NCBI GenBank assembly: GCA_050287605.1 | Contig: JBNKCG010000018.1 | Span: 43,291-107,290 of the forward strand | DNA from: Gammaproteobacteria bacterium | GTDB lineage: Bacteria > Pseudomonadota > Gammaproteobacteria > QQUJ01 | DNA: 64,000 nucleotides | Direction: 5' to 3' | In this document: one piece after another, positions 1 to 64,000 of the stretch | Layout: each line of letters opens with the position of its first letter | How positions within the stretch are numbered: the first letter of the stretch is position 1 | Translations under genes and position numbers: made by a program | Notes under the pieces: generated by a model | The model's input: only the letters and a program-made list of their open reading frames with translations | Databases searched by the model: none | Told to the model about the DNA's origin: nothing

Positions 1-1
1 C

Positions 2-997
2 GTGTTGGAGAAGGAGGCGCTGGTACCCATGGGAAGCTGTCTCTGCGGGCAGGCCGCGGACGACAACCAACTGATCATCGATTCCAAGGGCCGCTCCTGC
101 CAAGGCTACCTGGGACGTTCCGCCATCGGCGCGGCCTCCTCCACCTTCATTGCCGTACCCTTGCAATACCGCGGCACGACCCTGGGCGTCTACAACCTCT
201 TCCTCGACCAGGGCGTGGAACCCAACGACGATCTGCGCGAACTGCTGATCAGCATCGGCCGCCATCTGGGCATGGCCATTGAAAAGGCGCAGGTGGACAA
301 AAAGGCCCAGTTCCTCTCCATCATGCAAGAGCGGACCATGCTCTCCCACGAACTCCACGACTCCGTCGCACAGACCATCGCCAGCTTGCGTTACCGCGTG
401 CGGGCGATGGACGAGCTGCTGCCGGCGGACACCTCGGACAAGGTTCGCACCGAGCTGATGCAGATTCGCAACACCCTCGACGAAGCGCACACGGAACTGC
501 GTTCGTTGATGGTGCACTACCGCGCACCCATGGACGAACGCGGCCTGTTACCCGCTATCGAAGAATTGATCGAGCGCTTCCGCCGCGAAACCGGCATAAC
601 GCTGTTCGTACAGAAAGACTGCGGAGGCTCCAACTTACCGGCGATACTCGAAATGCAGGTGCTGCGCATCATTCAGGAGGCGCTGGCCAACATCCGCAAA
701 CACAGCAGAGCGCAAACGGTGCGGATTCTGATGCGCTGCACCGACGGCGAATACTACCGCGTGTTGGTCGAAGACGACGGAGTAGGATTCGCCCGCCCCC
801 CTGACAAAGGGCACCCTGGCGAGCATGTCGGACTGGGCATCATGCAGGAGCGCGCCCATCGCCTGGGTGGCACCCTGACTATCGAAAGCGAACCGAACGA
901 AGGGACCCGCGTCGAACTGACCTTCCGGCATCGACGCGACCTTTCCCAACACCCCGAAAAGAAGAGCGAGATTTCTCATGCGTGTGCTGATCATTGA
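2..997 (+). CDS. sensor histidine kinase, cytoplasmic GAF sensor plus HisKA_3/HATPase (NarX/UhpB-type); 5' end truncated by the window edge
   Basis: GAF-like N-terminal region; H-box HELHDSVAQTIASL; C-terminal HATPase motifs (DDGVGF, GLGIMQERAHRLGG); overlaps the following response-regulator gene. Confidence 0.8.
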   Translation: MLEKEALVPMGSCLCGQAADDNQLIIDSKGRSCQGYLGRSAIGAASSTFIAVPLQYRGTTLGVYNLFLDQGVEPNDDLRELLISIGRHLGMAIEKAQVDKKAQFLSIMQERTMLSHELHDSVAQTIASLRYRVRAMDELLPADTSDKVRTELMQIRNTLDEAHTELRSLMVHYRAPMDERGLLPAIEELIERFRRETGITLFVQKDCGGSNLPAILEMQVLRIIQEALANIRKHSRAQTVRILMRCTDGEYYRVLVEDDGVGFARPPDKGHPGEHVGLGIMQERAHRLGGTLTIESEPNEGTRVELTFRHRRDLSQHPEKKSEISHACADH

Positions 998-1643
998 CGA
1001 TCATGCCCTGTTCCGGGTCGGACTTCAGGAGTTGCTGGAGCGCCGTGGCATTGAGGTGTGCGGAGCTGTCGGCGATGGTCTGGAGGGACTGCGTCTTGCC
1101 GATCAACTGCAACCGGACATCGTATTGCTGGATCTGCGCATGCCCAACACCGACGGCCTCACCGTATTGAAATCGATACGCGAGTCCGGACTCGGGATGC
1201 CCGTGGTCATGCTAACCACCAGCAGCGACGAACGCGACCTGGTGGAGTCGCTGCGTTCCGGTGCGCAAGGCTATTTGATTAAGGATATGGAGCCCGACGA
1301 GGTGGTCAACGCGCTGAGTGAAATCATCGCCGGTCAGACCGTCGTGGCGCCCGGCCTCACCAGCGTTCTGGCCCAAGCGGTTCGTTCCGACCCCAGCGAA
1401 AGCGAAGTCAACGACAGCCCGTTCGGTGAACTCACGCCACGCGAAACCGAGATCCTGTGCCACCTGGCCGAAGGCCAGAGCAACAAGGTCATCGCGCGCA
1501 ACCTGGGAATCTCCGACGGTACCGTCAAGCTTCACGTCAAGGCGATTCTGCGCAAGCTCGGTGTCCACTCCCGCGTGGAGGCGGCAGTCATGGCCGTCCA
1601 GCACGGACTCAACCGCAAGCAGATGGAATCCCACGGCGCCTGA
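978..1643 (+). CDS. NarL/FixJ-family response regulator (REC + LuxR-type HTH)
   Basis: MRVLIIDDHALFR...DIVLLDLRMP receiver domain; C-terminal LTPRETEILCHLAEGQSNKVIARNLGISDGTVKLHVKAILRKLGV. Confidence 0.9.
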   Translation: MRVLIIDDHALFRVGLQELLERRGIEVCGAVGDGLEGLRLADQLQPDIVLLDLRMPNTDGLTVLKSIRESGLGMPVVMLTTSSDERDLVESLRSGAQGYLIKDMEPDEVVNALSEIIAGQTVVAPGLTSVLAQAVRSDPSESEVNDSPFGELTPRETEILCHLAEGQSNKVIARNLGISDGTVKLHVKAILRKLGVHSRVEAAVMAVQHGLNRKQMESHGA

Positions 1644-1675
1644 GTCACCGGCGTAGTCCCATCACGCCCGTTCCC

Positions 1676-2143
1676 ATGATCACGTTCCGCGATCTCGTCG
1701 ATTCCTGCCGGCCCGAAGTCGACGAACTCTATCCCTGGGACCTTGCCGACGCCCTCGCAAGTTCCGAGGCGTTACTTCTGGTCGATATCCGCGAGCCGTA
1801 CGAATATGCGGCACTGCATATCGCCGGATCCATCAACGTGCCCCGCGGAGTATTGGAACCGTCGTGCGACTACGGCTACGAGGAGACTATCCCGGAGCTG
1901 GTCGCCGCACGCCAAGCGCCGATCATTGTGATTTGCCGATCAGGAAACCGCAGCCTGCTGGCGGGCAAAGTGATGCAGCAGATGGGGTATCGCAACGTGC
2001 GTTCGTTGGCCACCGGACTGAAGGGTTGGAACGACTATGATCAGCCACTGAGTGACGCGCGAGGCTCGCTCATCGACGGCGATACCGCGGAATCCATCCT
2101 TTCACCGCCGTTGCGTCCGGAACAACTGCCTCCCAAGGCGTAA
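1676..2143 (+). CDS. rhodanese-domain sulfurtransferase-like protein
   Basis: Rhodanese fold with active-site loop VICRSGNRS; start moved to ATG at 1676 (MITFRDL) because the track ORF N-terminus overlaps the regulator gene. Confidence 0.7.
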   Translation: MITFRDLVDSCRPEVDELYPWDLADALASSEALLLVDIREPYEYAALHIAGSINVPRGVLEPSCDYGYEETIPELVAARQAPIIVICRSGNRSLLAGKVMQQMGYRNVRSLATGLKGWNDYDQPLSDARGSLIDGDTAESILSPPLRPEQLPPKA

Positions 2144-2155
2144 ACCAGCGCCACC

Positions 2156-4141
2156 TCACTGAATCACACGAAACGCTTCTGCCTCGATAAACACCTTGAC
2201 CAACCGCTGATCGATCTTTCCGGCCGCCACCTCTTTGTGGAGAATATCCAACGCCTGGTCTTCCGGCAGGCCCCGTTTGTAGGGCCGATCGCCCGCAGTC
2301 AGCGCATCGTAGATGTCCGCAACGGTCATGATCTTTGACTGCAGCGGAATCTCATCGGTGCCCAACCCCAACGGGTAACCAGAGCCATCGAGTTTTTCGT
2401 GATGCGCATAGGCGATGCTCGCCACGTTTTGCAGCGTCCCGCTCCACGGAATCAAACTGAGGAACGCATAGGTGTGGCTGACGTGGGATTCGATCTGCAG
2501 ACGCTCGTCGGGGCTGAGACTCCCCTGCGCGGCGGTGAGATCGGAGAACTCGAAATCCTCGAGGATGGGCGCATCGCCGCCATCCTCAACGGGGAACGTG
2601 TACGAAAGCAGTTCGCTGAGTTCCGTAGGCACCTCCCGACGCGATACCGTGGGTTCGTTGCTCTTCACCACCAACTGCAGAAAATGGTCAAGGCGATCGC
2701 GCTCTTTGACCAACGCGTCTTCCGTGGCCCGGCGCATCTCGAGCAGCTCTTTCGGGCTCAGCGACCCTTGCTCGTGCAGCTGAATCAGTTTCTTGTACGC
2801 GCGTCGTTCCAAGCTCGCCCGCGCATAGGCAAACCGCTGTTTGATCAGCGTGAGCTGGTGCGGATAGAGCTTCTTCGGCTTGGTCAAAACATGCTCGCGA
2901 ACGCCAACCTTGCCGAAATCGTGCAACAGGGCTGCGTAGCGCAGCTCGCGCATCTGATCGGGGGAGAACTGCACCTGCTTCAGACCGTGACCCGATGCTC
3001 GGTCCACCGCCGCCGCCAAGCGCTCGGTGTATTCGGCGACTCGGAACGAGTGTCCCGCCGTGACGGGATCTCGTGCTTCAATGGCCTGAACGGAGGCCCG
3101 AATGAAGCTCTCGAACAGCTCCTCGATATCCGAATACAATTGCGCATTGCGCACGGCTATCCCCGCCTGCGCGCAGATCCCGGTCAGGATCTCCAGATCG
3201 GCCTGTTCAAACGCCTTGGGATCGGTGGTGCTGTCGACCTGAATCAGGCCGAGAACCTCGTCGCCCACCAATAACGGCGCGCACATCATGCTGCGCAGCG
3301 ACAGGTTGATGATCGAATCGCGAGCCCCGAAGCGCTCATCGCCCATGGCGTCCACCGACAGAATGGCCTGTTTGTGCGCTACCACCTGCTCGACGATAGT
3401 GCTCGAAATGGCGATCTCACTGTCATGCTCTCCCGCTGCCCCCCGGGTCTTCTGGGCGACGGGTATCAGCTGCTCTTTATCCCGCGAACGTAACAGCACA
3501 AACGCGCGCTCGGCCCCGGGAAATATGTCAAAGATGTAATCCAGCATCTTTTGCATCAGCGAGTCGCGGTCGTCCAACGCCCCCAGCGCCACACTGACCT
3601 GAGCCAGCGCCTGCAACCGGCGCAAGGCCACCGCCAGCGACTCATCGGCATGCTGATCAAGGGAGAAGCGGGCAAGGACACTCTTCGAAGCATCGAGCAT
3701 CACGCTCATCTGCCCCGGTGTACGGTCTTCGACCTTCAGCTCGGGATGGGAACTTTCGGAGTGGCGGCTGAACACCCCGCCCTTCGATCGCCCGGTCGTG
3801 GTCAGACCAACGCCAATGTGGGAGGTGTCCTTGATGTCTTCTCGGTAAACCAGCAAGGTCGACGAAATACGAATCTCGTCACCATCGTTCAGGGTATGCA
3901 CGCGGTTGGCGTCCAGGAGCGAACCATTGAGCAGGGTGCCGTTGGTAGACCCCAAATCTTCAAGGACATATCCCTTATTATTTGAGCGGATATGCGCGTG
4001 GCGCCGGCTCACCTGACCGTCGGGAAGCGGCAAAAATATGCGGGGATCGATCCCTTCCGGCGATCTTCCCAAATAGACCTCATCCGCGAGTTTAAAGACC
4101 CGCCCCGTATCGTGGCCTTCGCGGATTTGCAGGGTAGCCAT
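2156..4141 (-). CDS. FHA-GAF-HD-GYP multidomain c-di-GMP phosphodiesterase
   Basis: N-terminal FHA (GRSPEGIDPRIFLPLPDGQVSRRHAHI...GSTNGTLLNG); central GAF; C-terminal HD-GYP (HHEKLDGSGYPLGL). Confidence 0.85.
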   Translation of the reverse strand: MATLQIREGHDTGRVFKLADEVYLGRSPEGIDPRIFLPLPDGQVSRRHAHIRSNNKGYVLEDLGSTNGTLLNGSLLDANRVHTLNDGDEIRISSTLLVYREDIKDTSHIGVGLTTTGRSKGGVFSRHSESSHPELKVEDRTPGQMSVMLDASKSVLARFSLDQHADESLAVALRRLQALAQVSVALGALDDRDSLMQKMLDYIFDIFPGAERAFVLLRSRDKEQLIPVAQKTRGAAGEHDSEIAISSTIVEQVVAHKQAILSVDAMGDERFGARDSIINLSLRSMMCAPLLVGDEVLGLIQVDSTTDPKAFEQADLEILTGICAQAGIAVRNAQLYSDIEELFESFIRASVQAIEARDPVTAGHSFRVAEYTERLAAAVDRASGHGLKQVQFSPDQMRELRYAALLHDFGKVGVREHVLTKPKKLYPHQLTLIKQRFAYARASLERRAYKKLIQLHEQGSLSPKELLEMRRATEDALVKERDRLDHFLQLVVKSNEPTVSRREVPTELSELLSYTFPVEDGGDAPILEDFEFSDLTAAQGSLSPDERLQIESHVSHTYAFLSLIPWSGTLQNVASIAYAHHEKLDGSGYPLGLGTDEIPLQSKIMTVADIYDALTAGDRPYKRGLPEDQALDILHKEVAAGKIDQRLVKVFIEAEAFRVIQ

Positions 4142-4538
4142 GATCCTTACTCAAACCCCTTGCTCGTCAACCTCAACTATTACAACATCAACTGCGCGCA
4201 AGTTACCATAAATATTGGTTAAGTTCCCCAGTCATTCCGTTTGAATCTTGACGGTATCAGTCTGGTCGGGCAATCACACACTATGTTAGAGTAACGGCCA
4301 TAAACCCGCGCAGGAACGAGGTGTTAGGTGCGCCGTCGGGTAAATCACCAATGGTGCAGATGGAATTCGACCAGATCAACTGCCCCGCACCCTCCACCCC
4401 GCAACAAAAAGCGGAATCGCGCAACCGTCTGAGGCCCTGCTCGCCGTTGACAATCCAGGGTATTCTTAAACCGAATTAATGTTAACCGGGCGGGAGTCTG
4501 CGTCTTCCTGCCGACAGGGATTTGTGGGGAAAACCACT

Positions 4539-5006
4539 ATGGGGTCCGACAACCTGATCGTTCCGAAGCAACTGAGCCAGGTGACACTATGGGTTCATCC
4601 CGAAGGGATTGTCGAGGGGGCACTGTTCGTCAGTATCGAACACGACCCCACCAACCCCGAGGATCCTGAGGAGGTGCTCAACTACTCCTCCCCCTTTATC
4701 GTCGTTCGTCGCCAAGACCCCAGCGAGCTGCGGTTTTACAACAAAAGCTCCATCGTGCGCGTCCACTACAGCGCCGACGAGCCGGACTCCGCTGCCACTG
4801 CGCGCCTGCGGTGCACCTTTCACATGATGGACGGCAGCCTGCTGCGAGGCGAGATCCGGCGCAGCCTACCGCCTGATCGTTCACGATTCTATGACTTCCT
4901 CAACCTGGAACAAGAGCGCTTTGCGAAAATCCACCTCGACGATGGCCAAGTGTGTCTGGTGAACAAATCCTACATCGTATGCGGTCTTGATGAGAGCGCG
5001 CGCTGA
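4539..5006 (+). CDS. hypothetical protein, first gene of the kinase/PilT operon
   Basis: ORF with GGGGAAAA ribosome-binding-like sequence before ATG 4539 (track ORF starts 4479); 58 bp upstream of the kinase gene; no confident domain call. Confidence 0.5.
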   Translation: MGSDNLIVPKQLSQVTLWVHPEGIVEGALFVSIEHDPTNPEDPEEVLNYSSPFIVVRRQDPSELRFYNKSSIVRVHYSADEPDSAATARLRCTFHMMDGSLLRGEIRRSLPPDRSRFYDFLNLEQERFAKIHLDDGQVCLVNKSYIVCGLDESAR

Positions 5007-5063
5007 ATGACGCTCATGACGAAACCGACCGATCCTGCTGCGACCGGCGACTAGCGGCTGACT

Positions 5064-7514
5064 ATGGGAATTCTGGACGGAATCCGCATCAACAAAGCGG
5101 TCGCGACCATCGTCAAGGCCAAGAGCGCCGCGACACCTGAGGTTGCCGACGCCATTTTCCAACTGAAGCAGGTCGGCGAAGGCGCCGCCGAAAAGCTCAT
5201 CGATGCCCTCGGTCGTACCCGCACCCCTGGCACCGTGGTGGCCGTACTGGGCACGTTTCTCGACAATTCCACACTGCACCACTTCGCCAACGCCCTGAGC
5301 AGCAAGGACACCACTGTCGTCGACGGTGTCGCCAAAGTTCTCAGCGCTGGCAAGCGCTACGACCCCAACCTGCTGCTGGACGTCTACGCCGACCCCACCA
5401 GCCCCAAAGGATTGCTCTCGCGCATCCTGCTCGCCCAGCGCGAGCGATTGAACATCCGATCGCTGTTACGACTGATGGGTCGCATTCCGCCCGAAGCACG
5501 CAGCGGCGTATTCCGCATGATGGAGGAGATCGCCAGCCCGGAGAATGTCAACGATCTCATCGGTTTCGTCGACAGCGAAGACCCGGTGATCCGCCTGCAC
5601 ACCGCGCGCGTCCTGCGACGCTTCAGTACCGAAGCCGTTCGCGACGCACTGATGAAACTGCTGGGCGACCAGGCCAAGGCCGTGCGGTTGGAGGCGCTGA
5701 CGGGGCTAGGTGACATGAGCATACCGGTGGACGTGAAACCCATCTGCAAAATGTTGCGCGACGCGGACATGACTGTGCAGAGCAAGGCCATCGACACAGT
5801 GATACGCATCAACTCGCCCGACTCCGTCCACTACCTGCTGGAGATACTGCAGGACGATTCCGAGTACGTGCGCCGCGCCGCGGTGGAGGTGCTCAACGAG
5901 GTTGGCAACACCAACGCCATCAAGGATCTCATCGGCGCCCTGCGCGACAAGGACTGGTGGGTACGGGTGCGTGCCGCCGACGCATTGGGGAGCATCGGCG
6001 GTCCGCGGGTGGTCGAATCCGTCCTCTCGCTGGTCAAGGACGAAGATGAATTCATCCGCCGTTTCGCCATCGAAATCCTCAACTCCACCAAAGACAGCCG
6101 CGCCAAGAATTATTTGGAGGAGGCACTCAAGGACGAGGATTGGTGGGTGCGCGAACGGGCAGTGGATGCCCTCGCGGCCATCGGCGATTCCTCGGCCGTT
6201 CCGAAACTGGTCGATCTGATGAAACGCGACAATCGTGCCGCTCCCGTCGTGATCAAGGCACTGGCCTCAATGGGCGACAACCGGGCGGTCAAACCCATCA
6301 TGGAGATGCTGCACAACCCCGACACCGGGGTGCGCAAAGAGGCGCTGCGCGCCCTGGCCGTTCTTGCTGATGAGGAAAACGTCGACGAGGTCAGGCGTGC
6401 CGCGCAGGAGCTGTGCAACTCCTCCAACGACGATATCCGGGCGCTCGCCGACACCACCGTCAGCACCTTGATCACCAAGCCGCTGGCGCAACGCAAGAAA
6501 GGCGCCGCCGAGGAACCGGTGCGCACCGGCTCGACCATGCTCCAGGTTCGCTCCATGCTGGGAATGGAGACACCGAGCAATGCCAGCGATGTCACCATCG
6601 TATCCGACGTCACACCGCCGAGCGCCCAATCCACCCCTGCTGCGGCAGGCGCTATCGATGCGGCAAAACTCAAGGCCGGCGAAGTCCTCGCGGACCGCTA
6701 CCGCGTCATCCGACACATCGGGCGCGGCGCTTTTGGCGTGGTGGTGCTGGTGCAGGACATAATGGTCCATGAAGATATCGTCTTGAAGTTCATCACCCCG
6801 CAGCTCACCTCCTCCGAAGACGTCATCAAACGCTTCGTGCTGGAGATGAAATACGCCCGCAAGATCACGCACGAAAACGTCATCCGCATCTACGACTTCG
6901 TCACCTTCGGCAACTCCTACGCGATGTCCATGGAGTACTTCGAGAGCCACTCCCTGGCAGCGGAGCTCAAATCCGGCAAACCGATGACGCTGCAGCGTGG
7001 ACTGCGCATTCTGCGCGACATCTGCTCCGGAATGATCATCACCCATCGCGGCAACCTGGTACACCGCGACCTCAAACCCTCGAACATCCTCATCGACGAC
7101 AACGATCTGGTTAAAATCGTCGATTTCGGTCTCGCGGCCGCGGCGCGTGAAGGCGAGTCCCGGCTGACCAAGACCGGAATCATCCTCGGCACGCCAACCT
7201 ACATGGCACCCGAGCAGGTCAAAGGCGCCAAAGTCGACGCCCGCACCGATGTCTACAGTCTCGGCATCATCATGTACGAGATGTTCACCGGCCGTCCGCC
7301 TTATGTGGCCGACGATCCGATGGGAATCCTGTTTCAGCACATGGAGGGCAAGGCCAAGCCGCCCCGCGAGGTCAATCCCGAGATTCCCGAAGAGCTCGAT
7401 GCTCTGATCCGCAAAGCCATCGCCCGCAAGCCGGACAATCGCTTCGCCAATATGGAAGAATTGCGCCAAGCCGTCGAACTGCTGCTCAAGCAGCTGGGGG
7501 ATGAGGCGTCATGA
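5064..7514 (+). CDS. HEAT-repeat (PBS-lyase type) Ser/Thr protein kinase
   Basis: Repeated DKDWWVRVRAADALGSIG / DEDWWVRERAVDALAAIGD HEAT motifs; C-terminal Hanks kinase (GRGAFGVV, HRDLKPSNILI, DFGLA, GTPTYMAPE). Confidence 0.85.
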   Translation: MGILDGIRINKAVATIVKAKSAATPEVADAIFQLKQVGEGAAEKLIDALGRTRTPGTVVAVLGTFLDNSTLHHFANALSSKDTTVVDGVAKVLSAGKRYDPNLLLDVYADPTSPKGLLSRILLAQRERLNIRSLLRLMGRIPPEARSGVFRMMEEIASPENVNDLIGFVDSEDPVIRLHTARVLRRFSTEAVRDALMKLLGDQAKAVRLEALTGLGDMSIPVDVKPICKMLRDADMTVQSKAIDTVIRINSPDSVHYLLEILQDDSEYVRRAAVEVLNEVGNTNAIKDLIGALRDKDWWVRVRAADALGSIGGPRVVESVLSLVKDEDEFIRRFAIEILNSTKDSRAKNYLEEALKDEDWWVRERAVDALAAIGDSSAVPKLVDLMKRDNRAAPVVIKALASMGDNRAVKPIMEMLHNPDTGVRKEALRALAVLADEENVDEVRRAAQELCNSSNDDIRALADTTVSTLITKPLAQRKKGAAEEPVRTGSTMLQVRSMLGMETPSNASDVTIVSDVTPPSAQSTPAAAGAIDAAKLKAGEVLADRYRVIRHIGRGAFGVVVLVQDIMVHEDIVLKFITPQLTSSEDVIKRFVLEMKYARKITHENVIRIYDFVTFGNSYAMSMEYFESHSLAAELKSGKPMTLQRGLRILRDICSGMIITHRGNLVHRDLKPSNILIDDNDLVKIVDFGLAAAAREGESRLTKTGIILGTPTYMAPEQVKGAKVDARTDVYSLGIIMYEMFTGRPPYVADDPMGILFQHMEGKAKPPREVNPEIPEELDALIRKAIARKPDNRFANMEELRQAVELLLKQLGDEAS

Positions 7515-8608
7515 CGGCGCGCATCGACGCCTTTCTGCAACTGGGTCGGGAACAGGGTTGTTCCGACATACACCTAGCGGTCGGCACCCCCCCTATCCTG
7601 CGCCTTCACGGAGAGCTGACGCCGGTACGCTACCGGGATCTCGACATCGATGAACTGGAGCGGCTCGTCGACGAAATCCTCAACGACGAACAACGCACCC
7701 ATTTCAACAGCGGCGGCGATCTCGATCTCTCTTATGAGAGCGAGTCGGCTGGACGATTTCGCGTCAACCTGTTTCGTAAAATGGGAGGACTGGGCGCCAG
7801 CTTTCGCGTCATTCCCGCAGATATCCCAACGCTCGACAGCCTCAATCTGCCGCCTGTCGTAGAAAAGTTCACCGAATTGCACCAGGGTTTGGTGCTGGTT
7901 ACCGGAGCGACGGGAACGGGCAAGACCACCACCCTCTCGGCGCTGATCCACCACATCAATCAACGTCGCAAACTCAACATCATCACGCTCGAAGACCCTA
8001 TTGAATTCGTACATCAGAGCGCCGAATCGTTGATCGTGCAGCGTGAAGTCGGTGTGCACGTGCCCAGTTTCGCCGAGGGCCTGAGAGCGGCATTGCGCGA
8101 AGACCCCGACATTATCCTGGTAGGCGAGCTGCGCGACCTGGAGACGGTGAATCTGGCCATGGTGGCAGCGGAAACCGGGCACTTGGTGCTCGGCACGCTG
8201 CATACCACAACGGCAACCAAGACCCTTGATCGCATCATCGACGCCCTGCCCGTCGAGCAAAAACTTCAAGGTATGACGTCGTTGTCGCAAAACTTGCGCG
8301 CCGTCATCAGCCAATCCCTGGTGCGCACCCCCGACGGGCGTGGTCGCAAGGCCATCTGCGAGATCATGGTCATGACCCAGGCGATCTCCCATCTGCTGAT
8401 GAGCGGCAAGGTGTTTCAGATTCCCAGTAAGCTGCAAACCGGGCGCGATCGCGGCATGCAACTACTCGATCAGGCGCTATTGGAGGCGGTGCAAGCGAAA
8501 GAGATCGACCCGGACGACGCCTACCGCCACGCGGTGGACAAGAAGCAGTTCCAGCGCTTCGTCACCGATCCCAGCCTGCTACCCACGGTGAGTTTGGTTG
8601 GACAATAG
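7511..8608 (+). CDS. PilT-family hexameric ATPase, divergent paralogue
   Basis: PilT-like N-domain; Walker A GATGTGKTTT (canonical PilT has GPTGSGKSTT); ATGA overlap with the kinase stop. Confidence 0.85.
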   Translation: MTARIDAFLQLGREQGCSDIHLAVGTPPILRLHGELTPVRYRDLDIDELERLVDEILNDEQRTHFNSGGDLDLSYESESAGRFRVNLFRKMGGLGASFRVIPADIPTLDSLNLPPVVEKFTELHQGLVLVTGATGTGKTTTLSALIHHINQRRKLNIITLEDPIEFVHQSAESLIVQREVGVHVPSFAEGLRAALREDPDIILVGELRDLETVNLAMVAAETGHLVLGTLHTTTATKTLDRIIDALPVEQKLQGMTSLSQNLRAVISQSLVRTPDGRGRKAICEIMVMTQAISHLLMSGKVFQIPSKLQTGRDRGMQLLDQALLEAVQAKEIDPDDAYRHAVDKKQFQRFVTDPSLLPTVSLVGQ

Positions 8609-9728
8609 CGGCAGCATGGAAACCCCCGACGCCACCCCCTCCACCACCAGCGCTGCGATTCAGCATCGCATCGACTCCTTTCTCGAGCTGGTGGTGAAGC
8701 AAGGGGGATCGGATCTCCACCTGGTCTCCGGCAATCCGCCTCGCATTCGGCTGTTCGGCGAAGTGCTAAGCATCAAATATCGGTCTCTATCCCCCGACGA
8801 GACCCTGGACCTGCTCTACGAGATCATGCCGCCCATGGCGAAACGCACCTTCGAGAGCGTACACGGGGTCGACTTTGCCTACGAGATACCCGGCATGTCG
8901 CGCTTTCGCGTCAACGCCTTTCGCCACCTCGGCGGCATCGGTGCGGTGTTTCGCGTGATTCCCAGCAAAGTCCCCAGCCTCGACTCCATGCATCTGCCAC
9001 CCATCTGCCGCACGCTGTGCGAACAACGTAAAGGTCTGGTGCTGGTCACCGGCCCCACCGGATCGGGTAAATCAACCACCTTGGCGGCGATGGTGGATCA
9101 CATCAACGAAATGCGTAAAGCGCATATCATCACCATCGAAGACCCCATCGAATATCTGCACGACCGCAAGAACTGCCTGATCAGTCAACGCGAAGTGGGC
9201 ATCCATACCGAGAGCTTCGCCGCCGCACTACGCTCGGCGGTTCGCGAAGATCCCAACGTGCTGCTGGTGGGCGAGATGCGCGACTTGGAAACCATTCATC
9301 TCGCCGCAACGGCTGCAGAGACCGGCATCCTGGTAATGGGGACACTGCACACTAACGGTGCAGCCGCCGCAGTGGACCGCATGATCAACGTCTTCGCCGC
9401 CAAAGAGCAGGCGCTGATCCGTACCATCCTGTCAACGTCGTTGGTGGGCGTCTTGTCCCAGCAACTGGTAAGACGCGCCGATGGGCGGGGTCGCGTTGCA
9501 GCCATCGAAGTGATGCTGAACACCGCCGCCGCCTCCAATATGATTCGCGAAGGGAAAACCGAGCAACTCGCTAACGTTATCCAAGGCGGCGGGCTACTGG
9601 GTATGCAGAGCATGGACACGGCACTGCGGCGACTGCTGGACGCTAAACAGATATCGGGCACCGAGGCCTACATGAAGGCCAACAACAAAGCGGATTTTGC
9701 GCAGTACTGCGAAGACCCGCTGGAATAG
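8598..9728 (+). CDS. PilT/PilU-family twitching-motility-type ATPase
   Basis: GPTGSGKSTT Walker A; IITIEDPIEY; C-terminal ASNMIREGK...GMQSMD matches the PilT AIRNLIRE motif; overlaps the upstream gene by 11 nt. Confidence 0.85.
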   Translation: MDNSGSMETPDATPSTTSAAIQHRIDSFLELVVKQGGSDLHLVSGNPPRIRLFGEVLSIKYRSLSPDETLDLLYEIMPPMAKRTFESVHGVDFAYEIPGMSRFRVNAFRHLGGIGAVFRVIPSKVPSLDSMHLPPICRTLCEQRKGLVLVTGPTGSGKSTTLAAMVDHINEMRKAHIITIEDPIEYLHDRKNCLISQREVGIHTESFAAALRSAVREDPNVLLVGEMRDLETIHLAATAAETGILVMGTLHTNGAAAAVDRMINVFAAKEQALIRTILSTSLVGVLSQQLVRRADGRGRVAAIEVMLNTAAASNMIREGKTEQLANVIQGGGLLGMQSMDTALRRLLDAKQISGTEAYMKANNKADFAQYCEDPLE

Positions 9729-9836
9729 CCATTCCCCGTTTTTACGTTGCCAGATGCGTTTTTTTGCAGATAATGGTCCGACGGGATTGAATTTCTGCAT
9801 TTGACGAATACCCGACTGCTGCGGGAGTAGAATTGC

Positions 9837-10511
9837 ATGGCCAAGCTGGTGATGACCCTGGACGGAGCGGTCATTAAAGAGATCAAGATCGACCGGGAGA
9901 CGTTGAGCATCGGACGCCGTCCCGGCAACGACGTGCAGCTCAACGATCTGGCCGTCAGCGGCCGCCACGCGCTGTTTAGCGCGATGCACAACACCTACAT
10001 CGAAGACCTGGGCAGCACCAACGGCACGCTGGTCAACGGCAAAAAGGTCAAAAAGGCCATCGTCAAACACGGCGACGTAATCCAGATCGGGGGGCACCAA
10101 TTCACCTACCTCACCAAGGAAGAGATGCCCTACGAACCCACCATGTTCCTCAAGGCCGAATTCGAGCCCACCATGACGTTGGATACCGACTCCGGGCAAC
10201 GGCAGGTGACGGCCGACCCGCGGGAAGAGGGAAGGCTGGGTGCGGTCAAGATCCTCAGCGGCCCCATGAAAGGGAAAGTGCTGGAGCTGCGCAAACCCTT
10301 CAATACCGTCGGCATCAACGGCGTCAAAGTGGCACTGATCTCACGCGAGAGTACCGGCTATACCATCCATGGCATCAAGAGCCGCAAGTTGCGTCGCGCC
10401 TCGGACCTGCCGACGGTCAACGGCGAACCGGTGGGTGATAGCAGCGTCCGCCTCCAAGAGAAGGACGTCATCGAAATGGTGGACACCAAGATGCAGTTCT
10501 ACTTCATGTAG
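9837..10511 (+). CDS. FHA-domain protein, possibly with a second degenerate FHA-like domain
   Basis: LSIGRRPGNDVQLNDLAVSGRHALF...GSTNGTLVNGKKV FHA signature; C-terminal half repeats a similar pattern (TVGINGVKV...VNGEPV). Confidence 0.8.
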   Translation: MAKLVMTLDGAVIKEIKIDRETLSIGRRPGNDVQLNDLAVSGRHALFSAMHNTYIEDLGSTNGTLVNGKKVKKAIVKHGDVIQIGGHQFTYLTKEEMPYEPTMFLKAEFEPTMTLDTDSGQRQVTADPREEGRLGAVKILSGPMKGKVLELRKPFNTVGINGVKVALISRESTGYTIHGIKSRKLRRASDLPTVNGEPVGDSSVRLQEKDVIEMVDTKMQFYFM

Positions 10512-10525
10512 CGCGACGGCACTCG

Positions 10526-11932
10526 CTACGCCTCTGCGGTCCTCCAACCCTCGAACCAGCGCAGTTTGTCGCGCAGCTTGACCACCTCGCCGACGATGAT
10601 CAGCGTCGGCGGGCGGATCTCCTCCCCCTCCACCACCTGCTCCATGGTCGCCAGGGTACCCACCAACACCTTCTGATCGGCCGTGGTTCCCTTCTGGATC
10701 AACGCGATAGGTGTCTGCTGCGGCATGCCGTGGGCTATGAGCTGGCGACAGATGATGGCCAGCCCATGCAGTCCCATGTAGAACACCACCGTCTGCTGGG
10801 GATGCGCCAACGCCGGCCAGTTGAGATTGGTCGTGCCGTCCTTCAGATGCCCCGTCACGAAGACGCAGGCCTGAGCATGGGCGCGGTGCGTGAGCGGAAT
10901 GCCGGCGTAGGAAGCGCACCCGGCGGCGGCCGTGATGCCGGGAACCACCTGGAACGGAATGCCCTCCTGGGACAAACGCTCGATCTCTTCGCCGCCGCGG
11001 CCAAAAATGAAAGGATCGCCGCCCTTGAGACGCACAACGCGTTTGCCTTCGCGCGCCAGCTTGACCATGAGTTGATTGATGTCATCCTGCGGCAGGGTGT
11101 GACGGTCGCGTTCCTTGCCCACGTTGATGCGCTCGGCATCGCGGCGCGTCATCTCCAACACGGCGGGCGCCACCAAACGGTCGTACAGCACCACGTCGGC
11201 CTGCTGCATCAAGCGCAGGGCGCGGAAAGTGAGCAGATCGGGATCGCCCGGTCCGCCACCCACCAGGTAGACCTCCCCTATCGTTGACGCGTGGCCGGCA
11301 GCGCTCTCCAGGGCCAGTTCCAAGGCCTGCTCCGCGGCCTGATCCTGACCACTGAACACGCGTTCGGCGATGGGACCCTGCAACACGCTTTCCCAAAACA
11401 CGCGACGTTGCCGGCCTTCGGGGATACGGGCCTTGACCCGGTCGCGAAACCGACTGACCAGGAGGGCCAGCCTCCCGTAAGCGGCGGGCACCATGGACTC
11501 GAGGCGCGCCCGGATCAGACGCGCCAACACCGGCGCAGCACCACCGCTGGACACGGCAGCGATCACCGGCGAGCGATCGACGATGGAGGGCATGATGAAG
11601 CTGCACAGTGCCGGACTGTCCACCACATTGACCGGGATATTGCGCGCCTTCGCCGCGTTGGACACGACGCGGTTGATGGCCGAGTCATCGGTGGCGGCAT
11701 ACACCAGGGCATATCCGGCATCAAAGTCGTCATCCGATACCGTACGCTGCCGCCACTCGATCTCGCCCTGCGCGTGGCGCTCGGTCAGCACGGGAGCCAA
11801 CGCGGGCGCCACCACCACCACCCGGGCACCGGCCTGCAACAGCAGCGCAATCTTGCGCGCAGCCACCTCGCCACCGCCCACCACCAGACAGCGACGCTGT
11901 TTCAGATCGAGGAATATCGGTAAGTAGTCCAC
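10526..11932 (-). CDS. cysG: siroheme synthase (uroporphyrinogen-III methyltransferase / precorrin-2 dehydrogenase / ferrochelatase)
   Basis: [28 protein letters not shown]-terminus; methyltransferase motifs [15 protein letters not shown]. Confidence 0.9.
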
Positions 11933-11968
11933 CCCAGCCCCTGTCCAATCCCCGCCGACGGCGCAGGA

Positions 11969-13568
<1,600 letters not shown>

Positions 13569-13599
13569 CGTCCGCTGGAAGGTGGAACGTGCCCCAGGA

Positions 13600-13977
13600 T
13601 CATAGCTGGCGCGCCAACACAACACCAATCCATGCGGCTGTCAGGCACAGCATCACGCTCAGCAAGACGTTGAGTGCCGCGCGCAACATCGCACCCTCCT
13701 CCAACAGATTGAACGTCTCGATGGAGAAGGTGGAAAACGTGGTAAAGGCACCGAGAAAGCCGACCAGCAACGCCGCGCGCCATTCGGCGCTGACGGCAAC
13801 GCGTTCGATCAGCCAGATGTACAAAAACCCCATGGCAAACGAACCTAGGACATTGACCACCAAAGTCCCATAGGGAAACCCACGCCCCAGTAGCGCGTAG
13901 ATCCCCGTCGCCACCCAGAAGCGCGCCAGCGCCCCGGAGGCACCGCCGACGGCAATGGCGAGTGTCTGGTTGATCAT
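13600..13977 (-). CDS. crcB: fluoride ion channel CrcB/Fluc
   Basis: 125-aa four-helix membrane protein, GTLVVNVLGSFAMGF motif; overlaps the rarA stop by 4 nt. Confidence 0.9.
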   Translation of the reverse strand: MINQTLAIAVGGASGALARFWVATGIYALLGRGFPYGTLVVNVLGSFAMGFLYIWLIERVAVSAEWRAALLVGFLGAFTTFSTFSIETFNLLEEGAMLRAALNVLLSVMLCLTAAWIGVVLARQL

Positions 13978-15320
13978 GGTTTGGTGCCCGCTTTACGATC
14001 GCGCGTCCGCAATTCCCTGAGGCGTTCGGCGATCCGCTGTTCCAGCCCCCGTTCCACCGGCTGGTAATAGACCGACTCGGGCATCCCTTCCGGGAAGTAG
14101 CGTTCTCCCGCCGCATAGGCATCCCGTTCGTCGTGCGCGTAGCGGTAGCCGTCGCCGTAGCCCAGCTCTTTCATCAGCCGCGTGGGGGCGTTGCGCAGAT
14201 GCAGCGGTACCTCCAGCGAGCCGTATTTCACCGCATCCTGGCGCGCCGCGCTCAGCGCGGTGTACGCCGCATTACTCTTGGCCGCGCACGCCAGATAAAG
14301 CACCGTCTGCGCCAGCGTCAGTTCGCCTTCCGGGCTACCGAGTCGCTCCTGCGCGTCCCACGCCGCCAGCGCCAGTTGCAGCGCGCGCGGATCAGCGTTG
14401 CCGATGTCCTCGCTCGCCATACGCGCCAGGCGCCGGGCAATGTAGAGCGGGTCGCATCCGCCATCCAGCATGCGCGCCAGCCAGTAGAGTGCGGCGTCCG
14501 GCGCGGATCCCCGCACCGCCTTGTGCAACGCCGAGATCTGGTCGTAAAAGGCTTCGCCGCCTTTGTCGAAACGGCGCACGCCTCCGCTCAATACCTCGCC
14601 CAGCACCGCGTTGGTGATCGTGCCGTCGTCGGCCGCCAGCTCGGCGGCGATCTCCAGAAAGGTCAGCGCGCGCCGCGCATCGCCGTCGGCGGCGGATGCC
14701 AACAGTTCCAGCGCACCCGCTTCTAGCGTCAACGCGCGGCCACCCAGTCCCGCGACGGAATCGCTCAGGGCGCGTTCCAAGAGCGACTGGATCGCGGATT
14801 GATCCAGCGCCTTCAACACGTGAGTACGGGCACGCGACAGCAATGCGTTGTTCAATTCGAAGGAGGGATTCTCCGTCGTGGCGCCGATAAAGGTGACGGT
14901 GCCATCCTCGACGAAAGGCAGGAAGGCATCCTGCTGCCCCTTGTTGAAACGGTGCACCTCGTCGACGAAGAGGATGGTGGCACCGCCGTTGAGCTCGCGG
15001 TAGCGGCGCGCCTGATCGATGGCGGCACGGATGTCCTTGACCCCCGAGAGAACGGCCGAGAGCTGCAGAAACTGCGCCTTGCTCTGCTGGGCGATCAGTT
15101 TGGCGAGGGTGGTCTTGCCGGTGCCCGGCGGTCCCCACAGGATCATGGAGTAGGGTCGGCCGGCTTCGATGGCCCTGCGCAGCGGCTTGTCCACGCCCAG
15201 CAGATGATCCTGTCCCACCACGTCGTCCAGACGGAACGGACGCATGCGATCGGCCAACGGCCGCTCGGCGTCGACGCCGTCACGCGCCGCGTCGGCGAAA
15301 AGGTCACTCTCCAACGACAT
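13974..15320 (-). CDS. rarA: replication-associated recombination protein A (AAA+ ATPase)
   Basis: [11 protein letters not shown] Walker A; MgsA/RarA C-terminal region; start set at MSLESDL. Confidence 0.9.
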
Positions 15321-15933
15321 CGACGCCGGGCGGAGGCACGAACTGGAACCTCGCCGCATCAATGGGAGGATTCACCTGCACCTGGGTGAAGCGGAATTGC
15401 GTCTCCTGACCGAAATTGTCCACCAGCTCCATGGCGCTCAGCGTGCCGGCGGCGAATCCGATGCGTACCTTTTCGAAGTTGCTGTCGGGCTCCTTGGGCG
15501 CCAACTCCACCCAATCTGCGCCGTCGCGCACGCCGATCGCTTGGTAGGTGAAGCTGGCATCAAGGTCGATGCCGCCGCTCAGCAGCAGCGACGGTGCGCT
15601 GCCCAACGCCGCAGACAGCGGTTTCACCGTCACCTGCTCCAGTTCGGTGTCGTAGATCCAGATACGTTCGCCGTCGGCGACGATCTGCTGCGGGTAGGGC
15701 TTGTCGTAATCCCAGCGGAAGCGTCCCGGGCGCTGCAGCTCCAGCCTCCCCGATGAGCGCAGGATGCGCTTGCTCTGGGTATCCACCACGCTCTGGTCAA
15801 ACGCCGCGGTGAAGGTGCGGGTCTCAGTCACGAAACTGCGCAGGGCGGCCACGGCATCGCCCGCCGCCGTCGGTGCCGTCCAGACGGCACATCCAATCAA
15901 CGCCAACAACGGCGATACCAGTCGTTTGATCAT
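15304..15933 (-). CDS. lolA: outer-membrane lipoprotein carrier protein LolA
   Basis: Signal peptide plus LolA fold; conserved ftsK-lolA-rarA-serS gene order. Confidence 0.85.
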   Translation of the reverse strand: MIKRLVSPLLALIGCAVWTAPTAAGDAVAALRSFVTETRTFTAAFDQSVVDTQSKRILRSSGRLELQRPGRFRWDYDKPYPQQIVADGERIWIYDTELEQVTVKPLSAALGSAPSLLLSGGIDLDASFTYQAIGVRDGADWVELAPKEPDSNFEKVRIGFAAGTLSAMELVDNFGQETQFRFTQVQVNPPIDAARFQFVPPPGVDVVGE

Positions 15934-15940
15934 CTACGGT

Positions 15941-18256
15941 TCAATCCCTGGGTGGGGGTGGCGCCAACACCTCACGAGCGCCGTTGGATTGCATGGAGCT
16001 GACGATACCGGCACGCTCCATGGCCTCGACCAGACGCGCAGCGCGGTTGTAGCCGATCTTAAGGTGGCGCTGCACCCCGGAGACCGAGGCGCGACGGGTC
16101 TCGGTGACGATAGCCACTGCCTGGTCGTAGAGCGGATCCTCCTCCGCGTCGCCATTGCCGCCGTTACCGTTGCCACCCAAGCCACCACTTTCATCACTAT
16201 CGTTGAGAATCTCGTCGAGGTAGTTGGGTTCCCCACTCTTCTTCAGATGGGCCACCACCTCGTGCACCTCGTGATCCGCCACATAGGCGCCATGGACCCG
16301 CTGGGGGATGCCGGTACCCGGCGCCAGGTAGAGCATGTCACCGTGCCCCAGCAACTGTTCCGCACCCATTTGGTCGAGGATGGTGCGCGAATCGACGCGC
16401 GACGAGACCTGGAAGGCGATACGTGTGGGGATATTGGCCTTGATAAGACCGGTGATCACATCCACCGAGGGACGCTGGGTGGCGAGGATCAGGTGGATGC
16501 CGGCGGCGCGCGCCTTCTGCGCCAAGCGCGCGATGAGCTCCTCCACCTTCTTGCCCACCACCATCATCATATCGGCCAGCTCGTCGACCACGATGACGAT
16601 GAAGGGCAGCGGATCGAGCGTGGGGACCGCCGTGAGCTCCTCGTCCGCTCCCTGGGCGGCCAAATCCCACAGTGGATCTTGAATGGGCTCGCCGCGATCG
16701 ATCGCCTCCTGCACCTTGCGGTTAAAACCGGCCAGATTGCGTACCCCGAGGGTCGCCATCAGCCGGTAGCGGCGCTCCATCTCGCCGATGCCCCAACGAA
16801 ACGCGCTGGCGGCCTCCTTCATATCGGTCACCACGGGAGTGAGCAGGTGCGGGATGCCGTCGTAGATGGAAAGCTCCAGCATCTTCGGATCGACCATGAT
16901 CAGCCGCACCTGGCTGGGCAGTGTTTTGTAAAGGATGCTGAGCAGCATGGCGTTGAGGGCCACCGATTTGCCCGAGCCGGTGGTGCCCGCCACCAGCAGG
17001 TGGGGCATTTTGCACAGGTCCACCACCACCGGCTGGCCGCTGATGTCCTTGCCCAGGGCCAGCGAAAGCGGCGAGGCGGCCTTGTCGTAGTGGCGCGACT
17101 TAAGGATCTCGCTGAGGTAGACCAGTTCGCGGTGTTCGTTGGGGATCTCCAGCCCTACCACGGACTTGCCCGGCACCACCTCCACCACGCGCACGCTCAC
17201 CACCGAGAGCGAACGCGCCAAATCCTTGGCGAGATTGCTGATCTGGCTCACCTTGACGCCCGGCGCCGGCTGCACCTCAAAGCGCGTAATCACCGGACCG
17301 GGATTGACCGCCACCACCTCCACCTCGACGCCGAAATCACGCAGCTTGATCTCCACCTGGCGTGACATGGCCTCCAGGGTCTCGGCCGAATAGCCCTGCC
17401 CCGAGTTCTGCGCCTTGTCGAGCAGCGTGAGCGGCGGCAGTTCGGCATTGGTCGACGCCTGGAACAGCTCGACCTGGCGCTCCTTCTCCACCCGTTCGCT
17501 CACCTCCACCGGCCTGATCACGGGCTCGATGCGCACCGGCGTGCGCTCCTTGCGCTTGGCCGTCTCGACCACCTTGGCCTTCTCGCGTTCCACCTTCGAT
17601 TGGCGCCCGGCCCAGTAGTCGCGCAGCCGGTCGTAGCCGCGCGACAGCGCCGCAACGCCCGCCAAGGTGTAGTAGCCCACCGCATCCATGACCGCGAGCC
17701 AGGAGAGGCTGGTCAGCAATGTGATGCCCACCAGAAACAGCGCCAGGAGAAACAGCGTGGCACCGAGGATGTTGACGATGTGCACCAGTCCGCCAGCGAT
17801 GCCGGTACCCAGAATGCCCCCGGCGGTTTCCGGCAGCGTCAGCAGGTTCGTGCCGAAATGGAGCGCGGCCAGTCCGCACCCGCCCACCAAGGTCAGCACG
17901 AATCCCGCACCGCGCAACGCCAGGCGCCGCGGATCGAGATGCGGTTGCGCCGCCGAATCTTTAAAGACCAGCCAACCGGCGTAGACAAAGACGATGGGCA
18001 GCAGAAAGGCCAAGTACCCGAACAAGTAGAGTCCGACGTCGGCAAACCAAGCCCCGGCGATGCCGCCCCGATTGAGCGCCTGTCCGTTGGTGCCGCTGAA
18101 CGACCAGCCGGGGTCATTGGGATCGTAGGAACCCAACGAGATCAGCAGATAGAGCGCGATGACGGTGCAGATCAACAGCACCCCTTCGCGCAGGCCGCGC
18201 GAGAGGTGCCGGGTGAGCTGCGGCCCGGCGCTCTTTTTTCGTGTCGCTTGGGCCAA
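15941..18256 (-). CDS. ftsK: DNA translocase FtsK
   Basis: N-terminal membrane domain, Pro/Glu-rich linker, C-terminal motor (GTTGSGKS) and gamma domain. Confidence 0.95.
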
Positions 18257-18621
18257 GTTAGATCCTAATCAAATTAAACTGAGTTGTAAGATACTTCCAA
18301 TAACAGTATTAATTTTAAAGCTTTTTGGTATTCGACCACCACCCCTTATTGGGTCGGTCGCAGGCCGCGGCAGCGCACGGTTCCGGATGCCGCTGTGCCA
18401 CTCTCGGCAGGGCGCTCAGAATAGCAGATTCCATCCCCGGCCGGGGGTGACCGCGCTCTCATCCGCGCCGCATCGATAAGCCTTCGACCTGGCTTTACCC
18501 CCCTGCCACGAATCCGTACCATTAGGCACTTTCCAGCGCCCGCTACCGACCGTCTCGCCTTCGCGTCGAGCGTATCGTCGCGGCGCATACCCGGATTTCT
18601 CTTGCGATGCGCGAGCCCTGA

Positions 18622-19617
<996 letters not shown>

Positions 19618-19657
19618 TCACCGTCAGCGACGGCATTGCCGGTCGGAGGTACACCGC

Positions 19658-20179
19658 TCACTCGACGATGAGCACCCGCATCCCCGCCGGCACCTGCTCG
19701 AACAATGCGATCACGTCGTCGTTGCGCATACGGATGCAGCCGTGGGAGCCGGGCTCGCCCACGGGCTCGGTGTCGGGGCAGCCGTGGATGTAGATGAAGC
19801 GGCGCTGGGTATCGACCTCCCCCAGCCGGTTGCGCCCGGGCTCCAGCCCGCACAACCAGAGAATGCGGCTGAGAATCCAGTCGCGCCCCGGGTGTGCAGC
19901 CATCAGCTCGGACGTGCAGATCTCGCCGGTGGGACGGCGTCCCACGAACACCGCCCCGCGGGGCTGGTCGGCGCCGATTCTGGCACGCACCGTGTGCCAG
20001 CCGCGCGGCGTCTGCCCGCTGCCACTGAGTTCCCCGGCACCCGCCGCCGCAGTGGAGACCGGGTAGCTGAACCGACACCGACCTGCGCTGACGAACTCCA
20101 GCCGCTGGCGGCCCAGATCGATGCGCAAATAACGATCCGGGGTTGCGGCGGACTCGCTGCGCTCGCTTGTCACGTCCAC
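19658..20179 (-). CDS. L,D-transpeptidase (YkuD) catalytic-domain protein with no apparent signal peptide
   Basis: IHGCPDTEPVGEPGSHGCIRM active-site region; N-terminus MDVTSERSES is not hydrophobic. Confidence 0.7.
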   Translation of the reverse strand: MDVTSERSESAATPDRYLRIDLGRQRLEFVSAGRCRFSYPVSTAAAGAGELSGSGQTPRGWHTVRARIGADQPRGAVFVGRRPTGEICTSELMAAHPGRDWILSRILWLCGLEPGRNRLGEVDTQRRFIYIHGCPDTEPVGEPGSHGCIRMRNDDVIALFEQVPAGMRVLIVE

Positions 20180-20640
20180 TCCGGGTAGGGATGCTCGGCC
20201 AGGTAGGCGTTGAAAAACCGCACATCATCCGACACCTCCTCGCCTACCCACTGGGGAATGACGAAATGTTCGTCGGGTCGGCTCAATTCGATCTCCGCCA
20301 GCACCAAGCCGGCGTTGGGCCCTTCAAAACGATCCACCTCCCAGAGGTGTTCACCTGCCGGCACGAAAAAGCGACGCTTTTCGATGTGCCGCCCGGCGCA
20401 GTGGTGGTCGAGGAGCTGCCGAGCATCCTCGATGGGAATCGGATACTCGAACTCGGATCGCGCGATGCCCCGGGTTGGTCCTTTGACGGTAAGCCACGCT
20501 TGGTCGCCGGCAATGCGCACCCGCACGCTCGCCTCGGGCCCGCGCGCCAGATACCCTTGGCGTACCGGCACCGAGTTGACCGCCTGGTGCTCCCAGTCGT
20601 CGGATCGGGTGAGAAACTTGCGCTCGATTTCGACACCCAT
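20170..20640 (-). CDS. CYTH-domain protein (CyaB / thiamine-triphosphatase family)
   Basis: MGVEIERKFL N-terminal EXEXK signature of CYTH triphosphate-tunnel enzymes; 156 aa. Confidence 0.75.
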   Translation of the reverse strand: MGVEIERKFLTRSDDWEHQAVNSVPVRQGYLARGPEASVRVRIAGDQAWLTVKGPTRGIARSEFEYPIPIEDARQLLDHHCAGRHIEKRRFFVPAGEHLWEVDRFEGPNAGLVLAEIELSRPDEHFVIPQWVGEEVSDDVRFFNAYLAEHPYPEWT

Positions 20641-20757
20641 GTACGGTTCCCGTTCGGTAGCGGCGACATGCCTCCGGTGAAGGCGTACCAGTGTAGCCTA
20701 CGACGCGTTCAGCGGCAGCCGGGTCGCCTTCCTCAACCCACACCCAAAGGGATTGAA

Positions 20758-21231
20758 GTGCGCCTGCGGACAGATCCAGAGTCACTGCTCTTCGTCTACG
20801 GTACGCTGCTCACCGGCACCGGCCGCCCCGCAATGGACCGCGTGATAACACGCGCCCTGGTGCCGGTCAGCGCCGCTACCGTACCCGGCAAGCTCTACCA
20901 CCTGGACGGCTACCCCGGCGCTCTTCCCGACCCGGCGAGCGCGCAAACCATCCGTGGCCTCATCGTGCGCCTGCGTCATCCACGCCTCCACTGGCCGCTG
21001 CTGGACCGGTACGAAGAGTGTGGAAACCTGTACGTGCGCGAGCGCGTCACGGCACTGACGATACCCGCACATCGGCCGACGGCGTGTTGGATTTATCGTT
21101 ATTGCTGCGCGGTGCGGCATCGTCGACCGGTGACCGGCGGCGACTATTCAGGGCGGGGCGAGCGCCACCGGCTCAGCGCTCGAAAACGGCGATCGACTCC
21201 ACGTGACCGGTATGGGGAAACATATCCATAA
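20758..21231 (+). CDS. gamma-glutamyl cyclotransferase-like (GGCT/AIG2) protein
   Basis: LLFVYGTLL...DRYEE motifs; track ORF 20143-21231 is antisense to the CYTH gene in its 5' part, so start placed at GTG 20758; the 3' end overlaps rlmD by ~58 bp and is uncertain. Confidence 0.5.
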   Translation: MRLRTDPESLLFVYGTLLTGTGRPAMDRVITRALVPVSAATVPGKLYHLDGYPGALPDPASAQTIRGLIVRLRHPRLHWPLLDRYEECGNLYVRERVTALTIPAHRPTACWIYRYCCAVRHRRPVTGGDYSGRGERHRLSARKRRSTPRDRYGETYP

Positions 21232-22510
21232 CCCCGGCGCCCGATAACGCATAGCCGTGGCGATGAACCAGTTCCCCCGCGTCACGTGCCAGGGTGGCGG
21301 GGTTGCAGGAGACGTAGACGATTTTCGGTGCTGCGATGCGCGGGATATGATGCAACACCTCGATAGCGCCGGTGCGTGGGGGGTCGATCAGCAACCGATC
21401 ATAGGGTTCACGCAGCCAGACGGCCTCCGCCAGAGCGGCCGTGAGATCCGCGGTATGAAACACAACGTTGTCGATCCCGTTGAGTCGCGCATTTTCGCTG
21501 GCACGCTCGATCAGGCCTGCATCGCCTTCCACGCCGGTCACTGAACCGGCATGGCGTGCCAACGGCAAGGTGAAGTTACCCAACCCGCAGAACAGATCCA
21601 GTACCCGATGGGCGGCGGAAAGATCCAACAGTTCCAGTGCGCGATCGACCATCCGGCGGTTGAGGCCGGCGTTGACCTGGGTGAAATCGGTGGGTCGAAA
21701 CCGTAACCGCAAATCGTGGTTGGGCAGGCCATACGCCAACCCGGGTTGCTCAGGCCGCAGCGGCACCAGCAACTCGGGTCCGGCCGGCTGCAGGTAGATC
21801 TGCAGGTTGTACTGCTGGCCGAAGGCCTTGAGCCGCTCGCAATCCTCGGTGGTAGGGGTGTCAAGATTACGGAACACCAAGGCCGCCTCGTCATCGCCCA
21901 CCGCCACCTCGATCTGGGGTATCTTGTCGACTAGGCTGAGGCTTGCGATGAGGGCGCCGAGTTCGAGCAGGCGCTCGCCAATGCGCGGGTCGAGCACGTC
22001 ACAGCCTTCCAGCTCCGCGATATAGTTGCTGTGCTGTTCGCGAAACCCCACCAGCACTCTGCCCTTCTTGACCACGTTGCGCACCCCAAGCCTTGCCTTG
22101 CGCCGATAGCCCCACACTTGGTCGCGCAACGGTTCGAAGATCTGGGCTGGCTCCACCTTGCCGATGCGCCGTAGCTGATCGAGGAGTAGCCGTTGCTTGG
22201 CCACAATCTGTGCCTGCGAATCCATGTGCTGCAGGCTGCAGCCACCGCAGTTGGCGAAATGTGGACAGCGGGGGACGACCCGATCGGATGAGGGACTGGA
22301 AACTGTGACAGCTTGAGCGATGGCGTATTTGCTGTGCTTCGCCACCAAGCGCGCGATGACCGACTCACCGGGTAGCGCTCCGTGGACAAACACCGCTTTA
22401 CCTTCCCAATGCGCCACCCCTTTGCCGTCGTGTGACAACGACTCGATGAGCAGCGGGACGGGTTCTTCGGGAAGACGGCGGCGCTTGCGTTTGTTACGGG
22501 CCACGGTCAC
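21173..22510 (-). CDS. rlmD: 23S rRNA (uracil-C5)-methyltransferase RlmD/RumA
   Basis: TRAM domain, 4-Cys cluster (CPHFANCGGC), SAM-dependent methyltransferase core. Confidence 0.9.
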   Translation of the reverse strand: MTVARNKRKRRRLPEEPVPLLIESLSHDGKGVAHWEGKAVFVHGALPGESVIARLVAKHSKYAIAQAVTVSSPSSDRVVPRCPHFANCGGCSLQHMDSQAQIVAKQRLLLDQLRRIGKVEPAQIFEPLRDQVWGYRRKARLGVRNVVKKGRVLVGFREQHSNYIAELEGCDVLDPRIGERLLELGALIASLSLVDKIPQIEVAVGDDEAALVFRNLDTPTTEDCERLKAFGQQYNLQIYLQPAGPELLVPLRPEQPGLAYGLPNHDLRLRFRPTDFTQVNAGLNRRMVDRALELLDLSAAHRVLDLFCGLGNFTLPLARHAGSVTGVEGDAGLIERASENARLNGIDNVVFHTADLTAALAEAVWLREPYDRLLIDPPRTGAIEVLHHIPRIAAPKIVYVSCNPATLARDAGELVHRHGYALSGAGVMDMFPHTGHVESIAVFER

Positions 22511-22570
22511 TCCCCACGCAGATGCTGTCCGCGATCCGCCCGATCGCGGAAGAACGCAGATTTCCGGGAA

Positions 22571-23470
22571 TCAACTGGAAAAAACGCCAGTGGAGAGATA
22601 GCGGTCACCGCGGTCGCAAATGATGCACACGATCAGCGCATCATCGACCTCCTGCGACAGACGCAACGCTGCAGCCACGGCGCCTCCGGAAGAGATCCCG
22701 GCAAAGATCCCTTCGCGCTCGGCCAGGACGCGTGCGGTTTGCTCCGCCTCGGACTGGTCCATGTCGATCACCCGGTCGACGCGCGCCGGTTCAAAGATCT
22801 GCGGAAGGTAAGCCTGCGGCCAGCGCCGTATTCCCGGGATGCTGGATCCTTCGGTCGGCTGCACGCCCACGATCTGGATTCGCGGATTCTGCTCTTTCAG
22901 ATAACGCGAAACCCCCATGATGGTTCCCGTGGTCCCCATGGCGCTGACGAAGTGGGTCACGGCGCCCTGGGTATCGCGCCAAATCTCGGGACCCGTGGAT
23001 TCGTAATGGGCCAGGGGATTATCGGGATTGGCAAACTGGTTGAGCACCCGGCCCTCGCCGGCCCGACCCATCTGATCGGCCAGGTCCCGTGCTCCCTCCA
23101 TACCCTGCGCTTTGGTCACCAGGACGATCTCGGCACCGTAGGCCTTCATCGAGGCCAGCCGCTCGGCACTCATATTGTCCGGCATAACCAAAATCATCCG
23201 GTATCCGCGAATGGCGGCCGCCATGGCCAGCGCGATGCCGGTATTGCCGCTGGTCGCCTCTATCAACACGTCACCCGGCTTGATCTCGCCGCGCGCCTCT
23301 GCGTGCTGGATCATGCTCATGGCGGGCCTGTCCTTGACCGAACCGGCGGGATTATTCCCCTCCAGTTTGACCAACAAGGTGTTGCTGCCGCCGACCGGGA
23401 GCCGTTGCAAACGGACCAGCGGAGTGCCGCCGACGAAGGATTCTATGGTGGGAAACGTCATGATCCGCAT
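22571..23470 (-). CDS. cysM: cysteine synthase B
   Basis: PLP-lysine motif NNPAGSVKDRPA; 299 aa fits CysM rather than CysK. Confidence 0.85.
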   Translation of the reverse strand: MRIMTFPTIESFVGGTPLVRLQRLPVGGSNTLLVKLEGNNPAGSVKDRPAMSMIQHAEARGEIKPGDVLIEATSGNTGIALAMAAAIRGYRMILVMPDNMSAERLASMKAYGAEIVLVTKAQGMEGARDLADQMGRAGEGRVLNQFANPDNPLAHYESTGPEIWRDTQGAVTHFVSAMGTTGTIMGVSRYLKEQNPRIQIVGVQPTEGSSIPGIRRWPQAYLPQIFEPARVDRVIDMDQSEAEQTARVLAEREGIFAGISSGGAVAAALRLSQEVDDALIVCIICDRGDRYLSTGVFSS

Positions 23471-23572
23471 TCTACCCCAACGATCTACCCATGACGATTG
23501 AACCCGCTTCGGGCACGTAGCGTGTCACTTCTGACTGAGTTAGCATAAGCTCTAGTTTCGCATAAGAATTTC

Positions 23573-25600
23573 GTGATATTGAGTCACAGGTGGAGGGGAT
23601 CTGTGCGGAGAGTGGACGCTAACCTCGGCAAGCCGGCCTTGGCACGATGTGGACCGGGCGCGCTGTTGGGATTATTGCTGATCCAAGCCGGCGTTTCGGC
23701 TCACGCCGAGAACATCGACTTACCGGTCTCGGGAGAAGACGTCTACTTCGGGGAACTGCCCATTGTGCTATCCGCGACACGGCTCAACCAGCCGATCGCC
23801 GAGGCACCGGTGGCCGTCACCGTTATTGACCGGGAAATGATCGAAGCCTCGGGTGCGCGCGAACTGGCCGATGTGTTTCGCCTGGTGCCGGGATTCTTGG
23901 TAGGGTCTTTTGACGGTCACCAGCGTTCCGTCGGCTATCACGGATTGCTCGACAGCTTCAACCGCCGCATGCAGGTGTTGGTGGACGGACGGTCGGTCTA
24001 TACCCCCACCTTCGGTGGCGTCCGCTGGAGCGATCTGCCGCTGGCGCTCGAAGATATCGAACGCATCGAAGTGGTGCGTGGACCCAATGCAGCCACCTAC
24101 GGTCCCAACTCCTTCATGGGCATCGTGAGTATCACGACGCGCCACGCCGCCGACACGCCGGGAACGCTGGTGAAGGCCGCCGCGGGTGACCCGGACTATG
24201 GCTCCGTCCTGGTGCGCAACGGGACTAATTTCGGCGACCTTGATCTACGGGTTACGATTCAGACAGATCGCGACACCGGATTTCCCGGCGTCGAAGACAC
24301 CAAACAGACCGATCGCCTCAATGTACGGGCCGACTATCAAGCCACCGCGCGGGATAACTTCGTGCTCAACACCGGGTACAGCGCTGGACCTCGCCGCGAA
24401 GGCGAAGCCACCGACACCAATCCCACGCGCAATATCGACGCCGAAAGCTATTACGTCCAAGGCCATTGGCGTCGAACACTTAGTCCCAACGAAGAGATCA
24501 GCATCCAGTTCTATCGCAACAGTTTCAAATCCGAGGATACGTTTTTTGCCACCAGCGGCCCACTTTCCGGCGAAATCGATTTCGGCCGCGAAGGCCGACG
24601 CACCGACATCGAACTGGAACACACCCTGATTCCCAGTGATACGGTGAAGATTGCTTGGGGTGCGGAGTTGCGGCGAGATCAGGGGCTGTCAAATAATATG
24701 TTCATCGGAGGCGATTACGCCAACGATGTCAAACGCCTGTTCGGCAACGTGGTGTGGGAGTTCGTACCCGGCACCATACTCAACACCGGTGCAATGATCG
24801 AGAAAAACGACCTGACCGGAACCGATATCTCTCCTCGCATTGCCCTGAACCATCGCATCAATTCAAACCACAGCGTGCGGATAACCGCTAGCCACGCTAC
24901 CCGAACACCCTCCCTCTTCGAAGGCGCCGTCGATTTCTACCACATCCTCGATTTTGGCGGCACCCCGGTGATACTGCAGAACTACCTGACCACCGACCGG
25001 CTCAAACCCGAACAAATCGATTCCATTGAGTTCGGGTACATCTTCGACCTTCCACGAAAAGGCGTTAACGGAGATATAAAACTATTCCGCGAACGTATTC
25101 GCGACCTTATCTCGGACGACACGTTCACGCTGATCACTAGTCATGGCTTACCCAACATAGGTGGTGAATCCTCTACCTTTGGCAACGTCGACAGCGCCAC
25201 GATAGACGGCGTCGAGGCGCAAATCGAGTGGCGTCCCGACAGTCGGAATCGAATCATCGCGGGAGGCGCTCTTCTTCACGCCGAAAGCGACAACATCGCC
25301 GAGGAGTATTCCAAGACTGTTCCCTCAGCCATTGTCAATTTATTGTGGATTCATCGCTCCCTGACCGGCCTGTCGACTGGGGTTTCGTACTACTACACCG
25401 ACGAGTGTCGATACCTAGGAGGAGATCAAATCGATGCCGTCAGCCGGCTGGATTTTCGAGTCTCCCAAAAGTTCGGCCCCCGCAACAATGCCGGCGAAAT
25501 CGCGTTTGTCTTTCAAAATATTTTCGGAAATTACTCGGATTTCTCCGAGACAAACACCATGGACCAGCGTGCTTACGTTAGCTTGAGCACACAGTATTAG
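23573..25600 (+). CDS. TonB-dependent outer-membrane receptor
   Basis: Signal peptide, plug domain (EAPVAVTVIDREMIEASGARELADVFRLVPG), long beta-barrel with C-terminal aromatic residue. Confidence 0.8.
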   Translation: MILSHRWRGSVRRVDANLGKPALARCGPGALLGLLLIQAGVSAHAENIDLPVSGEDVYFGELPIVLSATRLNQPIAEAPVAVTVIDREMIEASGARELADVFRLVPGFLVGSFDGHQRSVGYHGLLDSFNRRMQVLVDGRSVYTPTFGGVRWSDLPLALEDIERIEVVRGPNAATYGPNSFMGIVSITTRHAADTPGTLVKAAAGDPDYGSVLVRNGTNFGDLDLRVTIQTDRDTGFPGVEDTKQTDRLNVRADYQATARDNFVLNTGYSAGPRREGEATDTNPTRNIDAESYYVQGHWRRTLSPNEEISIQFYRNSFKSEDTFFATSGPLSGEIDFGREGRRTDIELEHTLIPSDTVKIAWGAELRRDQGLSNNMFIGGDYANDVKRLFGNVVWEFVPGTILNTGAMIEKNDLTGTDISPRIALNHRINSNHSVRITASHATRTPSLFEGAVDFYHILDFGGTPVILQNYLTTDRLKPEQIDSIEFGYIFDLPRKGVNGDIKLFRERIRDLISDDTFTLITSHGLPNIGGESSTFGNVDSATIDGVEAQIEWRPDSRNRIIAGGALLHAESDNIAEEYSKTVPSAIVNLLWIHRSLTGLSTGVSYYYTDECRYLGGDQIDAVSRLDFRVSQKFGPRNNAGEIAFVFQNIFGNYSDFSETNTMDQRAYVSLSTQY

Positions 25601-25627
25601 CGGCACCCATCAATTTGCAAAATCGCG

Positions 25628-26605
25628 ATGTGGTTACGGATGCACAGCCGAGTTTTCATAGAGTTGTTACAACCGCGAGGTCGCCGACTTGCGACAAGCG
25701 TTGTCTTGTTCATTCTTGTGTTTCCAGTTTCTTTCTCCGTCTTCGCCGACACCACGAAAATAGGGATTCTCTATTCTGAGCACTCTGCTGCACAGAGTGA
25801 AGTGGTACACGAGATTGAGCGGATATTGCAGCAATCGCTGGTCAATAGCATTTCAGTGACGACGATCAAAATCGAAAGCAGCACCGTCGACTCACTATTG
25901 AAAGCACCGCGGGATCTTATTATTACTGTTGGCCTAGAAGCTGCACTGCTCTGCCGCGACCGATGCAAAGCAACCTCACTACTGCGAGCACTAATTCCGA
26001 AACGCACTGCCGAATCGGTCCTCCTCAACAATGCAGACGTGCGGGTATATGACATCTATCTCGACCAACCCGTCCCTCGCCTCATGCGACTACTGAAACT
26101 CGCCCTCCCCTACGACAACAACGTTGCGGTGCTTTTGGGTCCCTCTTCGTCATCGCTGGAGAGTGATTTGGGGCGAGCGGGAAAAAACCATGGCCTAACC
26201 TTGCATATTGAAAAAGTCTCCGACCAATCGGAACTGATCACTGCGCTCGAACGTTTGCTCAAGCAGAGCCAAGTCCTGCTCGCCGTGCCGGATCCTCTAA
26301 TATACAACCGGTTTACGGTTCAGAAGATATTGTTAACTACCTACCGGCACCAGATTCCCGTCGTATCATTTTCCGCCGCCCTGGTCCGCGCCGGCGCTTC
26401 AATAGCAGTATATTCATCGCCCGATCAAATAGGGCGGCATATCGGCGAAATCGCCGTCCGCATCGTGGGAAAACAGAATCCACCCCAATCGAGCTTTCCG
26501 TTGTATTACTCCGTCACCACCAACCACCAAGTTGCCCGTTCGCTCGGCCTCAATCTACCTGCCGATGAGTCATTGCTGGACATGCTGTTGGCACACGAAA
26601 GGTAG
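25628..26605 (+). CDS. periplasmic binding protein (ABC_sub_bind-like) partnered with the downstream hybrid kinase
   Basis: Signal peptide/TM then ~300-aa periplasmic-binding-like fold; 7-bp gap to the kinase gene. Confidence 0.55.
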   Translation: MWLRMHSRVFIELLQPRGRRLATSVVLFILVFPVSFSVFADTTKIGILYSEHSAAQSEVVHEIERILQQSLVNSISVTTIKIESSTVDSLLKAPRDLIITVGLEAALLCRDRCKATSLLRALIPKRTAESVLLNNADVRVYDIYLDQPVPRLMRLLKLALPYDNNVAVLLGPSSSSLESDLGRAGKNHGLTLHIEKVSDQSELITALERLLKQSQVLLAVPDPLIYNRFTVQKILLTTYRHQIPVVSFSAALVRAGASIAVYSSPDQIGRHIGEIAVRIVGKQNPPQSSFPLYYSVTTNHQVARSLGLNLPADESLLDMLLAHER

Positions 26606-26611
26606 GCCGCA

Positions 26612-29600
26612 GTGAGCCTGGGTATCCGCAGACGCGTACTCCTTGTCGCCCTGGTGCCGGCGCTGGTAATTTCGTTGTTCATGCTGAGCTATTTCGTTGC
26701 CAGCAGGCTTGATGCCGCAGAAGAAAATCTAAAAGACCGCGGACAGAGTTTCGCACATCAGCTCGCGTCGATGAGTGAATACGCCGTATTTTCCGGCAAT
26801 CTCGCGTATCTTAGATTTCCAGGCGTAAGCGTTCAAATCAACGAAGATCCTGATATTCGAGCCGCAATCATCCGTGACGCAAGCGGATTGGTTTTGATGA
26901 CGTATGGCGAGACCACCGCCCACCTTGGAGAGGTGCGACTGGTCGAATCAAACGGGACACCGACCAAAACCGACTACGGGACCATATTGATCAATCAACC
27001 CATAGAGTTGACTTCTGTAGTGGTCAACGATTTTGAAGAAGACTCATCCGCATCCAATAGTGGCAAAAAACCCTCTTCTCCCCAACTCGGGTGGGTGACG
27101 GTTGAAATGTCACTGGACGCCTTACGCGCAGAACAACGCCAAATCGTTGCACGAGCCATCGCGTTCCTTCTCGGTGGATTGTTGTTGAGCGCATGGGTCG
27201 CTCACCGAATGAGTCGTGGAGTGGTCGACCCAATACTCTCTCTAACAAACGCAGTTCGCAGTATCGAGGCGGGCGATTTAACAACTCGCGTTCCGCTGAG
27301 CGCTGAGGGTGAGCTACTGGAGCTGGAATCCGGCATCAATCGTATGACGTCGTCGTTACAAACGGCTCAGGAGCGTTTGCAGGAGCAGGTGCAAAACGCC
27401 ACCGAAGGGCTGCGCAACTCGTTAGAAGCGCTCGCGGTACAGGAGTCGCGGTACCGCGAGCTAGTACAGAACGCGAACAGTTTCATCATGAAGCTGGACC
27501 CTGAAGGACGAATCTTATACGTCAACCCTTATGCTGAAACGTATCTCGGTATCTCCTCCGAACACCTATTGGGCAGAGACGTGATCGGGACGGTATTTCC
27601 CGTTCAAGCAACTGCATCGATTTCCGCCATGGTACGTGACCCCGACAATGTAATGATCCCCGACGACATCACCATAGCGAAGGACCGTCGCCGTGTGTAC
27701 GTGAGTTGGTCCAATCGCCCGGTTCTCGATATCGATGGAAAACTCGTAGATATTATCTGCATCGGTCACGACATTACCGAACGTCGCACCATCGAAATCG
27801 CTATGGAGCTGCTCGCTTCCGCCGGAGGCGCGGAGAATACCGTATTCGATGATATCGCCCGAGCAACCCAGGTCGGTCTCGATTCCGTCGCCGCGTACGT
27901 TGTTTCCATAAATACTGAAACGGAAGTGTCACTGCTCGGTTTTTGGCATCGTGATCTCCAGTCCCGCATTGATATTGCCGACTCCGGGTTGGCCGATATT
28001 CTCCAGTATGCGCTACACGAAGGAATCCGACGTCTCGAGTTAGCCCGACTGGGACGAAAAGATCTAGACCGCTTCTTCACCGCAAGCGATGCGACGTCAC
28101 TGATACTGGAGCGTGTTGCGGAATCACCCGACACCGAAGATGTCTGGTTAATTGCCACTGACAAAATTCCCCTCGTTCTTGCGCCCGCGCGACAGGCATT
28201 CTTGCATTTGGTGTCACGGCGCACCGGCATCGAAATCCATCGCATTTATGCCGAACGTGAACTATCCGATGCGCGCGATCAAGCGCTGATGGCCTCCAGG
28301 GTAAAAAGTGAGTTTCTCGCCAACATGAGCCACGAAATACGTACTCCTATGAACGGAATCGTGGGATTTACCAATCTCTTGCTGCGCAGCCGGCTCACCC
28401 GCGAGCAACACAACTACGTTTCAACAGTGAGAAAGTCCGCCCACAGTCTGCTAGCGATTATCAACGACGTACTCGATCTCTCGAAGATCGAATCAGGGAA
28501 ACTGAAAATAGACGAAACCCCCTTCGATCTTCGCGAATGCGTTGAGGACGCCATATCCCTTCTGGCTCCCTCGGCATCCGAAAAAGGCCTAGAGTTGGTA
28601 ACGCTGATTTATGCCGACGTGCCTTGTCAACTCATCGGCGATCCAATACGGATTCGTCAAGTGCTCATCAACCTAGTTGGCAATGCGGTCAAATTTACGA
28701 ACCAAGGTACAGTCGCGATTCGAGTCATGCTCGAGGAGCGCAGCGGCGACGAGGTCACATTGGAGCTACGAGTAACCGACACGGGCATCGGGCTGAGTAC
28801 CGAGGACCAACACAGACTGTTCACGGCGTTCACCCAAGCAGATACCTCTGAAACCCGTCGATTTGGGGGAACCGGTCTAGGATTGGCCATTTCGAAGAAA
28901 TTGATTGAACAGATGAATGGCGAAGTCGGGTTGGAAAGCGAACTCGGTGCAGGCTCAAGTTTTTGGTTCAAATTACCCCTTAAGTGTGACACCGAGATCG
29001 ACCCCAAGATTCCCACCCGACCAAACCCACTTGCGGGGATGCGCTCCCTCTTGTTCGACAGCCAAGATCTTTCCCGCCTTGCACTACGCCACACTCTCGA
29101 GTCTTTCGGATTATTGGTCGACGAGGCGTCCAATTTTGACCAGGCAATCGGTTTGATCAATCGATCCGCAGAGTCACGCCTCCACTATGACGCGGCAGTT
29201 GTGGGACTAACGCGTGCTCAAATGGGAGGCGATGACTGTCGTTCGTTCTATCGGCACGTGGATCAAATCTCACATACACCTGTCATTGTTTTATCCGGCG
29301 CAATGGCTCATGAAGAGATAAGCGAACAATGCGAGGAGTGCGTCTCGTTGTGCTTATCGAAACCCGTACGAACCGATCAACTCTATTTTCGCTTATGTGA
29401 CTTGTTAAGCGACACCAACGATCAATCGGTATCTCTTTCCTTCCGACACGACACCATTGCACACCCCGCCGTTGACGAGCTTCGTTTTTCCGGTCGTAGA
29501 GTACTGGTGGTCGAAGACAACCTGATCAACGCGCGACTGCTCACCATTCTGTTGCGCGACGCTGGAATCGTAGCCCACCATGTGACAACGGGATTTCAGG

Positions 29601-30268
29601 CCGTGGATCTCGCGCAACGCCAATCGTTCGATCTCATTTTGATGGATATACACATGCCAGAAATGAGCGGTTTACAGGCCGCAGAACAGATTCGCGCGAA
29701 TGAGCCACCCGGATCACACGTCCCTATTGTCGCGTTGACCGCCAACGCTCAACCACGCGAGCGCGAGCGCGCACTGAACGCAGGTATGGACGAGTTTATC
29801 TCGAAGCCCATAGACGAGAAGCTGCTTTGGAATATTTTCGAAAGTCTGCTTTCTCCTGGGACTCAGCATCCGCTGGATAGACAGACTACAGATCATGCCG
29901 ATTCATCACTTCCTACGCGAGACATCTCTGCAGCGATCCGCACAAGCGGGGGGAACAACCAACTATCCGAAGAACTATTTGAGATGTTACTGCGTCAACT
30001 CCCCGAACACATGCGGGCGATTCAGCAAATGTACGACAAGCGTCTGTGGCTGGAGTTACGGGAAGAGGTACATAAACTTCGCGGATCCGCCGCCTATTGC
30101 GCGTTACCCGGCCTCCTGAAGGCAACTCAGTCTTTTGAGGAGGCGCTTGCCACTAGTCCCGACGACACCGACTACACTGACATGGTTGCTCAAGTCTTTC
30201 ACGAAATCGATCGATTGCTGGTTGGTCGCCACTCAAAAAATGCTACCGGAAACGCTCGTCCAACCTAA
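26612..30268 (+). CDS. hybrid sensor histidine kinase (TM-HAMP-PAS-HisKA-HATPase, degenerate REC, REC, Hpt)
   Basis: H-box FLANMSHEIRTPMNGI; N/G boxes LVGNAVKFT, DTGIGL, GGTGLGLAI; receiver RVLVVEDNLINA...DLILMDIHMP; C-terminal Hpt HKLRGSAAY. Confidence 0.9.
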   Translation: MSLGIRRRVLLVALVPALVISLFMLSYFVASRLDAAEENLKDRGQSFAHQLASMSEYAVFSGNLAYLRFPGVSVQINEDPDIRAAIIRDASGLVLMTYGETTAHLGEVRLVESNGTPTKTDYGTILINQPIELTSVVVNDFEEDSSASNSGKKPSSPQLGWVTVEMSLDALRAEQRQIVARAIAFLLGGLLLSAWVAHRMSRGVVDPILSLTNAVRSIEAGDLTTRVPLSAEGELLELESGINRMTSSLQTAQERLQEQVQNATEGLRNSLEALAVQESRYRELVQNANSFIMKLDPEGRILYVNPYAETYLGISSEHLLGRDVIGTVFPVQATASISAMVRDPDNVMIPDDITIAKDRRRVYVSWSNRPVLDIDGKLVDIICIGHDITERRTIEIAMELLASAGGAENTVFDDIARATQVGLDSVAAYVVSINTETEVSLLGFWHRDLQSRIDIADSGLADILQYALHEGIRRLELARLGRKDLDRFFTASDATSLILERVAESPDTEDVWLIATDKIPLVLAPARQAFLHLVSRRTGIEIHRIYAERELSDARDQALMASRVKSEFLANMSHEIRTPMNGIVGFTNLLLRSRLTREQHNYVSTVRKSAHSLLAIINDVLDLSKIESGKLKIDETPFDLRECVEDAISLLAPSASEKGLELVTLIYADVPCQLIGDPIRIRQVLINLVGNAVKFTNQGTVAIRVMLEERSGDEVTLELRVTDTGIGLSTEDQHRLFTAFTQADTSETRRFGGTGLGLAISKKLIEQMNGEVGLESELGAGSSFWFKLPLKCDTEIDPKIPTRPNPLAGMRSLLFDSQDLSRLALRHTLESFGLLVDEASNFDQAIGLINRSAESRLHYDAAVVGLTRAQMGGDDCRSFYRHVDQISHTPVIVLSGAMAHEEISEQCEECVSLCLSKPVRTDQLYFRLCDLLSDTNDQSVSLSFRHDTIAHPAVDELRFSGRRVLVVEDNLINARLLTILLRDAGIVAHHVTTGFQAVDLAQRQSFDLILMDIHMPEMSGLQAAEQIRANEPPGSHVPIVALTANAQPRERERALNAGMDEFISKPIDEKLLWNIFESLLSPGTQHPLDRQTTDHADSSLPTRDISAAIRTSGGNNQLSEELFEMLLRQLPEHMRAIQQMYDKRLWLELREEVHKLRGSAAYCALPGLLKATQSFEEALATSPDDTDYTDMVAQVFHEIDRLLVGRHSKNATGNARPT

Positions 30269-30288
30269 TCGCTTCAGTACACAACACC

Positions 30289-30669
30289 TCAAGCATGCTC
30301 CAGCACGACAAAACCTAGTGCGTATTCTTTTTCATCTGCCAAGCTCAACCAAGCGCTGGTAACCCCCTTTTTCAAACTAACATCCAGCGCGCGGCCCTTC
30401 AAAACAAGCAAGGGTTGCCCGGCCCCATCATGCGTAACGACAATGTCGCATTTCCTCACACCCTGACCGAATCCCGTACCCAAGGCTTTTGCCGCAGCCT
30501 CTTTAGCCGCAAACCGTTTTGCCAAAAAGGCTACGGAACGTCCGGTATTTTTGTAGTCCTCCAGTTCCTGCTCCGCGAGTATGCGCGCAGCCAGGCGATC
30601 TCCATGTCGTGCGACGATTCTTTCCATTCGCGGGACCGATACCACATCCACCCCTATCCCTACGATCAC
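30289..30669 (-). CDS. acpS: holo-[acyl-carrier-protein] synthase
   Basis: [10 protein letters not shown] start and AcpS fold; GTG start directly after the pdxJ stop (pdxJ-acpS order as in E. coli). Confidence 0.8.
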
Positions 30670-31424
30670 GTTCTCCTGGCCTCCTGCATCAGCTGTTTCA
30701 TCTCGCGCACCGCCCTCGCCAGCCCGACAAACAGTGCCCGACAAATGATTGAGTGACCAATATTGAGCTCATGAATTGCCGGCAGCCTAGCAATGGATTT
30801 CACATTGTGATAGTTGAGGCCATGTCCGGCATTGACGACGAGGTTTAGGCTATGTGCGTACGCTACCGCCTCTGCAATACGCTGGTATTCTTTCTCTACC
30901 TCGCGGGGATCTTTCGCGTCGGCATAGGCACCTGTGTGTATCTCTACTACCGGAGCGCCGACAGCAGCCGCAGCATCGATTTGAGCGGGGTCGGGATCGA
31001 CAAACAGTGAAACGCAAACTCCCGCGTTCCGCAACCGTGTCGTCGCCGCCTGAACACGATCACGATTTCCCGCGACATTCAATCCCCCTTCCGTGGTTAA
31101 CTCCCGCCGTTTTTCTGGGACCAAACAACAGTGCTCCGGCTTGATATCGCATGCGATGGAGAGCATCTCCTCGTGCACGGCCAGTTCCAGATTCATTCGG
31201 GTCTGCAGAGTATCGCGCAACAGAACAACATCGCGTTCCTGGATGTGGCGGCGATCTTCTCGCAAATGAATTGTTATGCCATCGGCTCCCGCAAGTTCTG
31301 CCTCAAACGCGGCCTGCACGGGATCAGGGTACCGTGTTCCCCGCGCCTGCCGCAAAGTCGCCACATGATCGATATTGACCCCCAGCGCTATCTGATGATC
31401 ACTGCCCCCGATACTGTCGTTCAT
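30666..31424 (-). CDS. pdxJ: pyridoxine 5'-phosphate synthase
   Basis: [16 protein letters not shown] motif; TIM-barrel length. Confidence 0.9.
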
Positions 31425-31433
31425 GATAAGCTC

Positions 31434-32165
31434 TCACGGATCCACACGATTGTTCGCACCTAAATAGCCACGAACAAGCTCGCGACTCTTGAGCGGTTTA
31501 TCACCCAAATAGCGCTTAAGCGCTCTTTGGAGAAGCCAACGCGCCTCCTTCAGCTGAGATAGACTCATTGGTTGCCCACTGCCCAACGCAATCAAAGTCG
31601 ATCCACTGATCACTCGTTCCCCCGGGCACTCCCCGCTGACCGGTCCTTCTTCCAGTTTGTAACAATACCGTCGATCGGGGTGAATCGTTTCACCCGTGTT
31701 CACATCGTGATCAAGAATCAGTCCGTACCCGATCTCTTCCAGCAACTGCTTTTCGAACATCCTCAGTGCCTGCAACTGCTGGCCGTCCCTACCGACACCG
31801 TCTAATGCGTGCTCGTACGCCGCAAATAGCGTCGGGTGCGGATCGTGACGAATCAGTAGCCGCATCAACAACTCGTTCAGGTAGAACCCGCACGCAAGAT
31901 CGCGGCCCTGCAGTCGGTGAGCCACTCCCCCGCTCTCTGCGCCGATCAACGTACCCAGTTCGTGCCGTTCGATCCACGTCACCTTGAGCGGCATGAAGGG
32001 TTGGATAAGCCCTCTCAGTGATGAACGTGGAGCCCGCACTCCGCGCGCGACCACACCCACTCGACCATGCGAGGCAGTAAAAAACTCGGCAATCAGACTT
32101 GTCTCACGGTATCGCCGCGCATGCAATACGTAAGCTGGTTGCAACTCTATTCGACGTGTTTGCAC
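31434..32165 (-). CDS. recO: DNA repair protein RecO
   Basis: AYVLHARRYRETSLIAEFFTASHGR N-terminal OB fold; conserved recO-era-rnc order. Confidence 0.85.
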   Translation of the reverse strand: MQTRRIELQPAYVLHARRYRETSLIAEFFTASHGRVGVVARGVRAPRSSLRGLIQPFMPLKVTWIERHELGTLIGAESGGVAHRLQGRDLACGFYLNELLMRLLIRHDPHPTLFAAYEHALDGVGRDGQQLQALRMFEKQLLEEIGYGLILDHDVNTGETIHPDRRYCYKLEEGPVSGECPGERVISGSTLIALGSGQPMSLSQLKEARWLLQRALKRYLGDKPLKSRELVRGYLGANNRVDP

Positions 32166-32196
32166 TCATCCCTCGCTGCTGCCTCTCACGAGGCCC

Positions 32197-33102
32197 TTAT
32201 GTCTCGGTGTAACCGAGGGAGCGCAACGCCCTATCGTCGTCAACCCATCCTTCACGGACCTTAACCCACAACCGAAGAAACACCTTGCGTCCGATCAGAT
32301 TTTCAATGTCCACTCGGGAAACTGCACCGATTTTCTTCAGCATCTGACCTCCTTTTCCTATAACAATGGCCTTCTGTCCCGCGCGTTCGACCCATATGAC
32401 CGCTTCGATGTGCGTGATTTCAGGATCGTCTCGGTACTGTTCAATTTCCACGGTGAGTGCGTAGGGAAGCTCCTTAGCAAGATGGCGAATGAGTTTCTCG
32501 CGTATGATTTCCGCGACCAGAAAGCGCTCGCTTCTGTCCGTTACTTGATCTTCCGGAAAAAGAAAATCACCTTCAGGCAACACCTCAATCACTGCCTGTT
32601 CGAGTGTTTTCACCTGATCCCCCTTGAGGGCCGAGAGTGGAACGACTGCTGCATAATTTCCGTTGCGACTCAAGGAATCGAGCCACGGAAGCAATTGCGT
32701 CTTGTCGTCAATTCTGTCGATCTTGTTGACCGCAAGAAACACCGGGGTGCGAATAGCCTTAATGCGTTCCAGGACTCTCTCATCGTCGTCAGTCCAGCGC
32801 AGCCCCTCCACAACGAAAATGATCGCATCGACATCCTGCAATGCGGCCGCAGCGGTGCGATTCATATAGCGATTCATCGCACGCTTGGCACCACCATGCA
32901 GTCCCGGGGTATCGACGTAGACTATTTGCGCCTTCCCGACAGTGTGAATACCCAGCAACGCATGACGCGTGGTTTGCGGACGCCGGGAAGTAATACTGAG
33001 TTTGTACTCCAACAAACGATTGAGCAACGTGGACTTCCCGACATTGGGCCGGCCTACGAGGGCAACGTATCCGCTGCGAGTTCTAGTCACCTTGCAAAAC
33101 AC
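32197..33102 (-). CDS. era: GTPase Era
   Basis: GRPNVGKSTLLN G1 motif; C-terminal KH domain. Confidence 0.95.
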   Translation of the reverse strand: MFCKVTRTRSGYVALVGRPNVGKSTLLNRLLEYKLSITSRRPQTTRHALLGIHTVGKAQIVYVDTPGLHGGAKRAMNRYMNRTAAAALQDVDAIIFVVEGLRWTDDDERVLERIKAIRTPVFLAVNKIDRIDDKTQLLPWLDSLSRNGNYAAVVPLSALKGDQVKTLEQAVIEVLPEGDFLFPEDQVTDRSERFLVAEIIREKLIRHLAKELPYALTVEIEQYRDDPEITHIEAVIWVERAGQKAIVIGKGGQMLKKIGAVSRVDIENLIGRKVFLRLWVKVREGWVDDDRALRSLGYTET

Positions 33103-33769
33103 CCAGCTTCTTCAACGCCTCCTGCGCAGCTTGCTGTTCGGCGCGCCTGCGGCTGCTCCCTGATCCCGTTACGGCATCGTCAAGACCAGAGACGCGGCAG
33201 GTAACGACAAACGTCTGCGCATGGGGCTGCCCCTTTACGTCATGGACTTCGTACTCGGGAAGCTCTTTCTGGCGCGCTTGCAGGTATTCCTGAAGTTGTG
33301 TCTTTGGGTCCTTGACTTCAATCAACTCGTCCAGCGCTTCAATTCTTTCTCCTAGCAGCCGGGTTACCAGGGCGATCGCCGCGTCAAATCCAGCATCCAG
33401 ATATACCGCTCCAATAATACTCTCCAGGGCATCGGCCAGAATGGACTCACGCCGAAATCCTCCGCTCTTGAGTTCTCCCGAACCGAGCCTGAGATGATCC
33501 CCAAGATCCAGTTCAAACCCAATTTCCGCCAACGTTTCGCGCCTAACCAAGCGGGCACGGTAGCGGCTCAATTCACCTTCGTCCGCTTGAGGATAAGTAC
33601 GGTAAAGTGCCTCGGCTGTCACCAACCCCAGCACCGCATCACCTAGAAATTCCAGACGCTCGTTATTGCGGCTATCGGCGCTGCGATGCGTCAACGCCTG
33701 CTCCAGCAGGACTGTATCCGAAAACTGCGCGTTCAGCTTGCGCAGCAGTTTCGAATGATCTGCCATCAA
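33083..33769 (-). CDS. rnc: ribonuclease III
   Basis: ERLEFLGDAVLG signature; dsRBD. Confidence 0.95.
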   Translation of the reverse strand: MMADHSKLLRKLNAQFSDTVLLEQALTHRSADSRNNERLEFLGDAVLGLVTAEALYRTYPQADEGELSRYRARLVRRETLAEIGFELDLGDHLRLGSGELKSGGFRRESILADALESIIGAVYLDAGFDAAIALVTRLLGERIEALDELIEVKDPKTQLQEYLQARQKELPEYEVHDVKGQPHAQTFVVTCRVSGLDDAVTGSGSSRRRAEQQAAQEALKKLGVLQGD

Positions 33770-34146
33770 CGCGAACTAACCTCGATACTGTCGGAAAAAC
33801 TCACCACGGCATCGACATTAAACATGATTGGGACCCGCACCTCGTACACAACTGAAACGGTCAGAAGACCGCTCTTGCTGTTCTTCTCAAGTTTAATATC
33901 GTCTTTTTTGACGTGTTCCACGTCATTGATATCGAAACGCCGTTGCAACAGCGATCGCACCTCGCCAGGGGTCTTTTCCTGAAGCCCCGTCTCCTGCTGC
34001 AACGATTTGAGCGACGACGCGACATTGAAATGTTCCAGATAGGGCGGCGCTAGTCGTAGGACGAGTAACGTAAAAAACGCGATCAAGGCCAAAATGATGA
34101 GTATGCCGATCGCGGTCATCCCCTGCTGCTTGTTGTTCAGGCCCAT
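33766..34146 (-). CDS. DUF4845-like small membrane protein between lepB and rnc
   Basis: Single N-terminal TM; position matches the Pseudomonas lepB-DUF4845-rnc arrangement. Confidence 0.55.
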   Translation of the reverse strand: MGLNNKQQGMTAIGILIILALIAFFTLLVLRLAPPYLEHFNVASSLKSLQQETGLQEKTPGEVRSLLQRRFDINDVEHVKKDDIKLEKNSKSGLLTVSVVYEVRVPIMFNVDAVVSFSDSIEVSSR

Positions 34147-34166
34147 CGTCAGTTTCCCCCTTTCAT

Positions 34167-34994
34167 CTATCGAATGCTATTCCCGATTCGACTCCATTCG
34201 ACGCCGCCATTCCAATTCATCCAGATGAGAAACGCCTTCCCGACGAGATTCTCCTCGGGGACGGTTCCCCAGACGCGGCTATCGTTGCTATTGTCGCGAT
34301 TGTCCCCCATGACAAAATAGTGTCCAGGCGGAACCACGAATTCTCCATTGCGCAGTTGCGGTGCTGACATATCCCCTACAGGGTCGACCAGTATCTGGTG
34401 CTCCACCGGACCGAGCTGCTCCTTCAACAGCGCCAGCTCCACCCGATATCGCAGCTCGGAATCGATCACATATTTCCCCTCGATCTCGAGGTCGACCGGA
34501 TTTCCATTGATAGTTAATCTCTTACGATCATAGCGTATATGATCGCCCGGAAGGCCGATGATGCGCTTGATGTAGTCCAGCGACGGATTCTTCGGATACC
34601 GGAAAACGACGACATCGCCTCGTTGCGGCTCGCCGGTACTGACAACCTTGGTATTAGTCACCGGTAAGCGCAACCCATACGCATACTTTTCCACCAGAAT
34701 GAAGTCGCCGATTTGCAGAGTGGGCATCATCGATCCCGACGGAATGCGAAAGGGTTCAACCACAAACGAACGCAGCACCAGTACTGCTAGCAGAATGGGG
34801 AAAAACGAGCGGGCATACTCCACGATAACCGGCTCCCTTTTCACATCGCCCTGCGGCGGCGGTTGTTCACCATCGGCGCGCACCGCAGCATGGGCACGCT
34901 TTCGTTGCGGAGCCCACGCGAGAGCATCGATACCCCAAATCAATCCACAGGCAAAAGTTGCCGCTACCAATACCGTTGCGAAATCGAAATTCAT
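34167..34994 (-). CDS. lepB: signal peptidase I
   Basis: SGSMMPTL catalytic Ser box; GDNRDNSNDSR box. Confidence 0.9.
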   Translation of the reverse strand: MNFDFATVLVAATFACGLIWGIDALAWAPQRKRAHAAVRADGEQPPPQGDVKREPVIVEYARSFFPILLAVLVLRSFVVEPFRIPSGSMMPTLQIGDFILVEKYAYGLRLPVTNTKVVSTGEPQRGDVVVFRYPKNPSLDYIKRIIGLPGDHIRYDRKRLTINGNPVDLEIEGKYVIDSELRYRVELALLKEQLGPVEHQILVDPVGDMSAPQLRNGEFVVPPGHYFVMGDNRDNSNDSRVWGTVPEENLVGKAFLIWMNWNGGVEWSRIGNSIR

Positions 34995-35046
34995 GACGGG
35001 CTCTTGTCTTCCTATTACTGATGCGATTCAGAATCGGTCTTACGCA

Positions 35047-36849
35047 CTACTTTTTCCCCACTTTGAGCACCGCTAAAAACGCATCCTGGGGTATTTCGAC
35101 TCTGCCCACCTGCTTCATGCGCTTTTTCCCGGCTTTTTGCTTCTCCAACAGTTTGCGTTTGCGCGTCACGTCACCGCCGTAGCACTTCGCCGTGACATTC
35201 TTACGCAACGCCTTGACTGTTGTGCGCGCGACGATCTTGGAGCCGATTGCAGCTTGAATCGCCACCTCGAACATTTGCCTGGGGATCAACTCCTTCATCT
35301 TTTCGGTCAGATCGCGCCCCCGTTGCTGCGAGAAATCGCGATGCACGATGGTCGACAGCGCATCGACCGTTTCGCCGTTGATGAGAATATCCAACTTGAC
35401 CAGCGGAGCCGCCTGAAACCGGACAAATTCGTAATCAAAGGATGCGTATCCGCGGCTAACCGATTTGAGTCGATCGAAAAAGTCCAATACCGCTTCATTC
35501 AGCGGCAGTTCGTAGGCCACGGATACCTGATTACCCAGATACTGCAACCGTTTTTGCACGCCCCGCTTTTCGATACAGAGATTGATGACTGCCCCAAGGT
35601 GCTCCTGGGGAACCAGAATATGCGCCTCGATGATCGGTTCGCGAATCTCTTGGATCTTATTGGGTGCCGGAAGCTGCGCGGGATTGTCCACATAAACGAC
35701 ATCTCCTCCGGTATCCAGCACCTCGTACACCACTGTCGGAGCGGTGGTAATCAGATTGAGATCGTACTCACGCTCCAGCCGCTCCTGCACAATTTCCATG
35801 TGCAACATGCCCAGAAATCCGCAGCGGAATCCGAATCCGAGCGCCTGCGAAGTCTCCGGTTCAAAATGCAACGCCGCATCGTTAAGACGCAATTTCTGCA
35901 GCGCATCCCGGAAATCTTCGTAATCGTCACTGTCAACCGGATAGAGTCCGGCAAACACTCGCGGTTGAACCTGTTTAAATCCCGGCAGGGGCCTTTCCGC
36001 CGGCCGGACCGCGTCGGTCACGGTGTCGCCTACGGGAGCGCCATCAATCTCCTTGATCCCCGCGACTAGGTAGCCCACCTCGCCGGCACGCAATTGGGCT
36101 TGGCGCACCATGCGCGGCGTGAAGACCCCTGTCTGCTCGGCCTGATAGGTTCTGCCGGTGGACATGATGCGCACCTTCTCCCCCTGCCGCAGCTTACCCT
36201 GGACAACACGAACCAAAGATATGACGCCCACGTAGTTGTCGAACCAGGAATCGATGATCAACGCTTGCAACGGTAACTCGGGATCGCCCTGGGGAGAAGG
36301 TATCCTGTGCACCAATTGCTCCAACAATTCCGGCACTCCGATGCCGGTCTTGGCGCTGACACGCAATGCGTCTCCAGCCTCCAGCCCGATGATCTCCTCT
36401 ATCTCGTGGCTCACGCGATCGGGATCCGCGGACGGCAGGTCGATCTTGTTGAGTACCGGCAATACCTCAAGCCCCTGGTCGATCGCCGTATAGCAGTTGG
36501 CAACGCTCTGGGCCTCGACGCCCTGGGCGGCATCGACCACCAACAGCGCCCCCTCGCAGGCGGCCAGAGAACGCGATACCTCGTAGGAAAAATCCACATG
36601 TCCGGGGGTATCGATAAAATTGAGCTGATAGGTCTGACCGTCGTTCGCCGCATAGTTCAGCGTAACGCACTGAGCTTTGATGGTGATGCCGCGCTCGCGC
36701 TCCAGGTCCATCGAGTCCAAGACCTGTTCCTTCATTTCGCGCTCGTCGAGCCCACCACAGATCTGAATAAAGCGGTCCGCCAACGTCGATTTGCCATGAT
36801 CGATATGGGCGATAATTGAAAAATTGCGGATAAAATCGAGGTAGTTCAC
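35047..36849 (-). CDS. lepA: elongation factor 4
   Basis: [21 protein letters not shown]-domain; start set at GTG 36849 (VNYLDF...), which gives the ~600 aa typical of LepA; the track ORF extends further upstream. Confidence 0.95.
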
Positions 36850-36869
36850 GGCGCTGCGAGTGCTGTGCT

Positions 36870-36919
36870 CTTGCGGGAATGAAAACAGGCCGCGCCGGGA
36901 GGGAACTCCTGGCGCGGCC
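36870..36919 (-). terminator. candidate terminator downstream of the glutaredoxin-like gene, upstream of lepA
   Basis: GGCCGCGCC-N14-GGCGCGGCC stem followed on the minus strand by TGTTTTCATT. Confidence 0.4.
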
Positions 36920-36962
36920 GTCCAAAAAAGGGGGATAGTATAGCCGATCTGCAGCGGGTCGG

Positions 36963-37220
36963 TCAGCGGTCCCTCGCCACCGTACCGATCCGTGCCAGAA
37001 GTGCGTTCTCGTCGAGAAAATAGTGGCACACCTCTTGACCGTCCAGCATCAGCACCGGAATGCGCTCCCCGAAGCGGCCCTCAAGCTCGGGGTCACCCTC
37101 GATATCCACGAACTCCAGCTCAAACCCGTAACGTTCCTGCCACGCAGCCAGGGCCCGGCGCATCTCGTCGCATAAATGGCAATAGCCGTTGCCAAAGAGT
37201 TCGAGCCGAACCCCGGTCAT
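36963..37220 (-). CDS. small glutaredoxin/thioredoxin-like protein (CxxC)
   Basis: 85 aa with GYCHLC motif; overlaps the mucD/degP stop by 4 nt. Confidence 0.6.
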
Positions 37221-38647
37221 TCCGGAAGTTTCAGGGCGAGGAACAGCGGTCCGCTCTTGCGATAGATCAGCATGGCCACGGACTTGCCCTTGGGAAGCGC
37301 TTTGACCAACGATTCAAACTGGCTGGGGCTGGTGACCTTTTCGTTGTTGAGGCGGGCAATGACATCACCCTCACGCACCCCGGCTTCCTGAGCCGGGCCG
37401 CCCGAGACCGATTTGACGATGACGCCGCCGTTGTCCAGCTCCAGTTCCTTGCGCTGTTCGGCGGTCAACGCCAGTACCTCGACCCCGAGGCGGTTCATAT
37501 CATGCTGGGGCTCGCCCCGTTCGCTGAGGCGCAACTCCTCTTCCGCAGGCAGTTCACCAATCGTAACCGTCAGTTTGTGCGTACTGCCGTTACGAAGCAC
37601 CTTCACCGGCACGCTGTTCCCCACCGTCGTCTGACCGACAAGCGGCGGTAGGGCACTGGAACTATCGATCTCGTGGCCATCGAACTCCAGCACCACGTCG
37701 CCTACCGCAAATCCCGCCTTCTCCGCCGGACTGTCCGGTAGCACCCGTGCCACCAGCGCTCCGCGCGGCTTGTCCAGACCGAAAGACTCGGCCAGTTCGC
37801 GGGTCACATCCTGAATCAGCACCCCCAGCCACCCGCGCACCACCTTGCCGCCCGATTTAAGCTGCTCCACCACATTCATCGCAACATCCATTGGAATGGC
37901 AAACGACAATCCCATGAATCCGCCGGTGCGGCTGTAGATCTGTGAATTGATGCCGACCACCTCGCCCTTGAGGTTGAACAGGGGACCGCCCGAATTTCCC
38001 GGGTTAATGGCGACATCGGTTTGAATGAATGGCACGTAGTTTTCGCGGGGCAGGCTGCGGCCTTTGGCACTGACAATGCCCGCGGTCACAGAGTGATCAA
38101 ATCCGAACGGAGAACCGATGGCCAGCACCCACTCCCCGACCTTCAATTCGTCGGAACGGCCGATGTGAACGACCGGAAGATCATCGTTCGTATTGACCTT
38201 GAGCAGTGCGATATCGCTGCGTTCGTCGAACCCGACTACCTTGGCTTCCAACTCGCGCCGGTCACTGAGCCGGACGATGATCTCATCGGCTCCCTTAACC
38301 ACATGGGCATTGGTAAGCAGATATCCGTCCTTGGAAATGAGAAATCCCGACCCGAGCGACTTGGAATCGAACTCTTCCGGAGCACCACCGTCGCCACCAC
38401 CATCGCCGAAGAAATGACGGAACAGGTCACCAAAGGGGCTGTCTTGCGGGAGATCGGGGATACGCAGGCCCGGCGGAAGACGCTGGGCACGCTGCACCTT
38501 CTGCGTAGTGCTGATATTGACCACCGCAGCGCTGTTCTCTTCCACCAACTGCGTAAAGTCGGGAAGACTGCGCGCCTGCGCCTCGTGCACACCCATCATC
38601 AGCGGCACGATCAGCAGGGAACCCCATTGAATCAAACGTCGCGACAT
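37217..38647 (-). CDS. degP: periplasmic serine endoprotease DegP/MucD (trypsin-like + 2 PDZ)
   Basis: Signal peptide; TNAHVV, GNSGGPL catalytic motifs; two PDZ domains. Confidence 0.9.
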   Translation of the reverse strand: MSRRLIQWGSLLIVPLMMGVHEAQARSLPDFTQLVEENSAAVVNISTTQKVQRAQRLPPGLRIPDLPQDSPFGDLFRHFFGDGGGDGGAPEEFDSKSLGSGFLISKDGYLLTNAHVVKGADEIIVRLSDRRELEAKVVGFDERSDIALLKVNTNDDLPVVHIGRSDELKVGEWVLAIGSPFGFDHSVTAGIVSAKGRSLPRENYVPFIQTDVAINPGNSGGPLFNLKGEVVGINSQIYSRTGGFMGLSFAIPMDVAMNVVEQLKSGGKVVRGWLGVLIQDVTRELAESFGLDKPRGALVARVLPDSPAEKAGFAVGDVVLEFDGHEIDSSSALPPLVGQTTVGNSVPVKVLRNGSTHKLTVTIGELPAEEELRLSERGEPQHDMNRLGVEVLALTAEQRKELELDNGGVIVKSVSGGPAQEAGVREGDVIARLNNEKVTSPSQFESLVKALPKGKSVAMLIYRKSGPLFLALKLPE

Positions 38648-38718
38648 CGACTTACACTCCTCAGGAACAATGCGGCAACGGTTAATCGTCTCACACCATC
38701 AACGCACAGGTAAACGAA

Positions 38719-39180
38719 CTACGGGTTCAGCCCGCCGCCACTCTCCGAACCGACGCGCCGAAGTATGACTGGTCGATACTTACGCAGGCGCGAGGCGTGT
38801 CCGCCGAATCCCCGCACCCACGATAGCCCCGCTACAAACCCCGCGCCACCGCCCACCAGCGCGGCCAGATCACCGCCCCCGGCGAGCAAATTCGTCACCA
38901 AAGCCCCGGCTATCAATCCCAATAACGGTACCAGATAGACGGCAAAAGAGCCTTTCAGCAACGCATCCTCCGCTATCCCCAACACCACGCAATCACCGGC
39001 GTGGACCTTCTGTTCGGTTTCAACCTCCACCGTGTTGCGGCGATCGCCCAGCGCTTTACTCAATACCGCGTGCCCACACCCGGCTTGAACCGAGCAGTCG
39101 CCGCAACTGGAGCGGCGTTCGGTCTCCACCCAGGCGCGCCCGTCTTCGACGCGCACAACCTGTCCCACCTGCTCAATCAT
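38719..39180 (-). CDS. rseC: sigma-E regulatory protein RseC/MucC
   Basis: MIEQVGQVVRVEDGRAWVE with CGDCS motif and C-terminal TM helices; start moved to an internal ATG overlapping the rseB stop. Confidence 0.7.
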   Translation of the reverse strand: MIEQVGQVVRVEDGRAWVETERRSSCGDCSVQAGCGHAVLSKALGDRRNTVEVETEQKVHAGDCVVLGIAEDALLKGSFAVYLVPLLGLIAGALVTNLLAGGGDLAALVGGGAGFVAGLSWVRGFGGHASRLRKYRPVILRRVGSESGGGLNP

Positions 39181-40153
39181 TGTGGTCGGAATCGCGGATA
39201 ATAGCCCGTCCGATAGACTCCACCGTTTTCGGCGGCACTTCGCCAACAACGGTCACCTGATAGTCGTCGTGCTGCAAGCCGAATGCGCTGAATGCGCCCA
39301 TGCGCGACAGGCCCACCAGCCCCCGCCGATTAGGCATGTGTTCCATATACGCGGAAACCGAGACCAGACCGTCGCTGAAAACCACGTGGTCAACCGGCTG
39401 GTTAGTTCCGGGCATCGTCTCTTTGATGTGCGAAAACAGGCTGAACCCATCGGGGAGCGCGGTTATGCGCCAATGCTTGAGCAACGCTGGAGCGTCGGCG
39501 TCGGTGGGCGGCATGGCGGGGACCGACGACGATTCCGGGGCAGCGGACTTCTCGTCGCCGGCGATCTCCCCTTTGTCCAAGACGCGAAACGACGTGAACA
39601 TCACGCGTTCCAACGGGTAACCGGATTCGTCCAGCAGATCGACCCGCAGCGGTATGGCCGTCTCCCCATCCAGCCAAACCCGGTATCCATAGCGAAATCC
39701 GTCCTTGGGCTGGACCCGAAACTGCTGCGATTCCCGGCCTGCAATGCGGTCGCGACCGATCGCATGAAAATCATAGAACTTGCCGAGGTGCCCGAACGCG
39801 TCGCCCAGCGCCAGGGGAAAGGCGCTGGCGCTATGCTGCGACTGGGTAAAAACCGACCTGGCGTCCGGCAGGATGCTGGTGACCGCCCCGCCTCGACGCA
39901 GCACCTCCCGCGGTGCCCCGGTCAGGGAAAACAGATGCTCGCGCTCACCCTGATCATCGACCTCATGCTGCAGTTGCAGCGTCTCCATGCGCGGGCCGCT
40001 GACGTAGACAAACGTGCCGTCGTAACTCACGCTGCGCAGTGATTGCGCCATTCTGGCGAACCACTGCCCCGGAGCCTCGGTTTCGTTTTCGGCGGCCCAG
40101 CCGTAGGTGCTGCAGGTAACGAGCAGCGTGGCCGCGATGACGACATGGCGCAT
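39173..40153 (-). CDS. rseB: sigma-E regulatory protein RseB/MucB
   Basis: Signal peptide plus MucB_RseB fold. Confidence 0.85.
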   Translation of the reverse strand: MRHVVIAATLLVTCSTYGWAAENETEAPGQWFARMAQSLRSVSYDGTFVYVSGPRMETLQLQHEVDDQGEREHLFSLTGAPREVLRRGGAVTSILPDARSVFTQSQHSASAFPLALGDAFGHLGKFYDFHAIGRDRIAGRESQQFRVQPKDGFRYGYRVWLDGETAIPLRVDLLDESGYPLERVMFTSFRVLDKGEIAGDEKSAAPESSSVPAMPPTDADAPALLKHWRITALPDGFSLFSHIKETMPGTNQPVDHVVFSDGLVSVSAYMEHMPNRRGLVGLSRMGAFSAFGLQHDDYQVTVVGEVPPKTVESIGRAIIRDSDHND

Positions 40154-40162
40154 AGTCGACGG

Positions 40163-40765
40163 TTACTCGCTCTGTTCGTAACCGACGATACGCACGTGGG
40201 GAGGCATACTCTGCAGACCGGAAGTGGTCGCACGTTCGCTATGCTTGGCCAGATAGTCGTTGAGCCGCCGCGCCACCTCCGGATCGGCCACCTGCCATTG
40301 ATTCACTGCAGCGCGCTGAATCGCCGGTTGCGGCATCACCACAAGACCGGCATCTGCCACGCCGGGTTGCGCCACCGTGGGCGGTGTCGTTCGCGAATTG
40401 AGCATCTGCACGCCGACCAGCGCCAGCACCGCTACCGAAGCCGCGATCCCGGCACCCAGTAGCCGCTGCGCCCAGTGGCTTCGTGCTTTGTCCGGTATCG
40501 GTATGTCAGCGTCGGAAGAAGCGGCAGCCGTTTCGTTGCGCAGTTCGGCGTCGACACGATCAGCCATTCGATAGTTCACCAATTCGGGGAGACCACCCTT
40601 CATTGCATCCCGTATCAACTGAAAACGCTGCAGCCGCAGCCGCAGTTCGCGATCCTCTTCCAGGCGTTTCAGCAGCAGCGGCACTTCCTCCTGAGGAAGT
40701 TCGCCATCCATCCACGCTGACAACTGCTCACCAACCTTGTCAGTCATCATCTTCCCCTCAATCAC
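40163..40765 (-). CDS. rseA: anti-sigma-E factor RseA/MucA
   Basis: N-terminal LSAWMDGEL anti-sigma motif and a single TM; ATGA overlap with the rpoE stop. Confidence 0.75.
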   Translation of the reverse strand: MIEGKMMTDKVGEQLSAWMDGELPQEEVPLLLKRLEEDRELRLRLQRFQLIRDAMKGGLPELVNYRMADRVDAELRNETAAASSDADIPIPDKARSHWAQRLLGAGIAASVAVLALVGVQMLNSRTTPPTVAQPGVADAGLVVMPQPAIQRAAVNQWQVADPEVARRLNDYLAKHSERATTSGLQSMPPHVRIVGYEQSE

Positions 40766-41337
40766 CTAATCAAATCTTTCAATCGTTTGTCGATCGCTTC
40801 TCGGGCGCGAAAGATGCGCGACCGAACGGTACCCACCGGGCACGACATGGTCTGGGCGATCTCTTCATAGCTCATACCTTCCATTTCCCTTAGGGTCACG
40901 GCCGTACGCAGATCCTCGGGAAGGTCTTCGATCGCCTGGTAGATGGTGCGTTCGATCTCATCACGCAACATCAAGTGTTCCGGCGTATCTATGTCCCTCA
41001 GATGGCCCATGCCACCATTTTGTTCCAGCACCTGCGAGTCGATATCGGTCTCCAACGGCCGTCTCCCTTGCGCAATCAGATAGTTCTTTGCGGTATTGAT
41101 GGCAATGCGATAAAGCCACGTGTAAAAAGCGCTATCGCCACGAAATTTCGGCAGGGCACGATAGGTCTTGAGGAACGCCTCTTGCGAAACGTCCATGGCC
41201 TCGTAGGGATCGTGGATGTAGCGCGACACCAGCTTGAGGATCTTGTGCTGGTATTTCCGAACCAGCACATCGAATGCCCCTCGTTCGCCTTGCTGAACAC
41301 GCTCTACCAGATCCTGATCGATATTCCGCTCGCCCAT
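40762..41337 (-). CDS. rpoE: RNA polymerase sigma-E (AlgU/RpoE)
   Basis: ECF sigma regions 2 and 4; nearly full-length match to the AlgU/RpoE pattern. Confidence 0.95.
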   Translation of the reverse strand: MGERNIDQDLVERVQQGERGAFDVLVRKYQHKILKLVSRYIHDPYEAMDVSQEAFLKTYRALPKFRGDSAFYTWLYRIAINTAKNYLIAQGRRPLETDIDSQVLEQNGGMGHLRDIDTPEHLMLRDEIERTIYQAIEDLPEDLRTAVTLREMEGMSYEEIAQTMSCPVGTVRSRIFRAREAIDKRLKDLIR

Positions 41338-41382
41338 TCGGGCACGCCCCTTTTATGTTTAGGCGTACCCTCCCGCCTGGTT

Positions 41383-41414
41383 GGATAGACACTCGCGTGG
41401 GGGGATAGTTCGCC
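41383..41414 (-). promoter_or_regulatory. candidate sigma-E-dependent autoregulatory promoter of rpoE
   Basis: On the minus strand cGAACTA-N16-TCTAT, compared with the E. coli rpoE P2 GGAACTT-N16-TCTAA; about 45 nt upstream of the rpoE ATG. Confidence 0.4.
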
Positions 41415-41551
41415 TAAAGGTCCAAATTTCCTCATCAATGTACCGAGATTCGGTTTGCGGGGGCCCGTATGGGTAGGGTACCCTACCGCCGCGCCCCGTA
41501 GTGGCGCAGAAAGTGCCTCAAAATACCCTATAGCCCACCCCCCAACAAGGC

Positions 41552-43153
41552 ATGAACAAGGCGGACTTCTACGACGTGCTGGTCATCGGCAGCGGCGCTG
41601 CCGGGCTCACCCTGGCCCTTAGGCTGGGAACCACGCTGCGCGTCGCAGTGTTGGCCAAAGGCCCCCTCATGGAGGGCAGCACCTACTACGCCCAGGGCGG
41701 AGTGGCTGCGGTGCTCGACGAAGAGGACTCCCTCGAGAGCCACATCGAGGACACCCTCGACGCCGGCGCGGGTCTCTGCGATCCCGAAGCCGTGCGCTTC
41801 ACCGTCAGCCACGGGCCGGCAGCCATCGAGTGGCTGATCGGCGAAGGGGTCACCTTTACCCGCAGCGACGACTCCGACAGTGCCGGCGGCTATCACCTAA
41901 CCCGCGAGGGGGGGCACAGCCGGCGCCGCGTGATCCATTCGGCCGACGCCACAGGTCGCGCGGTCGAGACCACACTGGCCGACCAGGCGCGCGCGCGCGC
42001 CAACATCGAACTGCTCGAGCACCACGTCGCGGTCGATCTCATCACCGGCGCCAAATTCGGCCTGCCCCACAACCGCTGTGTCGGCGCCTACGTCTTCGAC
42101 AGCGAAGCCGACGAGGTAAAACTCTTTCGGGCCCGCTTCGTGGCCCTGGCGACGGGCGGCGCCAGCAAAGTCTATCTCTACACCAGCAACCCAGACGGCG
42201 CGACCGGCGATGGTATCGCCATGGCTTGGCGCGCAGGCTGCCGGGTCGCCAACCTGGAGTTCAACCAGTTCCACCCCACCTGCCTCTACCACCCCCACGC
42301 CAAGTCGTTTCTGATCAGCGAGGCGGTGCGCGGCGAAGGCGGCCGACTGCTGCTGCCCGACGGTACCCGGTTCATGCCGCATTTCGATCCGCGCGCGGAG
42401 CTAGCGCCGCGCGACATCGTCGCCCGCGCCAGCGACCACGAGATGAAGCGCTTGGGTACCGATTGCGTCTATCTGGACATCAGCCACAAACCCGCAGATT
42501 TCGTTCGCGAACACTTCCCTACGATCTACCAGCGTTGTCTCGATTTCGGCTTTGACATCACTCGCGAAGCGATACCCGTCGTTCCCGCCGCCCACTACAC
42601 CTGCGGCGGCGTAGTGACCGATCTGCACGCACACACCGACGTCGAATGCCTCTACGCCGTGGGCGAGATCGCCTTCACCGGCCTGCACGGTGCCAACCGA
42701 ATGGCGAGCAATTCGTTGCTGGAGTGCCTGGTGTTTGCCATGGCCGCTGCGGACGACATTCTGGCGCGCGCCGCTGATACCCCGCCCCCCCCGGACCTGC
42801 CAGCGTGGGATGAAAGCCGCGTGACGGATTCCGACGAAGAGGTCGTGGTCTCGCACAACTGGAACGAACTGCGCCACTTCATGTGGGACTACGTAGGAAT
42901 CGTGCGCACCGACAAGCGACTGCAGCGGGCCCGCAGCCGCATCGAGTTGCTACAACGCGAAATCGACGAGTACTACGGCAACTTCCGCGTCACCGGCGAC
43001 CTGCTGGAGCTGCGCAATCTCGTCGTGGTCGCCGGGTTGATCGTCCGCTCCGCGATGCAACGCAAGGAGAGCCGCGGCCTGCACTTCACCCTCGACTATC
43101 CCCAGCTCGACGCGCAGCGCACGCCTCGCCCGACAATTCTGACCCCCGAATAA
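41552..43153 (+). CDS. nadB: L-aspartate oxidase
   Basis: [15 protein letters not shown] motif; full length; divergent from rpoE as in E. coli and Pseudomonas. Confidence 0.95.
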
Positions 43154-43158
43154 CGCGC

Positions 43159-43944
43159 TTATTGGCGCCCCAGGGTATCGCGGTAGGCGTGCCACGTGGC
43201 GTGTCCGATCAGCGGCAACGCCACCAGCAACCCGAGCAGAAACGTCATCAAGCCAACGGCGGTAAAGGCCCCGATAATGGCCGCCCACAGCAGCATCGGC
43301 CGCGGATTGCGGCGCACCGCCTGCACGCTGAAGCGCACCGCGTCCAGAGCGTTGGTCGTCGTGTCCATCAGCAACGGCACCGAGAGCACGCTGATGGCAA
43401 ATACCGCCACCGCCAGCAAGCCGCCCATGACCACCGACGCCAGCAGCAGCGGGAACGAACTGGGCTGCAGGAACACCACGTTGATGAAGCTCTCCCAGGT
43501 GGGCGTCAGGCCTTGGTAAACCAAGGCGAACACCAGCGTCGCCAGCCGGATCCAGGCGACGAAGACCAGCATCAGAATCATGCCGAATGCGGCGATCTGC
43601 CCGCCGTTGTGGCGCCAGGCACCCAACGCATGCCGCAACGAAACCGGCTCCCCACGCTCCTGGCGCCGACTCACGTCGTACAGTCCCACCGCCACCACCG
43701 GGCCCACCAGGAAAAAACCGCTGATCAGGGGAAAAAACAGGTAGAAGAGCTGCGAATAGTAGATGACGCCGAACAGGAGGTAGCCGGCAATCACGAAGAT
43801 GAGACCGTAACTCAGGCTCACGGTGGGGGCCTGGCTCAAGTCGCGCCAACCTTTGGCCAGCCAGTTCCAGGGGTGATCCAGGGTCAGCTTCTGTACGCGA
43901 AACTGAGGAGCAGCGTGTTCGGAAAGCGTATCGGTCTGGGCCAT
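43159..43944 (-). CDS. integral membrane protein (DUF2189-like)
   Basis: Multiple predicted TM helices; no catalytic motifs recognised. Confidence 0.55.
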   Translation of the reverse strand: MAQTDTLSEHAAPQFRVQKLTLDHPWNWLAKGWRDLSQAPTVSLSYGLIFVIAGYLLFGVIYYSQLFYLFFPLISGFFLVGPVVAVGLYDVSRRQERGEPVSLRHALGAWRHNGGQIAAFGMILMLVFVAWIRLATLVFALVYQGLTPTWESFINVVFLQPSSFPLLLASVVMGGLLAVAVFAISVLSVPLLMDTTTNALDAVRFSVQAVRRNPRPMLLWAAIIGAFTAVGLMTFLLGLLVALPLIGHATWHAYRDTLGRQ

Positions 43945-44017
43945 GCTGTACTCCTCGCTACGGGGTGGAGGGTTTGCAGCCGTTTACCATACTACACCAC
44001 AATTCCTGGTACTTTTG

Positions 44018-44464
44018 TCAACTAGTAGATTTCCCGCGCAGCAAACGCCGGCGCAGTCGCCGCCACGACTCGGGATCGGTTTGATCGGCCAGCAAGGGAA
44101 AGCGCAGGCGTGCTGCCCCGGTCGGCGTCGCCGTGACTATGAGAAGGGCGCGGGTCAGGTAGGTGCACTGCAGATCGGGGGCGTCGCGCCAGCACCCATC
44201 CAACATAAGCGACCACTCAGGCCCGGCCACCCAGCGCAGAGCCGAAGGCTGGCCGTGGACCCGCTGGCACCAGCGCAGGCGCGACAGCACCACCACGCCC
44301 AGCACCGCCAGCAAACGGTACGCAACGGGAAAGGGCAATACGGCAAGGGAGAGTACAGCAGCGCCCACGCCCAGCCATACCACACGGCGCAGCGTGCGCG
44401 ACGGGGTCAACTCAACGCAAAGCGGCGCGTCGAATCTTGTCGACGAGATTGCGGAACTCGCCAT
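44018..44464 (-). CDS. YgfX/CptA-like inner-membrane protein downstream of sdhE
   Basis: Two-TM small protein immediately after sdhE, as in the E. coli ygfY(sdhE)-ygfX pair. Confidence 0.5.
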   Translation of the reverse strand: MASSAISSTRFDAPLCVELTPSRTLRRVVWLGVGAAVLSLAVLPFPVAYRLLAVLGVVVLSRLRWCQRVHGQPSALRWVAGPEWSLMLDGCWRDAPDLQCTYLTRALLIVTATPTGAARLRFPLLADQTDPESWRRLRRRLLRGKSTS

Positions 44465-44678
44465 CCTCTGGCTCCGACTGCAGCAGCATCCAGTCGAGGA
44501 TATCCTGATCCCGGGATTCCAACATACGCTCGAAGGCGTCGCACTCCGCCGCGTTCAGCTGATCGTAGCCAGCGTCGAAAAATGTCAGGAACAGCTCGTC
44601 GAGCTCCAGCATCCCACGCCGGCACCGCCAGCGCAGACGGCGCTTGCGTGCGGCATGATCTTCGCTGGACGGTGACAT
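44412..44678 (-). CDS. sdhE: FAD assembly factor SdhE
   Basis: RKRRLRWRCRRGMLELDELF...RGD...LDWMLLQ SdhE/YgfY family; start set at internal ATG 44678 just after sdhB. Confidence 0.8.
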   Translation of the reverse strand: MSPSSEDHAARKRRLRWRCRRGMLELDELFLTFFDAGYDQLNAAECDAFERMLESRDQDILDWMLLQSEPEDGEFRNLVDKIRRAALR

Positions 44679-44713
44679 GGCGGAGCCGCAACGCCCTTCG
44701 GCAAGGCGCAGCG

Positions 44714-45421
44714 TCAAACGCTGCGCTTGAGCATGAGCTGTTTGATGTGGCCGATGGCCTTGGTGGGATTGAGGCCTTTGGGGCACGCTTCCACGCAGTT
44801 CATGATGCTGTGACAGCGGAACAGCTTGTAGGGGTCTTCCAGATCATCCAGACGCTCATCGGTAGCCTGATCGCGGCTGTCGGCGAGGAAACGCCACGAC
44901 TGCAGCAACGCGGCCGGTCCCATGTATTTGTCGGGGTTCCACCAGAACGACGGACACGAGGTGGAGCAGCAGCCGCACAGGATGCATTCGTAAAGGCCAA
45001 CCAGCTTCTCGTTGTCCTCAACACTCTGCAGGCGCTCCTTCTCCGGCGCCGGATCGTTGTTGATGAGGTAAGGCTTGGCCACCCGGTACTGATGGTAGAA
45101 CTGGCTCATGTCGACCACCAGATCGCGAATAATCGGCAGCCCGGGCACGGGACGAACCTGCACCGGTTCCTTCAGCGTCACCACTGGGGTGATGCAGGCC
45201 AGGCGGTTGCGACCGTTGATATTGAGCGCGTCGGAACCGCACACCCCTTCGCCGCAGGAGTGGCGGAAGGTGAGGGTCTCGTCCTGGGCCTTGAGCAGGA
45301 TCAACGCCTCGCGGACCATCATCTCATCGTTGACCTCCAGCTCGAAATTCTGCATGTGCGGCGCGCTGTCGGTGTCCGGGTTGTAGCGATAGATCGAAAA
45401 ACGCATAGTTTGCAAATCCAA
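44714..45421 (-). CDS. sdhB: succinate dehydrogenase iron-sulfur subunit
   Basis: 2Fe-2S CGEGVCGSDA, 4Fe-4S CILCGCCSTSC, 3Fe-4S CHSIMNCVEACPK motifs. Confidence 0.95.
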   Translation of the reverse strand: MDLQTMRFSIYRYNPDTDSAPHMQNFELEVNDEMMVREALILLKAQDETLTFRHSCGEGVCGSDALNINGRNRLACITPVVTLKEPVQVRPVPGLPIIRDLVVDMSQFYHQYRVAKPYLINNDPAPEKERLQSVEDNEKLVGLYECILCGCCSTSCPSFWWNPDKYMGPAALLQSWRFLADSRDQATDERLDDLEDPYKLFRCHSIMNCVEACPKGLNPTKAIGHIKQLMLKRSV

Positions 45422-45458
45422 TTCCGGGTTTCAGTCGAGGCCCTTAAACACCTTGCCG

Positions 45459-47246
45459 TCAGTACACGCGCTTCTTCGGCGGGAAGGATTCCACGGTAAG
45501 CGGCTGCATGCGCACCGGTTTGTAGCGCAGCTCGCGGCCCTCCTTGAAGAACAGTGTGTGCTTCAGCCACTCCTGGTCATCGCGTTCAGGGTAGTCCACG
45601 CGCGCATGGGCGCCGCGGCTTTCCTTGCGTGCCAGCGCCGACACCATGGTAGCCGTCGCAACTTCGATCAGGTTCTCCAGTTCCAGCGCCTCCATGCGTG
45701 CCGTGTTGAAGGTAGCGCTGTGATCGCGCAAGCGCACGTCCGGTAGCTTCGCTGCAACCTCCACGATGCGCTCGACGCCTTCGGCCATCACTTCGTCGGT
45801 GCGGAACACCCCGCAGTGATCCTCCATTACCTTTTTCATCTCATTGCGCAACTCGTCGACCGTGATGCCGTCGCCACGCTGATCCCAGCGCGCGGCGCGC
45901 GCCCGCGCGGCGTCGATGCTCTCGGCGTCGAGTTCCTGATGATTGGGGTTCTTGCGCACATACTCGATCATGCTGTTGGCCGCTGCGCGCCCGAACACCA
46001 CGATGTCGAGCAGCGAGTTACCGCCCAGGCGATTGGCACCGTGCACCGAGGCGCAGGCGCACTCACCGGCCGCATAAAGCCCCGGCACCACCTCTTCGGT
46101 CCCGCTCCCCGACAACGTCACCACCTCGGCGAAGCGGTTGGTGGGAATGCCGCCCATGGCGTAGTGCGCCGTGGGATAGACGGGAATCGGCTTCTCGATG
46201 GGATCGATATGGGCGAAGATGATGGAGCTTTCGCGGATACCGGGCAGACGCTTCATGATCGTCTCGGCGCCCAGGTGATCCAACTTCAGCAGCACGTGAT
46301 CCTTGTTGGGTCCGTTGCCACGCCCCTCCTTCACCTCGGTGTACATGGAACGGGAGACCACGTCGCGACTGGCCAGGTCTTTGGCATTGGGCGCATAGCG
46401 CTCCATGAAGCGCTCGCCCTCACCGTTCACCAGATAACCGCCTTCGCCGCGCACACCCTCGGTGATCAACATGCCTTTGCCGGCAATGCCGGTGGGGTGA
46501 AACTGGAAAAACTCCATGTCCTGAATCGGCAAACCGGCACGCAGCACCATGGCGGCACCGTCACCGGTGTTGATCCGAGCATTGGTGGTGGTGCGGAAGA
46601 TCTGCCCGTAGCCGCCGCTGGCGAACAGCGTGGTCTTTGCCTGCACGACCGTTATCTCGCCGGTCTCGATTTCCATCACCAGGGCACCCTGGATGGCACC
46701 ATCGGCGCCGCGCAGCAGATCGATGGCGAAATACTCGTCGAAGAAATGCGTCGCGGCACGAATGTTCTGCTGGTACAGCGTGTGGAGCATGGCGTGACCG
46801 GTACGGTCGGCCGCGGCACAAGTGCGCGCCGCTTGGTCTCCGCCGAAATTCTGGCTCTGGCCGCCGAACGGGCGCTGGTAGATGCGCCCCTTCTCGGTAC
46901 GCGAAAACGGCAGCCCGAAATGCTCCAACTCGTAGACGATCTCCGAGGCGACGCGGCACATGTACTCGATGGCATCCTGGTCACCGAGGTAGTCGCTGCC
47001 CTTGACGGTGTCGAACATGTGCCAGTGCCAGTTGTCCGGCAGCACGTTGGCCAGCGCCGCGTTGATGCCGCCCTGCGCCGCCACCGTGTGGGACCGGGTC
47101 GGAAACACCTTGGAGACCACCGCAACCCGGATCCCGGCGTCGGCCAACTGCAGCGCCGCGCGCAATCCAGCGCCGCCTGCACCGATGACCAACGCATCGA
47201 ATTTCTGAACAGGGAGACTCATGAGTTCACCACCACGAAGAGAATA
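45459..47246 (-). CDS. sdhA: succinate dehydrogenase flavoprotein subunit
   Basis: MSLPVQKFDALVIGAGGAG FAD fold and covalent-FAD His region; start set at internal ATG 47246 (track ORF extends upstream). Confidence 0.95.
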   Translation of the reverse strand, partial: YSLRGGELMSLPVQKFDALVIGAGGAGLRAALQLADAGIRVAVVSKVFPTRSHTVAAQGGINAALANVLPDNWHWHMFDTVKGSDYLGDQDAIEYMCRVASEIVYELEHFGLPFSRTEKGRIYQRPFGGQSQNFGGDQAARTCAAADRTGHAMLHTLYQQNIRAATHFFDEYFAIDLLRGADGAIQGALVMEIETGEITVVQAKTTLFASGGYGQIFRTTTNARINTGDGAAMVLRAGLPIQDMEFFQFHPTGIAGKGMLITEGVRGEGGYLVNGEGERFMERYAPNAKDLASRDVVSRSMYTEVKEGRGNGPNKDHVLLKLDHLGAETIMKRLPGIRESSIIFAHIDPIEKPIPVYPTAHYAMGGIPTNRFAEVVTLSGSGTEEVVPGLYAAGECACASVHGANRLGGNSLLDIVVFGRAAANSMIEYVRKNPNHQELDAESIDAARARAARWDQRGDGITVDELRNEMKKVMEDHCGVFRTDEVMAEGVERIVEVAAKLPDVRLRDHSATFNTARMEALELENLIEVATATMVSALARKESRGAHARVDYPERDDQEWLKHTLFFKEGRELRYKPVRMQPLTVESFPPKKRVY

Positions 47247-47560
47247 CGCACCGCCCAAACGGCGTAGGCCAGCAGGGCGAAGGCCACCACACCCAGCAGC
47301 GAGATCCGCAATCCGAAGGGATGCAGATAGTCGATAAAGACGTCGCGAATGCCCACCCAGGCGTGGAGCAGCAGCGACAGCATCGCCAGCGCCCACAGCA
47401 CGCCCACCAGCGGATCGGCAATCCATCCGCGCCACGCGTCGAACGAACCCGATGCTGTGGTCATCAGGTGGAACACCACGTAGAGGACGAACAGTCCCAA
47501 GTAGATTGCGGAGACGCGCTGCACCAGCCAGGCGCGCAAACCATGTGCCCGTCTGCTCAT
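47219..47560 (-). CDS. sdhD: succinate dehydrogenase hydrophobic anchor subunit
   Basis: 3-TM 113-aa protein; ATGA overlap with the sdhC stop; start at MSRRAHG. Confidence 0.8.
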   Translation of the reverse strand: MSRRAHGLRAWLVQRVSAIYLGLFVLYVVFHLMTTASGSFDAWRGWIADPLVGVLWALAMLSLLLHAWVGIRDVFIDYLHPFGLRISLLGVVAFALLAYAVWAVRILFVVVNS

Positions 47561-47937
47561 GCGAACACCCCCACCAAAGTGATCAGGGCCGCAATCGCAC
47601 CGATGGCCATCACGATGACCGCCGAGGTGCGCGCCGCCACCTTTTCCACACCGATATCGATGTCGAGCAACAGGTAGCGGATACCCGCGCAGAGGTGATG
47701 CGTCAGCGCCCACACTAGCGCCACGACCACCAGTTTCATAAACACCCCGCTCATCAGCGCCGCGACATGGGCGTAACCCTCCGGGCTGACCAGCGAGAGC
47801 TCGAGGACGTAGAGAAACAGGGGGATCGCCAAAAACATCAATACCCCCGAGGCTCGGTGCGCGATCGATGCATACCCCACCAACGGCAATCGAAAGCGCA
47901 ACAAGTCAAGATTCTTTGGGCGCGTCTGAGTGACCAT
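47557..47937 (-). CDS. sdhC: succinate dehydrogenase cytochrome b556 subunit
   Basis: MVTQTRPKNLDLLRF...SIAHRASGV N-terminus; 3 TM helices; ~126 aa. Confidence 0.8.
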   Translation of the reverse strand: MVTQTRPKNLDLLRFRLPLVGYASIAHRASGVLMFLAIPLFLYVLELSLVSPEGYAHVAALMSGVFMKLVVVALVWALTHHLCAGIRYLLLDIDIGVEKVAARTSAVIVMAIGAIAALITLVGVFA

Positions 47938-48172
47938 TACCTGATCCAAAGGTGTTATTGCGAGTGAGAAAAGGCGCCGCAAAGCGACGCCAAAAGCCGC
48001 GCCCGATTTTAATCGCTTATGCTTGCATAAGCAAACGTGATTTTGGAACGCGACGCCGCTCGCCTCGCCCCGCCATCGAGCGCGTCGACGGCACACCCCG
48101 TAATCATGCCGCTTGGAGACCGGGGGTTGCGTTGTTAAGATTTCTACTGCGTTTTTGTCGGGAATATCGATC

Positions 48173-49234
48173 ATGCACAGCGACTGGCACGCGCGATTGA
48201 GCGCAGGTGGCGCCACCCTCCGCGAGGGACGCGTCGAGCACTTCGGCGCCCTGCAGGAGGAGCTGCACGCCGCGGATTCGGGCACCATTCTCTGCGATCT
48301 GTCGCACGTTGCGCTGCTGGCGATATCCGGCGATGACGCCAGCGAGTTCCTGCAGGGCCAGCTGACCAACGACGTGCGCCAGCTGCAGGCCCATCAGAGT
48401 CAACTGAGCGCCTACTGCGACCACAAAGGTCGCATGCTGGCGCTGTTTCGCCTCTGGCCGCGGGACGGCGGCTTTCACGCCACGCTTCCCGCCGAGTTGG
48501 TCGAGGAGACCCTCAAGCGGCTGCGCATGTTCGTCCTGCGCGCCAAGGTGGAGCTGCACGACCTCAGTGACCAGATCATCCGCATGGGCTTGGCGGGAGA
48601 CGGTGCTGCCGACCTGCTCCAGCGCCATGCCGGCGAGGTACCCTCGGCGGCCGACGAGTTCGTCGATCACGGCACGCTGCGCATCACGCGTCTGCCGGGC
48701 GGGCATCCCCGTTTCGAGCTGCATGTCGCACGCAGCGATGCCGGCGACCTCTGGTCACGGCTGAGCGCCGAGGCCACGCCGGCGGGCGCGGCGTGCTGGG
48801 AGCTGCTCGCCATCCGGGCAGCGCAACCCGAGGTGGTCATGGCAACGCGCTCGCTGTTCACCCCGCAGATGCTCAACCTGGAAGTGCTCAACGGCGTGAG
48901 TTTCAGCAAAGGGTGCTACACCGGCCAGGAGGTGGTGGCGCGCACGCAGTTTCTCGGCACCATCAAACGCCGCATGTTCCCGGGGAAAACGGTGTCCGGC
49001 ACCGCGCCCGGCCTGGGCGCCGAGGTGGCGGGTAGCGCAGCGGCGGAGGGTCAGGCCACCGGCCGAATCGTCCGCGTCGCGCCCGCGCCCGACGGCGGGT
49101 ACGAGGTGCTGGTATTGGCGCAGATCAGCGCCAAAGAGGCCGGGCCTGTGCATCTTGCGGAAGGCGACCAGACCGCGATTGTGCTGCGCGATCCGCCATA
49201 CAGCCTGGAGCAGGTCAAACCGGGCAGTCGCTGA
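48173..49234 (+). CDS. ygfZ: folate-binding Fe-S cluster repair / tRNA modification protein YgfZ
   Basis: GcvT-like fold with a C-terminal KGCY(T/P)GQE motif; divergent from the sdhE-ygfX side as in E. coli ygfZ/ygfY. Confidence 0.8.
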   Translation: MHSDWHARLSAGGATLREGRVEHFGALQEELHAADSGTILCDLSHVALLAISGDDASEFLQGQLTNDVRQLQAHQSQLSAYCDHKGRMLALFRLWPRDGGFHATLPAELVEETLKRLRMFVLRAKVELHDLSDQIIRMGLAGDGAADLLQRHAGEVPSAADEFVDHGTLRITRLPGGHPRFELHVARSDAGDLWSRLSAEATPAGAACWELLAIRAAQPEVVMATRSLFTPQMLNLEVLNGVSFSKGCYTGQEVVARTQFLGTIKRRMFPGKTVSGTAPGLGAEVAGSAAAEGQATGRIVRVAPAPDGGYEVLVLAQISAKEAGPVHLAEGDQTAIVLRDPPYSLEQVKPGSR

Positions 49235-49376
49235 CGCCCACCCTCTCCACCCGCCACCATGCCGTGCGCTGTGTGACGCCGCACTCCGGCCGCCGGGAAC
49301 GATCTGTTAGACTGCCCTGCAGGTCCTAAGCGCATAAGACCGGATCACACCCACCATAGGGAAACGATGCACCGCC

Positions 49377-50219
49377 ATGACTGACGCGTCCGACCAATTC
49401 CTCAAACAGCTGCTCGCCGACTTGGCCGGCAACCGGCTGGTGCTGCCCACCCTCCCCGAGGTCGCGCTGCGGGTGCGCGATACCGTGGAAGACGAGAACG
49501 CCTCAGCGGGGAAGATCGCCGATATCGTCGCCACCGACCCCGCGTTGGCCGCACGCTTGTTCCAGATCGCCAACAGCCCGCTGTATCGCGGCAACCGCCC
49601 CATCGACGATCTGAAGATGGCCATCACCCGCCTCGGTCTCGGCGTGGTGCGCAACGTGGTCACCAGCCTGGCGATGCAGCAGATTTTCCAACCGACCTCC
49701 GACGCACTGGACCGGCGCTTTCGCCACATCTGGGAGCACAGCACCGAGGTGGCCGCCATCAGCTCAGTGCTGGCCAAGCAGTACACGCGTCTGCGCCCCG
49801 ACGAGGCGATGCTGGCCGGTCTGGTGCACGAGATCGGCGCGTTGCCCATCCTCAGCCGCGCCGAAGACGACCCGGCACTGGCCGAAGACGAAGCGCGCCT
49901 GGACGCACTGCTACAGCAGGCCACCGGCCCGGTGGGCGAGGCCATACTCAAGACATGGGGCTTCCCGCCCGCCCTGGTGGCGGTTCCCAAAGGCGTGCTT
50001 GACTTGCAGCGCAACTCCGGCGACAAACCCGACTACGTGGACGTGGTCCAGGTCGCCAAGCTGCAGGCGTTGTTCGGTAGCCAGCACCCATTGGGGAACG
50101 TGGATTGGGCCACCGTGCCCGCGTTTGCCAAACTCGGCATCGCTTGCGACGTGGAAGAGATCTCCATCGATGTTCCCAGTGAAGATGTCGACGCCGTGCG
50201 CGACCTGCTGGCAGGATAG
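49377..50219 (+). CDS. HDOD-domain signalling protein
   Basis: ~280-aa HD-related output domain (TLPEVALRV...IANSPLY...LVHEIG). Confidence 0.8.
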   Translation: MTDASDQFLKQLLADLAGNRLVLPTLPEVALRVRDTVEDENASAGKIADIVATDPALAARLFQIANSPLYRGNRPIDDLKMAITRLGLGVVRNVVTSLAMQQIFQPTSDALDRRFRHIWEHSTEVAAISSVLAKQYTRLRPDEAMLAGLVHEIGALPILSRAEDDPALAEDEARLDALLQQATGPVGEAILKTWGFPPALVAVPKGVLDLQRNSGDKPDYVDVVQVAKLQALFGSQHPLGNVDWATVPAFAKLGIACDVEEISIDVPSEDVDAVRDLLAG

Positions 50220-50235
50220 CCGCCGTCCGGACGCA

Positions 50236-50268
50236 ACAAAAAAAGGCCCGCACCGCGGGCCTTTTTTC
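50236..50268. terminator. bidirectional rho-independent terminator between the HDOD gene and lysS
   Basis: AAAAAAAGGCCCGCACCGCGGGCCTTTTTTC: GC stem with an A-run and a T-run. Confidence 0.8.
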
Positions 50269-50286
50269 TTGGCTATCACATGCCGC

Positions 50287-51780
50287 TCATGCCTTGCTTT
50301 CCGGCCGCATGTGGGGGAATAGCAGCACGTCGCGTATGGATGGTGAATCGGTGAAGAGCATCACCAACCGGTCGATGCCGATGCCCTCACCCGCCGTTGG
50401 CGGCATACCATGCTCCAGAGCGGTGACGTAGTCGGCATCGAAGTGCATCGCCTCCTCGTCGCCGGCCTCCTTTTCCGCCACCTGCTTGCGGAACCGTTCC
50501 GCCTGATCCTCGGCATCGTTCAGCTCCGAAAACCCATTGGCGATCTCGCGCCCGCCGACGAAGAACTCGAAGCGGTCGGTGACGAAGGGATTGGCGTCGT
50601 TGCGGCGCGCCAACGGTGACACCTCGGTGGGATAGGCGGTGATGAAGGTGGGATCCTTGAGGCGGTGCTCAACGGTCTTTTCGAAAATCTCGATCTGCAC
50701 CTTGCCCAATCCCCAACTCTCCTTTAACGGGATCTCAAGACGCCGAGCGATGACCCGCGCCGCTTCCAAGTCATCGATCTCCGCCGCGCCGATATCGGCG
50801 TTGAAGTGCAGGATGGAGTCGCGCACGCTCATGCGCGCGAACGGCTTGCCGAAATCGTAGCTCTCGCCCTGGTGGGTGACGGTGGTGGTGCCGACGATGT
50901 CACTGGCGATACCACGCAGCAGCGTCTCCGTGAGGTTCATCAGGTCGTGGAAGTCGGCGTACGCCTCGTAGAACTCCAGCATGGTGAACTCGGGATTGTG
51001 CTGGGTGGAAAGGCCTTCGTTGCGGAAATTGCGGTTGATCTCAAACACCTTCTCGAATCCACCCACCACCAGGCGCTTGAGGTAGAGCTCCGGCGCAATG
51101 CGCAGATAGAGACCCATATCGAGCGCATTGTGGTGGGTGACGAAGGGACGCGCCGCTGCGCCACCGGGGATCAACTGCATCATCGGCGTTTCGACTTCGA
51201 GAAAACCCCGTTCCACCAGAAAGTCGCGCACGTAGTTGATGATGGCCGAGCGCAGCCGGAAGGTGCGGCGCGTCTCCTCGTTGACGATAAGATCGAGGTA
51301 GCGCTGGCGGTAGCGGGTCTCGGTATCGGTAAGCCCGTGCCACTTCTCCGGCAGGGGGCGCAGCGATTTGGTGAGCAGGCGCAGCTCCTCCACCTTCACC
51401 GACAGCTCGCCGGTCTTGGTCTTGAACAGCGTCCCCTCGGCGCCGATGATGTCGCCCACGTCCCAGCCTTTGAAACGCTGATAGACGCCTTCCGCCAGCG
51501 CATCGCGCTGCACGAACAGCTGGATACGGCCCGACATGTCCATCAGGTGGGCAAAGCTCGCCTTGCCCATCACCCGCTTGCCCATCATGCGCCCGGCCAC
51601 GCGTACGCGCCGCGGCTGCGCTTCCAGTTCCTCCGCGCTCTTCTCGCCGTACTCGGCGTGCAGTTCGCCCGCTACCACGTCGCGGCGGAAATCGTTGGGA
51701 AACGCAACACCCTCTTCGCGCAGCTGTTGCAACTTCGCGCGTCGCTGGGCGATCAGGGCGTGTTCTTCATCGTTGTTCAT
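50287..51780 (-). CDS. lysS: lysyl-tRNA synthetase (class II)
   Basis: Full-length LysRS; prfB-lysS order as in E. coli. Confidence 0.95.
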
Positions 51781-51857
51781 AATTCAATCTCTTAAGTTCT
51801 CTCGCCAAGCCGCTAAGCCAACACGTTGAGAGTTTGCGTTCCCAGTAAGAGCACCGG

Positions 51858-52956
51858 TTACAAACCGCTCTTCAGACTCGCTTCGATGAATTGATCCAGG
51901 TCACCGTCCAGCACCGCCTGGGTGTTGCCCACCTCGACGCCGGTGCGCAGGTCCTTGATGCGCGACTGGTCCAGTACGTAGGAGCGGATCTGGCTACCCC
52001 AGCCGATGTCGGCCTTGGAATCCTCCAGCGCCTGCTGCTCGGCGGTGCGTTTCTGCAGCTCCAGCTCGTAGAGCTTGGCGCGCAGCTGTTTCATACAGCG
52101 ATCCTTGTTCTGGTGCTGCGAACGCTCGCTCTGGCACTGCACGACGATGCCCGAGGGCGCGTGAGTGATGCGCACCGCCGACTCGGTGCGGTTGACGTGC
52201 TGGCCGCCGGCGCCGCTGGCGCGGTAGACGTCGACGCGCAGGTCGGCGGGGTTGATCTCGATGTCGATATCGTCGTCCACTTCCGGCGAAACGAACACCG
52301 AGGCAAACGAGGTGTGACGACGGTTGCCCGAATCGAAGGGTGATTTGCGCACCAGCCGGTGCACGCCGATCTCCGTGCGTAACCAGCCGTAGGCGTAGTC
52401 GCCCTGGAAGCTGATGGTCGCGCTCTTGATGCCCGCCACCTCGCCCGGCGACACCTCCACCAGTTCGGTCTTGAAACCGCGCCGTTCGCCCCAGCGCAGG
52501 TACATGCGCAGCAGCATCTCCGCCCAATCCTGCGCCTCGGTACCGCCCGAGCCGGCCTGGACGTCGAGAAAGGCGTTGCTGGCATCCATCTCGCCGGAGA
52601 ACATGCGGCGGAACTCCAATTCGGCGACCTGGCGCTCGAACGCCGCCACATCGCTCTCCACCGAGGCGATGCTCTCCTCATCGCCCTCCTCGGCGGCTAG
52701 ATCGAGCAATTCGGCGGCATCCTTGAGACCGCCATCCAGCGTCTGCAAGGTGGTGACCACCTCCTGCAACCGGGCACGCTCGCGACCCAGCTCCTGGGCG
52801 CGGGCGGGTTCGTTCCAGACCTTGGGGTCTTCCAGCTCGCGCTCGACCTCGATCAGGCGTTCGCGTTTGGTCTCGTAGTCAAAGATACCCCCTCAGGGCT
52901 TCGGCGCGCCCTTGCAGGTCTTTGATCTGCTGGTGGATGGGATTGATTTCGGCCAT
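51858..52956 (-). CDS. prfB: peptide chain release factor 2, requires a programmed +1 ribosomal frameshift
   Basis: Frame 0 reads [25 protein letters not shown] then UGA; the +1 frame continues [13 protein letters not shown]...[18 protein letters not shown]...GGQ. Total about 365 aa. Confidence 0.9.
52870..52895 (-). promoter_or_regulatory. RF2 autoregulatory +1 frameshift site (internal SD AGGGGG, then CUU UGA C)
   Basis: Minus-strand sequence ...CTG AGG GGG TAT CTT TGA CTA CGA G... Confidence 0.85.
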
Positions 52957-53027
52957 GTGCGGGTTCGCCTGCGTATTCGAGCAAAGCGCGGAATTGTACC
53001 CAATTCAGCGCGTGCTTTATATGGCGC

Positions 53028-54767
53028 TTACGCGGATTCCAGATGCGCCACGATCAACTGCAACGTGCGCCGCCCGCGGTACTCGTTGATGTCGAGCCGA
53101 TAGACCATGCGCACCTCGTCGCCGATGCGCACGCCTTCCGGATCGCGGGCACGGAACCAGATGGCGTCCAACGTCTGGCCACCCGGCGGCGTCTGTACTG
53201 CGAGCTTCAGGTGCACCTCGCCAACGATGCGTCGGTCCGTCACCACAAAGCGCCCGTCGAACTGCGGCTCCGGGAAGGCCTGTCCCCAAGGTGCGGCCGT
53301 ACGCAGGGCGTGGGCGAACTCCAGGGTCAGATCGCCCGGCGGCAGCTCCCCGTCGCTCCACACCACCCCCTGCAGGGCGTCGGCCTGCAGATGACGGCGC
53401 ACCTCCCGGTCGAAGGCATCGCTGAAACGCTCCAGATTTTCGGGCAACAGCGTCAAACCGGCCGCCATGGCGTGCCCGCCGAAACGCACCACCAGGCCCG
53501 GATGGCGCGCCGCCACCGCATCCAGCGCATCGCGGATATGCAGGCCCGGTACCGAGCGCCCGGAACCCTTCAACTCACCGCTCTCGCCCGGCGCGAAGGC
53601 GATGACCGGGCGGTGCAGGCGATCCTTGACCCGCGAGGCCAAAATACCCACCACGCCCTGGTGCCAAGCGGCGTCGAACAGGCACAGCCCGAAGGGCAGA
53701 CCTTCGCTGCGTTCCAAGTGCAGGCTTTTGAGCGCGTGCCAGGCCTGCGCCTGCATCTCCTGCTCGATGCCGCGCCGCTCCTGGTTGAGGGTGTCGAGCC
53801 GGGTGGCCATCTCCAGCGCCGCGCCATCGTCGTCGCTCAGCAGACACTCGATCCCCAGCGACATCTCGGTGAGACGCCCCGCCGCGTTGAGGCGCGGGGC
53901 CACCGCGAAGCCCAGATCCGAGGCCACCAGCTGCGCCGCGTCGCGCCCCGCCACGGTGAGCAGCGCCCGAATTCCCGGGCAGGCGCGCCCGGCGCGGATG
54001 CGCCGCAGTCCCTGCTCCACCAGGATGCGGTTGTAGCGATCCAGCGCCACCACATCGGCCACCGTGCCCAGGGCCACCAGATCGAGCAGCTCCGCCAGGT
54101 TGGGCTCGGACGCAGGGTCAAAGCGTCCCGCCTCGCGCAGCGCGGCGCGCAACGCCAGCAGCACGTAGAACATCACACCGACACCGGCCAGGTGCCGGGT
54201 GGGAAATTCGCAGCCGGGCTGGTTGGGGTTGACGATGGCGGCCGCCGCGGGCAGCACGTCACCGGGCAGGTGGTGATCGGTGACCAGCACCGGGATGCCG
54301 CGTTGATTGGCGGCGGCAACGCCCTCCACGCTGGAGATGCCGTTGTCCACGGTGACGATGAGATCGGGATCTTGCGCGGCGGCCACCGCGACGATCTCGG
54401 GGCTCAGGCCGTAGCCGTAGCGGAAGCGATCGGGCACCACGTAACTGACCCGGCGCGCTCCCAGGGCACGCAATCCTCGGATGCCCAGGGCACAACTGGT
54501 GGCACCGTCGGCATCGTAATCGGCGACGATGAGGATGTGGCGCCCCTCATCGATGGCGGCACGCAACAAGGCGACGGCAGCGTCGATCCCTTTGAGTTGC
54601 CCGGTGGTAGGCAGCGCACCCAGCCCGGTCTCCAGCTCGGCGGCAGCCCGCACGCCGCGGGCGGCGAACACCCGGCGCAGCACCGGGTGCAGATCAGCGG
54701 GCAGCTGCGTCGGCGCATCGGGCACCGCGCGGCGACGAATGAGCGCGCCTGTCCCGGGCAGGGTCAT
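53028..54767 (-). CDS. recJ: single-stranded-DNA-specific exonuclease RecJ
   Basis: DHH and DHHA1 motifs (VADYDADGATS, TVDNGI, VTDHH, GGH); start set at MTLPGTG (~579 aa); the track ORF is 750 aa because of an upstream in-frame extension. Confidence 0.9.
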   Translation of the reverse strand: MTLPGTGALIRRRAVPDAPTQLPADLHPVLRRVFAARGVRAAAELETGLGALPTTGQLKGIDAAVALLRAAIDEGRHILIVADYDADGATSCALGIRGLRALGARRVSYVVPDRFRYGYGLSPEIVAVAAAQDPDLIVTVDNGISSVEGVAAANQRGIPVLVTDHHLPGDVLPAAAAIVNPNQPGCEFPTRHLAGVGVMFYVLLALRAALREAGRFDPASEPNLAELLDLVALGTVADVVALDRYNRILVEQGLRRIRAGRACPGIRALLTVAGRDAAQLVASDLGFAVAPRLNAAGRLTEMSLGIECLLSDDDGAALEMATRLDTLNQERRGIEQEMQAQAWHALKSLHLERSEGLPFGLCLFDAAWHQGVVGILASRVKDRLHRPVIAFAPGESGELKGSGRSVPGLHIRDALDAVAARHPGLVVRFGGHAMAAGLTLLPENLERFSDAFDREVRRHLQADALQGVVWSDGELPPGDLTLEFAHALRTAAPWGQAFPEPQFDGRFVVTDRRIVGEVHLKLAVQTPPGGQTLDAIWFRARDPEGVRIGDEVRMVYRLDINEYRGRRTLQLIVAHLESA

Positions 54768-55819
54768 GACCGCCCCTGCAGCTGCAGGCGTGTGTGCCAC
54801 GGTGTGGATCGGCGCCAGAAGCGGCGCACGGCGCCAGAAGTCAGCCGCCAGGCGTTGCCGTCGCCGCTGTGCAGTACAGCGCCGTCCAGACGCCGTTCGC
54901 GCAGCGCTTGTGCCAAAGGAGCGAACCAGTGTGCTTCCAGCCCGGCAAGCCACGCGGCCCACCCCTCGGGTTCGCCCGCCGTACGCGGGTTCTCCGCTGC
55001 CAGCCACACCAGGTGTCGTCCGGGACCGGGGGAGAGCGCCAACCAGTCCGCCAGGGAACCGGCGCTGCCGACGGCAGCGACCGCTCCCAGGCGGGCCAGC
55101 CCGCGCACCACCGGGGCGGATGCCGTCACACTGCGATAGGGCGCAGCCGGTATCGCCGGCGTGTGCCCCCAGCCCCAGGGCCAGACGCTGTTGATAGCGG
55201 GCTCTCCGCGCGTCTCGCGCGCCGCGTTGACGGGGTGCTCGAACAGCCGCATCTGTATCTCGTTGATCCGCGTGCGCCACGAACGACCCGCCGCGCCCGA
55301 GGGCATGGCATCGCGCACATCGCGGCCGACAACGTGCTCGGGCATCACCGTCTCCAACGCGGTCTCATCCCGCAGACGCAAGTACCAGCGTTCCGGATGC
55401 AGCACACGCAGCTCGCCGTAGTCGGTCAAACACTCCGCTACGGTTTGTGCCAGGGCGTGCGCTTCATCGCCGCTGAGTTGCACGTCGGGGGCGGTGAACA
55501 GCAGCAGCTGCGCCATATCCGGGCGCAAATGGACGGGATCGAGCCGCAGCCACAAACCGGGCTCCACGGATTCGGCGTCGCCGGCTTGCGCCAATGCCGC
55601 CCAGGGCGGCGGCATCTCACCGGGGACGAGATCGAAGAGGGTCAGCGCGCTCACCGACGTCGCCGTCGTCAACGGACTGGGGTGTCGCTGTGCCCGTGCC
55701 AGCAGCCGTGAAAGTTGCGGAGTCTCAGGCACCAGGCCGGCGCGTTCGAACCACTGCGGTGCCGCACCCGCCAGCCCCGGCGCGGCCAGAATGAGTTCGC
55801 AGGGGTTACCGCGCGTCAC
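54764..55819 (-). CDS. conserved hypothetical protein between thrC and recJ
   Basis: 351-aa ORF with no recognised motifs; its stop overlaps the recJ start (ATGA). Confidence 0.5.
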   Translation of the reverse strand: MTRGNPCELILAAPGLAGAAPQWFERAGLVPETPQLSRLLARAQRHPSPLTTATSVSALTLFDLVPGEMPPPWAALAQAGDAESVEPGLWLRLDPVHLRPDMAQLLLFTAPDVQLSGDEAHALAQTVAECLTDYGELRVLHPERWYLRLRDETALETVMPEHVVGRDVRDAMPSGAAGRSWRTRINEIQMRLFEHPVNAARETRGEPAINSVWPWGWGHTPAIPAAPYRSVTASAPVVRGLARLGAVAAVGSAGSLADWLALSPGPGRHLVWLAAENPRTAGEPEGWAAWLAGLEAHWFAPLAQALRERRLDGAVLHSGDGNAWRLTSGAVRRFWRRSTPWHTRLQLQGRS

Positions 55820-55867
55820 GAGGGATCAGTTCGCTCCCATCGACTGCGTGGGACAGAGTGCCCAGCG

Positions 55868-56947
55868 CTAAGCGAGGTGGCTGAGGATGGCATCCTTGAC
55901 CGCATTCATCTCGGCCTTGACCTTGCGCACCTGGTCGCCGCTCTGGCGGATGGCGGTGTCGGGGTCCTTGAGGCCGTGGCCCGTCAAGGTGCAAGCGATC
56001 TGACTGCCCTCGGGAATCTTGCCGCTCTGCACGTCGCGCAAGGCACCCGCCACCGAGATGGCCGAGGCGGGCTCGCAGAAGATGCCTTCGCGCTGCGCCA
56101 GCAGCTTCTGGGTGGCGAGGATCTCCTCGTCGCTGAACTCGTCGAACCAGCCGCCCGAGGTCTGCTGGGCGTTGACCGCCTTGTCCCAGCTCTGGGGATT
56201 GCCGATGCGGATGGCCGTGGCCACCGTCTCCGGATTTTCCACCGGATGGCCGCGCAGAAATGGCGCCGCCCCTGAGGCCTGGTAGCCGCACATCACCGGC
56301 CGGCGGTTGACCACGCCGTCGTCGAAGTACTCGCTGTAACCCATCCAGTAGGCGCTGATGTTGCCGGCGTTGCCCACCGGCAGGCAGTGGTAGTCGGGGG
56401 CGCGTCCCAGCTGCTCGATGATCTCGAAGGCGGCGGTCTTCTGCCCCTGCAGGCGGTAGGGGTTGATGGAGTTGACGATGGTCACCGGCGCTTCGGCGGC
56501 CACCTCTTTCACCAGACGCATGCCGTCGTCGAAGTTGCCCTCGATCTGCAGCACCAGTGCACCGTGCATCATCGCCTGGGCCAGCTTGCCCAATGCGATC
56601 TTGCCCTCGGGGATGAGCACGAAGGCGGTGATACCGGCGCGCGCCGCGTAGGCCGCTGCCGATGCTGAGGTGTTGCCGGTGGAGGCGCAGATGATGGCAC
56701 GGCTACCCTCCTCCACGGCGCGGGTCACGGCCATGGTCATGCCGCGATCTTTGAACGAGCCGGTGGGGTTGAGCCCCTCGTACTTGACGTAGATGTCCAC
56801 GTCGCGCCCGATGTCGCGCGGGATGTTGTGGAGCCGGATCAGCGGGGTGTCGCCCTCGTTGAGACTGATGATGCGCGTGTCGTCGCGCACCGGCAGGCGC
56901 TCGCGGTATTTGTCGATCAGGCCGAGGTAGCGGCGATTGGAGGGCAT
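55868..56947 (-). CDS. thrC: threonine synthase (short form)
   Basis: PLP-lysine motif [10 protein letters not shown]; ~359 aa short-form ThrC. Confidence 0.9.
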
Positions 56948-57067
56948 GTGCTGTCCTTCAGGCTCAGGTCAGGGTGTGAAAATACAGCCTCGCGCAAAGA
57001 GCGGATATTTCGGAGGCGCTGCGTTGCGTGCTCGGCGTCGTTGCGCGAGACCAGACTCAACAGATCG

Positions 57068-58375
57068 CTAAAAATGCTCCACACGGACGCGCGTCACCGG
57101 CGCGGTGATGCTGTCCAGTGCCTCGACGCGGCGCATCGCCTCGTTGACGGCGCGCTCCTTGACCTGGTGGGTGAGCAGGATCACCGGCACCGACGTGGCG
57201 CCATCCTCGGGCTCCTTCTGCAGGATCGCCTCGATGCTGATCTCCTGCTCGGCGAGGATACGCGTGACGTCGGCCAGCACCCCCGGTTTGTCCAGCGCCT
57301 GCAATCGCAGGTAGTAAGCGCACTGAACCTCGTCCATGGAGAGTATCTCCAGGTCCTGCAGCGCGTCGGGCTGGAAAGCAAGATGCGGTACGCGGTTTTC
57401 CGGATCGGTGGTCAACGCACGCACCACGTCCACCAGATCGGCCACCACCGCCGAAGCGGTGGGCTGGGCGCCGGCGCCGGCACCGTAGTAGAGCGTCGAC
57501 CCCACCGCATCGCCCTCCACCAGCACCGCGTTCATCACCCCGTCCACGTTGGCGATGAGACGCCGCTCGGGGATTAGCGTCGGGTGCACGCGCAGCTCCA
57601 CACCGCCGTTGTTGCGACGGGCGATACCCAGGTGTTTGATGCGGTAGCCCAGCTCTTCGGCGTAGCCCACGTCGCCCTGGGTCAGTTTGCTGATCCCCTC
57701 GGTGTAGACCTTGTCGAACTGCAGCGGTATGCCGAAGGCGATGGAGGCCAGGATGGTGAGCTTGTGCGCGGCGTCGATACCCTCCACGTCGAAGGTGGGA
57801 TCGGCCTCGGCGTAGCCCAGCGCCTGCGCTTCGGCGAGCACGTCGCCGAACTCGCGTCCCTGATCGCGCATGGCGGTGAGGATGAAGTTACCGGTGCCGT
57901 TGATGATGCCGGCCACGCCCAGGATCTCGTTGCCCGCCAACCCCTCGCGGATCGCTTTGATGATGGGGATGCCACCGGCCACGGCCGCCTCGAAGGCTAC
58001 CACCACGCCTTTTTTCTGGGCCGCGGCGAAGATCTCGTTGCCGTGCAGCGCGATCAGCGCCTTGTTGGCGGTGACCACGTGCTTGCCGTTGGCGATGGCG
58101 CGCAGCACCAACTCCTTGGCGGGATCGTAGCCGCCGATGAGCTCCACGATCAGGTCCAGATCCGGATTGTCCACCACCTCGAAGGGATCGGTGGTGAGAC
58201 GCACGTTGGGATTTTCCTGGAACCGGCTGCCCTCGATCTCGCGCGCCGCCGCATGAGCGATGACGATGCCGCGCCCGGCGCGACGGGTGATCTCCGCGGC
58301 ATTGCGCTGCAAGACGTCGTAGGTGCCGCCGCCGACCGTCCCCAGGCCCAACAGGCCGATTTTGACGGGATTCAC
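57068..58375 (-). CDS. hom: homoserine dehydrogenase with C-terminal ACT domain
   Basis: [15 protein letters not shown] motif; C-terminal ACT domain. Confidence 0.9.
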
Positions 58376-59676
58376 TGGGCACCCCCGCCGACCGCAGCGG
58401 CCACCAATCCGTCTTTGCGCAACATGTCGCGCAGCCCGCGAATCGCCTGGCGGGTACGGTGTTCGTTTTCGATCAGCGCGAAGCGCACGTGATCATCGCC
58501 GTAGTCGCCGAACCCGATGCCGGGGGAGACCGCCACTTTGGCGTCGCGCAGCGCCTTTTTGGCAAACTCCAGCGAGCCCATCTCGCGGTACGGTTCGGGA
58601 ATGGGCGCCCAAACAAACATGGTCGCCTTGGGTTTCTCCAGCGCCCAGCCCGCGGCGTTGAGGCCATCGCACAGCACATCGCGGCGGCTCTGATACCGGT
58701 TTCGTATCTCCTCGACGCAATCCTGCGGACCGTCCAGAGCCAGAATGGAGGCGACCTGGATGGGCGTAAACATGCCGTAATCCAAATAGGACTTCATGCG
58801 CGCCAGGGCGGCGATCAGGGTGGCGTTGCCGCACATGAAGCCGACGCGCCAACCGGGCATGTTGTAGCTCTTGGAGAGCGAAAAGAACTCCACGGCCACG
58901 TCGCGCGCGCCCGGCACCTGCAGGATCGAGGGGGCGACATAGCCGTCGAAAACGATGTCGGCGTAGGCCAGATCGTGCACCACCCAGATCTTGTGCTCGC
59001 GGGCGATTTCCACCACCTTCTCGAAGAAATCGAGCTCCACGCACTGAGCAGTGGGATTGCCGGGGAAGTTGAGCACCAACATCTTGGGCTTGGGCCACGA
59101 GTCCTTGATCGCCTTCTCCAGTTCGGCAAAGAAATCGATGTCCGGCACCAGCGGCACGTGGCGGATGTCCGCCCCCGAGATGACGAATCCATAGGGATGG
59201 ATGGGGTAGGCCGGATTGGGCACCAGCACCGCATCGCCCGGCCCCATGGTGGCCAGCGCCAGGTGCGCGAGCCCCTCCTTGGAGCCGATGGTAACGATGG
59301 CCTCGCGTTCCGGGTCGAGATCGACGTTGAAGCGCCGCCCGTACCAGTTAGCGATGGCGCGGCGCAGGCGCGGAATACCCTTGGACTGCGAATAGCGATG
59401 GGTGTCGTTGCGACGGGCAGCCTCCACCAGCTTGTCGACGATGTGGGCAGGTGTAGGCTGATCGGGATTCCCCATCCCAAAATCGATAATGTCCTCGCCC
59501 CGCGTACGGGCGGCGGCCTTCAACTCGTTGACGATGTTGAAGACATAGGGCGGAAGCCGCTTAATTCTGGGAAATTCGTCGATCAAGTGCTGAGATCCCT
59601 GCGCAGAGCCCCCATTGGAATCGGGGCGGATAAAAACGTAGTACGTTACTGGCGCCGGCTCGTGGCTGTCAATCAT
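58372..59676 (-). CDS. PLP-dependent aminotransferase (AlaC-like, class I)
   Basis: [14 protein letters not shown]...GMGNPD...NPTAQ...[14 protein letters not shown] motifs; start uncertain (ATG 59676, or TTG ~59598 preceded by AGGGA). Confidence 0.85.
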
Positions 59677-59768
59677 CCGCCTACCGTCTAAAATCAACCT
59701 TCGGTACGCGGACCGCTCCACCCCGGCACACAAGGTCCGATTCACCCTGTTTGACCAAGGTACACCGA

Positions 59769-60188
59769 ATGAAGATCACCCTTGAAGGCGCTGCCGACCT
59801 GCACTACATCCGCGCCTACCGCCCCGGCGAGATCGTCGTCAACGATCAGGTCTACCACCGCAGCCTGGTGGTCGGCGGCCACGCTCTCGATCCCGACTGG
59901 GCGCCGCAGTGTATCGACCAGCTCAAGATCGAGCACCTGGAGCCGATCCTGGCTTTACAACCGGAGGTGGTGCTGCTGGGGACCGGGGCCAGGCTGATCT
60001 TCCCCGCCCCCCCGCTCACCGCTCGCTTCGCGCGCCAGGGCATCGGCGTCGAAATCATGGATACCGGTGCGGCGTGCCGTACCTACAATGTACTGATCGC
60101 CGAGGGGCGCGCCGTGGTGGCCGCCCTGATCGTGGAGCCGTCAGCGGAATCCGGCGAGAGTGAACCGGGTTTGCCGAAGACCCGCTGA
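59769..60188 (+). CDS. Mth938-like/DUF498 domain protein upstream of dksA
   Basis: ~140-aa conserved small protein. Confidence 0.5.
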
Positions 60189-60231
60189 TCTGGTATAGAA
60201 TCCGCTTTTTTGTTGGGCAGGAGTGTCCCCA

Positions 60232-60687
60232 ATGGCCGCAAAGAAACCGACCGCCTCCAACGCCGATTCGCACGGCGGAGTCATCAAAGACTTCACGCCG
60301 TACACGCCGAAGAAGGGCGAGGAGTACATGAACGAGAGTCAGCAGGAGCATTTCCGCCAGATGTTACTGGCCTGGAAACGCGAGCTGATGGAAGAGGTCG
60401 ACCGCACCGTGCACCACATGAAAGACGAGGCGGCCAACTTCCCCGATCCCAACGACCGCGCCACCCAGGAGTCGGAATTCAGCCTGGAGCTGCGCACCCG
60501 CGACCGCGAGCGCAAGCTGATCAAGAAGATCGACGAGTCGCTGGCGGCCATCGACAGCAGCGACTACGGCTATTGCGAGTCCTGCGGCGTCGAGATCGGC
60601 ATCCGCCGCCTGGAGGCGCGCCCCACGGCGACGCTCTGCATCGACTGCAAAACCCTCGACGAGATCCGCGAAAAACAGATGGGCTGA
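60232..60687 (+). CDS. dksA: RNA polymerase-binding transcription factor DksA
   Basis: Coiled-coil with acidic tip and C-terminal C4 zinc finger ([25 protein letters not shown]). Confidence 0.9.
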
Positions 60688-60692
60688 CTGTG

Positions 60693-60727
60693 CGGGCGTG
60701 CCTGGCGCGCCCGCCGCTGTCTTTTTC
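60693..60727 (+). terminator. candidate intrinsic terminator/attenuator between dksA and gluQ
   Basis: GCGGGCG-tgcctggcg-CGCCCGC stem-loop followed by cgctgTCTTTTT. Confidence 0.45.
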
Positions 60728-60776
60728 GCATCACGGCAGGGGCCCTCGCGCCTGACCGTCCCGCCCAAGCCGCACC

Positions 60777-61685
60777 GTGACACCCCAAATCAGCTATCGT
60801 GGCCGATTCGCCCCCTCGCCCACGGGGCCGCTGCATTTCGGCTCGCTGGTGGCGGCATTAGGCAGCTACCTGCAGGCCCGCCATCATCACGGCGAGTGGC
60901 TGGTGCGCATCGAGGACATCGATCCCCCGCGCCAGGTTGCCGGTGCCGCGGACGACATCCTGCGTACGCTGGAACGGCTGGGACTGGAGTGGGACGGCCC
61001 GGTGACCTATCAAAGTACGCGTCTGGCGCGCTACCAGGCGGCCCTGGAGCGCCTCGCCGCGCTTGACGCGCTCTACCCTTGCCATTGCAGCCGTCGCGCC
61101 ATCGCCGCCCACGGGCGGCCGGGTAGCGACGGCTGGATCTATCCCGGCACCTGCCGCAACCGGCCGCGCAACCGGAAAGGCGCAAGCGCACTGCGGGTGC
61201 GCACTCACAACGAGCCGATCGAGTTCGAGGACGGCATCCAGGGGGTGCAGCGGCAGCGTCTCGAAGCGAGCAACGGCGACTTCGTGGTGCAGCGGGCCGA
61301 CGGCCTGATCGCCTACCAGCTGGCCGTGGTGGTGGACGACGCCGAGCAGGGTATCAGCGAGGTGGTGCGCGGCAGCGACCTGCTCAACTCCACCGCCAAG
61401 CAGATCCACCTGCAGCGGCTGTTGGGGTACGTGACGCCCGGCTACCTCCACCTGCCGGTAGCAAACAATGCGCGCGGCGAGAAGCTCAGCAAACAGACCG
61501 GCGCGGCGCCGCTGTTGCCCGGGTCCGAAACCCCGGCGCTGATCGCCGCACTGGCGTTCCTGGGTCAGGCGGTGGATACCGAGTGGCACCACGCCCGGCC
61601 CGACGAGATTCTGAAGTGGGCGGTCCCGCGCTGGGAGGTGGCGGCGATCCCGAATCGCCTAGGGGCGGTGTGGCCCCCACCCTAG
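60777..61685 (+). CDS. gluQ: glutamyl-Q tRNA(Asp) synthetase
   Basis: GRFAPSPTGPLHFGS class I HIGH-like motif; truncated GluRS catalytic domain; dksA-gluQ order as in E. coli. Confidence 0.85.
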   Translation: MTPQISYRGRFAPSPTGPLHFGSLVAALGSYLQARHHHGEWLVRIEDIDPPRQVAGAADDILRTLERLGLEWDGPVTYQSTRLARYQAALERLAALDALYPCHCSRRAIAAHGRPGSDGWIYPGTCRNRPRNRKGASALRVRTHNEPIEFEDGIQGVQRQRLEASNGDFVVQRADGLIAYQLAVVVDDAEQGISEVVRGSDLLNSTAKQIHLQRLLGYVTPGYLHLPVANNARGEKLSKQTGAAPLLPGSETPALIAALAFLGQAVDTEWHHARPDEILKWAVPRWEVAAIPNRLGAVWPPP

Positions 61686-61691
61686 CGCACC

Positions 61692-61710
61692 CTGTTACTA
61701 TTTGTAACAG
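61692..61710. repeat. perfect 19-bp palindrome CTGTTAC-tattt-GTAACAG in the gluQ / small-ORF intergenic region
   Basis: Read directly from the sequence; 7-bp arms, 5-bp AT-rich centre. Confidence 0.7.
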
Positions 61711-61750
61711 ATTCTGATAGGCTTGGCCGATTCTCGAGACGGCCTGCCCT

Positions 61751-61951
61751 ATGACATCCAAACCCGAACCCGGAAAACCCCTCACCAGCTTGGTGCTGGT
61801 TTTTCTGTTCGGGCTCATGATGTACGCCACGCCGTTTCTGACCTGGTGGGCCGTGGAAGACAGCCCCTGGTATCTGCCTTACCTGATCTGGCTGATCATC
61901 ATCGCCCTGGTGGCCTTCGCCCAGGTGCGTCGGGGACATCATGAACTTTGA
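61751..61951 (+). CDS. small two-TM membrane peptide (DUF4212/CbrX-like) preceding the SLC5-sensor kinase
   Basis: 66 aa, hydrophobic; overlaps the downstream gene start by 11 nt. Confidence 0.55.
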   Translation: MTSKPEPGKPLTSLVLVFLFGLMMYATPFLTWWAVEDSPWYLPYLIWLIIIALVAFAQVRRGHHEL

Positions 61952-64000
61952 CATCGGCCAGCTGTTCCTGGCCGTTGTCGCCTATCTGGCCCTGCTGTTT
62001 CTCATCGCCTATGCGGTAGATCGCGGCTGGATTCCGAGCAGTGTCGCGCGGCACCCGCTGACCTACGTCCTCTCCCTGGGGGTTTACGCGACATCGTGGT
62101 CGTATTACGGCAGCGTCGGGTTCGCCCAGACACAGGGATACAACTTCCTCACCATCTACCTGGGCGTCACCCTCGCCTTTGTCCTGACGCCTTTTCTTCT
62201 GCAGCCTATTCTGCGCCTGACGCGCGACTACCAGCTCAGCTCACTGGCCGACCTGTTTGCGTTCCGTTTCCGCAGCCAGGGCGCGGGAGTCCTGGTCACC
62301 ATGTTCATGCTGGCCGGCGCCCTGCCCTACATCGCTTTGCAGATTCGCGCCGTGACCGAATCGCTGCGCATCCTGACCCAGGAGACCGACACCGGCGAGC
62401 TGGCACTCGGCTTCTGTTTCACCCTGACGGTGTTCGCCATCCTGTTCGGCGCCCGCCACATCTCGCCGCGCGACAAACACGAGGGGCTGGTGGTGGCCAT
62501 CGCCTTCGAGTCGCTGGTCAAGCTGGTGACCCTGATGATGGTCGGCGTGTTCGCGGTTTTCGGGGTATTCGGCGGTTTCGGCAACCTCAACCAGTGGCTG
62601 GTGGATCACCCCGAGGCGCTAACGGCCTTGTACGAACCGGTCAAGGACGGTCCGTGGTCCACCTTCATGGTGCTCTCCTTCGCCGCTGCCTTCCTGTTGC
62701 CGCGTCAGTTCCACATGACCTTCGCGGAGAATATCGACGAACGCACGCTGCCCATCGCCAGCTGGGGATTTCCCCTCTACCTGCTGCTGCTGAACCTGTC
62801 GATCCCCGTCATCCTGTGGGCCGGCACCAGCCTGAGCAACTCCAGCGAGGCCGATTACTTCGTGCTCAGCATCACGTTGAGCGGCGGCAACTCCCTGCTG
62901 CCGACGCTGGCCTTCCTGGGCGGCGTCAGCGCCGCCAGCGCGATGATGATCGTCACCACCCTTGCCCTGGCAGCCATGTGCCTCAACCACCTGTTGTTGC
63001 CGGCCAGCTACCCCGACCCCCAGCTGGACATCTACCGCTGGCTGCTGTGGGGCCGACGCATCCTGATCGCGGTGATCGTGTTCACCGGCTACTTCTTCTC
63101 GCTGCTGCTGGAAAGGCACCAGGGCCTGGTACAGCTCGGGCTGATCTCTTTCGTGGCGGTGGCCCAGTTCCTGCCCGGCATCATCGGCCTGCTCTACTGG
63201 CCGCGCGCCACCGCCTGGGGCTTCATCGCGGGCCTGCTGGGAGGCGGCGCGGTGTGGGCCATGACGCTGCTCTTTCCGCTGCTCAAGACCAGCGGTTTCC
63301 TCACCTACGACTTCGACGTCGAGACCCTGATGCAGGCCACCGGACAGGACAAGTGGACCTTCTCCACCTTCTGGTCGCTGCTCATCAACGGGGTGATCTT
63401 CTTTGGCGTCTCGCTGCTGACCCGCCAATCGCGCGAGGAGCAGGATGCCGCCAACGCCTGCTGCCGCCACATCCTGGTCCCTGCCAGCGGCGCGCTCACG
63501 GCGTTTTCGCCGGATCAATACCGCGAGCAACTGGCGCGCTACATGGGCGAAGTAGCCGCCAACAAAGAGGTCACCCAGGCGTTGCGCGATCTGACCATGG
63601 GCAACCAGGAGCGCCGCCCCGCTCAACTGCGCCGGCTGCGCGATCAGATCGAGCGCAACCTCTCAGGCCTGGTCGGACCGCAGATGGCGCGCATGTTCGT
63701 GGACAACCCCATCAAGATGAGCAGCCGCGCCCAGAGCGCGCTGGCCGACGGCATGCGCTTCATCGAAGAGCGCGTCGAAGAGTCGCGCATCGAACTCCAG
63801 GGCCTGGCCGCCGAGCTGGACGCGCTGCGCCGCTACCACCGCCAGATCCTGCAGGACCTGCCGCTGGGCGTCTGCTCGCTGGGACCGAACCAGGAGATCG
63901 TGGTCTGGAACCTGGCCATGGAGCTGCTCTCGGGTATCGAGCGCAACGAGGTGCTGGCCACGCCCATCCAGGAGTTGCCGGCACCGTGGGGACAGCTGTT
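61941..64000 (+). CDS. sodium:solute-symporter (SLC5) domain fused to a sensor histidine kinase (CbrA/CrbS-like); 3' end truncated by the window edge
   Basis: MNFDIGQLFLAVVAYLALLF... with ~13 TM helices, then a coiled-coil/PAS-like region running off the window; not in the ORF track because there is no stop. Confidence 0.7.
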   Translation, partial: MNFDIGQLFLAVVAYLALLFLIAYAVDRGWIPSSVARHPLTYVLSLGVYATSWSYYGSVGFAQTQGYNFLTIYLGVTLAFVLTPFLLQPILRLTRDYQLSSLADLFAFRFRSQGAGVLVTMFMLAGALPYIALQIRAVTESLRILTQETDTGELALGFCFTLTVFAILFGARHISPRDKHEGLVVAIAFESLVKLVTLMMVGVFAVFGVFGGFGNLNQWLVDHPEALTALYEPVKDGPWSTFMVLSFAAAFLLPRQFHMTFAENIDERTLPIASWGFPLYLLLLNLSIPVILWAGTSLSNSSEADYFVLSITLSGGNSLLPTLAFLGGVSAASAMMIVTTLALAAMCLNHLLLPASYPDPQLDIYRWLLWGRRILIAVIVFTGYFFSLLLERHQGLVQLGLISFVAVAQFLPGIIGLLYWPRATAWGFIAGLLGGGAVWAMTLLFPLLKTSGFLTYDFDVETLMQATGQDKWTFSTFWSLLINGVIFFGVSLLTRQSREEQDAANACCRHILVPASGALTAFSPDQYREQLARYMGEVAANKEVTQALRDLTMGNQERRPAQLRRLRDQIERNLSGLVGPQMARMFVDNPIKMSSRAQSALADGMRFIEERVEESRIELQGLAAELDALRRYHRQILQDLPLGVCSLGPNQEIVVWNLAMELLSGIERNEVLATPIQELPAPWGQL

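Follow-up and report, generated by a model that had tools for sequence, protein, structure and literature searches.

We could confirm that six neighbouring genes within the window analysed here, a stretch of 64 kb (64,000 nucleotides), represent a bacterial gene module that is genuine and widely conserved and has apparently not been described before. Its irreducible core and invariant unit is a HEAT-repeat Hanks-type Ser/Thr kinase encoded with two ATPases of the PilT family, the three genes often being translationally coupled. The results support a phosphothreonine (pThr)/FHA switch built around this dedicated motor pair, and the module probably connects second-messenger signalling with a motor of the pilus type.

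Gene content and conservation of the module

Profile searches with Pfam and NCBIfam recovered the six genes with the domains and at the positions proposed in a preliminary description of this DNA (Table 1). The 4-nt overlap of the kinase and ATPase1 genes is present in the sequence as ATGA. The 11-nt overlap proposed for the two ATPase genes is doubtful as it requires the TTG start at 8598, whereas the in-frame ATG at 8616 picked by the gene caller leaves a gap of 7 nt and fits the median gap of +13 nt across the family; the tight packing of both genes stands. For the small gene the ATG at 4539 is the most likely start and not 4479. Promoters for both transcription units are presumed, from position only, to lie between the divergent genes, and an Rfam scan of this region gave no match at E ≤ 1. 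All six proteins are predicted to be soluble.

Table 1: Features of the module (positions counted from the first nucleotide of the window).
Feature	Position	Strand	Basis or remark
FHA-GAF-HD-GYP phosphodiesterase (predicted)	2156..4141	-	divergent from operon; Pfam FHA, GAF, HD, HD_5
intergenic region between divergent units	4142..4538	.	position only
small tandem Sm-like protein, 155 aa	4539..5006	+	ORF open from 4479
HEAT-repeat Hanks-type Ser/Thr kinase	5064..7514	+	Pfam and NCBIfam
ATPase1, PilT-family	7511..8608	+	start overlaps kinase stop (ATGA); TIGR01420
ATPase2, PilT-family	8616..9728	+	alternative TTG start at 8598; TIGR01420
tandem-FHA adaptor (putative), 224 aa	9837..10511	+	Pfam FHA, hhalign, AF2 model, Foldseek
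YEPTMF motif in tandem-FHA protein	10131..10148	+	residues 99-104; T102 candidate phospho-acceptor

The kinase family is present in at least 589 species-level genomes. ATPase1 is syntenic with the kinase in all 73 informative loci and ATPase2 in all 71, and the order kinase-ATPase1-ATPase2 spans at least three phyla, with the same core found in Gammaproteobacteria, a Methylomirabilis MAG and a Tectomicrobia MAG. Kinase stop and ATPase1 start overlap in 46 of the 73 loci, and the gap between both genes is 30 nt or less in 68 of them. As it recurs in 73 of 73 related loci, the arrangement is far beyond chance. The tandem-FHA gene was found in 53/63 loci (duplicated in 12) and the small ORF in 66/78 loci by BLAST and 76/89 by HMM, so that locus synteny bears out the co-conservation of kinase, both ATPases, small ORF and FHA protein. 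A Woeseiaceae-type clade has the three-gene core between mrp and metG, with no FHA gene found within 10 kb; FHA reading is therefore either not obligatory or encoded elsewhere. Taken with its frequent coupling, the invariance of the core points to a direct relationship between kinase and ATPases, with the FHA-enzymes as interchangeable side outputs.

As described before, no pilin, PilB, PilC or secretin gene is nearby: no pilus gene was found among the scanned ORFs of 200 aa or more in the 64-kb window, with short pilin-sized ORFs covered in part. The flanks of about 90 loci also contain no pilus genes except for a faint pilin-like match (L089) and a PatA-type regulator (L086). What ties the module to type IV pili is therefore solely the family membership of its ATPases.

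A kinase encoded together with NTPases might also belong to an anti-phage or conflict system, and the kinase domain indeed matches the PADLOC models PD-T4-6, MADS6 and PglW. These matches are, however, confined to the generic kinase domain, the other five proteins giving none or only trivial P-loop matches, and the module does not match the full component set of any known anti-phage system in PADLOC. Furthermore, no full-length member was found on plasmids or phages, the chromosomal position between housekeeping genes is stable, the GC content equals that of the flanks and the ATPases are highly conserved instead of diversifying. We regard a role in defence as very improbable.

The kinase and the PilT-like ATPase pair

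The kinase is composed of an N-terminal scaffold of about five HEAT_2 repeats (3.6e-54; about residues 160-470, nt 5541-6473) and a Pkinase domain (6.5e-53; residues 546-798, nt 6699-7457), connected by an S/T-rich linker (S+T 21% vs 10% in the remainder of the protein). Gly-rich loop, catalytic Lys, HRDxKxxN, DFG and APE, the hallmarks of Hanks-type kinases, are all present, and G553/G555, K575, H667-R668-D669-K671-N674, D687-F688-G689 and P716-E717 are invariant in 24 diverse homologues, as are T702 and T710. Judged by these motifs the kinase is shown to be catalytically competent. No membrane segment was found in it, in line with a cytoplasmic protein.

Both ATPases score far above the curated cutoff of 319 bits for TIGR01420 (PilT/PilU), with 426 bits for ATPase1 and 450 bits for ATPase2. 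Walker A/B, Asp box and His box are kept in 73 ATPase1 orthologues; the catalytic motifs are likewise kept in 70 ATPase2 orthologues, but in 97% of them an Ile stands in place of the first His-box histidine. The AIRNLIRE motif of canonical PilT is degenerate in ATPase1 (consensus AIanLIlngK) and partly retained in ATPase2 (AvaNiIREGK), the Arg of AIR being lost in both. Together with the missing His-box histidine of ATPase2 this may mean an altered function. A Thr-rich N-terminal tail of ATPase2, a possible docking site, turned out to be lineage-specific.

Both proteins are 41-52% identical to solved PilT (PaPilT, GmPilT4) and 35-38% identical to PilU (PaPilU, PDB 9n32; PilU-like PDB chain 10my), while the identity within each group is 53-73% across phyla. 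In a phylogenetic tree, a coarse test with only two PilT references, the ATPase1 and ATPase2 clades have bootstrap values of 1.0 and 0.84, and their grouping as sisters has 0.69 compared to 0.035 for ATPase1 with PilU. ATPase1 and ATPase2 thus appear to be two module-specific orthologous groups, neither PilT nor PilU, whose clades are probably sisters.

That they are ordinary pilT-pilU retraction genes lying beside unrelated signalling genes is hardly credible, even if two tandem PilT-family genes also occur in Pseudomonas and ATPase1 shares the Walker A variant GATGTGKS with PilU. This reading is already contradicted by the low identity, by the tree and by the kinase gene, which accompanies the pair in 73/73 loci and shares an overlap with ATPase1. 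The preliminary description had named as evidence against itself canonical pilT-pilU genes in a pilus locus with kinase and FHA genes not co-conserved; the neighbourhoods show co-conservation instead.

FHA proteins, the Sm-like protein and a proposed mechanism

The product of the last gene had been labelled as FHA-only, which has to be corrected. Its canonical FHA domain (residues 1-95; Pfam 5.2e-22) keeps the pThr-binding residues GR, SxxH and (S/T)xNG and is followed by a degenerate FHA-like domain without them (residues 135-223), the C-terminal half aligning in register with the protein's own N-terminal FHA domain (hhalign probability 82%, E=1e-5). The best Foldseek matches are GarA/OdhI with 36-38% identity. 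In the linker Y99, E100, P101, T102, M103, F104, A107, E108 and T112 are invariant in 56 homologues, and the AF2 model is disordered from residue 101 on (pLDDT below 50). As the YEPTMF segment resembles VETT(22)SVFRADF of GarA, whose sequence was verified in PDB 2kfu, we infer from this short-motif resemblance that T102 is a candidate phospho-acceptor.

The divergently encoded protein combines FHA (8.6e-16), GAF (5.4e-15) and HD/HD_5 (1.7e-32) domains. Its HD-GYP motifs HDFGK, HHEkLDGsGYP and DIyDALTaGDRPY are conserved in 30 orthologues, as are the FHA residues GR, SxxH and STNG, suggesting a predicted phosphodiesterase that would be an accessory and interchangeable output of the module. An HD-GYP gene adjoins the module in 33 of the 68 loci with room for it, in 28 of these as the divergent FHA-GAF-HD-GYP gene. 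Other loci have FHA-EAL, FHA-GAF-cyclase, cyclase-FHA or PP2C in its place (the latter in 10 of 38 loci without HD-GYP), or nothing, and the cyclase-type replacements stand for cAMP/cGMP rather than c-di-GMP. As HD-GYP is optional and replaceable, c-di-GMP is not an obligatory intermediate.

This bears on the linear relay that had been suggested before, in which the kinase phosphorylates a target, the FHA-HD-GYP protein reads it and lowers c-di-GMP, and c-di-GMP directly controls the ATPases. A kinase, a canonical FHA domain and an HD-GYP domain, all competent as far as their motifs tell, lie side by side in this module and in 28 related loci, and DgcB sets a precedent for a c-di-GMP enzyme that is gated by an FHA domain (PMC6733907). 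On the other hand, HD-GYP is missing in about half of the loci, some of them having cAMP/cGMP cyclases in its place and the minimal core having no replacement, and profile searches detected only the T2SSE core and no recognisable c-di-GMP-binding domain in either ATPase. Moreover, the known control by c-di-GMP concerns extension ATPases of the PilB/MshE type via MshEN and not PilT (PMC10124867, PMC7690835). We consider the relay in this form improbable, and thus of the earlier interpretation the relay has to be given up, while its view of a co-conserved and undescribed cluster distinct from canonical pilT-pilU holds; searches of full-text literature turned up no account of this arrangement.

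The small ORF encodes two tandem Sm-like β-barrels, showing the five-strand bent β-barrel and N-terminal helix of Sm/Hfq-like proteins, and resembles YaeO/Rof. With DUF6812 (PF20660) it scores 16.7 bits, below the gathering cutoff of 27.1, and about a sixth of its homologues listed carry a precomputed DUF6812 match; by these scores the family is related to DUF6812 but not captured by the Pfam model. Its distant relatives are found coupled to PilT-like ATPases where a kinase is lacking, and we propose the small protein as a partner or adaptor of such ATPases.

The likeness to YaeO/Rof, which binds the hexameric ATPase Rho, would also suit a machine independent of type IV pili, in which the PilT-like pair and the Sm-like protein form a cytoplasmic ATP-driven device solely for the kinase/FHA unit, for example a motor for remodelling or translocation, or a sensor of the nucleotide state. 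The lack of adjoining pilus genes in about 90 loci, the separation of both ATPases from the solved PilT and PilU and their altered AIRNLIRE and, in ATPase2, His-box motifs are in agreement with it. We regard this as possible but on balance unlikely, as both ATPases remain far above the PilT/PilU cutoff with Walker A/B and Asp box kept, and as their high conservation (53-73% vs 42-50% for the kinase) fits the interaction with a conserved machine. In addition, canonical pilT-pilU loci of Pseudomonas are typically remote from other pil genes as well.

The best explanation, which we hold to be moderately probable, is a chromosomal signalling module of the cytoplasmic HEAT kinase and its dedicated pair of PilT-like hexameric ATPases. 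The kinase has no ligand-binding or membrane sensor, and its HEAT scaffold would bind the co-translated ATPases, as inferred from their 100% co-occurrence and the start/stop overlap. It might then phosphorylate Thr residues in its own S/T-rich linker or activation loop as well as T102 of the tandem-FHA protein in a GarA/OdhI-like logic. These marks could be read by the canonical FHA domains, in which the binding residues are present and the partners are presumptive; the tandem-FHA protein might serve as a switchable adaptor and FHA-GAF-HD-GYP might be brought in or switched on for the hydrolysis of c-di-GMP, in the manner of the FHA-gated cyclase DgcB in Bdellovibrio. The tandem Sm-like protein would be an ATPase-binding accessory, as its separate linkage to other PilT-like ATPases suggests. 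As a net effect, activity or engagement of a specialised motor of the PilT type would be switched together with the local cyclic-nucleotide pool; this motor would most likely have an auxiliary role in the retraction of type IV pili. In other lineages the nucleotide output would be swapped (EAL, cyclase), and the PP2C phosphatase would reset the switch.

The kinase may control the motor, or the motor state may control the kinase; we favour the ATPase pair as partner or input of the kinase and the FHA-enzymes as outputs. Tentatively, and with a rather low probability, the pair could be a sensor whose nucleotide or engagement state is read by the HEAT domain and passed via pThr marks and FHA-enzymes into a change of c-di-GMP or cAMP. 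If so, the module would provide a hard-wired surface sensing from motor activity to second messenger, independent of Pil-Chp-type chemosensory systems, and the tandem Sm-like ring protein would be a new class of PilT-ATPase cofactor.

Work on the control of pilus retraction motors, and on the way in which pilus activity gives rise to c-di-GMP or cAMP signals, comes almost entirely from Pseudomonas, Vibrio and Myxococcus. Here one operon of hundreds of environmental species unites a kinase, its likely phospho-acceptor, pThr readers, cyclic-nucleotide enzymes and a dedicated motor pair, making it a compact and biochemically tractable system for the control of PilT-family ATPases by Ser/Thr phosphorylation. 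It also gives a first context to the tandem Sm-like, DUF6812-related proteins, a family without literature, and a candidate kinase class for FHA-gated c-di-GMP enzymes whose kinases are unknown, e.g. DgcB.

Comparison with known systems

PilT-PilU pairs work as stacked hexamers (bioRxiv 10.1101/2025.10.30.685630). Like PilT/PilU of the type IVa pili in P. aeruginosa and V. cholerae, the module has two adjacent TIGR01420 genes with intact Walker A/B and Asp box. In contrast to these pairs its ATPases always come with a Ser/Thr kinase gene, frequently an overlapping one, it has no PilU orthologue (35-38%) and AIRNLIRE is degenerate in both proteins.

In the H1 T6SS of P. aeruginosa the kinase PpkA, the PP2C phosphatase PppA and Fha1 control assembly and recruitment through pThr-FHA binding. 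The module similarly combines a machine driven by a hexameric ATPase with a Hanks kinase and an FHA scaffold, to which some lineages add a PP2C. However, its ATPases are of the PilT family and not ClpV, its kinase is soluble with HEAT repeats and not a membrane receptor kinase, and its FHA proteins carry cyclic-nucleotide enzymes. Among the window and flank genes no T6SS family was detected, and scores of 31.6-36.9 against a cutoff of 120 for TIGR03354 separate the FHA proteins from TagH-type FHA.

GarA/OdhI with PknB/PknG of Actinobacteria provide the closest structural match for the FHA domain (36-38% identity), and the tandem-FHA protein has a GarA-like flexible segment (E-x-T-x-hydrophobic-hydrophobic-basic-A-acidic-F), which suggests a cis/trans pThr switch. 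The motif of the module is located C-terminal to the FHA domain and followed by the second, degenerate one, whereas the GarA site is N-terminal (ETTS), and the module has no link to 2-oxoglutarate metabolism. With an NCBIfam OdhI score of 59 against a cutoff of 200, GarA/OdhI is a working analogy and not a membership.

DgcB from Bdellovibrio, for which no kinase is known, is an FHA-GGDEF diguanylate cyclase gated by its FHA domain by way of a phosphopeptide, and pilus-dependent invasion is part of its biology (PMC6733907). The enzyme of the module is instead a predicted phosphodiesterase (HD-GYP or EAL) or class III cyclase with the kinase encoded alongside, and as its FHA-enzyme has no N-terminal tail the pThr ligand must come in trans. 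The archaellum regulatory network with the FHA protein ArnA and the kinases ArnC/ArnD likewise places Hanks-type kinases and an FHA protein in control of a type-IV-pilus-like motor (PMC5300886, PMC5007285), and the FHA domain of ArnA is among the fold matches of the tandem-FHA protein. Different from the module, it acts mainly on the expression of the archaellum operon and has neither an operon with the motor ATPase nor cyclic-nucleotide enzymes. Finally, an account citing Schuergers et al. 2014 (PMC7690835) describes that Hfq of Synechocystis docks on the pilus ATPase PilB1 and is needed for motility. This Sm-fold protein on a type IV pilus ATPase of the secretion superfamily is a precedent for the tandem Sm-like small ORF as an ATPase partner.

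Gene content of the module and its surroundings

All six genes that the preliminary description had listed were recovered, with domains borne out by Pfam and NCBIfam (see table). The kinase gene ends, and the ATPase1 gene begins, within a common ATGA, which confirmed the proposed overlap of these two genes. The 11-nt overlap proposed for the two PilT-family ATPases, ATPase1 and ATPase2, is doubtful as it requires a TTG start at 8598, while the in-frame ATG at 8616 was the start chosen by the gene caller on an identical contig and fits the family pattern; the tight packing of the genes stands nevertheless.

Module genes and further features in the window and in related loci (L numbers)
Feature	Locus	Position	Strand	Remarks
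GAF-HisKA_3 histidine kinase, LuxR-type response regulator, rhodanese protein	window	2-2143		LuxR-type regulator at 978-1643
FHA + GAF + HD/HD_5 protein	window	2156-4141	-	Pfam/NCBIfam
Small ORF	window	4479-5006	+	no Pfam/NCBIfam family above cutoff; start probably 4539, giving 155 aa
Kinase	window	5064-7514	+	Pkinase at residues 546-798, preceded by ~5 HEAT_2 repeats
ATPase1	window	7511-8608	+	TIGR01420 PilT/PilU family, 426 bits, cutoff 319
ATPase2	window	8598-9728	+	TIGR01420 PilT/PilU family, 450 bits, cutoff 319
ATPase2 N-terminal tail	window	8616-8666		Thr/Ser/Pro-rich
FHA protein, 224 aa	window	9837-10511	+	Pfam/NCBIfam
ORF, 212 aa	window	19590-20228		no Pfam match at 1e-5
Low-GC block	window	23500-36000		GC 0.53-0.55
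TonB-dependent receptor	window	23573-25600		in low-GC block
SBP-like protein	window	25628-26605		in low-GC block
Hybrid kinase, 1218 aa	window	26612-30268		in low-GC block; sCache-HAMP-PAS-HisKA-HATPase-REC-Hpt
ORF, 518 aa	window	43943-45499		no Pfam match at 1e-5
HDOD-domain protein	window	49377-50219		5.3e-45
ORF, 335 aa	window	62619-63626		no Pfam match at 1e-5
Kinase, ATPase1, ATPase2, small ORF; then PatA_N-type response regulator	L086	3415-10041		regulator on opposite strand
FHA-GAF-cyclase, small ORF, kinase, two ATPases, PP2C, GAF-HD-GYP	L089	5797-17488		cyclase gene divergent; HD-GYP protein without FHA
AAA_22 P-loop protein with C-terminal FHA	L008	18485-19744		equivalents in L011, L033
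AbiEi/AbiEii pair and Y1 transposase	L088	16492-18400		one metagenomic contig
Small-ORF relative and PilT-family ATPase	L091	187-1751		overlapping
Small-ORF relative and PilT-family ATPase	L093	1286-3318		overlapping

The rest of the 64-kb window holds housekeeping genes plus a few others (cysG, serS, rarA, ftsK, trxB-like, cysK-like, TonB receptor, hybrid kinase, pdxJ, era, lepB, lepA, degP-like, rseB, nadB, sdhA, lysS, prfB-like, recJ, thrC-like and hom), and no pilus genes were present among its ORFs of at least 200 aa. No Rfam or tRNA matches were found anywhere in the window, the intergenic region between the divergent genes gave no match at E ≤ 1 to a c-di-GMP riboswitch or any other RNA element, and a promoter and terminator consensus scan of the sequence showed no excess over shuffled controls. 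Directly upstream of the HD-GYP gene stand the genes for the histidine kinase, LuxR-type regulator and rhodanese protein, a trio that Inmirania thermothiophila (L002) likewise has beside its module; this could reflect lineage synteny or a functional link. The GC content falls in one block against 0.60–0.70 elsewhere, and following the hybrid kinase this block includes the core genes pdxJ, era, lepB and lepA. An HDOD-domain protein is encoded about 40 kb from the module, and the three long ORFs devoid of a Pfam match are either genuine genes of unknown kind or, the DNA being GC-rich, chance reading frames.

Conservation of the kinase and motor pair

Full-length relatives of the kinase (about 800 aa, about 50% identity) number in the thousands, and scanning one genome per species we found a relative in at least 589 genomes. 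We examined 83 non-redundant loci, comprising the best 80, which come mostly from uncultured Gammaproteobacteria (among them Chromatiales, Thiohalophilus, Thioalkalispiraceae, Ectothiorhodospiraceae, Woeseiaceae and Competibacteraceae) and from one member of the Burkholderiales, together with I. thermothiophila, the only cultured carrier identified, and two MAGs, one of Methylomirabilis and one of Tectomicrobia. Complete genomes with the module include I. thermothiophila GCA_003751635.1 and the chromosome OZ241890.1. Among loci where the contig leaves space for the gene in question, ATPase1 is present in 73/73 and ATPase2 in 71/71, the tandem-FHA protein is present in 53 of 63 (in two copies in 12), the small ORF in 66/78 by BLAST and 76/89 by HMM, and an adjacent FHA-enzyme in 33 of 68. 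Kinase stop and ATPase1 start overlap in 46 of 73 loci, with a gap of at most 30 nt in 68, and the median gap between the ATPase genes is 13 nt. Reverse look-ups starting from one small-ORF homologue and one FHA homologue led to the same module. These counts and look-ups contradict the alternative raised in the preliminary description, namely a canonical pilT-pilU pair with which the kinase and FHA genes are not co-conserved.

The genes around the kinase and the two ATPases vary. The HD-GYP enzyme, which carries the HD and HHExxDGxGYP motifs and thus appears catalytically competent, is one of several FHA-linked partners at its position, the others being FHA-EAL (L004, L031, L060, L073, L088), FHA-GAF-cyclase (L005, L021, L089), cyclase-FHA (L058, L080, L083), FHA-FHA and AAA-FHA proteins. 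Of the 38 loci without HD-GYP, 10 have a PP2C phosphatase gene immediately upstream, and in L089 such a gene follows ATPase2. A Woeseiaceae-type clade has the kinase and the two ATPases alone, set between mrp and metG. As the partners vary and this clade has three genes only, the kinase and the motor pair form the core of the module, to which phosphothreonine readers and cyclic-nucleotide enzymes are attached as exchangeable outputs.

The richest variant, L089, also has a 133-aa gene with a faint pilin-like T2SSG match two genes away, and in L086 the gene order differs and a PatA_N-type response regulator follows; regulators of this class are reported to target the motor of type IV pili in cyanobacteria (bioRxiv 10.1101/2021.06.11.447907). 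Three loci encode an AAA_22 protein with a C-terminal FHA domain, at a distance of a few kb on the downstream side. The AbiEi/AbiEii toxin-antitoxin pair and the transposase just downstream in L088 are probably incidental. Searches for plasmid or phage carriage found none, and a search for defence-system membership returned generic kinase matches only, making that reading unlikely.

Properties of the encoded proteins

Both ATPases have intact Walker A/B motifs and Asp box and a degenerate AIRNLIRE motif, and the His box of ATPase2 has Ile in place of the first His. Identity within each group is 53–73%, even between phyla, compared to 41–52% between the groups or of either to P. aeruginosa PilT or Geobacter PilT4, and 35–38% to PilU (sequence confirmed against PDB 9n32). 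In a neighbour-joining distance tree the bootstraps were 1.0 for ATPase1 monophyly, 0.84 for ATPase2, 0.69 for the sister pair and 0.035 for ATPase1 with PilU. By sequence, both are PilT-family proteins and neither is a canonical PilT or PilU; the paralogues seem to stem from an ancient duplication and to have been inherited together with the kinase. An identification of ATPase1 as PilU, suggested by its GATGTGKS Walker A motif, was ruled out by identity and tree. The Thr/Ser/Pro-rich tail of ATPase2 (METPDATPSTTSAAIQH) was considered as a conserved FHA docking site and rejected, since only the window and one close relative have it and most orthologues begin M-x-R-I/V-D without such a tail; either a phospho-site particular to this lineage or a mere artefact of the start codon chosen could account for it. 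Group-specific Ser/Thr residues occur as well, e.g. the invariant T274 of ATPase2 in place of E258 of P. aeruginosa PilT, and reading them as phospho-sites would be too speculative.

The kinase is of the RD type, with all Hanks catalytic residues and the activation-loop T702 and T710 invariant. It has no membrane segment and no sensor domain besides the HEAT repeats, which are joined to the kinase domain by a linker of variable sequence, rich in Ser/Thr (21% vs 10% in the rest of the protein). In the 224-aa protein the N-terminal FHA domain is canonical and closest to GarA/OdhI (36–38% identity), and the C-terminal half aligns to it in register (hhalign probability 82%, E 1e-5), folding as a beta-sandwich without the pThr-binding residues. 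The disordered linker between them opens with the invariant Y99-E-P-T102-M-F...A-E, resembling, as a motif-level analogy and not as proof, the GarA phospho-acceptor V-E-T-T22-S-V-F-R-A-D-F (sequence confirmed in PDB 2kfu).

Distant relatives of the small ORF, a tandem Sm-like protein, gave three informative contexts. In two (L091, L093) the relative is translationally coupled to a PilT-family ATPase, whose start it overlaps; these ATPases have an extra N-terminal region of about 170–180 aa and are not accompanied by a kinase, so that the small protein is linked with the ATPases and not with the kinase. The third, in L092, is not coupled to such an ATPase and adjoins a malic enzyme. A precedent for an Sm-like ATPase partner is Hfq, which binds PilB1 in Synechocystis (PMC7690835). 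For the related DUF6812 we found no literature description, only analogies.

Proposed function and comparison with known systems

The data are best explained by a phosphothreonine/FHA switch that centres on a dedicated pair of PilT-like motors and is coupled to cyclic-nucleotide turnover, which in the window would be c-di-GMP hydrolysis by the HD-GYP enzyme. The HEAT repeats would form a complex with the ATPases, T102 would be phosphorylated, and FHA domains would recruit or activate the HD-GYP enzyme. A linear relay from the kinase through phospho-FHA and c-di-GMP to the ATPases, as previously proposed from the gene content, is disfavoured because the HD-GYP enzyme is optional, cAMP/cGMP cyclases sometimes replace it and no receptor domain for c-di-GMP is recognisable in the ATPases. 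For the switch around the motor pair we infer a link to type IV pili; it could also be possible that the ATPases have a role independent of these pili.

Full-text searching found no description of this arrangement, only analogies, namely the archaeal Arn network, GarA/OdhI, DgcB and PilT-PilU stacking. Each part belongs to a known family; what appears undescribed is their conserved combination, along with the two clades of ATPases and the tandem Sm-like protein as a partner. We class the module as a putative case of a secretion-superfamily ATPase machine under Ser/Thr-kinase/FHA control, to which the PpkA/PppA/Fha1 pathway of the T6SS is a further analogy.

Follow-up and report, generated by a model that had tools for sequence, protein, structure and literature searches.

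An FHA-GAF-HD-GYP protein with an HdiD-type insertion, encoded beside a Ser/Thr kinase and two PilT-family ATPases in sulfur-oxidising gammaproteobacteria

Background

Can a eukaryotic-like Ser/Thr kinase act on the degradation of c-di-GMP, and what would such a signal control? Two-component systems, small-molecule sensors, light and gases are all known to act on enzymes of c-di-GMP metabolism. For Hanks-type Ser/Thr kinases such an input is, to our knowledge, documented on the synthesis side only, in DgcB of Bdellovibrio. The locus presented here raises the question because it encodes a protein, hereafter FGH, in which an FHA domain, a potential reader of phospho-Thr, stands in front of GAF and HD-GYP domains. 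An earlier note on this DNA, made from sequence alone, proposed that FGH is a phosphodiesterase gated by binding of a phosphorylated partner, with the adjacent kinase as the obvious candidate.

FHA is unmentioned in the main text of the most complete survey of HD-GYP proteins, none of the listed papers that contain both FHA and HD-GYP names the two together in title or abstract, and no paper combining PilT, "FHA domain", "threonine kinase" and c-di-GMP was found in the literature.

Domain architecture and distribution of FGH

The FGH gene is an open reading frame of 661 codons for amino acids with an ATG start, and occupies exactly positions 2156..4141 of the minus strand (stop codon 2156..2158) in the window, that is, in the whole 64-kb stretch of DNA that was analysed. 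Its delimitation is supported by the reading frame, Pfam matches, the family alignment and 100% identical copies of the protein, one in the NCBI database and one encoded on a Logan contig. A scan for promoters and terminators around the gene gave counts not above those in shuffled sequence.

All three domains named in the earlier note are real, with Pfam matches to FHA (aa 24-92, E 8.6e-16), GAF (aa 192-330, E 5e-15), HD (aa 362-485, E 3.9e-14) and HD_5 (aa 535-646, E 1.7e-32), and with their motifs at the expected positions. The FHA domain (aa 1-100; 3842..4141, minus strand) is predicted to form an eleven-stranded beta-sandwich and carries the motifs G25-R26, S45-R-R-H48 and S65-T-N67-G68-T69. 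Invariance within the family was scored on an alignment of 74 full-length members. Among these, the pocket residues G25, S45, R46, H48, S65 and N67, together with G68, are invariant, and the other two pocket residues, R26 and T69, are at least 90% conserved; the phospho-Thr-binding residues are thus intact, as had been claimed. In the predicted structure the FHA domain begins at residue 3, leaving no N-terminal tail.

FHA and HD-GYP are not fused directly, contrary to the earlier description. They are separated by a poorly conserved linker (aa 101-175; 3617..3841, minus strand), rich in Ser, Thr and Gly, and then by GAF with its flanking helices (aa 176-340; 3122..3616, minus strand), including a long helix 313-357 that runs into HD-GYP. 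The linker amounts to about 75 low-confidence residues and is mostly disordered, with pLDDT below 50 at 103-131, 139-145 and 157-165. Across aa 95-190 the 74 aligned members share no conserved Thr; S146, S152 and S183 are the sole positions with Ser or Thr in at least 80% of sequences, most often Ser, a residue that FHA domains do not bind. Because the linker is long, disordered and unconserved, recruitment or scaffolding by the FHA domain appears more likely than the rigid allosteric gating that had been suggested.

The fusion had also been called rare. It is indeed a minority form: of the nearest 150 clusters at 50% identity, about 24 carry it. With at least 118 clusters at the 90% identity level it is nevertheless not unique. 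Its carriers are mostly uncultured sulfur-oxidising gammaproteobacteria; members are also found in isolates, namely Inmirania thermothiophila and Noviherbaspirillum/Herbaspirillum, which are possible experimental hosts.

An apparently active HD-GYP domain

The HD-GYP domain has a complete fold (about 180 aa) and is divided into an N-terminal part (aa 341-426; 2864..3121, minus strand), aligned to PmGH, V-cGAP3 and PA4781, and a C-terminal part (aa 544-661; 2159..2512, minus strand). Its metal ligands H364, H407-D408, H553, H580-H581 and D609 align with H189, H221-D222, H250, H276-H277 and D305 of PmGH, the GAF-HD-GYP protein of Persephonella marina (PDB 4MCW), and the signature HHEKLDGSGYP (aa 580-590) agrees with the consensus HHExh(D/N)GxGYP. 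All these ligands are invariant in the 74 members, as are K421-P422, E582, G586, G588, Y589, P590, D612, R619, P620 and Y621, so the domain is not degenerate. Catalytic and substrate-binding residues are also nearly invariant over 150 more distant cluster representatives. Such constancy of the active site argues for selection on catalysis, and FGH is apparently an active c-di-GMP phosphodiesterase.

The RxYK motif (R619-P-Y-K622) and K421, the lysine in the KPG loop, fit the c-di-GMP type, which these features mark (Galperin & Chou). PmGH shares the ligand set H-HD-H-HH-D, GYP, RxYK and the KPG-loop Lys, but differs in having Glu185 and a trinuclear iron centre, and it lacks both FHA and the insertion described below. 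At the position of Glu185, FGH has Val360 (DPVTAGH against DPETQNH), so the third-metal ligand is absent. We place FGH in the binuclear class because position 360 is not Glu and varies across the 74 members; pGpG is therefore likely to be its main product.

An HdiD-type insertion in the substrate loop

The label of a tri-domain protein, correct as to the three domains, overlooked that HD-GYP is split by a helical insertion of 117 aa (aa 427-543; 2513..2863, minus strand), situated within the KPG substrate loop. In the AF2 model (pLDDT about 78-94 in this region) it consists of two long helices (427-457 and 463-494), two short ones (507-513 and 529-535) and a beta-hairpin with strands 515-517 and 523-525. 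Excision of aa 425-539 yields a single contiguous alignment to solved HD-GYP domains, in which the invariant G540 takes the place of the displaced Gly of the KPG loop. The insertion is kept in 79 relatives, including a Leptospira metagenome-assembled genome, with N495, P497, L535, G540 and L542 invariant (numbering in that alignment is shifted by -1).

The same topology was described in 2026 as the "HdiD" insertion domain of Leptospira LIC_11189 (PMC12943098). By its predicted structure the FGH insertion matches this HdiD, which puts FGH in the HdiD-containing subfamily; the two proteins also share the order GAF then HD-GYP and intact catalytic residues, and the Leptospira homologue mentioned above is 48% identical to FGH over aa 311-657, insertion included. 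They differ in input. HdiD has been tied to response-regulator architectures with a REC or REC-like N-terminus, in the setting of a two-component system, and FHA is absent from that account (PMC12943098); the N-terminus of FGH is instead FHA, and a Hanks-type kinase module lies beside it. REC itself was recognised by Pfam in just 2 of the nearest 150 cluster representatives, and when the N-terminal regions of FHA-less relatives were turned into a profile, it matched no receiver in PDB.

A conserved six-gene module

FGH is transcribed divergently from an operon whose genes follow in the order unk155, HEAT-repeat kinase, PilT, PilT and FHA protein. This order of six genes is kept in 11 independent loci beyond the window (type A: L002-L008, L083, L084, L085 and L001, the last being an independent assembly with the same sequence as the window), at FGH identities of 45-50% and with different outer flanks. 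Type-A carriers belong to Ectothiorhodospiraceae, Thioalkalispiraceae, Thiohalomonadales and Inmirania, all related sulfur-oxidising gammaproteobacteria. At FHA-less GAF-HD-GYP(HdiD) relatives the module is absent in all 73 genome loci.

The first gene of the divergent operon, unk155 (4539..5006, plus strand), encodes a conserved hypothetical protein of 155 aa, modelled as two small Sm/SH3-like beta-barrels; comparison with PilZ showed it not to be PilZ-like. It is followed by a Ser/Thr kinase of 816 aa (5064..7514, plus strand; Pfam HEAT_2 3.6e-54, Pkinase 6.5e-53), with HEAT repeats at about aa 160-450 and the kinase domain at aa 546-800. The kinase is of Hanks type: GRGAFG, IVLK, HRDLKPSN, DFG and MAPE motifs are present and conserved in 9 orthologues, and Thr702 of the activation loop is invariant in the ortholog alignment.

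Both ATPases of the window belong, by sequence, to the PilT/PilU family of type IVa pilus ATPases, with TIGR01420 scores well over the cutoff of 319.1 bits. PilT1 (365 aa; 7511..8608, plus strand; 426.3 bits) shares 4 nt at its start with the stop of the kinase gene, is 70-71% identical across loci, and has a divergent AIRNLIRE region and a conserved C-terminal tail FQRFVTDPxLLP. PilT2 (8616..9728, plus strand; 449.9 bits) carries the AASNMIRE motif; we take its start at the ATG at 8616 (370 aa, as called on the identical contig), the mechanical reading frame beginning at TTG 8598. We know of no PilT-type ATPase that binds c-di-GMP. The module and the rest of the 64-kb window yielded no c-di-GMP receptor, neither PilZ nor GGDEF nor any other.

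Comparison of loci thus gives strong support to a putative link between FGH and the neighbouring kinase, and it is plausible that the cluster connects kinase signalling to c-di-GMP control of pili. The proposal that the adjacent kinase is the partner of FGH gains from the module order in the 11 loci, but the kinase is not universal in the family. In Oxalobacteraceae, the neighbours are another kinase together with a T1SS-like OEP / 2xFHA / HlyD set, and PilT is absent. In one further clade no kinase gene lies within 9 kb; there a GGDEF gene adjoins FGH and a MshEN-T2SSE ATPase is located about 2 kb away.

The flanking GAF-HisKA_3 kinase, NarL-type regulator, rhodanese, CysG and SerS are common only to the close relative Inmirania and not to the other module loci, and were rejected as partners. 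A PP2C phosphatase gene directly follows FGH in one type-A locus (L084), which speaks for the link to kinase signalling; it is not a conserved member of the module, and none is present in the window.

FHA224 and a candidate phospho-Thr motif

The last gene of the module (9837..10511, plus strand; Pfam FHA 5.2e-22), syntenic in all type-A loci, encodes an FHA protein of 224 aa, hereafter FHA224. An N-terminal FHA domain, 41% identical over the core to that of FGH, is followed by an acidic linker and a degenerate FHA-like C-terminal domain (hhalign of N- against C-domain: probability 60%, E 8.7e-5). The linker contains a candidate phospho-acceptor and FHA-ligand motif (10131..10181, plus strand), Y99-E-P-T102-M-F-[I/L]-x-A-E-[I/F]-E-x-T112-x-[I/V/M]-[M/I/L], with T102 encoded at 10140..10142 and T112 at 10170..10172. 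All homologues (120/120) keep Y99, E100, P101, T102, M103, F104, A107, E108 and T112, and the residue at +3 from T102 is I/L, that at +3 from T112 M/I/L. At 8 more distant loci, position 102 holds Thr in 7/8 and Ser in 1/8 (L004), and T112 is missing in 4/8. On these sequence grounds YEPT(102)MF[I/L], which has the form of a textbook FHA ligand, is the best candidate for a docking site made by the kinase and read by FGH.

FHA224 recalls GarA and OdhI (ETTS motif), likewise small FHA proteins whose acidic Thr motif lies in a flexible stretch and has a hydrophobic +3 residue, and which are either encoded alongside Hanks kinases or under their control; GarA also matches in FHA fold. The motif is, however, N-terminal to FHA in GarA/OdhI and C-terminal to it in FHA224, where the degenerate FHA-like domain follows. 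The best NCBIfam hits of FHA224 are FhaB/FipA (60 bits, cutoff 125) and OdhI (59 bits, cutoff 200), but all scores lie far under the equivalog cutoffs, so FHA224 does not belong to these families and the resemblance is one of logic only.

Other acceptor sites were considered and rejected: the linker between HEAT repeats and kinase domain has just a loosely conserved T/S-x-[IV] patch, and the Thr-rich N-terminal tail of PilT2 was found in the window sequence alone. In PilT1, the +3 position within the otherwise conserved FVTDPxLLP tail varies among S, A and D (8 sequences).

Proposed mechanism and alternatives

On balance we lean towards the view that FGH is a competent binuclear HD-GYP(HdiD) phosphodiesterase, recruited through its FHA domain within the kinase/FHA224/PilT module and acting on pili. 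FGH would be a cytoplasmic HD-GYP phosphodiesterase with FHA in the N-terminal input position. The HEAT-repeat kinase would phosphorylate a Thr, with Thr102 of FHA224 as the best candidate and the activation-loop Thr702 of the kinase itself as the alternative, and the FHA domain of FGH would dock on the phospho-Thr. Docking would tether or cluster the phosphodiesterase beside the two PilT-family ATPases, the local c-di-GMP pool would fall, and type IV pilus retraction or twitching would be altered. GAF may serve as a second, small-molecule input. Against this view speak the family members that lack the module, the exceptions at T102 and T112 in distant loci, the lack of a c-di-GMP receptor near the ATPases, and the PDB match of the insertion-excised domain treated below. 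A more specific, previously undescribed circuit can be put forward tentatively: the kinase would mark YEPTMF[I/L] of FHA224 as a GarA-like adaptor, FGH would read the mark, and either the local fall in c-di-GMP or the complex itself would switch a dedicated PilT pair. The enzyme chassis would then have stayed the same in evolution while a phospho-Thr reader took the place of the REC input.

The substrate could be another one. Since the insertion occupies the loop that touches the second base, the substrate specificity of FGH is uncertain, and HdiD may reshape the pocket so that 3'3'-cGAMP or mixed dinucleotides are degraded. The best PDB sequence match of insertion-excised FGH is indeed the cGAMP-specific V-cGAP3 (E 5.9e-32, against 8e-22 for PmGH), the interrupted KPG loop contacts Gua2, the base where adenine is tolerated, and in the paper that named HdiD a greater permissiveness for other dinucleotides is raised as a speculation (PMC12943098). 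We hold this unlikely: FGH keeps Lys622 in RxYK, a motif that in cGAMP-shifted enzymes reads RxxQ or RxxN (Galperin & Chou), LIC_11189 with the same insertion is reported, from earlier experiments cited there, to be an active phosphodiesterase in a c-di-GMP context (PMC12943098), and the FGH clade with an adjoining GGDEF gene also lies near an ATPase with the c-di-GMP-binding MshEN domain. Catalysis itself might be secondary, FGH being mainly a non-catalytic scaffold or c-di-GMP sensor, comparable to degenerate HD-GYPs or to the RpfG-GGDEF interactions, whose FHA and HdiD surfaces assemble kinase, FHA protein and PilT ATPases. Some HD-GYP proteins signal by protein-protein contacts, HdiD is a protruding helical hairpin without solved homologue, and HEAT repeats as in the kinase are typical scaffolding modules; the invariance of metal ligands, GYP and substrate residues, extending almost unchanged to the distant representatives, nevertheless makes this highly improbable.

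Control in cis has a precedent in Bdellovibrio bacteriovorus DgcB, an FHA-GGDEF diguanylate cyclase that established FHA control of c-di-GMP synthesis and is activated when its own phosphorylated N-terminal tail binds FHA; its linker has 20 aa (PMC6733907). Like FGH, it has a consensus phospho-Thr FHA N-terminal to a c-di-GMP-metabolising domain and relies on the concept of Ser/Thr kinase input, though for synthesis rather than degradation. In a similar manner, or in that of GarA and OdhI, the kinase could mark a Thr in the FGH linker, which would be bound by the FHA of the same protein or of its dimer partner, so that the dimer rearranges and the phosphodiesterase is switched on or off. The linker of the window protein is rich in Ser and Thr (GLTTTGRSK, SRHSESS), and the long helix of GAF-HD-GYP proteins such as PmGH suits dimer signalling. 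The DgcB-style mechanism was nevertheless rejected because no linker Thr is conserved, the three conserved positions being mainly Ser; moreover, FGH has no tail of its own to carry a Thr, has the long disordered linker and GAF in place of 20 residues, and the invariant TxxPhi motif sits on FHA224 instead. Cis-autoregulation as a whole thus seems quite unlikely. It is more doubtful still that the FHA fusion and its neighbourhood are uncoupled, the FHA target being encoded elsewhere and the kinase/PilT cluster merely sharing a conserved chromosomal position. The related lineages of all type-A loci and the differing neighbours in other FGH clades would agree with this, but the six genes remain clustered although identity is down to 45-50% and the outer flanks differ, never accompany FHA-less relatives, and include FHA224, another FHA protein, whose FHA-ligand motif is invariant; contexts other than type A also retain Ser/Thr-kinase or FHA genes.

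Should recruitment through FHA hold, the FGH family would be the degradation-side counterpart of DgcB and part of a direct pathway from a eukaryotic-like kinase through a cyclic dinucleotide to a pilus motor, and a two-component REC input would have given way to a phospho-Thr reader during evolution. Since FGH is encoded together with its probable kinase, a probable phospho-adaptor and two putative pilus-retraction ATPases, the pathway is testable with few purified proteins. FGH also gives HdiD a second, non-REC context, which helps to separate the role of the insertion from that of the input domain.

At the level of the whole system, a parallel exists in Sulfolobus, where the FHA protein ArnA and ArnB together with the Hanks kinases ArnC/ArnD regulate the archaellum, a type-IV-pilus-like machine. 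There too, Ser/Thr phosphorylation read by FHA controls a machine driven by the PilT/FlaI superfamily; the Arn system differs in being archaeal, in acting on transcription without a cyclic dinucleotide, and in proteins unrelated beyond the FHA fold. The FHA domain of ArnA appears among the structural matches.

Domain architecture and active site of FGH

The gene of the FHA-GAF-HD-GYP protein, here called FGH (2156..4141, minus strand), starts with ATG and codes for 661 amino acids. NCBI has a 100% identical protein, from a contig of 174,743 bp, and a Logan assembly contig encodes it as well, so the ORF has been called as a gene and is not open merely by chance. The tri-domain organization proposed in an earlier note is borne out by Pfam, which places FHA at aa 24-92 (E 8.6e-16), GAF at aa 192-330 (E 5e-15), HD at aa 362-485 (E 3.9e-14) and HD_5 at aa 535-646 (E 1.7e-32). 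The FHA residues quoted there are present as G25-R26, S45-R-R-H48 and S65-T-N67-G68-T69, and the HD-GYP domain is intact as claimed, with H407-D408 and HHEKLDGSGYP at aa 580-590. Among 74 full-length relatives that were aligned (46-87% identity), the five canonical residues of the FHA pocket are invariant save R26, for which conservation is 90% or more. The HD-GYP ligand set (H364, H407, D408, H553, H580, H581, D609) is complete and invariant, as are the GYP motif, K421 and R619-P620-Y621; neither metal ligands nor phospho-Thr-binding residues are missing. No N-terminal tail precedes the FHA domain. The spacer between FHA and GAF, about 75 residues long, is poorly conserved and mostly modelled with pLDDT <50, and the family alignment contains no conserved Thr within it.

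The position of Glu185, the third-metal ligand of the solved HD-GYP protein PmGH, is occupied by Val360 in FGH and is variable across the family, which assigns FGH to the binuclear subgroup. In every feature of sequence and fold that was tested, FGH agrees with an HD-GYP domain of this subgroup and with an FHA domain. Binuclear HD-GYPs often stop at pGpG, and one GAF-HD-GYP protein activated by cAMP has been described (Galperin & Chou survey). The complete active site makes FGH very probably an active cyclic-dinucleotide phosphodiesterase, and its RxYK motif, which is of c-di-GMP type, makes c-di-GMP the probable substrate.

Helical insertion in the HD-GYP domain

The Pfam HD_5 match to FGH covers profile positions 63-169 only, and every match to an HD-GYP protein in PDB is broken in two pieces (phmmer). 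[quoted passage not shown] When aa 425-539 were excised in silico, the rest of FGH aligned contiguously to the solved HD-GYPs V-cGAP3 (E 5.9e-32), PmGH (8e-22) and PA4781 (6e-20), with H553 corresponding to PmGH His250 and the invariant G540 to the Gly of the KPG loop. As this loop contacts the second guanine of c-di-GMP (Galperin & Chou survey), the alignment indicates that the insertion arises from the second-guanine-contacting loop. Such a split HD-GYP domain is not new: the REC-GAF-HD-GYP protein LIC_11189 of Leptospira interrogans has an insertion of identical topology and position, described in January 2026 and named HdiD (PMC12943098). A protein from a Leptospira MAG is 48% identical to FGH aa 311-657, and signature residues of the insertion do not vary among 79 relatives spread over many phyla. 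FGH shares HdiD with the LIC_11189 subfamily but departs from it in lacking the REC-bearing response-regulator architecture, to which the widespread HdiD was reported to be "strongly linked" (PMC12943098).

Distribution of the FHA-GAF-HD-GYP architecture

A word-indexed search with FGH returned 3,569 relatives, and 118 of the 120 best 90%-identity clusters combine FHA, GAF and HD/HD_5 in 639-695 aa. The named isolates with this architecture include Inmirania thermothiophila, Noviherbaspirillum cavernae, N. massiliense and Herbaspirillum spp. When 1.84 billion 50%-identity representatives were scanned exhaustively with HMMER, 3,325 proteins reached E <= 1e-30; among the best 150 of these, Pfam assigned FHA to about 24 and canonical REC to 2, the remainder having GAF and HD-GYP behind an N-terminus without domain assignment. 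In contigs sampled at one genome per species, FHA is present in 10 of 79 ORFs. The view that FHA is rarely fused to HD-GYP thus holds in that the architecture is a minority one, but these counts describe a sizeable conserved family rather than a rarity.

The main text of the Galperin and Chou HD-GYP survey never mentions FHA, and among the 25 papers listed, of 32 that contain "FHA" as well as "HD-GYP", no title or abstract combines the two. The literature search found nothing experimental or descriptive on FHA-GAF-HD-GYP proteins or on a kinase-PilT-PilT-FHA module. The fusion appears to be uncharacterised.

A conserved six-gene module

Five plus-strand genes are divergent from FGH. They encode a 155-aa protein (unk155, 4539..5006), an 816-aa HEAT-repeat Hanks-type Ser/Thr kinase (HEAT-STPK, 5064..7514), two PilT/PilU-family ATPases, both above the TIGR01420 cutoff (7511..8608 and 8616..9728), and a 224-aa FHA protein (FHA224, 9837..10511); the stop of the kinase gene overlaps the start of the first ATPase gene. 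The module proteins were compared by tblastn with 80 genome loci that contain an FGH relative. In seven of these the match is full-length and carries FHA (45-48% identity; Thioalkalispiraceae, Thiohalomonadales and Ectothiorhodospiraceae MAGs), and in all seven the five neighbouring genes are retained in unchanged order. In the other 73, the GAF-HD-GYP(HdiD) relatives lack FHA, and the module is absent from every one. The module recurs in Inmirania (L083) and in two large metagenomic contigs (L084 and L085), and the outer flanks of these three loci differ. Judged by identical lengths of the longest contig, about ten further contigs are apparently common to the FGH, unk155 and FHA224 homologue lists, which is suggestive only. 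In L084, a gammaproteobacterial contig, a PP2C Ser/Thr phosphatase gene (11069..11794) directly follows FGH; PP2C has no tblastn match anywhere in the 64-kb window.

The unk155 gene always leads the kinase operon. Its family comprises about 250 unnamed proteins of 150-180 aa with occasional weak DUF6812 matches, and its invariant residues include H20-P21, R65-F-Y67, C92, M97-D-G99, R116, D119 and N142-K143, with no invariant Thr. The confident model contains two tandem small Sm/SH3-like beta-barrels with weak structural neighbours only; unk155 is not a PilZ domain.

Neighbourhoods in other clades

In Noviherbaspirillum and Herbaspirillum, genes for a different Ser/Thr kinase (Pkinase + DUF4384) and a caspase/FGE-sulfatase protein lie upstream of FGH, and those for an outer-membrane efflux protein (OEP), a two-FHA protein of 830-855 aa and an HlyD-like protein follow it. 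N. cavernae (L082, 10001..17424) and Herbaspirillum sp. (L086, 9001..16211) show this set, with two DUF4399 genes also upstream of FGH and the HlyD-like protein being an HlyD/AprE-type adaptor; the Oxalobacteraceae neighbourhood is possibly secretion-related. A more distant clade (41% identity; L088, 4897..10914, and L089, 719..4946) is divergent from a 351-aa GGDEF protein and a REC-like protein and has no kinase within 9 kb; in L088, an MshEN-T2SSE ATPase, a c-di-GMP-binding type of pilus ATPase, is encoded some 2 kb away from FGH. In a fourth clade the closest kinase is 7 kb off. Across these contexts, FGH repeatedly has genes for Ser/Thr kinases and FHA proteins as neighbours, and in two of them ATPases of type-IV-pilus type are close by. 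The adjacent kinase, named earlier as the obvious candidate, has comparative support within the module loci, where the order of FGH and kinase is conserved, but the exact partner differs between clades.

Candidate docking sites

After its FHA domain, FHA224 has an acidic linker with the motif Y99-E-P-T102-M-F-[I/L]-x-A-E-[I/F]-E-x-T112-x-[I/V/M]-[M/I/L], whose Y, E, P, T, M, F, A, E and T are invariant in 120 of 120 homologues. Both T102 and T112 have a hydrophobic +3 residue, as is classic for FHA ligands; the motif used is pT-S-I-V in DgcB and ETTS in GarA/OdhI (PMC6733907). Of 8 more distant module-bearing loci, 7 keep T102 and one (L004) has Ser instead, and T112 is missing in 4; being better kept, T102 is the primary candidate. 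That it is the ligand of the FGH FHA domain is a tentative proposal, and a rather doubtful one. The C-terminal half of FHA224 lacks pocket residues and probably represents a degenerate FHA-like domain (hhalign probability 60%, E 8.7e-5). HEAT-STPK has all catalytic motifs, and its invariant activation-loop Thr702 is an alternative candidate docking site.

The first PilT-like ATPase is divergent in the AIRNLIRE region (AISHLLMS) and carries a C-terminal extension, FQRFVTDPxLLP, conserved in 8 loci. Canonical PilT is not known to have an extension of this type, which may serve for docking or be phosphorylated.

Proposed mechanism

The sequence-level basis of the following proposal is that FGH combines a complete active site, including the c-di-GMP-type RxYK motif, with an intact domain for reading phospho-Thr, and that it is associated at operon level, in a conserved way, with a competent Hanks kinase, a second FHA protein bearing an invariant TxxPhi motif and two PilT-family ATPases. 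HEAT-STPK would phosphorylate either FHA224 at T102 or itself in the activation loop, and the FHA domain of FGH would bind this mark. Because that domain sits on a long flexible tether, binding would mainly recruit or cluster the phosphodiesterase rather than gate it allosterically. Local c-di-GMP would then drop and pilus retraction behaviour shift, and GAF would add a second input. Type IV pilus dynamics as the output is conceivable, if short of an even chance, and forms the weakest link, since no c-di-GMP receptor gene is encoded in the module or elsewhere in the window, which is otherwise housekeeping.

Functional coupling of FGH to the kinase module is, in our judgement, highly probable. 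Fortuitous synteny is disfavoured, as the module is kept at 45% identity while its flanks change, and FHA-less relatives have no adjoining module. A role as non-catalytic scaffold is likewise disfavoured by the invariance of the catalytic residues. DgcB resembles FGH in concept and differs in construction; DgcB-like regulation in cis is disfavoured too, FGH having no conserved Thr of its own. Hydrolysis of cGAMP, or a relaxed substrate range, stays a live alternative to c-di-GMP specificity, given the similarity to V-cGAP3 and the location of the insertion in the base-2 loop. The domain logic of FGH will not surprise a signalling specialist; a conserved, self-contained module with an invariant phospho-motif makes the connection from kinase to c-di-GMP directly testable.

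Other genes in the window

Three genes (2..2143, plus strand) lie immediately downstream of FGH and are convergent with it. They encode a GAF-HisKA_3 histidine kinase, truncated by the edge of the window, a response regulator of NarL type and a single-domain rhodanese, with 12 bp between the rhodanese and FGH stops. This trio does not belong to the module; Inmirania is the sole other case in which it is conserved beside FGH, and dsr-like Fe-S/NrfD genes come after it there. An apparent sensing cluster (23573..30268, plus strand) consists of a TonB-dependent receptor, an ABC_sub_bind-like periplasmic protein and a 1218-aa hybrid histidine kinase (sCache_4-HAMP-PAS-HisKA-HATPase-REC-Hpt). It begins a stretch of lower GC content (about 24-36 kb; 0.53-0.55 versus 0.60-0.65), which also spans the housekeeping genes pdxJ-recO-era-rnc-lepB-lepA. 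Two sizeable ORFs, 43943..45499 (plus strand, 518 aa) and 19590..20228 (minus strand, 212 aa), gave no hit in Pfam at E <= 1e-5. The release-factor-2 ORF (51858..52769, minus strand), followed by lysS (50287..51780), is only 303 aa long and begins at position 35 of the Pfam PCRF profile. A programmed +1 frameshift is well known in prfB, and the short ORF is consistent with it, the first part lying upstream in another frame.

Follow-up and report, generated by a model that had tools for sequence, protein, structure and literature searches.

The window (the entire 64-kb stretch of DNA that was analyzed) carries a Hanks-type kinase gene followed directly by two genes encoding PilT-family ATPases, which we call A and B. 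Together with a gene for a tandem Sm-like protein, these make up the four-gene core of a module. Around the core are genes for FHA readers, at times a PP2C phosphatase, and second-messenger enzymes fused to FHA domains. The features of the locus are:

2156..4141, − strand: FHA-GAF-HD-GYP protein, 661 aa, predicted c-di-GMP phosphodiesterase (Pfam FHA, GAF, HD, and HD_5)
4142..4538, no strand: divergent intergenic region of ∼400 nt, presumed to hold promoters in both directions
4539..5006, + strand: 155-aa protein with two predicted tandem Sm/Hfq-like small beta-barrels and a weak match to DUF6812
5064..7514, + strand: cytoplasmic Hanks-type Ser/Thr kinase, 816 aa (Pfam HEAT_2 3.6e-54, Pkinase 6.5e-53)
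7511..8608, + strand: PilT-family ATPase A, 365 aa (TIGR01420 426.3 bits, alignment, clade bootstrap 100%)
8616..9728, + strand: PilT-family ATPase B, 370 aa from ATG 8616 (TIGR01420 449.9 bits, start taken from orthologs)
9837..10511, + strand: FHA protein, 224 aa (N-terminal Pfam FHA 5e-22)

The kinase consists of N-terminal HEAT repeats (residues ∼1–465), a Ser/Thr/Pro-rich linker, and a C-terminal kinase domain (residues 546–810). Its Pkinase match and complete set of catalytic motifs identify it as a Hanks-type Ser/Thr kinase, and the G-loop, Lys, HRD, DFG, and APE motifs are invariant across 14 orthologs. The stop codon of the kinase gene (TGA, 7512–7514) overlaps the start codon of A (ATG, 7511–7513) in an ATGA, as a first-pass annotation of this DNA had reported, and among 16 related loci, 11 have the two genes overlapping or no more than 4 nt apart at the same junction. 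The annotation also described an 11-nt overlap of A and B at 8598, but this hinges on a TTG start codon to which the orthologs lend no support. In all relatives, B starts 1–20 nt after the stop codon of A or overlaps it by 4 nt, and in the ortholog of locus L004 (92% identical), there is no in-frame start codon 5′ of the ATG equivalent to that at 8616. Together these point to ATG 8616, 7 nt past the TAG of A, rather than TTG 8598 as the most likely start of B. Stoichiometric co-expression of the ATPases with the kinase, which had been read from the overlaps, asks more of a translational-coupling signal than it can tell. A Thr-rich N-terminal extension of B (METPDATPSTTS) was considered as a conserved phospho-acceptor and rejected; it is confined to the window and its closest relative.

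That A and B are tandem PilT paralogs, as first proposed, is borne out: both are encoded on the + strand and match the PilT/PilU model TIGR01420 over its full length, with scores (426.3 and 449.9 bits, respectively) above the curated cut-off of 319.1 bits. The match of A covers profile positions 2–342 of 343. By family, both are type IVa retraction-type ATPases, for which retraction activity is predicted. They are 49% identical to each other, and the solved structure closest to both is that of PilT from Pseudomonas aeruginosa (PaPilT), with identities of 46% (A) and 51% (B) compared with 73–80% for true orthologs of PaPilT. Identity of A to PaPilU is 36%.

The two differ in how their motifs depart from those of PilT. 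In A, the Walker A, Asp box, Walker B, and His box are all intact and invariant among 21 orthologs. Its Walker A, GATGTGKTTT (nt 7904–7933), had been taken as atypical, but the sequence obeys the P-loop consensus GxxGxGK[ST] and is of the normal PilU type: P. aeruginosa PilU (PDB 9n32) has GATGTGKSTS, and variants of the form G[ASG][TV]G[TS]GK occur commonly in PilT paralogs. The suspected divergence of the AIRNLIRE region is real, with AISHLLMSGK at nt 8381–8410 and an A-family consensus of AIaxLixxgk. A ends in a conserved, family-specific tail of ∼23 aa (DKKQFQRFVTDPSLLPTVSLVGQ, nt 8537–8605) that is unrelated in sequence to the C-terminal extension of PilU. An AF2 model of A from a 21-sequence alignment is good in the core and has pLDDT <50 for residues 300–365, which include the tail. 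B had been called canonical and PilT-like, and this holds for its Walker A (GPTGSGKSTT, nt 9051–9080) but not for two other motifs; its Asp box and Walker B are present. Only N..IRE of AIRNLIRE remains in AASNMIREGK (nt 9528–9557), although AxxN[LIM]IRE is within the range of the other PilT-family sequences compared (AVANLIREGK and AISNLIREGK). In the His box, TGILVMGTLHT (nt 9321–9353), the first His is replaced by Ile and the second is retained; the first His is substituted in all 16 B-family members (Ile in 15 and Thr in one), which may reduce or alter ATPase activity.

Phylogeny separates both proteins from the housekeeping ATPases. In a bootstrapped NJ tree, A proteins form a clade with 100% bootstrap and B proteins one with 62% (99% for the B core). 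The canonical PilT clade of gamma- and betaproteobacterial orthologs (100% bootstrap) excludes both, as does the PilU clade, which holds PaPilU and the second genes of canonical tandems (100% bootstrap for the core and 90% for the broad clade). Neither protein is PilT sensu stricto, be it by clade, identity, or possession of the full AIRNLIRE motif; A shares with PilU the GATGTGK-type Walker A and the loss of AIRNLIRE, and is placed outside of the PilU clade. Since neither the tree nor the identities give a one-to-one orthology with P. aeruginosa pilT and pilU, the first-pass view of a pair apart from these genes stands. The locus could still be regarded as an ordinary pilT-pilU operon beside an unrelated kinase gene, given that tandem PilT-family genes are very common and that A has the Walker A of PilU. 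We consider this scarcely credible. The PilU clade does not include A, nor does the PilT clade include B (100% bootstrap for each clade), and A is upstream of B, the reverse of the order in pilT-pilU. In addition, kinase, A, and B are linked at every A-family locus across phyla with genes that mostly overlap or abut, and fusions of HEAT and PilT domains exist. A chance kinase neighbor is thus contradicted by the tree, the retained linkage, the tight junctions, and the fusions.

Conservation of the kinase–A–B unit and its co-evolution across at least seven phyla or classes are strongly supported. Orthologs of A were found in Gamma-, Beta-, and Zetaproteobacteria, NC10, Acidobacteriota, Tectimicrobiota, and Eisenbacteria. 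In all 19 related loci with flanking sequence, as in the window, the HEAT kinase is 5′ of A and B is 3′ of A; together these loci represent Gamma- and Betaproteobacteria, NC10, Acidobacteriota, Eisenbacteria, and Tectimicrobiota. Pairwise identities of A are correlated with those of B (rho 0.87). The tandem Sm-like protein usually accompanies the module, and the accessory set varies by locus (FHA-HD-GYP, FHA-EAL, FHA-GAF-cyclase, cyclase-FHA, PP2C, and an HD-GYP-PP2C fusion), yet all accessory genes are associated with phospho-threonine signaling or cyclic nucleotides. Hence the gene structure strongly supports the earlier proposal of a retraction-motor-type pair within a phospho-signaling operon, in the conserved kinase–A–B order, in the FHA, PP2C, and cyclic-nucleotide genes, and in the HEAT-PilT fusions. 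We found no description in the literature of this module of many bacterial phyla; absence of a description is not proof of novelty, but the module is apparently undescribed. A distant relative of the 155-aa Sm-like protein (P0290) is on a contig of 570 bp.

Identity between phyla is ∼70% and the distribution is patchy, which is a better fit to an accessory, laterally moving unit than to a core motor. These patterns bear on the possibility that A and B are the sole PilT-type ATPases of the organism and form a divergent, kinase-regulated housekeeping retraction motor. They are the only PilT-family ORFs in the 64-kb window and their catalytic motifs are complete or nearly so. Nevertheless, this is improbable given the patchy distribution and cross-phylum identity, the exclusion of A and B from the tight gamma- and betaproteobacterial PilT clade (73–80% identity to PaPilT), and the precedent of Myxococcus, Geobacter, and Neisseria, which have extra PilT paralogs and retain a canonical PilT too.

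Neighboring genes in the window follow the same theme. The FHA-GAF-HD-GYP gene is divergent from the module, and its translation has the HD motif LLHDFGK and HHEKLDGSGYP (HD_5 1.7e-32) expected of an HD-GYP domain, here of a predicted enzyme, and an FHA domain (Pfam 9e-16). Orthologs are in the equivalent position at loci L001, L004, L019, and L088; NC10 has FHA-EAL there instead, and Tectimicrobiota has FHA-GAF-cyclase. Among the FHA-fused enzymes of other loci is a class III cyclase. Downstream of B, orthologs of the 224-aa FHA protein are present at seven loci (L001, L004, L011, L012, L014, L019, and L088). This protein and the phosphodiesterase both have the GR, SxxH, and NG residues of FHA domains. 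The 224-aa protein has an invariant linker motif, YEPTMFLKAE (nt 10131–10160), and its C-terminal half resembles a degenerate second FHA domain, aligning weakly with the N-terminal half (hhalign E 0.002, probability 13%). A consensus scan gave a candidate promoter-like site at 9747–9774, before the gene for this protein, and no strong sigma-70 site in 4142..4538.

The site of the module is one of conserved housekeeping synteny (cysG, serS, crcB, rarA, lolA, and ftsK; common to Inmirania and other Chromatiales) and is not a variable island. This location weighs on whether the kinase and ATPases constitute an anti-phage or conflict system. Kinase plus NTPase is a known theme in defense, and the kinase domain matches the PADLOC kinase models PD-T4-6, mad6, and PglW. 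The matches, however, extend no further than the generic kinase domain. Hits to the ATPases are confined to P-loop regions and do not exceed 28 bits, and the Sm-like and FHA proteins have no meaningful PADLOC match. The module has no nuclease or other effector gene, and among PLSDB plasmids, there is no A-family copy at ≥60% identity. Together with the synteny, these findings make a role in defense very improbable.

A sister architecture, in which HEAT repeats are fused to the first ATPase and the kinase is separate, is common in Myxococcota. Sister modules are present in Myxococcota, Bradymonadia, and MAGs of Alpha- and Deltaproteobacteria, and at least 120 clusters make up the family of HEAT-PilT fusions. 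Downstream of each fusion are genes for a second PilT and a Ser/Thr kinase. The HEAT part of the fusions matches the HEAT region of the window kinase (E 2e-23) and both have DWWVR repeats; the fusions tie the HEAT domain to the ATPase. As in the window, the sister module combines HEAT repeats, two PilT ATPases, and a Hanks kinase, and divides motifs between its ATPases in the same way: the first keeps the His box and has lost AIRNLIRE, and the second has an aliphatic residue in place of His222 and keeps N-IRE. It differs in that HEAT repeats are on the first ATPase and not on the kinase, the kinase gene comes after those of the ATPases instead of before them, and the Walker A of the first ATPase is canonical, unlike the GATGTGK of A. 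In the sister loci examined, there was no sign of an Sm-like protein. In a locus of Myxococcaceae, a cyclase gene adjoins the module. The deep branches of the NJ tree that relate A, B, and the fused-type ATPases have bootstraps <30%, and a common origin of the two architectures is therefore unproven. M. xanthus has adjacent PilT paralogs, MXAN_6705, with a long N-terminus, and MXAN_6706, and deletion of the latter partly impairs pilus-dependent (S-) motility (PMC13584747). The two probably belong to the fused-type module; apart from this partial defect in S-motility (PMC13584747), sister modules are uncharacterized.

Three known systems offer points of comparison. The PilT-PilU pair of P. aeruginosa, V. 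cholerae, and A. baylyi likewise comprises two adjacent PilT-family hexameric ATPases. A resembles PilU in its GATGTGK P-loop, lack of AIRNLIRE, and putative C-terminal extension, and B resembles PilT in GPTGSGK and at least the N-IRE core, as far as motifs can tell. Differences are the placement of A and B outside of the PilU and PilT clades, the reversed gene order, the His222-to-Ile change in B relative to PilT, the unrelated sequences of the A and PilU tails, and the hard linkage of A and B to genes for a HEAT kinase, an Sm-like protein, and FHA or second-messenger proteins. To our knowledge, no pilT-pilU operon is linked to genes of these kinds. In P. aeruginosa, the PpkA-PppA-Fha1 Thr-phosphorylation pathway controls the H1 type VI secretion system. 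There too, a machine with a hexameric ATPase is gated by a Hanks kinase, an FHA reader, and a PP2C phosphatase, the last of which some variants of the module also have. The machine, ATPase family, and kinase architecture differ: the type VI kinase is a membrane receptor, whereas the kinase of the module is cytoplasmic and has HEAT repeats, and the type VI pathway lacks the second-messenger enzymes found with the module. Lastly, cyanobacterial Hfq binds the pilus ATPase PilB (PMC11407516), a precedent for an Sm-fold partner, although in Hfq-EbsA-PilB the partner is an extension ATPase rather than one of PilT type.

The likeliest reading, which we put forward tentatively, is that the module is an accessory pilus-retraction motor coupled to phospho-threonine and second messengers, with the link to pili being the inferred part. 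The HEAT domain would dock the kinase onto the ATPase ring, and the kinase would phosphorylate Thr sites in itself, the ATPases, or the FHA protein. FHA domains would read these marks and either bring in the HD-GYP phosphodiesterase or switch it on, thereby coupling the state of the motor to local c-di-GMP in one direction or the other. AIRNLIRE is located at the PilT-PilC interface; PilU lacks the motif, uses its C-terminus to bind PilT, and has access to PilC solely via PilT (bioRxiv 10.1101/2025.10.30.685630). By analogy, B would engage the pilus platform like PilT via its retained N-IRE. The PilU-type P-loop, lost AIRNLIRE, and conserved tail of A suggest that it would act through B as PilU does through PilT. 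The output would be a signal-gated accessory retraction motor of type IVa pili. That A and B are such a motor and, jointly, a co-evolving PilT-family pair other than the ordinary housekeeping pilT and pilU genes is a reading we lean toward without quite giving it an even chance. Counted against a pilus motor were the lack of nearby pilus genes, the reversed A–B order, the low-confidence tail of A that is unrelated to that of PilU, and the His-box change in B.

The ATPase pair could instead be unrelated to type IV pili and serve as the mechanochemical core of a cytoplasmic signaling complex whose output is second-messenger turnover, for example as an ATP-driven switch or remodeler of the kinase, FHA proteins, or another substrate. 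Type IV pilus genes are found neither in the 64-kb window nor within 7–10 kb of the module at any of the 24 loci examined, be they of the cassette or the fusion type. Conserved neighbors are all signaling proteins, A lacks the PilT-PilC interface motif, the corresponding motif and the His box are altered in B, and, cyanobacteria aside, known pilus machines have nothing that corresponds to the Sm-like partner and the HEAT scaffold. Conversely, A and B are full length and well above the type IVa PilT/PilU threshold, and AxxN[LIM]IRE of B is within the PilT-family range. Canonical pilT-pilU operons are also usually far from other pil genes, so the missing linkage says little. MXAN_6706 affects pilus-dependent motility (PMC13584747), which counts against a role apart from pili if it is a member of the sister module. 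We regard such a role as rather unlikely.

The regulation of pilus retraction, and the way in which retraction is sensed for surface responses via cAMP and c-di-GMP, is an open question that has so far been studied almost solely through chemosensory-type (Pil-Chp) and PilZ/FimX pathways. The module is a concrete and genetically tractable candidate for a second route, one based on phosphorylation, and ranges from Gammaproteobacteria to NC10 and Acidobacteriota, with a fused form in Myxococcota. More speculative, and on present evidence doubtful, is that the module represents a previously unrecognized class of bacterial signal transduction, in which a eukaryote-like phospho-threonine circuit has a PilT-type hexameric motor pair as its sensor or effector. 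If so, the load or nucleotide state of the retraction motor could, for example, be read by the HEAT-docked kinase and passed to c-di-GMP or cAMP via FHA-fused HD-GYP, EAL, or cyclase enzymes, thereby connecting pilus retraction to second messengers by a direct mechanochemical path. HEAT-on-kinase and HEAT-on-ATPase would then be variants of one ancient cross-phylum system. The module also accounts for numerous database entries that carry only the label "twitching motility protein PilT" and suggests a context for the extra PilT paralogs of Myxococcus.

Five genes on the + strand are packed within 4.5–10.5 kb of the window, and a sixth diverges from them:

2156-4141, −, FHA-GAF-HD-GYP protein, divergently transcribed
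4539-5006, +, 155-aa Sm-like protein, no significant Pfam match
5064-7514, +, HEAT kinase of 816 aa (HEAT repeats at the N-terminus, Ser/Thr kinase domain at the C-terminus)
7511-8608, +, PilT-family ATPase A
8616-9728, +, PilT-family ATPase B
9837-10511, +, FHA protein of 224 aa

The remainder of the window holds the usual gammaproteobacterial housekeeping genes (cysG, serS, ftsK, era, recO, pdxJ, lepA, degP, rseB, nadB, sdhA, lysS, recJ, thrC, and hom). No pilus genes, and no PilT-family ORFs besides A and B, were found in the 64-kb window. Across ∼12 kb (24000-36000), G+C falls from about 0.61–0.65 to 0.53–0.55; this stretch encodes a TonB-dependent receptor, a 1218-aa hybrid histidine kinase (sCache-HAMP-PAS-HisKA-REC-Hpt), and an ABC-type binding protein. 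Housekeeping genes (pdxJ, recO, era, and lepA) are located there too, so the stretch is no simple island. A 518-aa ORF (43943-45499, +) flanked by nadB-like and sdhA-like genes matches no Pfam family at E 1e-5; it may represent either a gene missed in annotation or a chance reading frame in high-GC DNA.

A and B are 49% identical, and both are assigned to the PilT/PilU family by Pfam and NCBIfam (TIGR01420 scores of 426 and 450 bits, respectively; cut-off 319). What the first-pass annotation observed in them largely holds, apart from two points of fact that need correcting. A does carry the P-loop GATGTGKTTT, but this Walker A motif is not atypical as had been claimed: it satisfies GxxGxGK[ST], Pseudomonas aeruginosa PilU (PaPilU; structure 9n32) reads GATGTGKSTS, and P-loop positions two and five often vary among the 147 PilT-family sequences collected. 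Likewise, the ATGA overlap between the kinase stop and the start of A is real, but the proposed 11-nt overlap of A and B at 8598 needs a TTG start. B most probably starts at ATG 8616, 7 nt past the TAG of A, because the 92%-identical orthologue has no start codon in frame before the corresponding ATG and because B starts in all relatives either 1–20 nt past the stop of A or with a 4-nt overlap.

Other motifs differ between the two ATPases. The AIRNLIRE region of A is divergent, as had been read (AISHLLMSGK), and its C-terminal tail is strongly conserved (DKKxFQRFVTDPxLLPxVxLVG). The description of B as canonical holds for its P-loop (GPTGSGKSTT) but not for its AIRNLIRE region, which is AASNMIRE, or for its His box, in which Ile takes the place of the initial His (His222 of P. 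aeruginosa PilT, PaPilT). None of the 16 B-family members examined has His at that position (15 have Ile and one has Thr). A 16-residue, Thr/Ser/Pro-rich N-terminal extension of B (8616-8666; METPDATPSTTSAAIQ) is shared by L004, the closest relative of the window, but is missing from other B orthologues.

Compared with solved structures, A and B are closest to PaPilT (312 and 353 bits, respectively) and further from PilU (259 and 272 bits). In a neighbor-joining (NJ) tree built from 129 sequences and bootstrapped 200 times, the A family forms a clade with 100% support and the B family one with 62% support (99% for its core). PaPilT lies in the canonical proteobacterial PilT clade and PaPilU in the PilU clade; each clade has 100% support, and neither includes A or B. 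Identity to PaPilT is 46% for A and 51% for B, versus 73–80% for canonical gamma- and betaproteobacterial PilT proteins in the same data set. Since the tree excludes them and these identities are low, A and B are not one-to-one orthologues of PaPilT and PaPilU. Tandem PilT pairs are also present in loci of Verrucomicrobiota (L033-L061; e.g., L034:1248-3566), where first and second genes each form a clade with 100% bootstrap support, the Walker A of the first is G[SA]VGSGK, and His222 of the second is replaced by Leu, the same replacement site as in the B family. Motif changes split between partners seem to recur in tandem PilT paralogues.

The association of A and B with the HEAT kinase is conserved across lineages. 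Orthologues of A at ∼70% identity are present in Inmirania thermothiophila (Chromatiales), NC10 (Methylomirabilis), Tectimicrobiota, and Zeta- and Betaproteobacteria. Neighborhoods were compared using exact look-ups, a scan of GTDB species genomes, and a comparison of every ORF against the six proteins listed above; 19 related loci encode an A-type protein at least 59% identical to A, and only loci with sequence on the relevant side were counted. In 19 of 19, a B-type gene is directly downstream and a HEAT kinase directly upstream of the A-type gene, whereas none of ∼65 loci with ordinary PilT genes has an adjoining HEAT kinase. Sequence identity covaries among A, B, and the kinase (pairwise A versus B, rho 0.87, 91 pairs). 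The 155-aa protein is encoded in the window and in 12 of the 19 loci; its family has 248 matches in a database clustered at 90% and 724 representatives in one clustered at 50%, and all members are stand-alone proteins of ∼150 aa. One proteobacterial MAG lineage (L007-L010 and L013) lacks the Sm-like protein and has a kinase-A gap of 120–330 nt with no overlap; its kinase is directly preceded by a conserved ORF of 460 aa that matches no Pfam family (L007:4113-5495). The patchy distribution across phyla, together with the phylogeny, makes it less likely that A and B are the sole retraction motor of the genome. It is unlikely that the module is a defense system, as PADLOC matches are limited to the generic kinase domain, the module is placed in conserved housekeeping synteny, and plasmid copies were not found.

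A sister architecture fuses the same parts differently. In three scanned loci (a Holophagae MAG, an unclassified bacterium, and a proteobacterial MAG), an N-terminal HEAT region is fused to a PilT ATPase, and in all three a second PilT gene follows. A search from one fusion recovered at least 120 full-length relatives of ∼920–960 aa, with named sources that include Myxococcota, Myxococcaceae, Myxococcales, Bradymonadia, and Alpha- and Deltaproteobacteria. Gene order is PAS-cyclase, HEAT-PilT, PilT, and Ser/Thr kinase in a Myxococcaceae MAG, and HEAT-PilT, PilT, and Ser/Thr kinase in an alphaproteobacterial MAG. The HEAT part of the fusion is 27% identical to that of the window kinase over 268 aa (E 2e-23), and DxDWWVRxR repeats are common to both. 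Motif changes are split as in A and B: the first ATPase retains its His box while its AIRNLIRE is degraded; in the second, N-IRE is kept, and Val, Leu, or Thr takes the place of His222. Bootstraps in the NJ tree are too low to show a single origin of the kinase-fused and ATPase-fused architectures. Because fused-type loci join the same parts, a Rosetta-stone argument suggests that the HEAT domain, ATPase pair, and kinase act as one unit. A pilT-pilU pair lying beside a kinase by chance is excluded by these relatives, the separation of A and B from the PilT and PilU clades, the linkage kept across related loci, and a kinase-A junction that is overlapping or at most 4 nt apart in 11 of 16 loci. 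All parts come from known families; the novelty appears to lie in how constantly and how widely they are combined. In databases, A/B-type and fused proteins carry the plain label "twitching motility protein PilT", and full-text literature searches gave no description of the module, HEAT-PilT fusions, or DUF6812.

All catalytic motifs are present in the kinase and invariant in 14 orthologues, no membrane segment was found in it, and FHA domains and HD-GYP motifs are intact by sequence. Accessory genes vary by lineage:

Window, Inmirania, and other Chromatiales: FHA-GAF-HD-GYP
NC10: FHA-EAL
Tectimicrobiota: FHA-GAF-class III cyclase
One betaproteobacterium: PP2C and cyclase-FHA
Eisenbacteria: FHA protein and HD-GYP-PP2C fusion
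Several loci: stand-alone FHA proteins

These genes differ between loci yet keep one theme. The Eisenbacteria fusion, a single protein encoded just downstream of kinase-A-B (L016:11388-13598), is predicted to link c-di-GMP hydrolysis directly to Ser/Thr dephosphorylation. In the 224-aa FHA protein, whose C-terminal half aligns weakly with the FHA domain, the motif YEPTMF[LV][KR]AE follows the FHA domain in seven of seven orthologues. The window copy, YEPTMFLKAE at 10131-10160, separates the FHA domain from the C-terminal half and is a possible site of Thr phosphorylation (pT with +3 Leu).

The first-pass interpretation, a motor pair recruited into a phospho-signaling operon, is supported to the limit of sequence analysis, and the clearest analogy for A and B is the PilT-PilU pair. 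The PilT-PilC contact surface includes AIRNLIRE; PilU lacks this motif, has access to the machine solely through PilT, and binds PilT by its C-terminal extension (bioRxiv 10.1101/2025.10.30.685630). A has a PilU-type P-loop and, like PilU, no AIRNLIRE; it also has a conserved C-terminal tail of its own. B keeps N-IRE. From these features we propose by analogy that B would engage the pilus platform and A would act via B. The HEAT kinase may dock on the ATPase ring, and Thr phosphorylation would be read by FHA domains, thereby coupling motor engagement to c-di-GMP hydrolysis or, in other lineages, to cNMP synthesis. Information could pass from signal to motor or from motor to second messenger. 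It is also quite possible that A and B have a signaling role apart from pili, as pilus genes are not linked, motifs are altered in both ATPases, and every partner is a signaling protein. In Myxococcus xanthus, the PilT paralogues MXAN_6705, with a long N-terminus, and MXAN_6706 are adjacent, and deletion of MXAN_6706 partly impairs pilus-dependent motility (PMC13584747). The two look like a candidate fused-type module; if so, the wider family is tied to pili.
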